A stretch of DNA of 64,000 bases. Origin: Stegostoma tigrinum. Lineage: Eukaryota. The position numbers were made by a program, and so were the translations under genes. The stretch spans positions 3,465,795 through 3,529,794 of the forward strand of contig NC_081400.1 of assembly GCF_030684315.1 (NCBI RefSeq), in the 5' to 3' direction. Under the pieces are notes generated by a model. The model saw nothing but the letters and a program-made list of their open reading frames with translations. It had not been told where the DNA came from and made no database searches. This document shows positions 1 to 64,000 of the stretch, piece after piece; position 1 is the first letter of the stretch; every line of letters starts with the position of its first letter.

Positions 1-1243
1 ATCAGATATTTCCAACAACCCCGCAGGAAGTTCGAATAGAAATTGCAGGGGCCCTGGCTGACATATTTGCAGCATTCTCAGCCACGGGTACAGTTTCAAA
101 ATGCAGGCTGGTAGCAAATGGTTTGCCCTTATTCAGGGAGCGCTGCAGAGAAAAATCCTGGGAATCATATACCAGCAAGTTTGAAATCTGTGGTAGGGAA
201 TTTCCTTGAGAAGATTCTGGAGGATAAAATGTACATACGTTTGGAAACTTAGCGTTTGATTCGAACTGGTCAGAATGGCTTTGTGGTTGGCAGATCATGC
301 CTCACAAACTTGTTCGAGTTCTTTGATGAAGTGATCAAGAAGGTTGATAAAGGCATGTCGGTCGTCGTACTCAAGATCAGTTTCAGTGGGGGTTTTGATA
401 AGATGCCACACAGCAAGATGCTCTGGAAGTTTAATATTGCATGCAATCCAGTGAGAGCTCGCAAATTGGACACACGCTTGGCTATTGATAGGAAGCAGAG
501 ACTAATACTGGAAGGATGCATGTCAGACTGGAGAACTGTGAGTTATCCTGTTCCTCAGGGATCGGTGCTGAGCCATTGCTTTTGTTACGTGTATCAAAGT
601 GTGTATGAGAATGTTTAAGGTATGATTGTTAAGGTTGCATATGACACGAAAAAAGTGGATCCATGGACAGTGAGAAAAGTTATCCGAAATTGCAGCAGCA
701 TCTTGTTCAGTTGTGGAAGTGCTCTGAGAAATAGTAAATGGAGTTAAACATCGATAAGTGTGAGATGTTGCATTTTGAAAAGTCAAATCAAGGAAGGAGT
801 TTCATTCTGAATGGTAGGACCTTAAAAAGTGTAGTGGGAAACAGTGACCTTACAGCTCAAGTACAGTGATCTCTGAAAGTGGATTCACAGGTAGACAGGA
901 AATCAAGAAGACTTTACACGGACTGGCCGACATCAATCAGGGCATTGAGTACAGAAGTTGAGAAGTTACGTTGCAATTGTTCAGGTCGCTGGTGAGTCTG
1001 CACTTGGAGTACTGTGTTAAGTTTTGGATCTATTTGCTATAGAAAGGATGTTATTAAACTGGAAACTGGCTGACGAAATTAGATGTTTGCTGCCAGGACT
1101 CAAGGGACTGACTTATAAGGAGAGGTTGGTCGAATTTTATTTTCATTCATAGGAGACTGAAAGAGTGTTGTATAGAAAAATTTCAGATCATCAGGTGCAT
1201 TGATAGGGTGAATACACTCAGCCTTTTCCACAGGGTTTGGAAT
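1..1243 (+). mobile_element. Degenerate CR1-type LINE fragment (RT region)
   Basis: ORF 256-618 reads GQNGFVVGRSCLTNLFEFFDEVIKK...FDKMPH...VPQGSVL, which are CR1 RT motifs; many stops and frameshifts. Paralogous to 35843-37035. Confidence 0.9.
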
Positions 1244-4200
1244 GGAGGAAGGGATAAGCATGATTGAAGGGATGGTGTGTGTTACAGAGGTCCAGAGTGA
1301 TTTAGGAGCTGGAGAAGTTGACAGTGATTGGAAGGGGAGTAGGGTCTGGAGGAGGTGGTAGTGGAGAGTGAGTGGGCAGAGCTGGAGGCATTTACAGTGA
1401 TTGGGAGGCGTGTGTGATCTGGAAGAGGTGGCATAGACCACGTCTTGGAAGGTGTTGAAGGAAGTTATAGAGATAAGGAGTGGCCTAAGGGCTGGAGAAG
1501 GGTGCAGAGCTGGGGAGGTGAACAGCGATTGGAGGATGGCATGGATATTGAGTGATTTTTAGACCTGGGGGAGACCACAGTGATATGGAGATGTTTTGGT
1601 GTTTTAGGAGATAACAGAGATCGGGCTGGATATAAGGCCTTCAGGTGGTGACAGAGAGGAGAAGGGGATCGGGACTGGAGGAGATGTGAGAGATCAGAAG
1701 TGCATAGGGCCTAGCTGAAGAGAAGGCACGCAGAGTCTGGATGATTCAAAAATTTCGGCAGGGCTGTTGGATTTTTTTGAAGTTACAGAGGTGGTCAGAG
1801 GTGTAGGGCTGAGGTTGCCAACAGATTGAGGGACAGGCATGGGGACTGGAAATTGTGACACAGATAGGGAGGTTTGGAGGTACTGGATGAAGTATCAGAA
1901 ATAAGGAGGGCTGTGGGCGCTGGATTTTGCTTACAGAAATAGGAAGGGGTGTTGGGTCGGTTAAAAGACTGAATAGGGGCACCGTTTCATGCAGCGTCAC
2001 GGTGCTGGAGGAAGTAAGAACGATATGGAGGGTGATACGGAAATGAGGTGCTCAGAGTGGTAGGAGTGTAGGTGCTTGAGGAATTGACAGATAGAGGAAG
2101 GAATCTCGGAGCTGGAGGGAGTGGCAGAGATAGAGAAAGGAGTATGGGCTGGAGGACTGTATGGAGATAGGGTGGGATATGGCGACAGGAAAAGTTGACA
2201 GATATTAGGAATGGTGAAGGGTATGGAGTCAGTTACAGATCTAGGGAAGGATGTAGGGCTCGAGGTTGCTTACAGAGAAAAGGAAAAGTACATGGTCTGG
2301 AGATTTGACAAGTATACAGAGGGATGTAGGGACTTTACAGAGATTTAGAGAGAAGTCGGTGCTGGAGGAGTTGACAGAGCTGGGGAGGGGTGAATGGACT
2401 GGATGAAGTTACTGAGATACGGAGGTGTGTTTGGTTGGAGGTGCTGATGCTGGCAGATAGAGATATAGGGACTGATGTAGATGACAGAGATAGGGAGTGG
2501 TGTAAGGGCTGAGTGAGCTGACAGAGTGAAGGAGAGGCGTCGATATAGAGGGGGTTGCAGTGATTGAGCGGGATGTAACTGTTGAAGGAGGTTACTAAGA
2601 TCGTGCGTTGCGTAAGGCCTAGAGGATATCACAGACATAAGGAGGGGTGTTGGGTCTGGAGTTGACTGCAGAGATGGGAAGGGGTGAAGGAACTGGTGGA
2701 TGTGGCAGTGATATGGGCTGGAGGATATTATAGATACAGGGAGGGGTGCAGGTGACGGAGGAGATGGAAGTGATTGGAAATTATCTGGGGGCTGGAGGAG
2801 ATTATATAAATAAGGAAGGCTGTAGAGATGGCTCAGATTTGCACAGGTACAGATGTGTCCATGAGCTGGAAAGGTTTACTCAGATGAGGAACAGTCCAGG
2901 TGCTGGAGGAGGTGACAGAAATAGGGAAGGGTAGAAGATCTTGAGCAGTTTATAGAGCTAAGAAGGCGCTAGAGTAGATGAAAGAGATAGGGAGTGTTCT
3001 TTCTGCTGGAGTAGAGGACAGAAATAGGGACGAAAGTGTACGAACTGAAGGATGCAAAATCGATAAGGAGGGGTGTAGGGATGGAGAGACTGTAGTGATA
3101 TGAAGGGTGGATCTTTTGGAGGAGGGTACAGAGAGAGCAGGTTTCGTAGGTGTTCGCGTAGGTTACAGAGATGTCAATGGAATTTATGGCTGGAGTTGAT
3201 TGCAGAGATAGGATTGTGTGGACGGAAGGGATTAGATAAGCGTGGAAAGGTGGAATTATCTGATGGAACTATCTAGTGAGGAGTACACGCATCTCAGGTG
3301 ATGGCAGAACTATGGACGTGTGAACGTGCTGGAGGCATTGACTGTAAGAGATAGAAGCAGGATCTCAAGGGAATGGCACTGATTGGGAAGTGTGTAGGAA
3401 CTGGAGAAGGGAATGGTGATAGAATAGGATAGAGGGGCTGGAGAAGGCGACAGTGATGGGAAGCTGTTCAAGGGATGGAAGTGGTTAAAGAGATAGGGAC
3501 GGACATAGGGGCTGGAGGTATTTACAATGATAGTGGGAGTTTCTGAGACTGGTAGACTTCATGATGAAACAGTGGACTACAGGAATAAGTAGGGCTGTAG
3601 AGCCAGGGAGAAATACAGGATCTGGAGGATGTTACATACAATGGAAAGAGGTCCCGAGTTCAAATAGATTCAGAGGCAGCGAGGGCATGGGGCTGGAGTA
3701 GGTTACTGGGATAGGGTGAATTTCGAGGGCTAGAGGAGTTAACAAACATGAAGGAGAGCAATGGAGCTGATTGGACATTTCTGGGAAACACTATTGCAAA
3801 CTGACCTGGTTACATTGGTAAGCACTGGAGATATTATCAGAAATACTGAAGAATCAAGGGTTTGGAGGATGTGGCAGAGACAATGAAGGATGTTGGAAAT
3901 GGAAAGGGCATTGAGATTTGGTGGGATATATGATTTTGAGGAAGTGACATATTGGAAAGGGATTAGTGCTCAACATGATTAAAGAGTTAGGGAGTTGTTC
4001 ATGGGCTGGAGGAGGGTGTGGTGATAAAGTGGCATATAATGACCTGAGGAGGTACCATGATTTGGAAGAAGTCTGTGGCTGCAAGTGGTTCCAGAGAAAG
4101 CAAGTGGCATAAGGTCTGGAGACGGTTGCAGAGATATTGAGACATATTGGGCTGAGAGGATGTACAGAACTAGGGAGTGGGAAAGGGACTTGAGGATGGG

Positions 4201-4870
4201 GTAGGGTGGGATGAAGGGAATGGAGGAATCTATCGACAAAGGAAGGGATGTTACAGGGAGAAGAATATCTTTCGGAGCCGAAGCGTACAGTGAGGGGAGT
4301 ACCATCTTTAAAAGGTGGCAGTTAGACAATAATGGAGGGATTGAAGCAATTGCAGAGATAGGGAGTGGTGTCGGGGCTTCTGGAGATGGCAAACATAAGG
4401 AAAGCTTTATTGACTGGAAATGGCAAAAGAGATCGGTTATGGGTGTCACGTTTGTGAAAAATAAGAGCGGTCGAGAGTGGTAAAATGTTCTCAAGAACAC
4501 TACAGAGGTAGGGAGGGGCGTTGTGGATGGAGGGAGTGGCACTGATATGGAGGGTTTTAAGTGTTGTGGATGTAAGACGGGAGAGTTATCGGGACATGAG
4601 GTAGTTACAGTGAAATCAAAGGCTGTAAACATTGACAGTCAGAGTGAGGAATTTCGGGTCTGGAAGATGTGGCACAGACAGGGAATGATGTTGAGACCAA
4701 AGGAGAGTATGGCGATAGGGCTGCATATAGGGGTTGGAGCGGGTGACAGAAATCGTGAAGGGCTCAGTAGGTTGAAGCACTTTACAGAGATGAGGAGTGG
4801 TTGGAGGAGGGCTTGGTGATACTATGGAATATAGGGACTGGAGGGCGTTTCAGGGATAGGGCTGGAGAAT
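1244..4870. repeat. Degenerate G/A-rich ~37-bp satellite, copy A
   Basis: Recurrent GGGCTGGAGGAGGTTACAGAGATAGGGAGG-like units with strong purine bias on +; colinear with 37497-41140. Confidence 0.85.
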
Positions 4871-5747
4871 TAAACCTGGTGTGAGGTCTGACGTGGTCCT
4901 GGCGTGTTTGGGAACAGGAGTAAAATGGAGAATGAAAGACTGTAGAAGATAAACATCAGGAGCCCACTTCGGTTATTTCGAGTGGCTCACGGCCCTGTTG
5001 GTGGTAATGTGTGACATGTCTGAGAAGGTGAGGGTTTGATGGAGCCTCTGTATTTTCCCTCCTGCTTGTGGGTGAAGCCACAGCTGCCTGTGTGATGTTT
5101 TGAAGCCCACAACTGATTGTGGGGCTGCTGCTAATCGCTCAGTGATCAGAGAGGTTTCAGTTCCACTGCCAATATGACCCTCCTCTTCCCCTACATCTGG
5201 AGCGAGCGACCGCACCACCTGCAGCCCCTCCACAAACAGGCCAAATAGAGCGTCACTTCTGTTCTCGGAAGCTAAAATGAGGCACTTGAAACACCACTCA
5301 GCTCCCCCGAGATTGAGGTCAGGAGACAACGCTGCATTGAGGGCCGACACAGAGTCAGACTAAGACCCAGCTCTCAAACAATGTGAATCATCATTGGAGT
5401 GGCTTCGAATGGACTGCTGAAGTGTCGTTCTTGTATCGCAGCTTTCAAAGGAACAAAACTTCAAGAACAAGGGAAGACTCCAATTGAGAGAGACGAGGCC
5501 ATTCAGCCTTCCACCTTTCTCTGCCTTTCCCACCATACCACTTTCATTCACCATGTACATCGATTCAGTCAGTGCACAAAATTCTATACTGTAAAGTATT
5601 CCATAGACATAGAGAACGCTACCAACCTCTGAGCCGCATAACTTTTTCATCTCAGTAGAAAAAGCCTTGTCCCTATCCCACCCCTTCAAGAAATTTTCTG
5701 TTTTCCTATTCTTCCAACAAAAGTGGACAAATCCATATTTCGCAAAT
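4871..5747. other. Conserved non-coding block upstream of IgL cluster A
   Basis: Aligns by eye with 41140-42016 and with 60855-61041 + 63652-64000. Confidence 0.85.
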
Positions 5748-6214
5748 GGAATTTTATCAACTGCTTCGAACCAAATATTATTGTATTCTATATTCCATTT
5801 CAGTCTTGCTATTCCACTTCAAATATTTCCCTTCCATAGTGATTCGTATCTTCATCTCCAGCACTCGTTTCAGCATTTCTAAATATTTCTTCAATGTGGA
5901 TGAGGGTTTTTACCGCAACCATCCTTACAGTCAGTGTGTTCCAGATACCAACCAAACTCTGCTTGAAAACCATTTTTCTCACATGTGCTCGAAACCTCCT
6001 GTCCCTTCAGTTAAACCTGTTCTCCATTGTCAGCAAGGACACCTTGGGCTGGAGGGCCTTTTGCTGTCCTCTGGGCCTTTCTGAGAGTGTGACTCTGACA
6101 CAAAGCAAGGACCGAAATAAAAGAGAAGTGTATATTTTCAACAAGGAGTTGCATGTAGTTTTCAGGGCTACAGGGATCAAACGTTATGGTGGAGCAAGTG
6201 GAAACAGGGGACTG

Positions 6215-6325
6215 AGTTAAAAACAAAAAACTGAAGTTTCTGGAAAAGCTCAGCAGGTCTGGTAGCATCTGTGAAGAATAATCAGAGCTAACACTTTGGG
6301 TCCGGTGATCCTTCCTCAGAACTGG
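6215..6325 (-). mobile_element. Penelope-like terminal-repeat fragment with degenerate hammerhead core
   Basis: Reverse complement reads CTGAGGAAGGATCACCGGACCCAAAGTGTTAGC; same family as 30730-30870 and 32390-32530. Confidence 0.55.
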
Positions 6326-6513
6326 ATCATACATATTCGTCTTGAATGGCAGACAAGGCTCGATGGGCTGAATAGCCTCCGTCTGACACTACTTGCTGTG
6401 CTCCAATGAACACAAAGACCATTCGAACATTAAACATGCACAAACCTGAAAATTCAGTCTGTGGATAACGATGCAGGAAGCCAGAAATAGATCGGTGAAA
6501 ACCCGGAGTGTCG

Positions 6514-6559
6514 ATTTGCCTGCTCTCTGCCCCTTCATTTACATTCCAGTGAATAAATA
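6514..6559 (+). promoter_or_regulatory. IgL V promoter: octamer variants and TATA-like box
   Basis: ATTTGCCT (6514-6521) and ATTTACAT (6537-6544) each differ by one base from the light-chain octamer ATTTGCAT; AATAAATA at 6552-6559; about 130-170 bp upstream of the leader ATG. Confidence 0.65.
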
Positions 6560-6684
6560 GAGCTAGACGACCCTCTCTCGTTTACCGAGCCTGGGTGCAG
6601 GGTGGATCCCGGTAGTTTACAACAAACAGTTCGACTGAGGACAACACCTGGGCAGTTGGCTGTTTTACCACATTCTCCAAGGAA

Positions 6685-6733
6685 ATGTTTTCCATGGTGC
6701 ATCTACTGTGGGCCCTGCTGCTCCATGTAACAG
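6685..6733 (+). CDS. Ig light chain leader exon (MFSMVHLLWALLLHVT-G)
   Basis: Hydrophobic signal peptide; phase-1 donor AG|GTCAGA at 6734; 107-nt intron ending TTCATTGTAG at 6840. Confidence 0.92.
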
Positions 6734-6840
6734 GTCAGAAATTGCTCTGGGTTAATGTCTGCCCATTAAACACTGGGCGATGCTCTTTCACAGCCGCTGG
6801 CAAAGTCACTCAAAGTGTGTCCGTGTTTCTTTCATTGTAG

Positions 6841-7200
6841 GTACCTTGGCCGTTCCTGTCCTCATTCAGAGTCCAATGTCTGACCCAGTCTCCGCCGGCC
6901 AGACCACCCAGTTGAACTGTGCGATGCAGAACGGGAAAGTGGGCAGCTACTACGTGTACTGGTACCGACAGAAACCCGGAGAGGCCCCGGTGTGGGTGAT
7001 TGAGCATCAGCCTGATGGTAATATATACAGGGGCACCGGTTTCACTGACCGTTTCCAACCTTCTCGAGACTCCATCAGTAACAGTTTCATCTTAACCATC
7101 GGAAACCTGGTCTCCAGTGACTCCGCCGTCTATTACTGTGCTATGTGGGATAGCTCAGCAAGTGATATCTTCGGAGGTGGAACTGCCCTGACCGTTCGGA
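6841..7200 (+). CDS. Ig light chain germline-joined VJ exon, type I (NS5 / sigma-cart)-like
   Basis: VPVLIQSPMSDPVSAGQTTQLNC...WYRQKPGEAP...DSAVYYC-AMWDSSASDI-FGGGTALTVR. V runs straight into J in frame with no RSS; donor A|GTAAGT at 7201. Isotype assigned from resemblance to shark type I V regions. Confidence 0.95.
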
Positions 7201-7306
7201 GTAAGTGATCCTCTTTTCTCTTTCTCTGTCATTCATACCAGTTCAACTTTTGGAGTAAGTGATCCTCTTTTCTCTTTCTCTGTCATTCATACCAGTTCAA
7301 CTTTTG
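7198..7306 (+). repeat. Perfect 54-bp tandem duplication spanning the J splice donor
   Basis: GGAGTAAGTGATCCTCTTTTCTCTTTCTCTGTCATTCATACCAGTTCAACTTTT at 7198-7251 and again at 7252-7305. Confidence 0.95.
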
Positions 7307-8775
7307 TCCAACCAGAGTCGATTTTGTTCTCTGGATTCACAATTTAACAGATTCTGCAACAAATCCAACCCAGACGCACAAGTCAGAGTGTTACATCAAT
7401 AATTTTCTCACTCACTCACGCAGGTCAGAATATGATTTATCTTAATAATTTTCTCACAGATTCGTACAGGTCAGTATGGTTTATAGATATTAACCATTCT
7501 CTCGCTCTTTCATGGACACCAACAGACCAGTGTGTTATTGATCTTAAACATTCTCTGGCAGATGCATGCAGAACTGAGTCTTATTTTCATCACATATGTC
7601 AGACAGATTATTGTAATGATTTTTCTCTCACTCATACATGTCAGTGTTCCTTTAATAATTCCGTCTCCCTCACAGGCACACGCGGTTCAGAGTGTTATTC
7701 ATCTTATTTATTCACTCTCTTCCTATCCGTCTCTCTCACACACAAAGGTCAGAGACATGTTACTGGCCCTCTCTCTCCCGCACACAGGCCAGTGTGTTTT
7801 ATATATATTAGTAATTCCCTTTCTCTGTCTCCCTGTCTCTCACACACAGGTCAGCGTGTTATTTATATTCATAATTCTCTCACACACAAACAGACACAGG
7901 TCAGACATTATATCAATAATCCTCCACACATCGAGGTCAATGTTACATTTATAATTCTATCTCTCAGAAACACACAAACATCACAGATTACAACAATAAC
8001 TCTCTCTAATAAACAGATCTGAGTGTTATTTACATGAACAATTCTCTCTCAAAATCGGACAATTATCAGATAGATGATATCAATAATTCTCTCACCGATA
8101 CACATGTCAGGGTTCATTAAATTCTTTTCTTTCAAACATTGATAGGTACCTGATACATTAATTCTCTCTCACAAAAACTCACAGGCAATTTAATGTTTAT
8201 AATTCGCCCTCTCTGTAACACACAGATCGGTTAGCAAATCATTTACATTAGCAATTCTGTCTGTCACAAACACACAGGTTAAAGATTCTGACAATAATTA
8301 TCTCGTAGACACACTCATCAGTTTTACATTGATAATTCTCTCTCTCACAAAGACACACAGGTCACAGTGTTAATTCCACTAATAATTTTCTATCTCCCTA
8401 CATTTGCCTCTCCTTCTCTCTCTTAGAAACACACACACGGAGGTGAAGTGCTCCTGAGGTTCGAAATTATTTCTCTCTCCCTCTTTCATACTCTCTCACA
8501 AACACAGGTCAGTGTTGACATCAATAATTCTGTCTCACACAAGTCAGACAGGTCTTCTTCCGATTTCTCTCAAACACAGCTCAGCGTCTTACATATGTTA
8601 ATAATTATCTCTCACATAGGCCTGGGTGTTATGTATGTATTCATAATTATCTCATACCCACAGTTCAAATTGATAGATCAATGATTCTTGCCCGCTGTAT
8701 TTACACACACAATGTGACATTGATCATTCCATCTCACACAAACATGTAGCAGTTAGAGTGTCATTTCGATCAATA

Positions 8776-8930
8776 NNNNNNNNNNNNNNNNNNNNNNNNN
8801 NNNNNNNNNNNNNNNNNNNNNNNNNNNNNNNNNNNNNNNNNNNNNNNNNNNNNNNNNNNNNNNNNNNNNNNNNNNNNNNNNNNNNNNNNNNNNNNNNNNN
8901 NNNNNNNNNNNNNNNNNNNNNNNNNNNNNN
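8776..8930. other. Assembly gap
   Basis: Run of N. Confidence 1.
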
Positions 8931-9144
8931 GAAATAATGCTTCTCTCTTTCAAAAGCGCAGAGGTCAACGTTTTACTTTTATTCATTATTCTCTCACACA
9001 TTCTCTCTCACTCACAAACAAAGACACAGCTCGAAAATTAAATCTACACTTCTGTCACAGCAAGTCGTTTGTTTTCTTAATAATTGTCTGTCTTACTCAA
9101 ATACACCAGTTAGATTGTCATCCCTGTTAGTAATTATCTCTCTA

Positions 9145-9492
9145 TTCATTCATGGGATGAGGGATTCACTGGCGAGGCAGCACTTACTGCCGATCACTAA
9201 TTGCCCTGAGGAGAGCTAAGAGTCAACCACATTGCTGTGGTCTGGAGTCACGTGTTGGCCAGATCAGGTAAGATGGCAGTTTCCTTTCCTTAAGGACATG
9301 AGTGAGGCAGATGGGTTTTTCTAACAATCAACAATGGATTCACAGTCATTATTAGGTTCTTAATTCCAGATATGTATTGACTTCCAATTCCATCATCTGC
9401 TGTGGTGGGATTCGAACCAGGGTCTCCAGGACTTTATCTGGGCCCTTGGATTAACAGCTCAGTCATAAAAACATTAGGCCATTTCCTCCCCT
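9145..9492 (-). mobile_element. SacSINE1/Deu-type SINE
   Basis: Reverse complement has a tRNA-like head (GGTTCGAATCCC) and the core ...GACTCCAGACCACAGCAATGTGGTTGACTCTT...GGGCAATTAG. Confidence 0.7.
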
Positions 9493-10021
9493 CATATTCA
9501 TGCACAAACACACAGATCAGAGTTTGCATCAATAATTCTTTCTCACATACACAAGTCAGATTGTGAATCTCAACATTTCATTCACACACTGGCCACACTG
9601 TTCTATTTATAAATAATTCTCTCTCGCACGCAGGTCAGGCAGTTGGATTAATTACTCCCACACTCTCTGTCTCGCGCTCTCACACACTTGCACACACGGA
9701 CACCACACATGAACACACAAACCCATGCAAATGTCAGAGAGCTGTATAAATACTTCACTCACTCACTGTCACAGACACTGACAGGTCAGATTGTCACAGA
9801 AATTAATAATTCTCACATGCATAGGTTTGGCAGATAATCACACACAAGCATATATGTAAATACTGTTCTGTCTTACATGCAGGTCAGATAGTTACATTGA
9901 CACATTTCTACCTTTCTGAGTCTTCTATCTATTAGTAATTCTCCATCACGCACACAGGTGAGAATGTTTCTCTTCATACATCCCATCATCTCTCTACCTC
10001 TCTCTCTTTCCCCACACACAG

Positions 10022-10344
10022 GTAGTGATGATCGGAAACCATCCGTACTTCTGCTCCCACCTTCCCCAGAACAAATCGACACGGGATCAGCCACTCTGTC
10101 CTGTCTGGTGAGTCGCTTTAAGCCTGGCCTCGTGCAGGTCCTCTGGAGCGTGGATGGGAAAGAGACAGACAGTGGAGTGACCACAAGTGCCGTGTCCCCA
10201 GATAGTGATCAAAGCTACAGCCTGAGCAGTTACCTGACAGTCACGGCCACTGACTGGAAGAAAGGTTCCAGATATTCCTGCAGTGTGAGGCACGGATCAC
10301 TGACCTCGCCTCTCCTCAACACCATCAGCTCCAGCGACTGTTAG
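10022..10344 (+). CDS. Ig light chain constant exon, cluster A
   Basis: Acceptor CACACAG| in phase 1; SDDRKPSVLLLPPS...ATLSCLV...LW...YSLSSYL...YSCSVRHGSL...SSSDC*, a C1-set domain with C-terminal Cys. L+VJ+C = 732 nt, 243 aa. Confidence 0.95.
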
Positions 10345-10614
10345 TTCTGAGGCATAAAATGCAAGTGTCAGTCACTGTGTGTGATGCGGCATTATGTTGT
10401 TTGCTTTTGTTTCGCAATGTAACTTTTGCAGTAATGTCAGCATTTGGTGTACAACCCGATCATTGAGGGACGTGAGGAGGGAGTGAAATGATTGTTCTGA
10501 TTGGGGAGCAGTGATTTCCTGCTGCAATCGAATTCATGGGTAGAACGGAGAGCAATCTCCCCTTCTGAATAATGAACAAGATGCATTTGTGAACTTTGTG
10601 TAAACACAGCTCTG

Positions 10615-10620
10615 ATTAAA
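10615..10620 (+). terminator. Putative poly(A) signal ATTAAA, cluster A
   Basis: Occupies the position homologous to AATAAA at 45445-45450 in cluster B. Confidence 0.6.
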
Positions 10621-11761
10621 TACGAAATGTTACCAAGAAATGACGGTTCATTATCATTGAACACCGAGAACAACTCTGAGGGTCTTGACAATGGATAGTT
10701 TACACCTGTGACAATAATACACAGAATTGCATTAAATGATGGTATGGGAATGTACATCATTAAAGTTCACCTGAATCACTTTCTTTAGGTGACAAGATCC
10801 CGATTCTACCCCACTCCCAGTGGGAACAAGTCTCCAACACTCCCCCACTCCCCTCAGAGCTAGAGACACCATCATCTCCTGCGTCTCCCATCTGAAGGAG
10901 TCGCATGATCTCTATACCTGAGGTAGCTTCTCCTGGTTTCCTGTCTGAATTTAATGGATCTGGTTTTGTTGGCTAAAGAAATGGAATGTTCCATTCCATC
11001 CAATCCTCAGAATTTTCAAAACTGCAAACACACAATATCCCTCAGCCCCCTTTTCTAGAGAGAATTGTAACAGGTTGGTCAGTGTCTCTTGATGAATCCA
11101 ACCTCCCAGTTCAGTCATTAATCTTGTCGAAGATAACACCTTTTCGATTGCCTCTGTAATTTTGAAAGAATTGGGTGCCCTGGAATTTAATCCTTAGTGC
11201 AGCCTAATTAAAAAGAGTGGTAGCGGGTTTATCGTGTAAAATACACGCTGTCAGGTGCAGCAGATTGAGTGTCATGAACAGGTAATCTGCAGAGAGGTTT
11301 CTATGCCAGCCTTGTTTCACATTCCAGCACTTTATGTGTTCATATACAAACACACACAAGCAGGGGACATTTATTCCACCATGCGTACAAACTGCTTCAT
11401 ACCAACAACACGTGCCTGAGTGAGACTTTTGCCTCTCCACTCCCCACTTCGACCACGGCTCTGCACTAACTCTGCGTCTGAGTGACAGACAAAAAGCTTT
11501 CGTTGCGGGTAGAGAGCCTTTGCCGTGTCCTACCTCAGTCAGACTGACCTATACTTCCTCAGGGAAACTTCTTTAGGATATAGGCAGAGGCCGTCGGAGG
11601 AGACTGTTCCCACTGGGGAGAGAGCTCATAACTGGACTGGTGTGGGTAGTGGGAGTAAGAATTGTCGTGTATTTTTTTCTAGCCAAGAGAGTCGTCATGA
11701 TGTAGCCCCCAGGAATGTAGAAGGAGATGGGATAGGCGCTTACGATGCGTGGATAGAGCAG

Positions 11762-12633
11762 GTAGAACATAGAACATTACTGCACAGTACAGGCACTTCG
11801 GCCCTCGATGTTGTGCCGACCTGTCATACCGATCTCAAGCCCATCTAACCCACACTATTCCATGTACATCCATATGCTTGTCCAATGATGACTTAAATCT
11901 ACTTAAAGTTGGCGAATCTACTACCATTGCAGGCAATGCCTTCCATTCCCTTACTCATCTCTGAGTAAAGAAACTGCCTCTGACATCTGTCCTATATCGT
12001 TCACCCCTCAATTTAAAGCTATGCCCCCTCGTGGCTCGCCGTCACCATCCTCGGAAAAAGGCGTTCCCTCTCCATCCTATCTAACCCCCTGATTATTTTA
12101 TATGTCTCAATTAATTCACCTCTCAACCTTCTTCTCTATAATGAACACAGCCTCAAGTCCCTTAGCCTTTCCTCGTAAGACCTTCCCTCCATACCAGGCA
12201 ACATCCGAGTAAATCTCCTCTACACCCTTTCCAAAACTTCCACATCCTTCTTATAATGCGGTGACCAGAACTGTACACAATACTCCAAGTGCGGCTGCAC
12301 CAGAGTTTTGTACAGCTTCAGCAGAACCTCTTGGTTCCGGAACTTGATCCCTCTGTTAATAAAAGCTAAAACACTGTATGCCTTCTTAACAGCCCTGTCA
12401 ACCTGGCAACTTTCAAGGATCTGTGTACATGGAAACCGAGATCTCTCTGCTCATCTACACTACTAAGAATCTTACCATTCGCCCAGTGGCCTTCCGGTTA
12501 CTCCTACCAAAGTGCATCACCTCACACTTGTCTGCATTAAACTCCATTTGCCACCTCTCAGCCCAGCTCTGCACTTTATCTATGTCTCTCTGCAACCTAC
12601 AGCATCCTTCGTCACTATCCATAACTCCACTCC
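11762..12633 (-). mobile_element. 5'-truncated CR1 LINE
   Basis: Minus ORF GCCRLQRDIDKVQSWAERWQMEFNADKCEVMHFG; (TTCTATG)n-type 3' tail at about 11762; absent from cluster B. Confidence 0.9.
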
Positions 12634-13075
12634 AGATGGTGCTGTTTTGGGGGATGTTCACAATGTAGGTGTGTGGGCTCTGCTGGGCTAGATCTCGGCT
12701 TGAGTCAGAATTTTATTTATTAGCAGAATGTGGATGTGTCAGCTCTGTGTGTTTTCATGTTCAAACATTGGATTCATCCAAGCACCATCAGTGTTCACGT
12801 GGATTTGGGGACCAATGTCAGTACTCACCCTTATTCACACCCACCTCCTCCCACACCCGGAATCTCTGTTAAATTCCAAGAAGTAGCCGTTGAATGTTTG
12901 CAGACATGCGGCTGAGAAATCCTCGCTAGCAATGCAGTCTCTGATGAAGATATTTTTAAAAAGCTGTTTCAATCAAAAGCATCAAGCTTTCTTCTAGTTA
13001 CATAGGATTACACGCATATGCCCGACATCTACTTATTCAAACCTACAGACACATGCACACCCACAGACTCACGCA

Positions 13076-13077
<2 letters not shown>

Positions 13078-13134
<57 letters not shown>
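13078..13134. repeat. (CA)n microsatellite
   Basis: Seen directly. Confidence 0.95.
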
Positions 13135-13137
<3 letters not shown>

Positions 13138-13713
13138 CTTCTTTTACCACGTAATTCCCTCTCTCCCAATATCACACACTTTCTATTTAATGCAACCCCA
13201 CTCTCACACACAAGTGCGCAAACACCAACAGGCACATATTCACACACCCCCGCAAGTTCGCTCTCTCATCCATGCACCCAGATGTATTCCCCGGTCTAAT
13301 GCCCTCTCTCTGCCCTAACAGGTCCTCTCTCCCTTTCTTATAGACACACTGTCTCCATTACACATACCCTCTTTCACACACTCACTCACATGCATGCAAA
13401 TTTTTTCTCTTAACTATGCTCCCTAAACATACCCTTTCTTGATCACACTCTCTCTCTCTCATGTTCCAGCTCTCTCACACTTTCCCTGAACAAACAGACC
13501 CATATACACACAAACTTGCACACGAACGCTCGCACAAGTAGAATTTCAATTCACAATTATTCAGGACTTTGTCTATATTACACATGAGCATAATAATTCT
13601 GGGGTTAAATGATTTGCAATTTAACCCCACTGATAAGAGACAAGACATGTTTTACGAGGAGAGAGTTCTGACCTGCACACTTCAGTATTTAGACAAATGA
13701 GAGAAGAACTAAT

Positions 13714-14021
13714 TGATTAGATTCGAATACCTACAGTCTGTAAACTGGCCCTTCGGCCCAACAAGTCAACACCGCCTCTTGAAGCATCCCACCCAGACAC
13801 ATCTCCCTATAACCCACACACCCCTCAATACTATGGGAAATTTAGCATGGCCAATCCACCTAGCCTGCACATCTTTGGACTGTGGGAGGGAACTAGAGCA
13901 CCTGGAGTAAACCCACGCAGACGTGGGGAGAATGTGCAAACTCCACACAGAGTGTGGAATCGAACCCAGGTCCCTGGAGGATTGAGGCTGCAGTGCTAAC
14001 CACTGAGCCACCATGCTGCCC
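13714..14021 (-). mobile_element. HE1-type tRNA-derived SINE
   Basis: Reverse complement has A box GGTGGCTCAGTGG, B box GGTTCGATTCC, core CCCACAGTCCAAAGATGTGCAGG and a (TCTAA)n tail. Confidence 0.85.
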
Positions 14022-15539
14022 ACAAACCGTGGATTGCTAAAGTAAATGTAGAGAAGATGTTCCCTCATGTTGGAAGATCTAGACACAGAGAACACTGTTT
14101 CACGACAAGAGGTTATAGATCTAAAAGAGAGATGAGGAGGAATGATTCCTCTCCAAAGGGTGTGAATCTGAGAAGAGCAATGGGCGCCAGGTCACTGAGT
14201 AACTTTGAGGAGATGATAGATTTTTCATAAAGAACGTGTTAAAGGGGTTTATCCAGAGCGGGCAGGAGAGTAGAGTTGTGATCAAACATGGTGGTATTTC
14301 ATGGTGGAAAGGGATAGAAGGGCTGACTGGCTTGCTCCTGTCTGAGATGTCATGCTGTAATAAGAAAAACTGTAAGGAGTCACTAACATCGCAAAGTATG
14401 AGTGTCTTTAAGCAGAACAGAAACTGCTGAGATTGCACAGTGGACGAATATCTGGTGGCATGGCATCAGTCTTCACAATTTAACTAGGAATTTCTGGGGC
14501 CAGATGACAGTACAACATCGGAATGTCTCCTGCTTCCTTCAGAAGGCAAGAAAAATGATGACTGCAAACGTCAACTTCACTCTGTTCACAAGAAAATGAA
14601 AGTGCTTTGAGCATGTTCAGATTAGATACGTTCTCACTATATGATAGAGCCGACTCAGAGGCCTAGATGGCCTACTTCTGCCCGTACGTCTGTTCATCCT
14701 TCTCGATCAAACCTGCATGAAACTGGGAGTTTAAAGTTCTGGTCAAGTGTAGTTTGGGATGAAAAGTTAAAGTTACTCAGAATGTATCCTGAGACAATGG
14801 GAATGCTAGTTTGAAGAAAACAAAATGAAATAATTAACTGAAGCATTCAAGAAAATGTTGGAGGTGAACTGAGTTTCATTCTGTGTTAGGAAGCTGAAGA
14901 GAAAATTGGAGGCAATATCCAGGGAACACAACATTGCACTGACTGTGACCACAGCTGTCTTCTTCCTGCTTATGGGCTGTGAAATTGTGGGACTTGCCGA
15001 TGTGGATCCTGATCACTTTCAGGTCTGGGGACGGCGTCAGAGCAATTTCACCTGTTGCTGCTGTCACCGACAGAGCTTTCTGTATATGTCCAGCACTGCA
15101 ACCACACGGATAAGTTGGATTGCCAGGTGGGGTGGGGATAAGATGGGGAGGGTGTGGTGGGCAGAGAGCAGAGAATCCATTCACAATGTTTGTTGTATTC
15201 ATTTTTGTGGAAATTACCTGACTTGAGTTTGACAGAAATGTGGTGCACTGGAAAAAAATAGCAACATGCAGAGACGATGCCTGCTCATGGATACAGAGCC
15301 CAGGTTTGACCTTTGCTGAAGGTGAGCAGCATTCTCATCCGTACCGCCCGGTGGCGCTGTGAGTGATATATATAGTCATCCCAATCGGTAGGCGGGACTG
15401 TAACTGAAATATTTTCTCATCCCTGCCGCTGGGGGGCCTGTTGCTGTTGTGTCTGTTATCAACACATTCTCATCGCTGCCGATAGGTGCCGATTTGTTAC
15501 TGGAGTTCTTTTTGAACTGAAACAGATTTTGTTGATCTG

Positions 15540-16210
15540 ACTGATTTCTGTCACATTTACCTCGATACTGGAAAATGTTTTGTTTTTCATGAATGACAGC
15601 CAAAGCATATCGTACAAAGTGCATTACAGTAATAGAACAGAGTGAATAATACAATGCTATGATTGCAGAGAAATGCTACAAAGAGCGATATCAACTTTAA
15701 TTTAATAACTTAAGAGGTCCATGCAGAAGTCCAAAAACAGCAAGATAGAATCAGTTTCTGAATCTATTAGTGTGAGAGCTGCAGGTTTTGTATCTTTTGC
15801 CTAATGTGAGAGGCAGGGAGAGGTTATAACTTGTTCGTGAGGGGATTTTGATTATGTTGGCTGCCTTCCCGAGGCATACCTGGAGCCATTGGATGTAATG
15901 TTGGCAGGAATGATGTTCTGGGTTGTGTTCACACAGTCTGCGGTTTTCTACAGTCCTGGGCAGAGCAGTTGCAATAAAAAGCCATGATTGATCCCAACAG
16001 AATGCACTCTCTGGTGCATCTATAAAACTTGGTAAGCGCCTTTACGAACTTGCAGAATTTCCTGATTTTCCTGAGGAAGTAGAGGCGTTGGTGTGCTTTC
16101 TTGATATTAGTATCAACGTGAGTGGACCAAGACTGATTGTCATTCATCATCATTTTGAGGAATTCAACACTCTCAATCATATCCACCTTAGCACAATTGA
16201 TGTAGAACAA
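15540..16210 (-). mobile_element. Degenerate LINE 3' fragment, Rex1/Babar-like
   Basis: Minus ORF WSTHVDTNIKKAHQRLYFLRKIRKF...FYRCT...NCSAQDCRK; paralogue at 51990-52670. Confidence 0.65.
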
Positions 16211-17031
16211 TGCACTGAAAAGTATTTTGCCTTAACAGTACGGTGTCATTTTGTGTTAATAAAACAAGAGAATTAAATTATATTAATAGAGGTCATCGTT
16301 TGTACAAGCGGCTGTCAATCAGTTACAAGGCATCTGTAAGGTCTCTGCAAGATGTTCTGTCCTTCTGGAGTCCCTGGTCGAAGTGCTGCAATGATAAAAC
16401 TACCAAGTATTCACACTTCAGGCATCCAACCATATGTTTGTGCTACGGACACAATCTCTGCCTCAGCGATATGGCACTACTGCCAGGATTCCCTGCTCTG
16501 GACATCACCATCACCAGGAATTCCAGCTCAGATGCGGAACTGAATACTTTCCTACAGTCCCTGCATGTGCTCAAGTTCTCGCTCTCATAACCATGTGAGT
16601 GATATATATTTTCAAACAAATGGATGGAGCAACTCTGACTGACATATATCATCAACCCTGCTGCCTGATCTGGCAGCATCCATCAGGAGAAATCAAAGTT
16701 AACGTTTTGGGTCGAGTGACCCGTTGTCAGAACTGGGACATCGTCTGTCAGGCCACCTTCAGAGGGATCATCAACTGCATTTGCACTAAATACATGAACA
16801 GTTTTGATGAGGCATCAACTTTCCTGGTCTTTGGAGTTACTTGTTTGCACACTAGAAAATCTGCATTCCCATACAGAAGGACCATAAGTCCTCCTATTCC
16901 TTCCCAATTTCCTCCCCCAGTGGGATTGACGGGCAAATTGTTCAAGTCCGGACACTCGTCATTCCTACCACTTGGTGGCACTTTGATACGTACTTATCCA
17001 TTGCTGCACTGAACTGACTGGCTTTAACCCC

Positions 17032-17259
17032 AGAGATAATGGGAACTGCAGATGCTGCAGAATTCCAAGATAATAAAATGTGAGGCTGGGTGAACACAGC
17101 AGGCCAAGCAGCATCTCAGGAGCACAAAAGCTGACGTTTCGGGCCTAGACCCTTCATCAGAGGACTCTGATGAAGGGTCTAGGCCCGAAACGTCAGCTTT
17201 TGTGCTCCCGAGATGCTGCTTGGCCTGCTGTGTTCATCCAGCCTCACATTTTATTATCT
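17032..17259. mobile_element. Penelope-derived palindromic element with 13-bp TSD
   Basis: 98-bp inverted arms at 17065-17162 and 17165-17262; TSD TGGCTTTAACCCC at 17019-17031 and 17260-17272. Confidence 0.85.
17167..17194 (+). ncRNA. Minimal type I hammerhead ribozyme motif (mirror copy on minus strand at 17133-17160)
   Basis: CTGATGA-A-GGGT(CTAG)GCCC-GAAACGTC: intact core boxes, stem II, palindromic ACGT and a GUC triplet, as in Penelope-type minimal hammerheads. Stem I is only about 2 bp here. Confidence 0.7.
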
Positions 17260-17717
17260 TGGCTTTAACCCCTGCAAGTGTTATTGTCTGTCGTTAGATG
17301 GAGCTACCAGGTCTACATTCCTGCAGATCCCTGGGCATTGCCAAACTGTATAACTCGCCTGCCTTCTGCTGCAACAGCGTGAACACGAAACTTCAACATG
17401 TCGCTCCCGTTTCGTTGTCGTTCACGCTTCCCCCACTGCCATTCTCTATCCGTCCCTCTCACCCGCGTTCTCTGACTCTGACTTGACACTTCTCCCCCTG
17501 TGCTTTGTCTCTCACTGATATTCTGGCACAAATTCCCCTTGCTCACTGACATTCTCCCTCTGCCACACTCTTTTCCCTTAATTCCATCTCCCATTGGCAA
17601 CTCTCACTCTCTCTCCATCACTCTCCATCTCTCTCCCTCCCCACTCTCCGTTACCACTTCTATTCTTCCCTGTCTCTGGATGTGAGTTTGCTCGCTGAGC
17701 TGGAAGGTTAGTTTTCA

Positions 17718-17751
17718 GACGTTTCGTCACCATTCTAGGTAACATCATCAG
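17718..17751 (-). ncRNA. Minimal hammerhead ribozyme motif in the left arm
   Basis: Reverse complement CTGATGA-T-GTTACC(TAGAAT)GGTGAC-GAAACGTC, with stem I TCA/TGA. Confidence 0.7.
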
Positions 17752-18155
17752 TGAGCCTCTGACAAAGTGCTGGTGTAATGTCCCGCTTTCTATTTATCTG
17801 GTTAGGGTTCCTTGGGTTGGTGATGTCATTTCCTGCGTTGGTGATGTCATTTACAGATGAAATGACATCACCAACCCAAGGAAACCCAACCAGATAAATA
17901 GAAAACGAGACATAACACCAGCGCTTCATCGGAGGCTCACTGATGATGTTACCTAGAATGGTGACAAAACATCTGGGAACAAACCTTCAAGCTCAGTGAA
18001 CCAGCTTACATCTGGAACAAAATAAAGACCCACTCTTCTGTGGACCGAGAGGAGGAGGGCGCTGTGTTGGAGGTGGAAGGAAGACGTCGGGTTGGCTGTG
18101 CACCCTTGCAACCAGTGGATCTTAATGCTGGGTTCAGGGGAGCAGCCAACCTGCA

Positions 18156-19172
18156 ATGATGGCTGCGGCAAGTGCTCGTGCCCCAGGTCGGGGGGTCCGG
18201 AACACCATCCGTGCTTCATTGAAGAAGGTGGATGAAGGTGCACCTGTGGACCACACCTTCTTCATGAAGAGGGTCCTGTTGGACTGTTGTGGGATCGCTG
18301 CTGCGGACATTTATTGCCTGCAGGATTTCACCGGAGGAGGTTTTTACGATGTGACCTTCAGGAGTGCCAAGCTTTGTGAGCGCTTCCTGGAGGTTTTCAA
18401 GGAGAAAGGAGGTGAGGGCCCCGTCTCTGTATTGACCGCTGTCCCGCTGTTTGTGCCAGCGCAGAGGAGCCGTATGGTGACTGTACACATGTACAACCCG
18501 CATGTGCCAGCAGTTGATGTCTTGACCTTCCTTGGAAGGTACGTGAAGGTGGAAGGGGACCTAACTGACATCATGGACCCATTCGGGATCTGGACCAGTA
18601 AGAGGCAGGTCAAGATGACGCTGAGGATGGGCGCGGACGGGAGCATTGTACACCCACCGTCAAGCTTCGAGATCGGCGGGAGCAAGGGCTACCTGACCTA
18701 CGCAGGGCAACCTAACGTCTGCCATGCCTGTGGTAGGTCAGGTCACGTGGCGGCCAACTGCAGGGAGGAGGGACACCTTGCAAAGGATTGCCCACAAGAA
18801 AAAAGCTGCAACCTTTGCAGGGAAGCGGGCCACCTCTATAGGGCATGCCCGAAGCGGGGAACCTCCTACGCCCAGGTCGCTGGCAGGGGCAATGCGGAGA
18901 GGAGAGGAAGGCACCAGGGCCCTGCAAGGACACCAATAATGTGCAGGAGGGCCAAGTCGTGCAGGAGGGCCCAGCCCCTCAGGATGGGCCCGAGGCCAGC
19001 AAAGCACCCCTCCAGGCTCCACTCCCCCCACGAATACCCCAGAGTCGATGGAGGCGGCGACAGGCGACCCAGGGGGGTGAACAACGGTCCAGAAAGCGAG
19101 GAGGAAGGCGCGTCGGCGGGCACAGGAACCACAACCATCAGGCGGGAAGAGGCAGCTGCAGGGGGGCTATAA
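18156..19172 (+). pseudogene. Tx1 ORF1 (gag-like zinc-knuckle protein), frameshifted at the 3' end
   Basis: CHACGRSGHVAANC, a partly deleted second knuckle (..EEGHLAKDC) and CNLCREAGHLYRAC. Confidence 0.85.
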
Positions 19173-19555
19173 GAGCTCCCCTGACAAGGGAGATTCGGAG
19201 AGGGCCCGCCCAAAGCAGAAGTTAAAGATCTCAAGGGAGAAGAAAAGCAGCACAATGCTTCCAGGTGACGGGAGGCGTCCTGAGGCTCCCTCCAACACCC
19301 AGTCACATGCCGCTGGGGCCCTGGAGGGCCCCCCAGAACTTCCAGGCAAGAAGGAGGAAACAGCGTGTTCCCAGCCTGACCCAGAGCCGGACTCTCCTGC
19401 CTCCGTACCCCCGGGGGGAATGCCACCTGGAAGGCAGCACGGATGGTTTCCTGAGCATGGAGAGCGTCCAGCAGTTAGCCTGGGCAATGGGCATGAAGGG
19501 ACAGATGGAGGGGCTGGGCCTTGGACTTGGGGAGGGTACTGCGTCACTACCCACA

Positions 19556-22500
19556 ATGGGGGTACGAGTTGAGAGCATTAATGTGCGCAGCGTCAAGTCC
19601 ACTGCAAGATGTGTGTCCATTTGGCCTACCTGACCACCGTCAAGGCGGACCTCCTGTTTCTGCAGGAGTGCGGGATACCACACCTCAGCAGGTACGGGAA
19701 ATGGTCCGGCGTCTGGACCTGTGGACCTTCGATCTGGTCGGAGGTAACGACTGTCACTCCTCGGGCCTGGCTATTCTGCTGCGGGGTTGCAACTTCACCA
19801 TCTCTCAAGTTCAGGAGGTGGTGGGGGGGCACCTCCTTGTGGCTGATGTCACCAACATGAACGGTCCCCTGAGGCTGATCAACGTGTACACCCCAGCGGT
19901 ACAGAGTGAGCAGTTGGCCGTCCTGCAGCGGCTTCCACCCCTGCTGGCTATGTCCAGGCCGGTCATCCGAGGCGGACACTTCAACTACATCATTGATGCA
20001 GGTGGAAGATCCGGCGTGGTGACAGCGGGTGGGGGGAGTCAATTGGACGTCACGTCCAGATTCCTGATGGGCACGGTGAAGGACGCCAAGCTGCTCGACG
20101 TCTTCAGCACCCCTGCAGACGGAGCGCAGCGGAGGTACACCTGGTCGCGGCCAGACGGGTCTATTCGCTCAAGGATAGACTTCCTGTTTGTGTCACGGGC
20201 GTTCTCAGTCAGGTCCACCGGCGTTGAGCCGGTGTTCTTCTCTGACCACTGCCTCCTGCTGGCTGGCTGTCACTTACAGGACGACCAGCCGGCTGGCAAG
20301 AGGACGTGGAAGCTCACAACGACTCTGTTGACCCCAGAGAACGTCGAGGAGCTTAAGACGGAGTACGCCGGTTGGACAACCGTGAAACCCCTCTTTGAGT
20401 CTCCGGGCGACTGGTGGGAGACGGTGAAGGAGAACATCAAGAGGTTCTTTGTCCTCAAGGGTGTTCAGAAGGCGAGAGAGAGGCGGGGAAAGCTGTCACG
20501 ACTCCAGAAAAGGGTGCAGAACCTGCTCCTCCGTGGAGCAGGATGAGACGTGCTCGCGTTTCTTCTTTCAGAATGTGCACAAAGAGAGCTTTGTGCTTAG
20601 CTGGCTGAAGGAGGACGACGGCTTGGTGACGTCGTGTCGGCCCAACATTTTGAGGATCAGCAGATCCTTCTATGCCGGACTGTATGACACAAAGCCCATG
20701 GTCAGCACGGCCTCTGAGTCATTCCTGTCGTCTATCACAGAGGTCTTAGATGACAGCACAAGGGAGTGGCTGGACCAGCCGATATCCCTGGATGAGCTGA
20801 CCAGAGCCCTCAAGTCCTTGGAGAGGAATAAGACTTCCGGGAGAGACGGCTTACCGGTCGAGCTGTATTCCATTCTGTGGGACCTGGTCGGCCAGGACCT
20901 GCTGGAGGTGTACGATGGTGCGCTTCGGGCAGGGGAAATGTGCAAGTCCATGAGGAAGGACATCATCACCCTCATTTACAAGAGGAAGGGGGAGAGGGAA
21001 GAAATTAAGAATTGGCGTTCCATTTCACTATTGAACGTGGACTACAAAATCCTGGCCAAGGTCATAGCCAACCGGGTCATGTCTGTCCTGGAGTCGGTGA
21101 TTCACCCTGACCAAACCTGTGCTGTGCCGGCCAGGAAGATCACTGACAGCCTCGCGCTCATCAGGGATACGATCGCTTACGTGCAGGACAGGCAGGTGGA
21201 CACCTGCCTCATCAGCCTGGACCAGGAGAAGGCCTTCGACAGGGTCTGTCATGCTTACATGAGGGACGTCCTCTCCAAATTGCAGTTCGGGGAGGGCATC
21301 CGCAATTGGATCCGTCTGCTCTACACCAACATCGTTAGCGCAGTCTCGATCAATCGGTGGGAATTGGACAGTTTCCCCGTCAGATCTGGAGTCAGGCAGG
21401 GCTGCCCGCTCTCTCTTGCCTTGTTCGTGTGCTGTGTGGAGCCCTTCGCCGCATCCATCAGGAAGGACATGAGCCTGAACGGCATGGCTATCCCAGGCAG
21501 CGGAGGCCTTCAGGTCAAGACCTCCCTGTACATGGACGATGTCACCGTCTTCTGCACCGATCGTCGGTCGGTGAGTAGGCTGTTGGACATCTGCGGCCAG
21601 TTTGAAGTGGCCTTGGGTGCCAAAGTCAATAGGGGTAAGAGCGAGGCCATGTTCTTCGGGAACTGGGACAACCGCTCCTTCATCCTCTTCACCATCAGGA
21701 CAGACTACCTGAAGGTGCTGGGTGTTTGGTTTGGTGGAGTTGGGGCGTGCACTAAGACTTGGGAGGAGCGTATCACCAAATTGAAGCAGAAGCTGGGCAG
21801 GTGGACGCTCCAGTCCCTCTCCATCGCGGGTGAGAACCTGGTTGCCAGGTGTGAGAGGCTTTCGGTACTGTTGTATGTGGCGCAGGCCTGGCCTATTCCC
21901 TGGACCTGCGCTGCTGCGGTCACCCGGGCAATCTTCCACTTCATTTGGGGGTCGAGGATGGACCGGGTCCACAGGGACACCATGTACAAAGACCTGGAAA
22001 ATGGGGGAAAGGGCGTACTGAACGCCACCCTCCCCTGACGGCTACCTTTGTGTGCTGCTGCATCAAGCTGTGCGTAGATCCTCAGTACGCAAACACCAAG
22101 TGTCACTACTTACTGAGGTTCTACCTGTCCCCGGTGTTGTGAAGGATGGGCCTGGCTTCGTTGCCGCGGAACGCTCCGAGTAGTTGGACCGTTCCGTACC
22201 ACCTGTCCTTCGTAGAGAAATTTTTGAAAGGAAACACCTTTGACCACAAGGCCGTCAGGTAGTTGTCAGCATGTAGTATCGTCGAGACCCTTTAGGAAAA
22301 GGAGAGGGTGAATCCTGTCGTGTGGTTCCCCATGCAGTCTGCCAACGTCATTTGGTAGAATGCCTCATGGCCAGAGCTTTCAAACAAGCACAAGGACATT
22401 GCTTGGCTGGCGGTGAGAGGGGCTCTGCCAGTGAGATCCTTTATGCATGCCCGGAATCTCTGCGCCACCACACGCTGCCCTCGAGGCGGCTGCGGGGGGG

Positions 22501-22836
22501 ACGAGACTGTCAATCGCCTCCTTCTGGAGTGTGCCTATGCGCAGGAGGTCTGGAGGGGGATGCAGTTTGTCGACGTTCGTCCCGAGCAGCTCCGTGACGT
22601 GGGACTCCGTGCTCTATGGGCTGTTTCCCGGGATGCACACTGAGACCAACATCAACTGCGCCTGGAGGACCATCAATGTGGTGAAAGACGCTCTTTGGTC
22701 TGCCTGCAACTTGCTGGTCTGCCAGCTGAAAGAACTGACCCCGACTGAGTGTTGCAGACTGGCGCACTCCAAGGTCCAGGACTACGTGCTGAGGGATGCA
22801 CTAAAGCTTGGGGCAGCCGCCGCCAAGGCGCGGTAG
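19556..22836 (+). pseudogene. Tx1 ORF2 (endonuclease + reverse transcriptase), disrupted
   Basis: MGVRVESINVRS..., LFLQEC, LINVY, RIDFLF, FSDH; RT motifs KNWRSISLLNVDYKILAK, LDQEKAFD, GVRQGCPLS, YMDD. Split over several frames with stops. Confidence 0.9.
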
Positions 22837-25143
22837 GGAAAGACCATGGTATGAAACCCCTCGTACAGAACAGAAAAAAGGGCCCTATCTGGTAACTGGG
22901 CCCAGCTGGCACCTTCCCCAACCGGCCAGGGGGCCAACGGGGACTGTGCGGGGAGATGACTGCCGGGGTATTTTCTTTGCTTTGTTTTTTTTCTTCTTTG
23001 TTTGTTTTTTTTTTCCTTTGGTTGGTGTATGTACCCCCTGGGTAACCCGAAGCGGCCTGCATGACTGGGTAGGTGTATAAATATGTTTTATTTTTTGTAC
23101 ATCTTATGAATAAAGTATATTTTTTCAAATTAAAAAAAGGTAACGAAACTCTGAAAACTAACCTTCCTGCTCAGCGAGCAAACTCACATCCAGAACCTTA
23201 ACCTGAGCTACAAGTCTTCTCAAAACTCGCTTCCCTGTTTCTCTATCTTTGTCTCACTCCCTCTCTCACACACATTCTCTTATCATCGATCACTGTCATT
23301 CATCTCTTTCCCTCCCTCTATTTTGTTCCCTCTGTACCCTATCTCTCTCCCACCTTTATCCAAACCACTAGCTTGTCTCAGATATCTCTCCATCACTCTC
23401 TCTCTCGGAGCCTCCTTGTCCCTATCACTCTCTTTCTCTCAAATCCCTCCTCTCAATCTTTGCCTCTCTCTATCTGGCTTGCTGCAGTCCTACTCTCCTT
23501 TAGTTCCAAATATCTCCATCACTCACAAGATGTCTCTTCCCCCCTTCCATCCCAATCATTCCATGTTCCTTTCTTTCCATCTCTCACACTCCTCCTTGTC
23601 CAGTCACTCCATCCAACCGCCTCTGTCACAGTCTGATTCTCTCTTAAGCACAGTCTCTGTCTCACCCTCTTCCACCTTGCACTTGGACCCTTCCTTTCTA
23701 TCTCACTGCGTTTCGGTGACTGCATTCTTCTAATATTCCATTGTCTGGCGTCATCTTCGTACTTTTCTTCTTGCACAGATGTGAAAACTGACGCACATTT
23801 CAACCGGTGTCGCCATCAGACTCAAGTCACTGCCCTCATGACTTACATTTTGGGGTCTGTTGTACTGAGTGAGTGCAGCACCCCCAGAGGTGTCTTCTGA
23901 TTGGCCCTGGGAATGAAGTTTCAAATCAGCCATAATCAACTGAGGAAGGAAGGACAAAATGTAGCCCAAGGTGGAGGAATATTTTCAGTATGTCTAATGT
24001 GTCTTGGGAACCAATATCCCCGGTTTGACCTTAGGAACTGCAGTTGGCTTCACACGAATATTAATGTACTTGCAAAGCTGAGGTGAAGGAGCTTTGCTGA
24101 TGCACACTCTGGTTTAAATCCCAACACTGGTTTAGTCAATCTCTTGATCAGTAAATCTGGAGTTTCATCTACTTCACGGTAATTGTGGTAACTGCCGTTG
24201 AATGTTACCCAAAAAAAAATCAAAGATTTCACAAATGGGGGAAATTAAGCTACCCTCATTTCCCCGGTCTCAACCTCCACATGACGCCAGACCCAGACAG
24301 CGGTGGGAGGAAGGGGGCAACTCAGATGTACCCTCGGAGGAAGCCAAGTGTCAATTAGGCATCGGCAGCGATGCTGGGCCCAGCTATGGAAGTGCATTCA
24401 AAGAATGAAGTGGAGTGGGAATAAATTCTGTCAGTAGGACCTTTCTGTGCTGCCATGTTCCCCCTGCCCACCCCCCGCCCTGCACCTTCCGTTATCATTG
24501 GTCTTGGTGCACCCACTGGCAATCTGTCTCTCTCTCACTTTGTTACTTTCCAGGCCAGTTAATGGAATGATCGATTTATTTTTAGATAATAAATACTTCA
24601 AGGCAGAACGTGGAGATATGACTTGAAGGAATGATCAGATTGAATACTGAACAGGTTTCCTTCTGCTTCAGGTTCCTGCATCATGCTCCTTGTCGCTCTC
24701 TGTTTTTTGTTCTATCTCATGGATTTGGAAGGGGCCTGTGAAATGAGGCTGGATGATGCGTTCTTTGTCTGTGTTCATCCCCCGCTGAAAGTTCTTCTGG
24801 TATCGTAAATGAACGGTGCGTAATGCTGACTGTGTGTGTACTGACAATGTGTACATGTCCAAGAGCGAACTTCAGCTGGCTTGTCTGGGAGAGTTTTTAC
24901 GTGGAGGAGTTCTCATGTTACCATGACAGAGATAGTGAGTCTGTATCATCCTTTCCACCTCATTGTAATCCTTTTTTATTCAACAGTTCACGTTCCCCTT
25001 TACTTGGCATTCTCCTTTCTTCCAAGTACACAAAATCTCTCTCAGTTTTCCTCCCTCCCATCCGCACACAGTAATCTCACACTAGACTGAAAATATGTCA
25101 GCAATTCAGCTGTGGGTTCCATTACGGTGTAAGCTGAAACTGG

Positions 25144-25174
<31 letters not shown>

Positions 25175-27254
25175 GCTACGCTGCAGTCTGCGTGGCAAAA
25201 TTACAGTTTGGTCATGTCGCTATTTCAGGCAGCAAGCATGAGCAGTCTGTTCAACTGCTACAGATGCCATTCTATGGCCTTACTCTACCCTCTGCCCTTT
25301 TGTTGGCCAGTTGTTGTGTCTTGGATGACAAAGTGTATACAATTTTTTTTCAGATACCGGAATGTGGTTAATTCACGACTCAACTTCAACAATTTACTTA
25401 GATATGAACATTTATTAAATAATAACAAAACATGAAAAAGAAAGGCTAAAGAAAGTAAGATGGCTCACGGAAGATAGAACATAGAACAGTGCAGCACAGT
25501 CCTGTACAGCAGCTCTGCCTTTGTGGACTCCTTGACGGACAGTCTGGAGTCTTCGCTCCATTCCTGTTACCTTTTGCATTCCCGGTCTGAGGCGAAGAAC
25601 ACTGACTGGGAACAAAACACTCTCTGTTATAAAGGATAACAAACAGCAAGTATAGAAAGGGCAGAAAGTTGATTGTGCCATCTCCAACACGTACAGAAAT
25701 GTTCACAGGGCTCATTCTAGGTCGTGTAGCTATTGAATATCGGAATCAATTTTAGCCTAAATCCAGACACAGTGTGCTGAGGGTTGGCATCGATATGTTT
25801 GGAAAGGTGATGAAGATATTTTGGGTTTCAGTGTGGGGTCCAAGAGCTGTTCGAGGATGGGACTCATCAACATTGCACAGTTCAAGTGCTGAGAGTCAGG
25901 GTCTCATTCATTCAGTCTAGAGGTGCTTAGGGCAGGGTGAGGGCAAGCAAGAAAGTTGAATGTGGGAGGCATCAAAATGCAGCCTGCTCCTGCTCCACCG
26001 TAAGCCAGGATGATGAAGAGACAGCTTTTAATTCCGTGTTGCTTCAGCCATTGGCAAAAGGGGAGGGAGCAATGCTGCATCATGGTGGCATTCCTGTCCG
26101 AGGCTTGTTCCCCATTCAACAGCTCCCGGGACTCAGCTACCCTGGAAGACCTCTCCAGAACGGGGATATTTATCACAACCTTCAAACCATCGATCTTTGG
26201 ATTTATGACCCTTTCATTAAGGGCCAATGGTGCATTGTCTCAGACCAAGAACAAAAACTCTCCTTTACTCATGACTATGAAATGAGGGGAAATTGGATGA
26301 TACCCATAGCTGGCCATTTGACCTGCTCCGTCTCTTCAAACCTGACTATTTATTAATTGACAACTTTGATGCAGGACCAATGAGTTCTCTCTTTTTTTAA
26401 ACCCAGTTGTGTATAATTTAAACGTAATCATTTCTAAGGAAAAAATACAATGTTCTGGAGATTTTCATCTTTCATTAACTCACCAGGGCAGGTGCAAGAA
26501 TGCCAAATTTGAAATGGAACAATAATATGCACTGAATGGAGAGCAGGATGAGTTGTATTCAATCAGATTACAATGTTGTTCCTTTGAGATTTGGTCTTCT
26601 TGAATCTAACCTGATAAATAAAACATGAAAACTGTGACAGCCACGTCTCCTTTAGCACCAAAACTGAGGTTCTGCACTGCCAAGACATTAGATTCAACAA
26701 TATAGACAACTATTCAACAATATAGACAATATAGACATACTATTTAAACATGCCCATTGTCTGTTCAGGTCTTCCCCCTAGCTTAATGCTATGATGTGAT
26801 ATAGCATGGGCAGGAGGCAATGAATCCAAATCAGCTTTTCTATCTCTGTATTGACAACACATTAAATTTAAAAATGCAAAGACCCTCAAAACTGACACCA
26901 ATGGTCCCTAACCATTTTTTTTTGAATGACCAATCCCAGACTTGGTGAATCATCAATTATCAATAATGCCAGTTTTTAATCACTTAAACAAAAAAATTAA
27001 CACTGAAAAACATTATATTGCCTTTCTGAGAGGAAAACTGAAGAACAAATTAAATGGCCTGTTATAACGAAAAGTCCTTTGTTTCCAGCCCCATTCACAC
27101 AAAAGACAGATTGACAAATGAACGCAGGAAAGGGTTAACTGAAAGACAGTAACAAAATTGGTCAAATTGTTTGAATTGATTTCATGGCGCTGTCGTCCCA
27201 AAGTCATCAATGATCGTTTCGTGATTGATTTGCTGAGGCCGTCAGTCTAACAGC

Positions 27255-27566
27255 TGGCACAGTGGTGCAGTTGCTGGCACCGCTGTCTCACATTGTCAGG
27301 GGCATGGGTTCGATTCCATGCTCAGGCAACTGCCTGTGTGGCATTAGCATGTTGTGTCTGTGTGGGTTTCCAATGCATACTCCAGTTTCCTCCTCCAGTC
27401 CAAAGATGTGCAGCTTAGATGGATTGATCATCCTAAATTGCACATTGTATTCAGAGAAGTGTAGGAGAGGTGTGTTATGTGGGAGTAGGTCTGCAACGCA
27501 TACTCAGAGGCTCAGTGAGTACTTTTTGGGCCAATCGGCATGTTTCCACACTGTGGGGATTCCTTG
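27255..27566 (+). mobile_element. Old HE1-type SINE
   Basis: GGCACAGTGGTGCAG...GGTTCGATTCC...CAGTCCAAAGATGTGCAG...TTCCACACTGTGGGGATTC. Confidence 0.75.
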
Positions 27567-29059
27567 AAAGTCTCATTTTACAATTCACTCAAATGAAGGC
27601 CGTAATAATTATGTTAGTTTAGTTTTCAACGAACTTCCAGAAGCTAATAAGGAAAGTCAGACATGGAATAGACAAATTTTCATGCTGTTCACACAATCTG
27701 AAAGCCTGAACACTCCCTGAAAGATTGGCAATCGCTTGTGCTATTTCCCACTTGTCATTTAACATCTAACATCTGCATGAGCACATGGGCTTTTGCAGGT
27801 TTGCTTGAAATAATTGACAGGTATTGATCCCTTTGCTGGCCGGTAAAATTTAGCTCCCAGGCGTGGCTTCAGGTGAAACCAATCCTTGTTTGGTCTGTTT
27901 TCCTTTCCCCAGAAGCTGCTACCACCGTCCAACAATCACCTTTAGCTCAAGCTTCATAGCTCCAATCAGAAATTGGGAAAAGATTAAAGATTAAAGTGAC
28001 AAAAAGTGACCAAGCATTCTAACAGGTTGAGTCTCGCTTCCTGCTCCTTCAGTGGATTTTGCGTCCCACTGACTCTTTTGATTTCTCTTGAAGCAAACAC
28101 CATTGCCAGTGCTAATACTATGAGATTATCCCGACTGTCACGCCCACCATATGATTGTTGGTGAGGCCAAAATTAAAGTAGAAAGAATGATGGCTTCACT
28201 GTTGCTGTGCAGTTCCATCTGGATACATCCCTGTGTCCACTTGAAAAAGGCACCCAGCTTGCATTGATAGACTCTGTGTGGAACGGGAAAGGTGACACTC
28301 CATATTGCTACGTGGAAGAACCAAGAGCTACCGGGTGTAACTGATGCCAAATGCAATGTGCTGCTCTTCACGACTGGTGGATTGTATCAAACAGTACATC
28401 CCTTTGTGTTTAATCAATGGGCATCATCCTGAACCAACTCAATAAATGTGGCTAAAACACAGAACCGATGGCGATGAGATTCCATAGTTGGAAGGAGCTG
28501 TCTTAATAATCCCACCTGAATTATGAATTACACGGGCAGGCAATTTAAGATTATTAGTCGCATTTGGAAAGTAGCTCCCTTATGCATGTTAGCTCCACAC
28601 ATATACAGAGGGGAAAATCCTGTCTTTTGAAGCCAAAACAACCATCCCTGTTTAATCTTGAAATAGCATCCACTGCCTCGTATTCATGCCTCACAGAGTG
28701 GCAGTAACGAATGATTATACGAATATTTACACATTGGATCTTGTTGTGATCACGGGGAAGGGTGGGTGGTTTCGTAGATGTTAGTGAATTTTCGATGGCA
28801 ATGCCTCAGCCAGGCAGAGCTGACAGACATCCAATCATTGCCCTTTTCTGCTGTGGTATAAATTGTTGCCCCCTCTGAAATGTAGTATTATTGTGTCTTG
28901 CCCTGATGAATAATGTAAAAGATGAAAGTGATTGACAACGTTGGTTTACGTGAGATACAAAGCATTGAAAGTGACCATTCAGCCCAGATGAGACCATTCG
29001 AGTGAGGATGCTCTGATCATTGCGTGTGAGGGGCAGAATACGACTGGAATAAGGAATGT

Positions 29060-32000
29060 TCACAATACTCCACTAACAGACATGAATAAAAGGGGCCTAT
29101 ACGAGGACCATGGTCTCTCCTCTAACCTGGACATCACGAGAGGAGTTGGAAGGGAATATGATGAGGGTGTGGACCAGCTAGGCCCAGCGGAGGAAGGTAG
29201 TGGTTTATGGTAACTGGCCAAGCCTTTTCTCAGGTCGGAGCCGAAAGCTTTAAGAACATTGTGGTGGTGTTTTGAACTGTAAAGAGATTGTATGCACATC
29301 ATAATGAGGAGGCGGTTGAAGCCTGCATATTGGAAACTTTAAAACTAACACAAAGTGTCAGAGGAATCACGGGTATACGCGGGCAGCGGATGTAGAGTAG
29401 AGAAGCCTCAGTCAAGGTAGGAAGAGATTGTATCTGTGGGGCAGGAGCATGCTGAAACAATGGGCCTGCCCGGAAAGTCTTGTTTCTGGATTTTTGAAAG
29501 AGTGTGGAAGCGTGCGATGCGGGGCTGGTGGACTGTTAGCTTGGAGGGAGTGTGGGGGAGGGAGATCACCACATGAAAGGAGACCAGTTTCCATCGTTGA
29601 CACGATGGCCTGATGTGTCAGGGTGTGGTCATGGTCCAGGGGAAGATATGAGAAGGTATCAGAGAGCTGACACTGAGACTTTAAAATGCAGATGTCAGAA
29701 TGCCAGACTGCAGCAGCACCTACCTTATTGGCAGGTTTCATTTTAAAAAAAGTCAGGGATAGATCTAAGCGTGTGGAGTGCAGATCGTTTGGAGGAGGAT
29801 CGTTTGGATTTGGTGAGGGAAGCAGAGAAAATGAGGCATCCGATGTCACATGGACAGTTCTCAATGAGCAGTTCGAGGCTGGACAAACATCTATAGTTTG
29901 GGGCCCAGGTGGATGGAGAGTGATAGAACTGAGCAAAGGGGTCTATGGGATGGGAAGACAACTCCTGTCAAAAGAATGGGAATGGAGGTGAATATAGTGG
30001 AAGAAGAGCTCAATATTATGCCTTGAGCAAAATATGTTACGATGTGGATACAGAATTGTAACGCTGCAAATTTGGCAAAATATATAACGTTCAGCATCAT
30101 TGAGCAGAAGGCTCGGTGGAATGATAAATACTCGACAGCGGTGGGGTTGGTGGAGGGGATGGAGTCAGCGGGAAGGGGAGGAGAGGAAGATTACAGAGGG
30201 CCATGCGTCACCCTGATTATTTGCACCTTGTGGGCCATGCTACCTGGAAGGGAAAGAAAATGTTTCATGTGCGCTTGACAAATTCGATATATGATGGACT
30301 GGAACTGCAGAGTGGTGCAGCCCTGAGCCGGTGTGCTGCGATGCTGCTGGAGAGAAATGTCAAGAGTATGCATGTGACACCGCGGGGCGCTCAGACTGGT
30401 TCTCAGGATGTGGCGAGAGCAGCTCTCTGTGGAATGTTGAATGTCATGGAGATGTCTATGATTCCTGGAGGATTCAAAGCATGAGGACTGAAGCTTTAGC
30501 TGGAATCCACATGGGATGATTCTGCGTTGGAGGCAGTCACTGGGGAATGTGATATTGCTGGGGAAACGAGTTTAGCAAATACTTGTCAAACAGGGAGAAT
30601 GACACTCGTTTGAACATCGGTGGCAAGAAGAAAGATTGGAACGCAATTTCCATCAGAGAGACATGTAGAACTTCTTCAAGTTGGGAATGCCTGGAAGAGA
30701 TGTGGCAGTGAGCAAAAAAGGGAATAAAGATTGAAAGAACTGCAGATGCTGTAAATAAAGAACGAAAAAAAACAGAAGTTTCTGGAAAACCTCAGCAGTT
30801 CTGGGAGCAACTGTGAAGGAAAAAAAACAGTTAACGCTTTGGGGTCAATGACCCTTCTACAGAACTGAAGGAAGCTAGCAATACGTCGGTTTATATGCAG
30901 AAGATAGGGAGTGGAATAGGTAGGGAGGAAATGACAAGGTAAAGGATAGATCCCAAACAGAGAAATGAGCAATTGGATATACAAAGGAGAAGATGCGATT
31001 TGGCTCGGAGTGTCAATAGCTAGTAATTGGGACTGGAAACATCTGAAATGTCCAAATTCATTGTCAACCAAGAATTCCCCGAGACCATTGTGGACAGGGA
31101 CATCAACTGGATCTGATCCCTTATCCTGCACGTTTGCCCTGAACACATCTCTTCGGTCCATCGACAGCGAAAGGGTTCCCCTTGTCTGGACTTACTATCC
31201 CATCAGCATCAACATCCAGAGGATCAACTGATGCTATTTCCACCAGATCCAGAAAAAATGCCACTACCAGGCATATATTCTCCTCCCCTCCCGTGTCTGC
31301 CTTCCGCATTGACCATTCACGCTGCACACCCTGGTCCTTTCATCTTTCACCCTCAGCAATACCCCACAGCACCACGGCATCACCACTTGCAACCAATGAA
31401 GGTGTAACATCTACCCAATAACTCCTCCTTCCTCACTATCCAGGGAAACAAATCGAAATTCCAGATAAAGCAACACTTTATGTTAACTTCCCAGAAGCCA
31501 TTTATAATGCATTCGCCACTCACAATGTGGTCTCCTCCAAATTGCTGAAACGAAGCACATACTGCCTGACTGCTCGCAGAACATCTCCATTCTGATAGCA
31601 ACAAAAGGCCATGAGCTTCCAGTTGCCTGCCACTGTAACACAGCACCTTGTTTCCTGGCTAACACCTCTGACCCAGTCTTGCTAGAGTTTTCCAGTGAAG
31701 CTCAGCACAGACTGGAAGAACAACACCTCATTTTCCACTTGGGAATTCTGCAGCCCTCCAGATTCAATATCGAGTTCAGTAATCTTAAGGCCTAAACTCC
31801 TCCATTTCCTAGCCCCCGAAATTGTACACCAGGTCTTGTGATCATTTAATCTGCCATTACACTCTTCTTGTCTTTAGTCACTAACATTCCCCATTGACAG
31901 ATATTCGTTCTTCTAGCCAGATCATTATGAACTCCTTCATCAATCCAATTGCCACACTCTTTCTTTAGGCCCTAATCTTTATGGTATAATTTATCCCCTG

Positions 32001-32530
32001 CCCCATGGGGAGGCAATGACCTTGTGGTAATATCACTGAGCTTGAAGATACAAGAAACAAGTCAATGTTCGGAGTTCATTTCCCTCCATGGCAGTTGAAT
32101 TCAATGAAAGGAAAATTTGGAATTGGGGAAACTAGTATAAAGCTTTTGCTGATTGTCAGGAAAAACCCATCTAATTCATTAATGCCTATTAGGAAAGGCA
32201 GCTGCTATCCATACCCGGTCTGGTCCACATGTAACTCCAGGCCCACAGCAATGTTGTTGACTGTCAATTGCCCTCTTTGGGCATAAATGCTTCCTAAAAG
32301 CAAATTCCCCCTTCACGTGAATGAGTAAAGGGAAAGGAAAATTCCCCCTGCCTGTCTTCGACATACAAATCGAATTTTTCTGAGCAACGATCTGTTCTGA
32401 GGAAGGGTCAACAGACCAGAAACATTAACTCTGATGTGTTACTTCACAGATGCTGCCAGACCTGCCGAGCTAATACACAGCTTCTGTTTTTGTTCCTGAT
32501 TAACAACATCCACAGTGCTTCCAAATTTTA
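29060..32530. mobile_element. Degenerate Penelope-like retroelement remnants in both orientations
   Basis: Minus strand near 29410-29470 translates GRPIVSACSCPTDTISSYLD (PLE RT). Plus strand 31165-31790 gives RVPLVWTY.P and a decayed GIY-YIG-like region. Terminal-repeat pieces at 30730-30870 (-) and 32390-32530 (+, CTGAGGA...GAAAC). Confidence 0.7.
32008..32330 (+). mobile_element. SacSINE1/Deu-type SINE
   Basis: GGGAGGCAATGACCTTGTGG head and core ACTCCAGGCCCACAGCAATGTTGTTGACT. Confidence 0.65.
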
Positions 32531-33069
32531 TTCAGAATAAAGCAACTCATTGCCTGTAAAACAAGTGGTGACATGCTGAGTTTGTGAAAGGTGCTATGCC
32601 AATGCAATCTCTCTGACTTGTTCTGGCTGAACTATCTGCAACTCATCAGGCGTGACATCTTGAAAGACTGAGACTGGAACTGAAAGTCAGAGTTGGACCC
32701 GATAAGGCAATTTTGTTGACAGCTCCTGGTGAATACTGATTTTGGAAGTTACTCGTTCTTTAATTCATAAGTTTCCATATAAACAATTGTTTTCTGACAA
32801 ATATGCCTCGTGATGAAGATATGGAGGACGATTTACTGGAATGTGATCAGGGATGAGCGGCTTCAGTTTAAATTTTGCCCTCTCCCATCTTACTCCTCAA
32901 ACTATTTAAGTTCGTAACATTTGAAATTTCAATCACCTTCCACGTACACAGATGCTTGATGCGTCCTTTAGCAAGAGGCTGCTAGTTCTGGGAACAGAAA
33001 GCAGATTTGATTTCGCTGAAGAATTTTCAGGGTTTTTAAAGGCACTTTCTGTCAATCACAAACTTCTTT

Positions 33070-34580
33070 GAGAATGGAGGAATGTATCGAGATAGGGACA
33101 GTTAAAGGGGCTGTAGGAGGTGGAAGAGACAGTGAGGAATGCAGGTGCTGGAGGAGGTTGCAGAGATCGGCAGGGACATACGTGTTGGAGGTAAAAATTT
33201 GGCGAGTTTGGAGAGGCTGTAGAGGGTTGCAGACAGTGTAAGTAGCCCCACTACATTTGGTAACAGAGATGGGGAGTGCTGCAGGAGCTGGAGTATGTTA
33301 CAGAGTTAGTGTGGAGAGTTCGGGCTGTCGGAGGGACAGAGGCAGAGCCATTGATTTCTTCAGCCCCGAAGCAGACCCTTTGGTCCATCGTATCCAGATC
33401 CGCTAAATATATCTCTTTCTGGTTGCCAGCAGTTGACCCATATCCCTCTAAAGGCTTCTGATTCATGTACCCATTCAAATACCTTTTAAGTATAATAATT
33501 GCACCGTGCTCTGCCACTTTCTTTGACAGCTCATTCCGCAGAAGCACCACCATCTGTGTGAAAACGTCAACTCTCAGGGCCCTTTTAAATCTTCTGCTCT
33601 CACGCTGTTAGTATCCCCTACACTGGGAAATATCTTTACTATTCATCCTATCAATGCCTCCTATGATTTTATACACTTCTATCAGTTCACATCTCAGCCT
33701 CCGACACTCCAGGCAGGAAAGCCCGAGCCTATTCAGCTTCTCCCGACAGCTTAAACCCTCGAAGCCGGACAACATCCTGGAGAATCTTTTCTGAACCCTT
33801 TCGAATAGAACAACTTATTTCCCACATCAGGTAAAGCAAAGCTGAATGAAGTATTCTAAAATAGGCCCACCCGATGTGCTGTAAAGATGCAAAATGACAT
33901 CCGAGCTCTTGTATTCAATGCAGTGATCAATGAAGGCAAGCATGCCCAGGTCATTCTGCACCATATTGTTTACCTGTGCCTCCACTTTCAAGGAAGTATG
34001 GACATGAGCATGTGCAACAATGTCATTTTATTTGTTAACAGTCCCCAGGGCCTCCCATTAACTCTGTATAAGTGATACCCTGACTTTACTTGCCCAAATG
34101 TAACACCTTAGCACAGTGTTAAGGCTGAAGAATGTTGCAGAGATAGAAGCACTTCTAGGGGTTGGAGTATGTGACAGAAATAAGAAGGTGTGACAGTTGC
34201 TGACGATGGTTAAACAGATGGGGAGGGAGAGTAAGGTCTGGTGTGGGTGACAGGAGTAAGGAGTGGCATGGAGGCTGGAGGATCTGAAAGACTAAAGGAG
34301 ATGTGTAAGTTTGGAGAAGTTACACAAAAAGACAGGTGTGTAAGTTCTGGCAGAGTTGGCAGATGTGCGAGGAGTATAGTGGCTAGAAGAGTTTACAGAG
34401 ATAAGGAGAGCTTTCGAGGCTGGAAAAAGTTTCAGAGATAGGGAGGTTTGAAGCGTTGAAGTGATTTACAGTGGGACGAAAGGTAGAGAAGATTACAGAA
34501 ATAGGGAGACTTTTGGGGCTGGTGGGTCTGACAGAGTTTGGGAGGGGTGCAGATTTTGGAGGGGTTTGCAGAGATAAGGA
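33070..34580. repeat. G-rich satellite at the start of unit B, interrupted by a minus-strand CR1 fragment (about 33350-34110)
   Basis: Same GGAGG..ACAGAGAT units; the internal segment resembles a CR1 3' end in reverse. Confidence 0.7.
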
Positions 34581-34589
34581 GGCTAATGA

Positions 34590-37320
34590 ACCGAGCGCAT
34601 GAAGATGCACGTGGGATTGATATATTATAGCCATTGCAGAAGCACGGCTAAGGAAAGGACAGGATAGCAGCTTAACGTGCCAGGGTACACAGATTTTCAC
34701 CGTGATGGGCGCAAATGTTATAAGGGAGGGCGAGTGGCATTTTTGATTCAGGGCCATATCACAGCAGTACTCCGAGATGAAATAACGGAGGGATCTTCTC
34801 AGTGAATGTTTGTGGGTGGAACAAAGAAATGAGAAGGGAATCGTGACCTTATTGGTGTTGTCCTATAGGCCCCCACATACTCAACAGGACTTAGAGGAAC
34901 AGAAATGCAGGGCAATTGGGGAGACTTGCAGGAGCAACAAGGTTGTCATAGTGGGGGATTTAATTTTTCTAATGTAAACTAGGACTGCCTTGGATCGGGG
35001 AGAATTTCTTATGTGTTTTTAGGAAAGTTTTTTTTCAAGCAGTGTATAGAGTTTCCTACTTGGGAATGGGGAATCTCGACTTACTTTTGGGAAATAGGGC
35101 AGGTCAGGTGGCTGAAGTGGCAGTGGGGGAGCACTTTGAGGCCAGTGACTAAAGATCTATTAATCTTAATATAGTTATGGAGAAGGACAAAATTGGTCCA
35201 CGGGTTCAAGTTCTAAATTTGGGCATTGAGAATTTTAGTGGAATTAGAGAGGACCTTTCAGGAGTCGGTAGGAGTAGTTTGCATGCAGGGAAAGACCACT
35301 GGCAAGTGATATTTCTTTAAAAGTATAATGGCTTTTGATCAAGGTCGATGTGTTCCTGAGAGGGGGAACAGCAAGGATGCCAAGAGTAGGGAATCCTGGA
35401 TGACAAGAAGCATTGAGACTTTGATCTAAAAATAGTTGGCAGCATGGCTCAGTTACCAGCAGCTGGGATCAAGCCGATGGCTGAAGGTACAGAGAAGACA
35501 CAGGAGTTTACTGAGGAAGGAAATTAGAAGGGCGAGAAAGGGCATGGTAGAGCTTTGGCTGAGAAGATTAGTGTGTATCAAAAGATGTTCTTCAAGTATA
35601 TTAGGTGAATAAAAACTAGAGAGAGAATATGGCACTTCAAGGACCAATGTTGAAATGTATGTGTGGAGCCACAGGAAATGGTTGTTGTCCTCAATGAATA
35701 TTTATCCTCTGGGTTTCCTGTGGATAACGGCATGAAGACTTGGGTACTTGGGGAAGTCAGTGGCGATATCTTGAGGACAGTCTGTATTAGAGTTGAATAG
35801 GTGTTGGAAGTGTTAGAATATGGATAAAGCTCCTGGTCCTAGTCAGATATTTCCAAGAGTCCCACAGAATGCCAGCAAAGCAATTACAGGGGCCCTGGCC
35901 GACACATTTGCAGCATTCTCAGCCACGGGCAAAGTTTCAAAATGCAGGCTGGTAGCAAATGTTGTGCCCTTATTCAGGGAGGGCTGTAAAGAAAATTCCT
36001 GGGAATTATACACCAGTAAGTCTGACATCTGTAGTCAGAAAGTTATTTGAGAAGATTCTAAAAGATAAAATATACATTAGTTTGTAAAGGCAGGGTTTGA
36101 TTTGGACTGGTCAGCATGGTTTCTTGAGTGGGAGGCCATGCCACAAACTTGTGAGAGGTCTTTGATGAAGTAATCAAGAAGATTGATAGAGGCATGTCTG
36201 TAAACATAGTCTGTATCAATTTCAGTGAGGCCTTTGATAAGTTGCCACACAGTAAGCTGTTCTGGAAGGTCAGATTGGATGGAATCCAATGAGAACAGTC
36301 AAATTGGATACACAATCAGCTTGATTGTAGGAAGCAGACAGTAACAGTGGAAGGATGCATGTCAGACTGGAGGCCTGTGAGTTGTTCTGTTCCTCAGGGA
36401 TCGGTGCTGTTCCCATTGCTTTTTTTTACCAATATCAATGATTTATATGAGAATGTTCAAGGCATGATTGGTAAGTTTGCGGATGACACTAAAATAGACA
36501 GTGAGGAAGGTTATCAGAAATTACAGCAGCAGCCTTGATCAGCTGGGGAAGTGGTCAGCGAAATGACAAGTGTGAGGTGTTGCATCTTGAAAAGTCAAAT
36601 CAAGGTAGAAGTTTCATGCTGAATGTTAGGGCCTGAAGCAGTGTAATGGAAGACAGGGACCTTTCAGTTCAAGTACACCGTTCTCTGAGAGTAGATTCAC
36701 TTGGTTGACAGGAAATTAAGGTTTTTGGCACACTGGCCTTCATCAATTAGGGCATTGTGAGCAGTAGTTGCGAAGTTATGTTGCAGTTGCTCAGTTCATT
36801 GGTGAGGCTGCACTTGGAGTACTGTGTTCATTTTTGGTCACCTTGTTATAGGAAGGATGCTATTAAACTGGAAAGAGTGCAGAAGAAATTTAGATGGGTG
36901 CTGCCAGAAGGACAAGCTAGGATTATTTTTTTAGAGCATAGGAGACTGAAAGAGTATTCTGTAGACATTTGTAAGATCATGGGATGCAAGGATAGGGTGA
37001 ATGCACTCAGCCTTTCACCCAGGGCTGGGGAATCGAGGACTGGAGAGCATCAGTTGAAATGAAAAAGGGAAATAATTCATAGGAATCTGAGGGCCAACGT
37101 TTTTACACAGAGGATGGTGCGTATATGGATTGAGCAGTCAGTGGAGTAGGCTGAGGCGGGTAAATTAACAACATTTAAAAGGCCTTGGGTGAATAGATGA
37201 AAAGAAAGGTTTAGAAGGATATGGGCCAAGTTCAGGGAAATAGGGTTAGTGTGGCCTGTCATTTTGTTTGGTCTGAACCAATTTTGGCCGAAGTATGTTC
37301 TCCATCCTGTGGGACTCTGT
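34590..37320 (+). mobile_element. Degenerate CR1 LINE (endonuclease to 3' end)
   Basis: YRPP and DKAPGP motifs, VPQGSVLFPLLF, KFADDTK, VRLHLEYCVHFWSP. Confidence 0.9.
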
Positions 37321-39016
37321 GGCATTGTGCTTCTGCTCGTTTTGGGGATCGGGAAGATGACAGAGAAACATGGGGCGGGTGTCAGTTGCTGAAGGATGTT
37401 ACAGAGAGGAGGTTTTCAGGATTGCAGTATACCGTATAGCAATGGAGGGGTATATTGGGTAGAGGAGGATATAGCCTTAGCGACTGTTGTAGGAGTGGAG
37501 GAAATGAGAAGGATAAGTATGGTTGAAGTGATGGAGTGTGTTACAGAGATCGAGAGAGGTTTAGGCGCCGGAGGATGTGACAGAGATTGGGAGGGGAATA
37601 GGTCTGTGGGAGGTGATAGTGGAGAGTGTGCGGTAAGAGCTGGAGGGGTTTACAATGATAAGGAGGTGTGTGTGACCTAGAAGAGGTGGCAGAGAAAAGG
37701 AAGTGGAAGGGGCTGGAGGAGGTGACAGTGATTGGGAGATGTTTTGATGCTGGAAGGATTTGGAGACATCGGGAGGATTTTAGGTCTGGAGGAGATAACA
37801 GAAATAGGGATAGGTGTGAGGACTTCAGGAAGCTACAGACAGGCGAAGGGATTCGAGGCCGGAGGAACTGAAAGAGATCGGAAGTGCATAGAGCCTATCT
37901 GAGAAGGAGGCACACAGAGGCTGGAGGAGTTAAACAAAATTAGGCAGGCGCTTAGGAGCTCGTGGAAGTTAAAGAGGTGATGAGTGGTGTAGGGCTGAAC
38001 TTGCTAACAGAGGTAGGGAGATTTGTAGAGACTGGAATAAGTGACAGAGATAGGGAGGGGTGTAGATGTTGCAGGAAGTGACAGAATTAAGTAGGGTTGT
38101 GGGGTTTGGATTTGCTTGCAGAAATTGTAAGGGGTATTGGGTTGGTTAAAAGACTTAAAAGTGGTAAGGTGTGTTGCAGCATCTCAGGTCTGGAGGAAGT
38201 CACAGCAATGCAATGTGTTATAGGGAGCTGAGGTGCTCAGAGAGATGGGAGTGTAGATGCTGGAGGAATTGCCAGAAATAGGAAGGAATCTATGACCTGG
38301 AGGCAATGGCAGAAATAGAGAAGGGTCTGAGAACTGGGGGAGTGTATAAAGATAGGGTGCAATATAGGGACTTAAAAAGTTGACAGATATACAAAATGGT
38401 GAAGCGTCTGGAGGAGGTTAAAGAGCTAGCTAAGTGTGTAGGTCTAGGGTTGCTTCCAGAGAAAAGGAAATGTACAGGAAATGGAATAGGTGACAGATAT
38501 ATGGAGGGGTGTAGGGACTGGAGGACTTTGCAGGTATATAGAGAGATGTCGATGCAGGAGGAGTTGAAAGAGATCGGGAGGGGTGATGGACTGGATGAAG
38601 ATACCGAGATAGAGAGGAGTGTTTGGTCAGAGTTGCTGATAATGATAGAGCGAGGTGCAGGGACTGATGTTAAGACAGAGATAAGGAGTGGTGTAGGGGC
38701 TGAGTGAGTTAACAAGATAAGAAGTGATGTCACAATGAAAAAGAGGGATGTAAACGGTGAAGGTGGTTACAAAGATAACGAGTTGTGTAGGCCCTGGAGA
38801 CTGTTACAGAAATAAGGAAGGATGTTGGGGCTGGAATTGTCAACAGAGGTGGGAAGGGGTGAAGGAGTTGGAGTGTGTGGCAGCTATACAGATGGATGTA
38901 TGGACTACAGGAGATTATAGAGATAGGGAGGGGTGCTGAAGATGGAAACGATGAGAGTGATCAGAAATGATCTAGGGGCTGGTGGAGATGATATAAATAA
39001 GGAAGACTATAGGGAT

Positions 39017-39071
39017 CAGAGATAATGGGAACTGCAGATGCTGGAGAATTCCAAGATCATAAAAGATCATA
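39017..39071. mobile_element. Penelope-type micro-insertion with 14-bp TSD
   Basis: Matches the start of the 17032 element; TSD AAGACTATAGGGAT at 39003-39016 and 39072-39085. Confidence 0.8.
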
Positions 39072-40010
39072 AAGACTATAGGGATGGCTGGGAGTTGCAC
39101 AGGTCTGGATGTTTGTAGTGGCTGGAAAAGTTTACAGAGGCAAAGAACATTTCAGGTGCTGTGAGGAGGTGACAGAAATAAAGAATGTTACAGGGTCTTG
39201 AGCAGTTTATAGAGTTAAGGAGGCGCTGGAGTAGATGACAGAGATAAGGAGGATTCTATATGCTGTTGTAGATGACAGAGATAGGGAGAGGTATCGGGAC
39301 TGGAAGTTGTGAAATCGATCAGGAGGGTTGTAAGGATGGAGGGTGTAGTAGTGATATGGAGGGGTGTAAGCATTGGAGGAGGTTACACATATAGTGATTG
39401 TTATAAGTGCTGGAGGGGGTAACTGAGTTGGGGAGGGTATTTATGGCTGGAGTTGATTGTAAATATAGGGAGAATTGCTGTGGATGGAGGGGATTAGATA
39501 AGTATGGAGAGGTGTAGAGTCTGGTGGAGCTATCAGGGAAGGAGTATAGGCTTCTTAGGTGGTTACAGAAATCTGAACGGGTGTAGAGTCTGGTGGCTTT
39601 GACAGTAATAGGTGTCCAGGAAATGGCAGAGATATGGAAATGTGTAGGAACTGGGGAATGCTATGGTTATAGGGTGATATATAGGGACTGGAGGAGGTGG
39701 CAGAGATGAGGAGCTGTTAAAGGGCTGGAAGTGGTTAAAGAAATAAGGAGTGATCTCGGGGATGGAGATATTTACACTGATAGGGAGAGATTCAGTGACT
39801 GGTAGATTTTATGCTGAAACGTTTGGGCTACAGGCACTAAGGGAGGTTATAAAGACAGGGTGTAGTGTAGGCTACATACAAGGGGAAGAGGTCAGGAACT
39901 GGAATAGTTTCAGAGATAGGGAGGGATGGAGGAGTTTACAGACATTAAGGCGAGCATTCGTGCTGATTGGAGATTTCTGGGGAACGGTATTGGAACCAGA
40001 CACGGTTACA

Positions 40011-40071
40011 TTTTTGTGCTCCTAAGATGCTGCTTGGCCTGCTGTGTTCATGCAGCTCCACACTTTGTTAT
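40011..40071. mobile_element. Penelope-type micro-insertion with 10-bp TSD
   Basis: Matches the right arm of the 17032 element; TSD CACGGTTACA at 40001-40010 and 40072-40081. Confidence 0.8.
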
Positions 40072-41139
40072 CACGGTTACACTGATAATCACTGGAGATA
40101 TTATCAGGACTACTGAGGAATTGAGGGTCTGGAGGAAGTGGCAGAGATAGCAAAGGATGTTGGAAATGGAGAAGGGTATAGACATATGATGGCATATATG
40201 GATTGGAGTAAGTGACATGTTGGGAAGGAATTAGATGCTAAACATGATTACGGAGTAAGAGGGTGGTTCAGGTACTGTTGGAGGATATGGTGATTAGGTG
40301 GCATATCATGACTGGAGGAGGTACCAGAGGTTTGGAGAAAGACTGGAGCTGGAAAAGGTTCAAGACACAGGGAGTAGCATAAGGTCTGGAGGCGGTTGCA
40401 GAGATTTCAAGCCGCATAGGGCCTGGAGGATGTACCAGAGCTGGGGAGTGGTGTTGGAACTTGTGGATTGGATAGGGTGGGATGTAGGGAATGGAGGAGC
40501 TTGTAGAGATAGGGAGGGATGTATGAGTTTGAGGGAGTTACGGGGAGAAGAACATCTGTATGGGGTGAAGGAAGACATAGAGACAGTGAGGAGAGTAGGG
40601 GCTGAAAAAAGTGACAGGTAGGCAGGAATGTCGGGGACGAGAGGAATTGCAGAGAAAGGAAGGGGAGTAGAGGCCTGAGGATGAGTCTAAGTTAAGGAGA
40701 CGGTTATAGAGAGAGGTTACGTGTGTCAAGTCTGTGAAAGATAAGAGAGGGAGGGAGTGGTGTTTTTTTTCAGAGAACGCTACAGAAATATGAAGGAGTG
40801 TTGTGGATGGAGGGAATGGCGCAGATATGGAGGGTTTTAGGTGTTGGGCAAGCTAAGACAGGAAAGGTACAGGGACCTGAAGTAGTTACACTGAAAAGGA
40901 AGGCTATAAACATTGACATTAATAGTGAGGAATTTCGGGTCTGGAAGACGTGGCAGAGATAGGGAAGGGTAATGAAACCTGAGCAGAGTATAGAGGGGTT
41001 TGAGCGGGTGACAGAGATGGTGAGGGGTTCATGGGCTGAAGCACTTCACAGAGATTCGAATTGTTTGGAGGAGTGCATGGTGATTCTGTGGGATATAGGG
41101 ACTGGAGGAGGTTACAGGGATAGGGTTGGAGGATTGAAA

Positions 41140-42016
41140 GCTGGTGTGAGATCTGGCGGAACCCTGGCGTGTTTGGGAACGGGAGTGAAATGGAGAATGA
41201 AAGACTGCAGGAGATAAACAGCAGGAGTCCATTTCAATTATTTCGAGTGTCTTATGCCCTTATTTGTGTAAATGTTTGACATATTTGAGAAGATGAGGGT
41301 TTGATGGAGCCTCTGAATTTTCCCTCCTGCATGTGGGTGAAGCCTCCTGCCTGTGTGAGGTTTTGAAGCTGACAACTGATTGTGGGGCTGCTGCTAATCG
41401 CTCAGTGATCAGAGAGGTTTCAGTTCCACTGCTAATATGACCCTCCCCTTCCCCTCCATCTGGAGCGAATGACCGCACCATCTGCAGCCCCGTCACAAAC
41501 AGGCCAAATACAGCATCACTTCTGCTCTCAGAAGCTAAAATGAGGCACGTGAAACACCACTCAGCTCCCCCGAGGGTGAGGTCAGGAGACAACGCTGCAT
41601 TGAGGGCCGACACAGAGTCAGACTAAGATCCAGCTCTCAAACAATGTGAATCATCATTGGAGTGGCTTTTAATGGACAGATGAAGTGTTGTTCCTGCCTC
41701 CAGCTTTTAAAGGAACAAGCCTCAAAGAACAAGGGAAGACTCCAATTGAGAGAGATGAGGCCATTCAGCCTTCCACCTTGCTCTGCCTTTCCCACCATAC
41801 CACTTTCATTCACCATGTACATCGATTCAGTCAGTGCACAAAATTCGAAACTTCAGTCTTCCATAGACATAGTGGATGCTACAGATTCATCAACATCTGA
41901 GCTACATAACTTCTCTTCATCAAAGTAAAACTTATTTTGTTCCTATCCAGCCTTTTCAGAAATTTCCTATTTTTCTATCCTTCCAGCCAAATTGAACAAA
42001 TCCACATTTCCCAAAT
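41140..42016. other. Conserved upstream block, copy B
   Basis: High identity to 4871-5747; homology stops abruptly at CAAAT (42016). Confidence 0.85.
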
Positions 42017-42018
42017 CC

Positions 42019-42303
42019 CAGAGAAGGAGCGGGAGCAGTGGAGGAAGTGACGAGGACCAGAGGGGCAGCCGGGAAGGAAAGCAGTGAGTATAAATACTCA
42101 CCCTTCGACGCCAACGGCCATTTTGAGTGCGAGCAGCAGCAGAGGTAAGACGGACCCGGAAGACTGCAGCTAAGGTAAAGCAGTTTATTTTTAAAATTAC
42201 TTACCGGTAGCGGGCAGCGGTGTTTTTCCTCTTTCAGAGAAGGAGCGGGAGCAGCGGAGGAAGTGACGAGGACCAGAGGGGCAGCCGGGATGGAAAGCAG
42301 TGA
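42019..42303 (+). promoter_or_regulatory. 285-bp GC-rich insert with 69-bp terminal direct repeats, probably a retroelement 5'UTR/promoter fragment
   Basis: Repeats at 42019-42087 and 42235-42303, each with GAGGAAGTGACG; TATAAATA at 42089; CGGCCATTTT (YY1-like) at 42115. Confidence 0.5.
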
Positions 42304-42500
42304 CCATATATATCAGCAAGGCTGATTCCAGATGGAACCCTGCGTCATCATGGATCTCAGATGAGAGGGCTTTGTGAATCTCTCTCTAAACTCCAGATAC
42401 GCCTGTCTCTCATTTACCTCCCTCTGAGAAAGGCAAAATGTGGAGAAGGACATATTGCTGATTTTTTTTCTCTCTTTTCCCACTTTTTAACTGTCGATTG

Positions 42501-42539
42501 AGTTCTTGGTGAGCCATGCCATTGCAACGTCTCTCTATG
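42501..42539 (+). promoter_or_regulatory. Decayed 23-bp-spacer recombination signal sequence 5' of J
   Basis: Nonamer AGTTCTTGG (6/9 to GGTTTTTGT), exactly 23 bp, then heptamer CTCTATG (5/7 to CACTGTG) abutting J. Confidence 0.7.
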
Positions 42540-42577
42540 ATCGATCTTCGGAGGTGGTACCACGTTGACTGTTCGGA
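42540..42577 (+). pseudogene. Unjoined IgL J segment (SIFGGGTTLTVR)
   Basis: FGXG motif; homologous to 7167-7200; weakened donor A|GTTAGC; no V upstream in this unit. Confidence 0.9.
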
Positions 42578-42689
42578 GTTAGCGATTTTTTTTTCTCTAC
42601 CATTCAGATTAGATCAATTTTTGTTTGTTCAAGTCGATTCCATTCTCCGAATTTTGGAAAATCATGATGTAATGCATTTGCAAACAATC

Positions 42690-44200
42690 TAACTCACACA
42701 CACAAGTCAGAGTGTTATATTAACAATTTTCTCACTCAGTCACTCAATTACTCAGTCACTGACTCAGCCACCCACTCACTTACTCACATAGTCACAAAGG
42801 TAACAGATTATTTATGTTGGTAATTCTCGCACAGACAATTGCAGGTTTGTGTCTTGCTCTGGATTTTTCTCTCGCTTTCTCAGCGATACACGCAAGTTAT
42901 GGTGTTACTTGTATTATCAATTCTCACACACACAGACACACAGGGCAGATAGACTACGTCATTAATTCTCTCAAATCAGTGTTCTCTGTCTCTCACAGGA
43001 GCACTCAGACCAGAGTTTTATTGATATCAATTATTCTCTCTCTTCCTCTCCCTCTTTCTCACACTCATAGGTCAGTGCTATATTAACGACTCTCTCTCTC
43101 TCTCGCGCGCGCGCGCACACACACACACACTGGCACAGTGTATGTTATTTATCTTAACAATTCTATCTCTCCCTGTCACACCCAAAGGTTGGAGTTTATG
43201 GCAAGAATTCTCTCTCACACACTCACAGGTCATTGTAATATGAATAATTCCCTCTGTCACACAGATGTCGGCGTGTGATTTATATTAATAATTATTTCTG
43301 TCACTAACACACCTGCCAGTGATTCTAACAATAATTGTCACATTTGCACGTCAGATTTCCTTTCATAGTTTTGTCTCTCACTTAAGCACAAAACACGCAC
43401 AAGTCAGGGATTATATCAATAATTTCTTCTCTCACAAGCAGGTCAGGGTGTTTTATATAGATAAATAATCCTGTCTCTCTCAGACGCACATAAGTCAGTG
43501 TATAATTTATATTAATATTTCTCTCTTTCACATGAGTATAAATAGACCTGAGAATACATCAATAATTCTCTCATACGTCGAGGTCTGTGATGCATTAATT
43601 ATTCTCTTTCTCACCCACACAGGTCAGAGATTATAACAATAATTCTCTCATATTCTCATAGATTTACATTAATAATTCTCTCCCACACAAATACACACAT
43701 CAGATATTATATCAATAATTCTCTCCCTCACAAAATGATCAGTGTTACATTATGTTCTGTCTTTCACACAGACAGCCGCAGAGTCAGTGTGTTTTGTATA
43801 TATTAACAATTCTCTTGGTCTCTCTTCCCCTCTCTCATGCACACTGGTCATTGTGATATTGATATTAATAATTTACTCTTTCATGCAAACATATATAGAC
43901 CAGAGCTTATCAATAATTCTCTCTCACAGCTGCAGGCTAGTATTGCATTCATGATCTCCCTCTCTCAAACAAAGACATAGCTGTCAGAGTTTTATTTATA
44001 TGAATAACTCTCTCTCTCTCTAACACAGGCACTTACAAAAAGGTCAGTGTGTAATGCAAGTTTATAATTCTCTCTCACACATGCAGATATTATAACTATA
44101 ATTCTGTCTCACAAATTCACAAGTCAGCATTACATGAATAATCTCTCTGACACAAACACATAGTGGTCTTTATATTACTAATTCTCTGTCTCTAGCGTGA

Positions 44201-44278
<78 letters not shown>

Positions 44279-44847
44279 CAGGCAGTATATATTGCACGCA
44301 CCCCTGGAATGCCCTCCCAAGTGGACTCGTGGACGGCAGCATTTCAAGAAAGAAGCTCACTAATCTTTCTCGAGGGCAACAAGGGTTTGGCAATAAATGC
44401 TGGCCACCTCAATAATTCCTACAAAGATGGGTGGAATAGTTGTATTATTAGATCTCTTACTCTCTCACACACACACATACAGGTCAACATGTTATTTTAC
44501 CTCCATGATTCTCCCGGTCTTTCTTTCTGTTTCTCACACGCTTGAGGACACTGTCTGTTATGTATAGGAATAAGTCCACTCTGCTCTTTGTCCCTCCCAC
44601 ACACACTCACAAGTCAGAGGGTAAGACATTAATAATTCTCTCTGTCACGCATAATGATGCAGAAAATCACAGTGTTATATATTTATAATTTTCGGCCTCT
44701 GTCCCTCACAGACACAGTTCAGAGTCTTTTATTAGTAATTTTCCTTCACACACACAGTTCAGAGTGTTTTTTTTTTCATATTCATGCATATAATTCTCTC
44801 TCTTTTTCTCTCTCTATATGTATCTCTCTCTCTTTCCACCCACACAG
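42690..44847 (+). repeat. J-C intron minisatellite, cluster B, with (CA)n at 44204-44276
   Basis: Same unit as 7370-10021. Confidence 0.8.
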
Positions 44848-45158
44848 GTAGTGATGATCGGAAACCATCTGTACTTCTGCTCCCACCTTCCCCAGAACAA
44901 ATCGACACGGGATCAGCCACTCTGTCCTGTCTGGTGAGTCGCTTTAAGCCGGGTTTCGTGCAGGTCCTCTGGAGTGTGAATGGGAAAGAGACAGGCAGCG
45001 GAGTGACCACAAGCGTGGTGTGCCCAGACAATGATCAAAGCTACAGCCTGACAGTCCCGGCCACTGACTGGAAGAAAGGCTCCAGATATTCCTGCAGTGT
45101 GAGGCACAGATCACTAACTTCGCCTCTCCTCAACACCATCAGCTCCAGCGACTGTTAG
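44848..45158 (+). pseudogene. IgL constant exon, cluster B (12-bp in-frame deletion)
   Basis: About 94% identical to 10022-10344 (19 substitutions counted by hand); SYSL[SSYL]TV lacks 4 aa; extra Cys (VCPD); HGS changed to HRS. Confidence 0.9.
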
Positions 45159-45444
45159 CTCTGAGGCATTCAATGTCGTGGCTAGGTCACTGTGTGCCAG
45201 GTAGAATTTTATTGTTTGTTTTTGTTGTGCAATGTGATAATTGCAGCACATCAGTATTTGGCGTTCAATCTGAATATTGATAGATATCAGGTGCGGGTGA
45301 AATAATTGTTTTGCTTGGAGAGTGGGGATTTCCTACTATAATTGTCCTCTGGATGTTTTGTGTTAACTCTCATTCTGGTTAGAATGGGGAACGATCGTCC
45401 CCCCACAATGTTGCACTGGTGAACTTTGCATAAACACAGCGCTG

Positions 45445-45450
45445 AATAAA
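45445..45450 (+). terminator. Poly(A) signal AATAAA, cluster B
   Basis: Canonical hexamer about 290 nt after the C stop codon. Confidence 0.6.
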
Positions 45451-47001
45451 TATGAGATAATACCACAAATTACTGTCCATCATTATTAAACACGGGAAGG
45501 GGCTCAGAAAGGCTTGGCAGTATATAATTTACAACTGTGACAATTTTAAACAGAATGGTGTCAAATGATGACAAGGGAATATACATCAATAATGTCTACC
45601 ACAACCACTCCTTGTAAGAATCAGTACCCCATTCTCCCCACACCACTCAGGAACAAGTCTCCAATTTTCCCCTACTCCCCTCAGGTGTGCACCCCCAGTC
45701 TCTTCCACTGCCAATGGAAGTGAGACTTCTATTCTCCCCTCCTCCCCATGGGAGTGAGTCTCCCATTCTCCCCTGTCCCCATGGTGCTAATCTAAATAAT
45801 TTTCCTGCCTAGGGACGTTTCGCCTTGATTTCAAATTAAATTTATCGGTCATGTTAATCAACTTTAGTTTTGTTTATGACTGAAACAGCACTTTCTCCTC
45901 TATTGAGCTTCAGAATTTTAAACAATCAGGTAATTTCCCTTGGCTCACTATTTTCCAGAGAGGAGTATCCCAGACTGGCCACTCTTCCCTGATTAGTCTA
46001 ACGTCCTAACTCTGTCACTGAACTTGTCAATGATAGCCTTTTCTGAGTGCCTCTGTAATTTGAACAGAATTGGATGCCCTGGGCTCTCTACCTTAGCGTG
46101 AACTAACTCACTGAGTAGATAGCGGGTGCAATGTCGACAACACACCCTGAACCGGGGACAGCACGCTCACTGTCATAAACAGGAAAGCTGCAGAGAGCTC
46201 TCTGTCTCAACTATGTTTCCGACTCCATACAATAACACTTCCAGACTTTGATCCCCACATAGAAGCCATTCATCCCACCCCTTGTACACACCAACAACAA
46301 GTTTCCAGTGAGACTTGACCCAATTCCACTTAATCTCAACATCTGCAGTGATGGGTGATGAGCTTTCTCTGGAGTTTGGGGACTGGTGGGTCATTGTCCT
46401 ATCCCATCTCATCTGGAGTGCGCTATCCCTTATCCCTCAGGGAAACTGGTGTACGATTTTGGCAGAGGCAGTTAGGGGAGACCTCGCCCACTGGATGGAT
46501 GGTCACTAACTAAATTGGGGAGGGAATGGTCTGTCGGGAATGAGAGGTTTTTATGACTCAGCAAGTCATTGTGATCTCGGACATCGCAAGTTGGAAGCAA
46601 ATTCAACAGGAACGTTTTACAAGGTGAGTTAGGAGAATTGTAGGCTTTTTGGGTGGACGGGCAGTGGGGAGGTGTGGTTTTGGGATATCCAGATCAGTCC
46701 TTCAGTCACAGTCTCATCTAACAGCAGATGGAGGTTATACCAGATCTGTGTTTTCACAACCCCAGATTACTTTGTGCACCATCAGTGCTCACGTGGTGTT
46801 GGGGTATCACAGTCAACACTCTCCTCCCACTACTTCCTAGATATCTTTCAAGAATCAAGGATGAATTGCTGCTTGTTTGCTAACATGGGCCTGAGAAAAT
46901 CTCGCTGGCAACGGAGTCACTTAGTATTCAAATGTGCTGTCGTTACATTTTAAAAGGCTTTCCCAACTAAAAGCTGCAACTTCAATCTAAGCAGATGAGA
47001 T

Positions 47002-47731
47002 TGTCAGGTTCGTTTTCGGAGACCCTCACGGACTTGTTGCAATAACAGGACACTGGCCTATTTAGAAAAACACAAACCCCTTTATTACCAAGCAAGTACA
47101 AGCTGTGGAGAATCACTGTACTCAACCCGGCACAGAGTGTAAAGTCTCGCAAGTAATTCACCTCGAGCAGCGGACAATCCCCGCTTTTTATACTTCACTA
47201 AGTACACGATACATAAAACAATTTCACATCTCACAATGACATGATACATGAAACAATTATTACAACAGACAAATACAGGATACAAAACAATTATTACATC
47301 AAGAACATAAAAGACCAGGATATAGTATCGATCATTCGTGAAGTGACTGCTAAGCAGGAAACGATTTCAAGTTGTTATCGAGACAGATTGTAATTTCAAG
47401 TTACCGATGTGCCTGGTTCGAACAAAGTCAGTGCCCTGGCCCCTTTGTCAGTGACAGAAGTTACATACTTCAGAAGTCTCACACCTTTACAAATGTTCCT
47501 CACTTAACCTTATTTGAGACAGTTTAACTCTAATTTTATTCAGTCAGGAAGCTTAAGGCAGTGTCTGCATACCGATGTGTGGGAAGATAAGGAGTTACAA
47601 AGTCTTACACCGAATTTCTAGCTGGGCAAGAAGCCTTAGGGCAGTGCTTGCATACATATGAGTAGGGAGGTAGAGGACATTAATTTATAGAAGTATAGAA
47701 ATCAATGGGATGTTATTCCAATAACATCTCA
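47002..47731 (-). mobile_element. Putative solo LTR (730 bp)
   Basis: TG...CA ends; 4-bp TSD AGAT at 46998-47001 and 47732-47735; on minus, TATAAAAA (47185-47192) precedes AATAAA (47081-47086); absent from unit A. Confidence 0.7.
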
Positions 47732-47776
47732 AGATCACCTCTATACACCCACATATACTCATATACTAGTATGTAG

Positions 47777-47915
47777 NNNNNNNNNNNNNNNNNNNNNNNN
47801 NNNNNNNNNNNNNNNNNNNNNNNNNNNNNNNNNNNNNNNNNNNNNNNNNNNNNNNNNNNNNNNNNNNNNNNNNNNNNNNNNNNNNNNNNNNNNNNNNNNN
47901 NNNNNNNNNNNNNNN
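47777..47915. other. Assembly gap
   Basis: Run of N. Confidence 1.
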
Positions 47916-49180
47916 TCTTCCACACACACAATTAGACACATGCTCTCACTCACACATGGGCATTTTCTCTCTCCTTTCATAAGCTCTCACGCACTGTCTC
48001 TCACAAACACATTCACTTCTTCACACACGCTCACACATTCTGTTTCCTATGTACTCCTTTAACTCCTATCTCTAACGTTTACTTACTCTAACTATCTCAC
48101 AATCGCTCTCTCGTACACATTCACACTTTCTCTTTTTCACAGTGTCATTGTCTCTCTCTCTCTCACACACCCGTTTTACATTTTACCCAATCTCTCTCAG
48201 CTGTCCCCTTTCTCTTACACACACTTTCACTTTATCACACACTCTCATTCCTTCACATACTCTTTGCATATAATCACACATACCGTTTCCCTCTCTTACA
48301 CACACTCTCTCAATTCTCCCTTTCTCTGACACACACCTGCTCTAACTCTCTCTCGTATACTCCCTCACACTTTCGCACTTTCACTTATTCAGACACTCAA
48401 TCCTTCACATACTCACACTTTCATAGATATATTCTTTCTTTTATGTTCTCTCTCTAGCTTCCCACATCCTTTCTTTGTCACTTGTGCATGAGCCTCTCCA
48501 TCTCTCTTACACATACACCCTCTTGCTCACGAATACTTTCACATTTTCACACACTTTCACTCCTTCACACATTCTCACTCATACACATTCACACTCTATT
48601 TCTAACTCCCTCTCTCTTACACATGCTCTCTAATTCTCTCACACTCATTCTCTCATGCACATTCACACTTCCTTTCACATGCTTACTCTCACTCTCACAC
48701 TTTCTATCATTTACATACTCTCTCTAATCTAACACTCTCTCTCTTACAAACCCTCTTTAACTCGCTTTCTCACACATGCCTCTCTCCTTCACACATACTT
48801 TCACTTTTTCACTCCTTTTTACACTCTCACTCAGGCATAAATATTAACACAAACACTCTCACAACTTCTTTCTCTTTCACAGTCTCTTTTTATTCCCTCC
48901 TCCCGGCACAAACCGTCTCTATCTCTCTCAGAAACATCCTTACGATCTCACATACACATTCATTTTCTCACACTCACACCCTCTTCGAGTAACACATGCA
49001 TATTCACGCAATCACACTTCCTTTCTTACACACACGATCTCTAACTCTTTCTCACACACACATACACCCACACTTCACTCTTTTACACACACCGTCACTC
49101 CAACTCTTCCTCTTTCACGTTAGAAGGCATTCCCTTACTCTCATACACTTGTTCATTTTCACACAATTTCTTTCGCACAC
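47916..49180. repeat. CA/CT-rich low-complexity tract
   Basis: Seen directly; shorter equivalent at 13020-13530. Confidence 0.85.
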
Positions 49181-49340
49181 ATGTTCAGAAACCAGTGCAA
49201 GACGATACAGTCTCACGATACAGAGTAGGCCATTTAGGCAGAATGACATTGAGAAAGAGGTTGAGCCATGTTGTATCGAATGGCAGAGCAGCCTTGATGG
49301 GCCAAATGCTCTAGTGATCTCATATTGTCCCCATGTTTTC

Positions 49341-49510
49341 NNNNNNNNNNNNNNNNNNNNNNNNNNNNNNNNNNNNNNNNNNNNNNNNNNNNNNNNNNNN
49401 NNNNNNNNNNNNNNNNNNNNNNNNNNNNNNNNNNNNNNNNNNNNNNNNNNNNNNNNNNNNNNNNNNNNNNNNNNNNNNNNNNNNNNNNNNNNNNNNNNNN
49501 NNNNNNNNNN
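49341..49510. other. Assembly gap
   Basis: Run of N. Confidence 1.
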
Positions 49511-49641
49511 ACAACTTCTACATCGATCTAAGGTGGACACCAAATTTCAACATAGTTAGAGTTTTATTTTATAATTATCCAGAAGTTTGTCTCTTTATCT
49601 CCGTTATACATGTGCATAACAATCCTGAGGCTAAATTTGGA

Positions 49642-49960
49642 TGGCACGTTGGCTCAGTGGTTAGCACTGCAGTCTCACAGCACCAGGGACCCGGGTTCGA
49701 TTCCCACCTTGGGCGACTACCTGTGTGGAGTTTGCACATTCTCCCCATGTCTGCGTGGGTTTCCTCCGGGTGCTCTGGTTTCCTCCCACAGTCCAAAGAT
49801 GTGCAGGCTAAGTGGATTGGCCATGCTAAATTGCCTGTGGTGTTCGGGGGTGTGTGGGTTATAGGGGGATAGGTCTGGGTGAGATGCGTCAAGGGGCAGT
49901 GTGGACTTGTTGGGCTGAAGGACCTGTTTCCACACTGTAGGAAATCTAATCTAATCTAAA
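49642..49960 (+). mobile_element. HE1-type SINE, near full length
   Basis: TGGCTCAGTGG, GGTTCGATTCC, conserved core and (TCTAA)3 tail. Confidence 0.9.
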
Positions 49961-50645
49961 TGTTTTGCAAGGGACAACCACAGGTAAGAGCAGAGAGTGA
50001 TGAGGAGAGAATGGACAGTTTTGGTCTATACGTACCAGTGTTTAGAAGAAAGAGAGGAGAACTATTTGGGGAATCCAAGATGCTGAATGGGATTAATAAA
50101 ATAGACATAAAGAGGATGTTTCCTGAGATGAGATCAGACATGATGGTGCTGTATAGTTAAACGGGCTGGATGTGCTGAATGACCAGCTCCTGACCCAGAA
50201 CTTACATTCTAATGAGCCTTCCTTCAGAGACTAGACAACCTTGCAAAGCCTGGGTGTCTTTAACCAGAACAGAAACTGCTGGGGTTAAAGTTGGACCACT
50301 GCCTGTCTCAAGGCATGAACCCCACACACTTTAACTAGCCCTTTCTGAAGGCAGTTGACAGCATAGCATCGAGATGGCCCCTGTCACCTCCAACTTCACC
50401 ACTATTAACGAGACAACGTAAGGGTATCTGATGGTGATCAGATCAACAAAGGGGCTGAATGGTCTACTTCCACTCATGCAACCTTTTGCCGTGGAATGAG
50501 GAAATTTGGACTTTCGAGGGCACACCAATCCACAAACGAGCACAGCTCCGCCCCCGCCCCCTCCCACACACAGGAAATCCACCTAACCTAAATAACCCTG
50601 GACACTAAGAGGAATTTCAATGGGCCAAACCATCTACCCTCCGCA

Positions 50646-51120
50646 TAGATCATAGAATCCCTAAGGTGTGGAAATAGGCCGTTTGGCCAAACAAGTCCAC
50701 ACCAACCCTCAGAGCTTTCCACCCAGACCCATCCCCTGGTAACCCATCTAATCTACACATCCCTGGGCAGAATGGGCAATTAAGCATAGCCAATCTAATA
50801 AACTTGTACATCTTTGGACTATGGGAAGAAACTGGAGCACCCGGAGGAAACCCCGTGCAGACACAGGGAGAATGTGCAAACTCCACACAGACAGTCACCC
50901 GACGGTGGAATTGAACATGGGTCTCTGGCACATTGAAGCAGCAGTGCTAATCACTGAACCACTGCAACAACCCATGTTTGGGCTGTGGGAGGATACTGGA
51001 GGGAACTCATGCAGACGGGGAGAATGCGCAATTCTGCACAGACGGTAACCTAAGGCTGAAATGAACCCGAGTCTCCGGTGCTGTGAGATAGCAGTGCTGA
51101 CCACTGAGCCTATATGCCGT
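50646..51120 (-). mobile_element. HE1-type SINE plus a second partial copy
   Basis: Reverse-complement similarity to 49642-49960. Confidence 0.8.
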
Positions 51121-51989
51121 GCAGCTGCTTGATTCTGCTCCTACTTCTGATTACCCTTCCATATCGAAAATGTAGACATTCACGAGTATACATTCCTGGT
51201 CAACTGCTACTGGGGATAAAGATTTTTCAATTACCTCAGATTCAATCCTGAGATGGTGTGAATGTTAGATTGAAATCAAAAAGAAATAATGAACTGAATC
51301 ATTGGAGTCAGTGTCGGAGATGAACTGGGTTTCACTCTGTATCAGGAAGCTGCATCGAAAAGAGGAAGCAAAATCTGAGCAGCAAGACAGTGCACTGAAT
51401 GTGTCCATGGCTGCCTTCTTGCTGTTCAGTGACTGTGCAGTGGTAGAACTCACTGGCCACGTTTCAGATCACCTCAAGCCAAATCGTGGGGGTGGAGTCA
51501 GGCCGTCTGAGCAGTTTCACATCTCCTGCTCTCGCCAACACAGCATTCACTGTATGTTCAGCACTGCAACTGCACTCACTCAGGGTTGAATACGGTTGGA
51601 TGGGGTGTGCTGGGCACATTGCAGGAAGTCTGTTCAGAATGCTTGTTATGCTCACTTATGTGGCTATTATCTGGATCAAGTTTGAACGAAAGTAGACACA
51701 CGGGAAATATCAGTGCAGTGCAAAGATTACACATATAATTTCCTGCGAATGTGTTTGGAGCCCAGTGTAAGCATTTACTGGAGTTGGGCAATATCATCAT
51801 CTCTGCCACAGGGTGGCACAGTGGCTGATACATATCCTCCACACAATGCTTGGGTCACGCTGTCACTCATACATATCGTGCTCCCTGCAAATGGATTGTG
51901 CCATAACTTATATAGATGGTCCACACACATTCATCTCTGCCCCTAGGTGACAATATGGTTTTGAGCTATTCACTTATTGTCCCTTAGAT

Positions 51990-52670
51990 TTTCTATGATT
52001 TGATTTATTATTGTCACATGTACTGAAGTTAAGCGAAAACTTTGGTTCTGCATACAGGACAGGCAGATCATGCCATATAAAATGTGTTAGGGCAATTAAA
52101 CAGAGCGAAGAACAGAATGCTACGGCTGCAGAGAAGGTACAGGAGATCGACATCAATGTTAAATTTTCAATTTGAGAGATCCATTCAGAAGTCTAATAAC
52201 AGCAGGGAAGATGTTCTTGAATCTACTTGTGCCTGTGCTTTAGCTTTTGTATCTTCTTCGTGATGGGAGCAGTTGCAAGATGTTATAACCGAGCTGGGAG
52301 TGGTTTTTGATTATGTTGGCTGCCTTTCAGAGACAGTGAGAAGTACAAATTATGTCAATAGATGGAAACTTGGTTTTCATGATGTACTGGGCTGTGTTCA
52401 CAACTTTCAGTTGTTTTTTACGGTCCTGGGCAGAACGTTTGTCATACCAAACCATGATCTGTCTGGATCAAATAGTTTTTACTGCATCTATAAAAGTTGA
52501 TAAGAATCTTTATAGGCATGCCAAATTTCCTTATTCTCCTGAGGACGTGGAGCCTTGTCTTTTCTTGACAGTATAATCAACGTCGTTGGAACAGGACAGA
52601 CTGTTAGTGATCGTCACTGTTAGGAACTTGACGCTTTCAATCATATCTGCCTCAGCACCATTGATGTAGG
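51990..52670 (-). mobile_element. Degenerate Rex1/Babar-like LINE fragment, unit B copy
   Basis: Colinear with 15540-16210. Confidence 0.6.
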
Positions 52671-53340
52671 AAGATATATTAGAAAGTATGTTGTCTTAAT
52701 ACTCCTGCTCAATTTTGAAATGGAATAAATGGAAATTACATAAGTAAAGGTCATCACCTGTACAAGAGTCTTCAAACACAGCTCCAGGGCATCCGTAAGG
52801 TGTCCATGAGGACTTCCCACTGCTGGAGTCCATGCTTCAGGCATATGATATCCAGGTATGTCCACTCCCTGTATTGTCTACGCATCAGGCACCCATCACT
52901 GCCACCAAGAAATGCTTTCTCGGCACCACCACCGCAAAGGCCAATGACCCACTGAGCTCCACTGTGAATGATGACCAGCTGAGTCTGGTGTTTGCAACAC
53001 AAATGGGGATTGCATTCTTTTCCCCTAACCCGACATGGCCACAGTTTTTCACTGTTTTCACTATGTGAATGACATCTATCCTAAACCTAATGGCACGTGG
53101 TGCTGTGACTGATATATATCCTCATCTCGGCTGCTGGGAGTTCCAAGAACTACTGTGAATTGTGTATACACGCCCATCTCCACGACAGGTGCACTGTATA
53201 ACTAATATTTATTCTCATCACTGCTGGTCATTCTCAGCATTGCTGCTAGGAGGCGCTATGAATGATGTATATCTTCCTTTCTACCACTGGGGAACGCTGT
53301 GACTGGACTTGTTTTCTCCCAGACTAATCACTTTGCTTAC

Positions 53341-53517
53341 ATCAGAGATGCTGGAGAATCTGAGATAACAAGGTGTAGAGCTGGATGAAGACAACAAGTC
53401 AAGCAGCATCTTAGGAGCAGGAAAGCAGAAGCAGAAGCTTTCCTGCTCCTGAGATTCCTGCTTCTGAGATTCTGCTTGGCCTGCTGTGTTCATCCAGCTC
53501 TACACCTTGTTATCTCA
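53341..53517. mobile_element. Penelope-derived hairpin lacking the hammerhead core
   Basis: Inverted arms GAGATAACAAGGTGTAGAGCTGGATGAA and TTCATCCAGCTCTACACCTTGTTATCTC. Confidence 0.75.
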
Positions 53518-54099
53518 CTTGACTTACACGTTCCTTTAAGTCTGCTTTGAGTGCCTGTGTCATCTCAAATTATAACTGCTGCAAATTTTACCCCATCCAG
53601 CTGGTTCAAGAGCAAGGCCATTGAGCGAGTCTAGGACTTTGCTTGTAACGGCACCTTCCTAGGGATCATCAGTTGCAGCTGGACTGTTAAGTCAACAGTT
53701 TTGATGAAGACATCAACTTCTCCTGCCCTTCCAAGCCACTGAATTACAAGGTAGAAAATCTGCATGTTCCAACTCACAATGACCGGAATAAATACTCTTC
53801 TTTTGCAAATACCTTCCCCTTGAATTACAGGGGAAGTTGTATCTGCCCTGACGGTCCTTATTGACGGTCTTTAGGACAACAAGGTCGCACTTCGTAACAT
53901 GTTTGTCCACTGCCAAGCTTAGCTGCCAGGCTCTAATATCTTCAACTGCAGTCATCTGTTATTCGATGGAGCTACTGGATCTGTGGAAGGTGCAGATCCC
54001 TGGACCGATACAAACAGCATCACTGGTCTCCGTTCTGCTGCAAGACCGTGGATGCAACATTTCAGTCTGTCTCACTTCCTCAACCTGTCAATCAGGCTC

Positions 54100-54900
54100 A
54101 CCCCATCCACAAACCCCGCCCCCCTTCCTCAATCTCAAACGCTTTCTCTGTTACCATACCTCCCTCTGTACCATCTCTCCGACTGACTTTCTGTCACACT
54201 CTCCTCTTATCCACTCATACTCTTCCTCTTTCTCTGACTCTACCCTCCCTCACTTGCCCTCTCACTCCTCTGTCTCTCACTGTCCTCTCTCTCTCTCTCT
54301 CTCTCGCTCTCCCTGCTTCCTTCTCTTAAACTTTCTTTTCTCTCCTTCCTTTACTATCTCTCTCTGTCCACTTTGTCTTCCTCTCTGTCTCACCCCACCG
54401 CACCCACCCACCCCTCATGCATTCTGTTTTGGTCTCTCTCGCTCTTATTCTTCTCTTACTCTCCCTCTCCCAAACTTTTCCACACCTCCACCTCCTCTAA
54501 CTCATGCTCTGTCTCTGTGTCACCTCTCTCAGAACCTGCTCTCCCTCTGACTCTATGCCTCTTTTTTCTCTGATGTTCTCTATTACACTGTGTCTGAAAC
54601 CCTTTCTTTTGCACCTTCCTTCTATCTATCTCTGCCCCACCCTCTGTTTTTCTGGCCTTCTCAGTCTCTCACAAGCTCTCCCTTCCCCTACCTCCATCCC
54701 TCTCCGCGCCTCTTTCTTTCTCTCTCTCTCTCTCTGTCTCCTCTCTCCCTGTCACTCCTCCCCTCCCTCTCCCTCACAGTCTTATTATATCTTACACTGC
54801 CTCGATCACGCTCCACCACTTCACTCTCGATGCCTCCTTCTCTGTCTTGCAACTTCTTCCTGACTGCAGCCTCCAAATATGCCATTGCCATTGCCAACTT
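54100..54900. repeat. Pyrimidine-rich low-complexity tract
   Basis: Equivalent to 17400-17673 + 23230-23760, which confirms the Penelope/Tx1 nest is an insertion specific to unit A. Confidence 0.8.
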
Positions 54901-57069
54901 CCTATCTCCTTCTTCCACATGTGTTGAAACTGAGGCACGTTGCACCCAGTGTTGTCATCATACTCCAGTCACTCTCCTCATGACTTGAGTTCTGTAATTG
55001 TATCTAGCTTCCCATGTGGTACTGAATGAGTGCAACACTATCAGGCGTGTCATCAGATAGGCCCCAGGACATTTAAACCCAGGTACAAGTATTTGGCTGC
55101 TGGGGAACAAAGTGGAGCTGCAGGAAGCGGGGGATATCTCCAGCACAGCCAATGCATATCCGAAAACCAATGGCCCCTTGGTTGACATTGGGGTCGGAGT
55201 TGGCCTCCTGGTGATATCACAGGACTAGCAAAGCAGAGGTCAAGGAACTTAGCACACAGGTTTAAATTCCACCACAGGATTAATCAACCCCTTGATCAGT
55301 AAATTTAGTCTGATCGACAGTGATGGTGACAGCTACCATTGGTTGTCGGGGAATTCACAAACGGGGAAAGAAATACGTCTTCCTTATCCTAATATGGGCG
55401 TACACATAATGACAGACCCACACAGCAATGTGGGGGAAGGTTGACTTGGAATTGCACTTCGAGCAAAGTGGGCGACAATTATGGAGGGCAGTGGATTCCG
55501 AGATCAGTTCACTATGTGCTATGCCAACTGTGTGTGGATCAAATATGTGAATGAGTCCAAACAACTTTCCTGCTGGCTTGTTCTGGAGGGCTTTTAACCT
55601 GGCCGTGTGTTCATTGCCACGTCAGTGATAATGAGTATGTATCACCCTCTCGCCCTCATTGCAATCCTTTTAACTCAAATGTACACATTCCCTCCACTTT
55701 GCACTCTCTTTCCTTCCAAATGCATATAGACTCTCTCTCTTTTCCTCGCACCCATCAATGTACAATTCTCTCACACTGGATGGAAAAGCATGGGCAAGCT
55801 ATTCAACTGTGGGTTCCAACATGATACAACCCGAATTTGCGCTGCCCGTGCTCCACCATAATATGGGCGATGAGATGCCGAGTCGGAGCCCTCACTGGTT
55901 CAGGCTGCTCGGCTGTGGGAGCCGTCAACCTGCAATCTAACAGTGGCCTCTGGCATACCATGGTTCAGATAGTGTGCTGAGGGTTAGCATTTCATTTGCG
56001 CAGTATGTCGATAGAGGTAAGTTATGAGTCGCCTGGGAGCATGCCACTGTTCTACAGTGGAAGCTGTCAACATAGTTCATTTGGTGCGATCAGGGTCAGC
56101 GTTTCGCTTGTTACATCAGGCAATGAAGCTGGAGAGGTGGGGCAGGCAGTGAGCTGCTTGATTGTGGGACCTGTCAACTTGTGGCCTCCACTCCGACTTT
56201 TGCAGCTCAGTTAGTGTATTAAGGGTCAGGGTCATGTTTGTTCTGTCAGTAGTTGGTGACAGTGGGGTGGGAGGGGTGTGGAGTAATTTGTTCGACTGTG
56301 GGAGCTGTCAACCTGAAGCCTGACACTGTTCCATCACAGTCGGGATGATGAGGAGAGAGGGATTGGGTCCTTGCTATGGAAGAGTTATGAGGCATAACGC
56401 GTACCAAATACAGTAGGCTGCATGTAACGACTGGTGGATTGTATCAAATAGTGCATCCTGTTGGATTTAACCAAAACATAGAAAAATAAACCAACTCAAT
56501 AAACATGTTCACCACAGACAACACGATACTTAACTTCAAATGTGCTTCCAAAATGAGTAGAACTGGTTCAATAATCCCAACTGAACCACGAATTACATGA
56601 CCAGTAATTTTGTTTTATCAGTTGGGCTTGGCAAGTGGTTCACTTAGGCATCCTCGCTCCACACATGCACCTAGGAAGGGAACTGTTCACTGCAGGAATG
56701 CCTCTACTACCCTTGGACAAACATCTGCTGCCTCTTAATCAGTCCCCACAGAGGGACAGTTACATATGATTTTATCAATGCTCAGACATTGGACATTGTT
56801 ACAAATTAAACATAAGCACCAGGATATAGTTCCACATCCTCGCTGCTCTGTCTGAAAAAAGAAATGATTCTGTAGAGATAGGCGTTCACTCAAATCTTCA
56901 AATCGGCCGTTTAATCAAAACTCGAGTTTATCTTGTGTTTCAACTCTTTCAATCCGCTTGTATATTTTCAGAAAAGTTTAATCTCCTTACCCAACACAAT
57001 CAGTGCAATAAGTAGGTTTGGGGTGGTCAAGCAGTGTTGCTCACAAGCTAAACTGGATCATATAAATCC

Positions 57070-57790
57070 TGTGGCTTCAAGGGCAGGGTAAAGCTGGGAA
57101 TTTTGCAGCCAGTAACTCATCTCCTGACTGTTCACCATCGACAAGGTACAAGTCAGGAGCATGATAGAATACTCCCCATTGCCTGGTTGGCGCAGCTCCA
57201 AAAGGACTGGAGAAGCTCGACACCATCAAGAATAAAGCCCGCTCGATTGGCACTGAATCCATAAACATCCACACCCTCCACCATCGACGGTCAGTTGCAG
57301 TGGTGTGTACAACATATTGGACAAAGTGCAGCAAGTCATCAATAATTCTTAGACAGCATCGTCCAAACCTACAACCTTTATCCCCCAAAAGGACAAAGGC
57401 AGCAGATATTTGGAAGCACCAATACCTGGAGGATCCCCTCCAAGCCCCAAATTCTAACTCCGAAATGTATCTGCCATGCTGTCTCTGTGGCTGGATCAAA
57501 ATCCAGGAACTCCCTCCCTCACAACACTAGGGGTGACCCTACGCCATATGTCGACTGCAGTGGTTGAAGTAAGAGGTTCATCATCTCTGTCTCAAAGAGG
57601 AGCTAGCATTAGATAATAAAACATTGCCCAGCCAGCCTAGTAATGCACAAATCTCCTGAAATAATAAAGCAAAATAACCGAAACGTCAGCTTCTGTGCTC
57701 CTAAGATGCTGCTTGGCCTGCTGTGTTCATCCAGCTCCACACTTTGTTACCTCGGATTCTCCAGCATCGGCAGTTCCCATTATCTCTAAG
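57070..57790 (+). mobile_element. Old LINE 3' fragment followed by a Penelope-type terminal fragment (57678-57787)
   Basis: Decayed ...CAAGTCAGGAGCATGATAGAATACTCCCC... LINE-like coding remnant; then CCGAAACGTCAGC...CAGTTCCCATTATCTCT, matching the 17032 family. Confidence 0.55.
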
Positions 57791-58389
57791 AAAAAAAAAA
57801 TAATGTTGACTTTGAAAAAAATTGCTGTGCAAAAACTGATTACCATATTGCAATCCTCACAGCAGTAACCACACTACTAAAAGTAACTCATAGGTTCTAC
57901 AATTGAACTAGCGCGATGGGAGGTGGGAGAGATGGATAATTCGTATTTTTAGCACAGCGAGTTGTTGTGATCTGTGAGGCGGTGCCTGAGAGGGAGGAGA
58001 ATCAGCAGGATCTTTCAAGGGGTGGAGGTGATTGTGATCAGAGGCATAGTCAAACTTAGGGAGAAAGGCACGATGCTAATTTGAGAAGTGTTCTGAACAG
58101 CCAGCACAGGCGTGGCAGGCTGCAGGGCCTGTCCCTGTATTGATCCTGCGAAAACCCACAGCGTGGCCTCAGAGGTCTGGATATATAAATTTCACCCCCA
58201 CCACACTCGCTCCTGAAACCGTTCACGGATGTAACTTCGCACATTTCAATCTCCTTCAACAAGCACATTCGGTTGATGTGTTCTTTAGCAACAATCCAAC
58301 AGTTCTTGAAAGAGAAAATCCATAGGATTTCACTGGAGCCTTTCAGGGATTTTTGAAAGCCCTTTACATCAATTAAAGGCTTCTTCAAG

Positions 58390-60855
58390 GCTGGAGGAGG
58401 GTATAGAGATAAGTTGGGATGTAGGAGCTGGAAGAGGTTGCAGAGATAGGCACTGGTGTAGGGGATGGAGGGAGCGAAGAAATAGCGTGGGGTGTAGGGG
58501 ATGGAGGAAGTTACAGAGATAGGGGCGGCTGTGGAGGCTGTTGGAGGTTACAGAACAAGATGTTTAGGGGGCTGAAGGAGGTTACAGAGAAAGGAAGGAG
58601 CATAGGAGTTGGAGTTGGTTACAGGGATAAGTTGTGAGTAAGGCCTTGAGAAGGTTACAAAGGTAGAGAGGGCGTAGGTTTCAGAGGTGGTCACAGAAGC
58701 AGGGAGAGGTGCAACAGCTGTAGGATGTCACACAGATAGGGTGAGGTTTAGGGTCTGAAGGAGGTTACAGAGATAGGAAGTGGCATAGAAGTTGGAGGAG
58801 GTGGCAGAGATCAGGGGTGGTGTCATCGCTGGAGGATGTTGTAGATATATTGAGTGCTGGGCAGCTGGAAGATGTAAAACATTTGGGAGTTGTATAGGGA
58901 CTTGAAGATGTGAAAGAGTGCAGGAGGTATGTAGGGGCTGGAAGAGGTTACAGATATCATTTACGGTGTAAGGGTTTTGAGAGGGTACAGAGATAGGTAG
59001 ATGTTTAGGGGCTGGAGGAGGTGACACTGATAGGGAGGGATGTAGGGGCAGAAGGAGAGTACAGAAATAGGGAAGGGCATATGAGCTTAATGAGCTCACA
59101 GAGATGGAGAGGAGTGTAGGGGCTGAAGCGGGTTATAAATACATTGAGAGTTGAGGGAGCTGCAGGAGGCCATATGGCAGGGAGTGGCATAGTGACTTCA
59201 AGACATGACAGAAGTAAGGAGAGATGTAGGTGCTGGAGGAAGTAACAGAAATCAGGAGGGGTATAAAAGTTCAAGCAAGTTACAGAGAGGAGAAATGTTG
59301 TACAGAATGGAGAAGGTGGCAGAGATAGGGAGGAGGTTGAGCTGGTAAAAATTTGCAGTGAATGGTTCGATGCAGTCGCTGGTAGAGGTGAATAAGATAA
59401 GGAGTGGTGTCAGAATGGATGGGGTGATAGAGATGGTGAGGAATGTGGGGGATGGAAGAGGTTACAGAAACAGAGAAGCATGTTGGTGCTGCAAGAGTTT
59501 GCAGAGTTAGCGAGACGCCTGGGTGCTGGAGGAGATAGCAAAGATAGGGAGGGTGTGTAGATGTTCGAGCAGGGTGACGAGACAGAGAGAGGTGTCTGGA
59601 TGGAGAAGGTTCTAGAGTTAGGGTGAGATTTAGGAGCTGGAAGAGATGACACAGATAAGGAGGTGTGTGGTGTTGGGAGGAAGTTGCAGGCATAGGGAGG
59701 TACATAGGGGATAAAGGAAGTGGCAGAGATATGGAGGAAGTGGAGACAGGAGATGGTTGCAGTGAGGTGGAAGCATGTCGAGACTGGAGGAGAGGACGGG
59801 GTTGGAGTGGGGTACAGGGGCTGGTGAACGGTATAGAGGTAGGGAAGATGGAGACAGAGGGGTATATGAGCTGGATATAGTTTTAGAAATAAATAGGGAG
59901 GGTATTGGAGATGTAGGAGGTAACCAGGACAGGGAATGGCGTAGTGTCCAGTGGACATTGCAGAGGTAGGGAGATGGGTATTGAATGGTGAGGGTTGCAA
60001 AGCCATGGAGAGGTGAAAGGCCTTGTGGAGGGAAGAGTGAAAGGAGTTGAGGTAGTTACAGAGATAGGAAGGTGTTTATTCACTGGAGGAGCTGACAGCA
60101 ATAGACTCATCTAGGGATTCAAGGAGCTGGCAGAGATGGGTAAGGAACCAAAGGAGGTTACAATGATAAGGAGAGTTGGTGGGGCTTCAGGAAGTGAAAG
60201 GAAATGCAGAGCAATTTTTAAAATCCATTCACAGGACGCCAGCGTTACTGTTTAGGCCAGCATTTCTTGCCAATCCTTAATTTCCCAGAGGACATTATAC
60301 ATCAACCACATCGTTGTATTTCTGGAGTCACATGTAGGTAAAGGCGATAGTTTCTTCTCCAAAGGACATCAGTGAACCAGAAGAGTTCCACGTGGCAATT
60401 GAAAATGGATCCATTGTCATGATTAGGCTTTTAAATCCAGATTTTTATGAAATTTAAATCCCACCATCTTCCATAATGAGACTTGAACCCTATTCCCCAG
60501 AACACCATCTGACCGGGTGGTGATAATTCAACTAGGCCACCACCTCACCAGACATGACGGCTGGAGTAGGTTACAGAGATGGTGAGAGGTGTAATATCTC
60601 GAAGAGATAGAGAGAGAATGGCTGGAGGGGCTAGCAAGTGTTACTGACAGACCGATGGAGATTAGAGGGTCAAGCAAGAGTTCAGGGGCTGGAAGTTGTG
60701 ACAGAGATAGGGAGGGTTGTATGTGTTGGAGGAGGTTACAGAGATAGGGAGGTGTGTAAGGGCTGAGAAGGTTACAGGGATAGGGAGAGGTGCAGAAGCC
60801 TGAGCAGATAACAAAGATAGGGAAGAGTGTAGGGAGCTGGATGAGTGAAAGCTGA
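58390..60855. repeat. G-rich 37-bp satellite, copy C (minus-strand SacSINE1-type SINE at about 60220-60550)
   Basis: Period readable directly: ACAGAGATAGGGAGG at 60701 and 60738. Confidence 0.85.
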
Positions 60856-61041
60856 TGTGAGATCCAGTTTGGTGCTCAAGTGCTGGGGAACGGGAGTGAA
60901 ATGGAGAACAAAAGAGTACAGGAGATAAACAGCAGGAGTTCAGTTTGGTTACTTCGAATATCATGGCCCTGTTTCGTTACAGGTGTGTCACGTCTGAGAA
61001 GGTGAGAGTTTGACGGCGCCTCTGCATTTTCTCTCCTACTT

Positions 61042-63651
61042 CCTACAGGAAGATCTGCCTACTGAGTCAGTATGGTGGAAATTTGGAACAGCAAGGGAGT
61101 AGTCACCTCGTTAGGGGTTTACTACAGGCCCCCCAGTAGCAGCAGGGAGATTAAAGAAAGCATAGGTCGACTGATTTTGGAAAAGTGTGGACGCAGTAGG
61201 GTTGTTGTAATGGGTGACTTTAACTTTCCTAATATTGATTGAAACCTCCTTCGAGCAGAAGATTTGAATGGAGCTGTTTTTGTAATGTGTGTTCAGAAGG
61301 GTTTCCTAACGCAGTACGTTGACAGGCCGACGAGGGGAGAGGCCATTTAGACTTGGTGCTCGGAAACGAGCCGGGGCAGGGAGAGATCTTATGGTGGGAG
61401 AGCATTTTGGTGATAGTGACCATAACTGCCTCACATTCTACATAGCCATGGAGAAGGAGAGGATTAGGCAAAATGGGAGGATATTTAATTGGGGAAGAAG
61501 AAACTATGACGTGATTAGACATGCGTTAGGAAGCATGGACTGGGAGCAATTGTTCCATGGTAAGGGAACTATAGATATGTGGAGACTGTTTAAGGAACAG
61601 TTGTTGTGAGTGATGAGTAAATATATCCCTCTGAGACAGGCAAGAAGGGGTAAGATAAAAGAACCTTGGATGACGAGAGCGGTGGACTTCTTGTGAAAAG
61701 GAAGATGGTAGCTTACATAAGGTGGAGGAAGCTAGGGTCAAGTTCAGCTAGAGAGGATTACACGCAGGCAAGGAAGGAACTCAAAAATGGTCTGAGGAGA
61801 GCCAGGAGGGGGCACGAGAAAGGCTTGGCAGAAGGAATCAGGGAAAACACAAAGGCATTTTACACTTATGTGAAGAATAAGAGAATGGTCAAAGAAAGAG
61901 TAGGGCCGAACAGGGATAGCATAGGGAACTTGTGTGTGGAGTCTGAGGAGGTACGGGAAGCCCTAAATGAGTATTTTGCTTCTGTCTTTACGAAAGAAAC
62001 CAACTTTGTAGTGAATGAAACCTTTGAAGAGCAGGTGTGCATGCTGGAATGGATAGAGATAGAGGAAGCTGATGTGCTGAAAATTTTGTCAAACATTAAG
62101 ATTGACAAATCACCAGGCCCGGACCAGATTTGTCCTCGGCTGCTTTGGGAAGCGAGAAATGCAATTGCTTTGCCACTTGCGAAGATCTTTGCATCCTCGC
62201 TCTCCACTGGAGTCGTACCTGAGGGCTGGAGAGAGGGAAATGTAACTCCTCTCTTCAAGAATGGAAATAGGGAACTCCCCGGCAATTACAGACCAGTAAG
62301 TCTCACGTCTGTCGTCTGCAAGGTGTTAGAAAGGATTCTGAGGGATAGGATTTATGACCATCTGGAAGAGCATGGCTTGATCAAATGCAGTCAACACGGC
62401 TTTGTGAGGGGCAGGTCATGCCTCACAAACTTTATCGAGTTCTTTGAGGATGTGACTAGAAAAGTTGATGAGAGTCGAGCTGCGGATGTGGTGTATGTGG
62501 ACTTCAGTAAGGCATTTGATAAGGTTCCCCATGGTAGGCTCATTCAGAAGGTCAGGAGGAATGGCATACAGGGGAACATAGCTGTCTGGATACAGAATTG
62601 GCTGGCCAACAGAAGACAGCGAGTGGTAGTAGAAGGAAAATATTCTGCCTGGAAGTCAGTGGTGAGTGGGGTTCCACAGGGCTCTGTCCTTGGGCCTCTA
62701 CTGTTTGTAATTTTTATTAATGACTTGGATGAGGGGATTGAAGGATGGGTCAGCAAGTTTGCAGACGACACAAAGGTTGGAGGTGTCGTTGACAGTATAG
62801 AGGGCTGTTGTAGGCTGCAGCGGCTCATTGACAGGATGCAGAGATGGGCTGAGAGGTGGCAGATGGAGTTCAACCTGGATAAATGCGAGGTGATGCATTT
62901 TGGAAGGTCGAATTTGAAAGCTGAGTACAGGATTAAGGATAGGATTCCTGGCAGTGTGGAGGAACAGAGGGATCTTGGTGTGCAGATACATAGATCCCTT
63001 AAAATGGCCACCCAAGTGGACAGGGTTGTTAAGAAAACATATGGTGTTTTGGCTTTCATTAACAGGGGGTTTGAGTTTAAGAGTCGTGCGATCTTGTTGC
63101 AGCTCTATAAAACTTTGGTTAGACCGCACTTGGAATACTGCATCCAGTTCTGGTCGCCCTATTATAGGAAAGATGTGGATGCTTTGGAGAGGGTTCAGAG
63201 GAAGTTTACCAGGATGCTGCCTGGACTGGAGGGCTTATCTTATGAAAAGAGGTTGACTGAGCTCGGTCTCTTTTCATTGGAGAAAAGGAGGAGGAGAGGG
63301 GACCGAACTGAGGTATACAAGATAATGAGAGGCATAGATAGCGTTGATAGCCAGAGACTATTTCCCAGGGCAGAAATGGCTAGCACGAGGGGTCATAGTT
63401 TTAAGCTGGTTGGAGGAAAGTATAGAGGGGATGTCAGAGGCGGGTTCTTTACACAGAGAGTTGTGAGAGCATGGAATGCGTTGCCAGCAGCAGTTGTGGA
63501 AGCAAGTTCATTGGGGTCATTTAAGAGACTGCTGGACATGCATATGCTCACAGAAATTTGAGGGTGCATATATGAGGATCAATGGTCGGCACAACATTGT
63601 GGGCTGAAGGGCCTGTTCTGTGCTGTGCTGTTCTATGTTCTTTGTTCTATG
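61042..63651 (+). mobile_element. Young 5'-truncated CR1 LINE with 5-bp TSD
   Basis: TSD TACTT at 61037-61041 and 63652-63656; (TTCTATG)-type tail; the flanks rejoin into the conserved upstream block. Confidence 0.92.
61666..63561 (+). CDS. CR1 ORF2 reverse-transcriptase region (631-codon open stretch, no true start)
   Basis: KSPGPD, NYRPVSLTS, QHGF, DFSKAFDKVPH, GVPQGSVLGP, FADD, RPHLEY. Confidence 0.85.
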   Translation: MDDESGGLLVKRKMVAYIRWRKLGSSSAREDYTQARKELKNGLRRARRGHEKGLAEGIRENTKAFYTYVKNKRMVKERVGPNRDSIGNLCVESEEVREALNEYFASVFTKETNFVVNETFEEQVCMLEWIEIEEADVLKILSNIKIDKSPGPDQICPRLLWEARNAIALPLAKIFASSLSTGVVPEGWREGNVTPLFKNGNRELPGNYRPVSLTSVVCKVLERILRDRIYDHLEEHGLIKCSQHGFVRGRSCLTNFIEFFEDVTRKVDESRAADVVYVDFSKAFDKVPHGRLIQKVRRNGIQGNIAVWIQNWLANRRQRVVVEGKYSAWKSVVSGVPQGSVLGPLLFVIFINDLDEGIEGWVSKFADDTKVGGVVDSIEGCCRLQRLIDRMQRWAERWQMEFNLDKCEVMHFGRSNLKAEYRIKDRIPGSVEEQRDLGVQIHRSLKMATQVDRVVKKTYGVLAFINRGFEFKSRAILLQLYKTLVRPHLEYCIQFWSPYYRKDVDALERVQRKFTRMLPGLEGLSYEKRLTELGLFSLEKRRRRGDRTEVYKIMRGIDSVDSQRLFPRAEMASTRGHSFKLVGGKYRGDVRGGFFTQRVVRAWNALPAAVVEASSLGSFKRLLDMHMLTEI

Positions 63652-64000
63652 TACTTGTGAGTAAAGCTACAGCTTTCTGTGCGATACTTTGGAGCTGACA
63701 ACTGATGGTGCCACGGGGTCCTGCTGCTGCTGCTAATCGCTCACCGATCAGAGAGGTTTCCATTCCTCCACCCACATGACCCTCCCCTTCCCCTCCATCT
63801 GGAGTGAGGACCACACCACCTGCAGCCGCTTCGCAACTAGGCCAAAAACAGCATCACTTCTGCTCTCGGCATCGAAAATGAGGCACTTGAAAAGCCATCC
63901 AGGTTCCCCGAGGCTGAGTTCGAGCGACTACACTGCATTGAACTCGGATGCAGAGGCAGTCTTGGAGCCAGCTCTTCGACCATGTTACTCGTCATTGAGG
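63652..64000. other. Conserved upstream block, copy C (continues from 60855-61041)
   Basis: Aligns with about 5064-5400; more diverged than A versus B. Confidence 0.85.

Follow-up and report, generated by a model that had tools for sequence, protein, structure and literature searches.

An intact joined light-chain gene

The window, a stretch of 64,000 nucleotides of the Stegostoma tigrinum genome, holds an intact, in-frame immunoglobulin light-chain cluster on its forward strand (6685-10344, +), in which V and J are fused and both introns are kept. We call this gene A and file it with the sigma-2 isotype (NS5/type I). It encodes a V-set domain and a single C1-set domain and has the layout of a leader-V-J-C minicluster. 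The leader exon (6685..6733, +, 49 nt, MFSMVHLLWALLLHVT) has the same letters in three clusters further upstream, named U1-U3 below. It is followed by a leader intron of 107 nt with GT..AG ends (6734..6840, +), which is spliced out in gene-family contigs of two sequencing runs, X5 and X6. The fused V-J exon, of sigma-2 type (6841..7200, +, 360 nt; Pfam V-set, E 4e-18), reads ...YYC-AMWDSSASDI-FGGGTALTVRS. No recombination signal sequence (RSS) lies between its V and J, and the J donor is GTAAGT at 7201. An earlier, sequence-only reading of this DNA had described an in-frame fusion with the CDR3 AMWDSSASDI and no RSS, and this exon bears the description out. A scan of the whole window for RSS, using the consensus and allowing up to three mismatches, gave four sites, none of them close to A.

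The J-C intron (7201..10021, +) is repeat-rich and contains a 155-letter run of N, on either side of which it is collinear with the introns of U3 and U2. The C exon (10022..10344, +) is open, encodes 106 aa with a C-terminal cysteine, and matches the Pfam C1-set domain (E 3e-25). The C-terminal cysteine of a light-chain C domain usually forms the bond to the heavy chain. The three exons add up to 732 coding nt, i.e., 243 aa and a stop, and an NCBI model of 243 aa labelled Stegostoma tigrinum (P0017) is 100% identical over the V-J of A. The gene is not a processed cDNA, as had also been proposed: both introns are present and A lies in register within a tandem array, unlike a processed copy, which would have no introns, a poly-A tail, and a dispersed site. 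The intact fused V-J frame encodes a fixed CDR3, again in line with that proposal, and A is predicted to yield a light chain with this single CDR3 without any need for rearrangement.

Two features may lower the output of A. The Ig promoter octamer is a variant (6537..6544, +, ATTTACAT) where U1, U2, U3, and the downstream cluster D4 have ATTTGCAT; a genomic contig of depth 5.1 carries the variant and shows 0 differences. A perfect tandem duplication of 54 nt (7198..7305, +) doubles the J donor, with GTAAGT at 7201 and at 7255, and the second donor, if used, reads through to a stop. This duplication is not an assembly error, which is ruled out by a 59-nt contig of run X4 that covers the duplication joint with 0 differences at depth 10.6.

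Isotype of the gene

We filed A as sigma-2 from the lengths of its CDR1 and CDR2, its identity to type I chains, and the spacer length of its relatives. The protein tree used below held 21 close homologues. Counted by hand with the IMGT boundaries, the CDR1 of A (NGKVGSYY) has 8 residues and its CDR2 (HQPDGNI) 7, the lengths that the available part of one report gives for sigma-2 (PMC5985310). A is 65% identical over 224 aa to a skate "type I immunoglobulin light chain" (AAA87170.1) and 74% identical to horn-shark chains. The V-J spacer of U1-U3 measures 394-395 nt between a 12-RSS at V and a 23-RSS at J. This agrees with the nurse-shark gene NS5-2, for which the accessible text of a previous study compares PCR products of 880 and ~490 bp (PMC2435157).

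Most protein matches of A are automatically labelled by NCBI as "lambda-1 light chain-like". The initial protein search, limited to matches of near-equal length, gave two distant ones, a search of the PDB returned generic Ig matches only, and the sequence of A was absent from the protein atlas searched.

An array of nine clusters

We searched the shark's own genome with the V-J and the C of A, mapped the array on 435 kb of genomic sequence, and found nine C exons on one contig within ~265 kb. U1, U2, and U3 lie upstream of A, 26-92 kb upstream of the window, and B, D1, D2, D3, and D4 follow downstream in this order. Each of U1-U3 is a split cluster with the order leader-V-RSS12-spacer-RSS23-J-C, and their 12/23 RSS have intact CAC heptamers. 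Their RSS block (V-CACAGTG-12-nonamer, a 394-395-nt spacer, and nonamer-23-CTCTGTG-J) is exactly what is missing from A, and their V is 92-96% identical to that of A. A has flanks of its own, 86-92% identical to those of the U clusters, which make it a locus distinct from them and not one of them in rearranged form.

Three genes of the array are joined (A, D1, and D4), of which two are intact (A and D4). D4 has the canonical octamer and the CDR3 EVWGYI. D1 is dead, with its promoter and leader deleted and its C frameshifted, and D2 and D3 are split pseudogenes. A protein search found no close V elsewhere among 150/318 scored candidates: the array's contig had 8 matches at 61-100% identity and the 38 others were at most 50% identical.

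A dead neighbour

The other cluster in the window, B, had been paired with A by the sequence-only reading as the unjoined half of a before/after snapshot. The window contains no second V: searched with blastn and tblastn, the V of A matches only the J of B. The promoter, leader, V, and V-RSS of B are gone, and the lesion (42016..42419, +) has two 78-nt direct repeats inside the gap. The upstream flanks of A and B are 72-80% identical; this homology ends at 42016 (position 5747 on the side of A) and picks up again within the V-J spacer, where B is 68-69% identical to the spacer of the sisters U1-U3 over ~290 nt. What remains is an orphan J (42540..42577, +) with a weak donor, GTTAGC, and a C exon (44848..45158, +) of 102 aa with a 12-nt in-frame deletion. 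Next to the J lies a decayed J-RSS (42502..42539, -), made of the heptamer CATAGAG, a 22-nt spacer, and the nonamer ACCAAGAAC with three mismatches. The CAC of this heptamer is broken (the sisters have CACAGAG), and only 25 of 39 letters agree with those of the RSS in the sisters. A loose RSS pattern (at most two mismatches in the heptamer, at most four in the nonamer, a spacer of 23) occurs 126 times in the window; we therefore recognised the remnant by its position and by its homology to the sister spacer, not by consensus alone.

B is an older duplicate that has no V and is dead. It does keep an unjoined J, as the sequence-only reading had said, but the RSS held to flank this J is only a broken remnant. 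Formally, the joining did come later than the duplication of A and B, as claimed, but this says little, since that duplication is old, as the 72-80% identity of the flanks indicates. The snapshot itself is unsupported for B. B is out as a precursor of A: it has no V, its heptamer is broken, and a clade of A and B is rejected by the AU test (p-AU 1.3e-9). The true before/after comparison is between A and U1-U3.

Letters at the junction

The V of the sister clusters ends with GCT GGT TAT before the heptamer and their J starts with ATACACC TTC (ATACATC TTC in D4), whereas A reads GCA AGT GAT ATC TTC. At the junction of A (7157..7170, +) both RSS and the ~394-nt spacer of the sisters are missing, with a trimming of 0-7 nt at the V end and 4-6 nt at the J end. 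The letters can be parsed in three ways: as the full V and a J lacking 4 nt, with three later substitutions; as V, a 2-nt palindromic AT (a P addition), and a J lacking 6 nt; or as a V lacking 7 nt with 7 added nt. The loss of the two RSS close to the coding ends is common to the three parses and is what V(D)J joining produces; none of them proves such joining. The junction carries no diagnostic mark of RAG, the P addition being present in one parse of the three. We do not claim TdT additions at the junction of D1 (ATGGG), as models from related sharks with a J that starts W-I-F account for these letters.

The join in sequencing runs

We examined seven of the 20 listed sequencing runs (X1-X6 and X10, with X5 taken twice) and left out the bisulfite raw-read runs X18-X20 as well as X7-X9 and X11-X17. 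X1-X4 are genomic runs of one sample (S1) at low depth, from which the assembly itself may come. The threshold of contig likeness was 97% for X2-X4 and 85% for X1. One of these four runs, X2, has a junction contig among its listed matches: 86 nt long (7113-7198), it crosses the junction with 0 differences at depth 10.5, and single-locus contigs of this run have depths of 5.9-8.1. X3 and X4 have no listed contig over 7125-7164. X1 has contigs specific to the promoter and intron of A, and all its contigs over 7143 carry the letter of the sisters. A split form of the V end of A was found in none of the contigs listed for the four genomic runs. The gaps at the junction in X1, X3, and X4 thus decide nothing, because the contig listings are incomplete and the split form is unlisted too.

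The same junction is present in X5, a run of another sample (S2) from another study, where a contig of 7119-7196 crosses it with 0 differences at depth 643.5. X5 covers exons only, with the leader intron skipped and J running into C; we took X5 and X6 to be of RNA type solely from this exon-only cover and the splice joints. X6 has two contigs, neither of which extends to the junction, and X10, from another organism, has no exact match. The single-copy depth in bulk DNA and the letter-for-letter recurrence in a second study make it very likely that the V-J join of A is inherited in the germline, as the sequence-only reading had supposed. The summed depth over J in X5 is ~460,000-490,000, versus 643.5 for the junction contig of A. 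This run seems to contain A as a minor transcript; contig depth is a poor measure of it, and the contig itself lies within one exon.

Phylogeny and order of the joins

A tree of the C exon and 3' flank of all nine clusters (914 columns) places A with U2 and U3 (100/99), inside the clade of U1-U3 (100/100), and B outside it. The AU test rejects, in addition to the pairing of A with B, the groups A+D1 (1.7e-32), A+D4 (2.0e-47), and A+D1+D4 (3.0e-7), as well as a group of U1-U3 without A (3.9e-4); the tested groups were chosen after inspection of the tree. A is nested among split genes and hence descends from a split ancestor. The junctions of A, D1, and D4 differ from one another. Together with the AU tests, this discards a single ancestral join. 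V and J were likely joined three times independently in the germline of this array, and the joins differ in age.

The join of D4 is an old one. Its CDR3, EVWGYI, is common to five carpet-shark species, i.e., the one analysed here and, in gene models, Rhincodon, Chiloscyllium plagiosum, C. punctatum, and Hemiscyllium, and the four rows of EVWGYI type in the protein tree group together (SH-aLRT 98). In the same tree the nearest whale-shark model falls outside the group of A, U3, and U2 (SH-aLRT 95), which suggests a join of A younger than the split from the whale shark. The V tree disagrees with the flank tree, and the U clusters share the CDR3-end letters TGG AGT, which A, D1, and D3 do not have. 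This suggests gene conversion, which blurs the dating and could mimic the young age of the join of A. We did not take a whale-shark model with a CDR3 as long as that of A (P0058, AVWDSSAGYI) to prove that the join is older and shared. Split loci, too, can be bridged by gene models, as in P0059, which corresponds to the split cluster U3, and the CDR3 of a horn-shark model ends in the same letters. The decay of D1 after its joining and the presence of the D4 junction in five species indicate that, in this array, joined genes are retained in the germline.

Origin of the join

With both introns in place, both RSS and the spacer lost, a nested position among split genes, and its junction carried by contigs from genomic DNA as well as by an exon-only library from a second study, A is in all probability an inherited V-J fusion that followed germ-cell RAG cutting of a split cluster like U1-U3. 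Its CDR3 would be fixed, and B is not its precursor. RAG would have cut such a cluster in a germ cell (we infer both the enzyme and the timing), the two RSS and the spacer would have been lost near the coding ends as V and J were joined in frame, and the joined locus would then have been inherited, to make a light chain with one CDR3 without rearrangement. Any role of A may lie in early life, as the nurse shark suggests by analogy.

It is very unlikely that the assembly took up a somatic B-cell rearrangement, with a hypermutated CDR3, of a cluster whose germline form is split. The junction is unlisted in X1, X3, and X4, and the letters that flank it depart from those of the sisters at several sites close together, a pattern that hypermutation in sharks can produce; tandem substitutions are noted for it in the available part of one study (PMC2435157). 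Yet the exact junction stands at single-copy depth in X2 and is identical in X5, from the second study, and the V end of A is never listed in split form in any of the four genomic runs. One B-cell clone would neither attain single-copy depth in bulk DNA nor turn up with identical letters in a second study. An inherited join made without RAG in a germ cell is likewise very unlikely; it would stem from an ordinary deletion at a microhomology, or from a conversion whose donor was a copy (cDNA or DNA) of a somatically joined V-J and which left the introns in place. Ordinary deletions are known in the array (B and D1), GGT TAT at the end of V and A TAC at the start of J overlap by 2 nt, and unambiguous P or N nucleotides are absent. 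The deletions of B and D1, however, break far from any RSS, and both boundaries of each separate join (A, D1, and D4) fall at a coding end or within it, with the V-J frame kept in all three. The same argument was made for the NS4 genes by Lee et al., in the part of their paper available to us (PMC2193156).

A might instead be the joined allele of a polymorphic locus at which other animals still carry the split form, which we consider unlikely. The S1 runs contain only 0.55-0.68 of the words of the window, and the junction is missing from three of the four genomic listings; but the four runs amount to one low-depth sample with the junction found in one of them, the second study has the junction too, and those joined NS4 genes that were tested proved widespread in a set of seven nurse sharks, according to the accessible text (PMC2193156). 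Such an allele is compatible with an inherited fusion after germ-cell RAG cutting and would only make the join younger.

Comparison with known joined genes

The closest precedent for the argument is nurse-shark kappa. As described in the available portion of Lee et al. 2000 (PMC2193156), joined NS4 genes are nested among split sisters and derive from at least five independent joins; their RSS are cleanly removed, with possible P nucleotides, seven sharks carry them, and they are expressed in pups and not in adults. The array described here resembles the NS4 genes R4, R7, R18, RE18, R6, and R19 in the nesting, in several joins of differing age, in the clean loss of the RSS, and in the scarcity of clear N addition. 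The scarce adult message of joined NS4 genes likewise has a parallel in A as an apparent minor transcript in X5. The differences lie in the isotype and the species, in the variant octamer and duplicated donor of A (joined and split NS4 genes have the same octamer), and in the physical order of all clusters, which is known here. The comparison of A with U1-U3 repeats the published NS4 argument in a second isotype, and A is a gene of a known kind.

The same isotype (NS5, type I, sigma-cart) has been described in the nurse shark, with two split loci, one in-frame joined locus, and one pseudogene, in the text available from one report (PMC5192425). The chain encoded by the joined locus has early expression and is a partner of IgM1gj, a statement with which the accessible part of a further report agrees (PMC5192425; PMC4279169). 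Nurse-shark sigma-2 shares with the array the V-J-C miniclusters, the ~390-nt spacer, and the mix of split genes, joined genes, and pseudogenes. Unlike the four sigma-2 genes of the nurse shark, there are nine clusters here, three of them joined and two of those intact. D4, rather than A, would be the likelier counterpart of the neonatal IgM1gj partner, whose nurse-shark sequence was not among the protein matches. The type I light chains of the skate belong to the same isotype as A, and the part of the skate study at hand describes at least 89 clusters, all germline-joined and none split (PMC2192082). In contrast, the array described here has retained split sisters.

We found no publication on the Ig light-chain germline of the zebra shark, in a search whose coverage mostly excluded subscription journals. 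A alone adds little, as evidence for joined genes among split ones has been in print since 2000. The modest addition lies in an array whose clusters are placed in physical order, with split sisters that are still intact and joins of three different ages. It is possible, and we offer this tentatively, that the array records, in one stretch of 270 kb, repeated germline RAG joins together with their fates: D4 old and kept across carpet sharks, D1 dead, and A young, species-specific, and in transition, its CDR3 remodelled from the plain join, AG-YI, to AS-DI, its octamer weakened, its donor in competition with a second one, and the join perhaps still segregating. The junction of A is unique and can be used for genotyping sperm and for counting neonatal versus adult RNA. 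These matters touch on two questions, whether RAG is still editing the shark germline and what the function of light chains with a fixed CDR3 is. If the record is as we propose, the array would be a natural series for the rate of Ig rearrangement in germ cells and for the selection of a fixed antibody.

Joined genes and leader-intron acceptors of the sigma-2 array

Downstream of the window, cluster D4 is an intact joined sigma-2 gene (G000:C60:3633550-3637175, on the window's contig; sequence stretches L006, L037 and L038). Its CDR3 of six residues, EVWGYI, is conserved among the models of five carpet-shark species, and D4 may correspond to the joined chain of neonatal nurse sharks. Cluster D1, 2.4 kb beyond the window end, is a joined pseudogene (G000:C60:3532167-3534631; L005, L027) that has a 3-nt deletion ahead of the second cysteine, has lost its promoter and leader, and is frameshifted in C.

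As assembled here, the leader-intron acceptors of two split clusters upstream of the window depart from AG: CG in U1 (G000:C60:3439455-3439456, L003:1499-1500) and AA in U2 (G000:C60:3410755-3410756, L004:1499-1500). Spliced-type contigs in X5 and X6, two sequencing runs read as RNA-type, nevertheless carry U1-like letters despite the non-AG U1 acceptor of the assembly. The non-AG acceptors may represent an allele, an assembly error or the use of another acceptor.

Repeats and related exons

Clusters A, B and D1 are each preceded by a degenerate 37-nt G-rich satellite (at window 1250-4900, 37500-41100 and 58700-60900, respectively) that belongs to the duplicated unit. Long open frames on the forward strand at window 18126-22833 (up to 536 aa) and 61654-63558 (up to 635 aa) look like decayed retrotransposon proteins, which we take to be of the non-LTR family; the first element has an inverted 92% copy at G000:C60:3584990-3590411. 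On another contig (G000:C11:96.0-97.4 Mb) we found at least 30 V-J-like exons with 37-50% identity to the V-J of A, the majority extending from V through J.

A non-rearranging VJ-C1 gene

A non-rearranging leader-VJ-C1 gene is present inside and beside the array in two copies that are nearly identical and both lie outside the window (G000:C60:3563416-3564497, i.e., L030:8416-9497, and G000:C60:3674732-3675845, L041-L042). Its protein model P0087 (341 aa) also includes a transmembrane segment, followed in the description by a tail that bears a tyrosine motif, LYASL, presumably ITIM-like. Relatives (65-87%) occur in Rhincodon, Hemiscyllium, Chiloscyllium and Heterodontus. Named VJ-C1 genes include UrIg, NKp30 and PRARP (PMC10751288); our literature search, which included passages of that paper, matched this gene to no named one. 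It may be of greater interest than the joined gene A.
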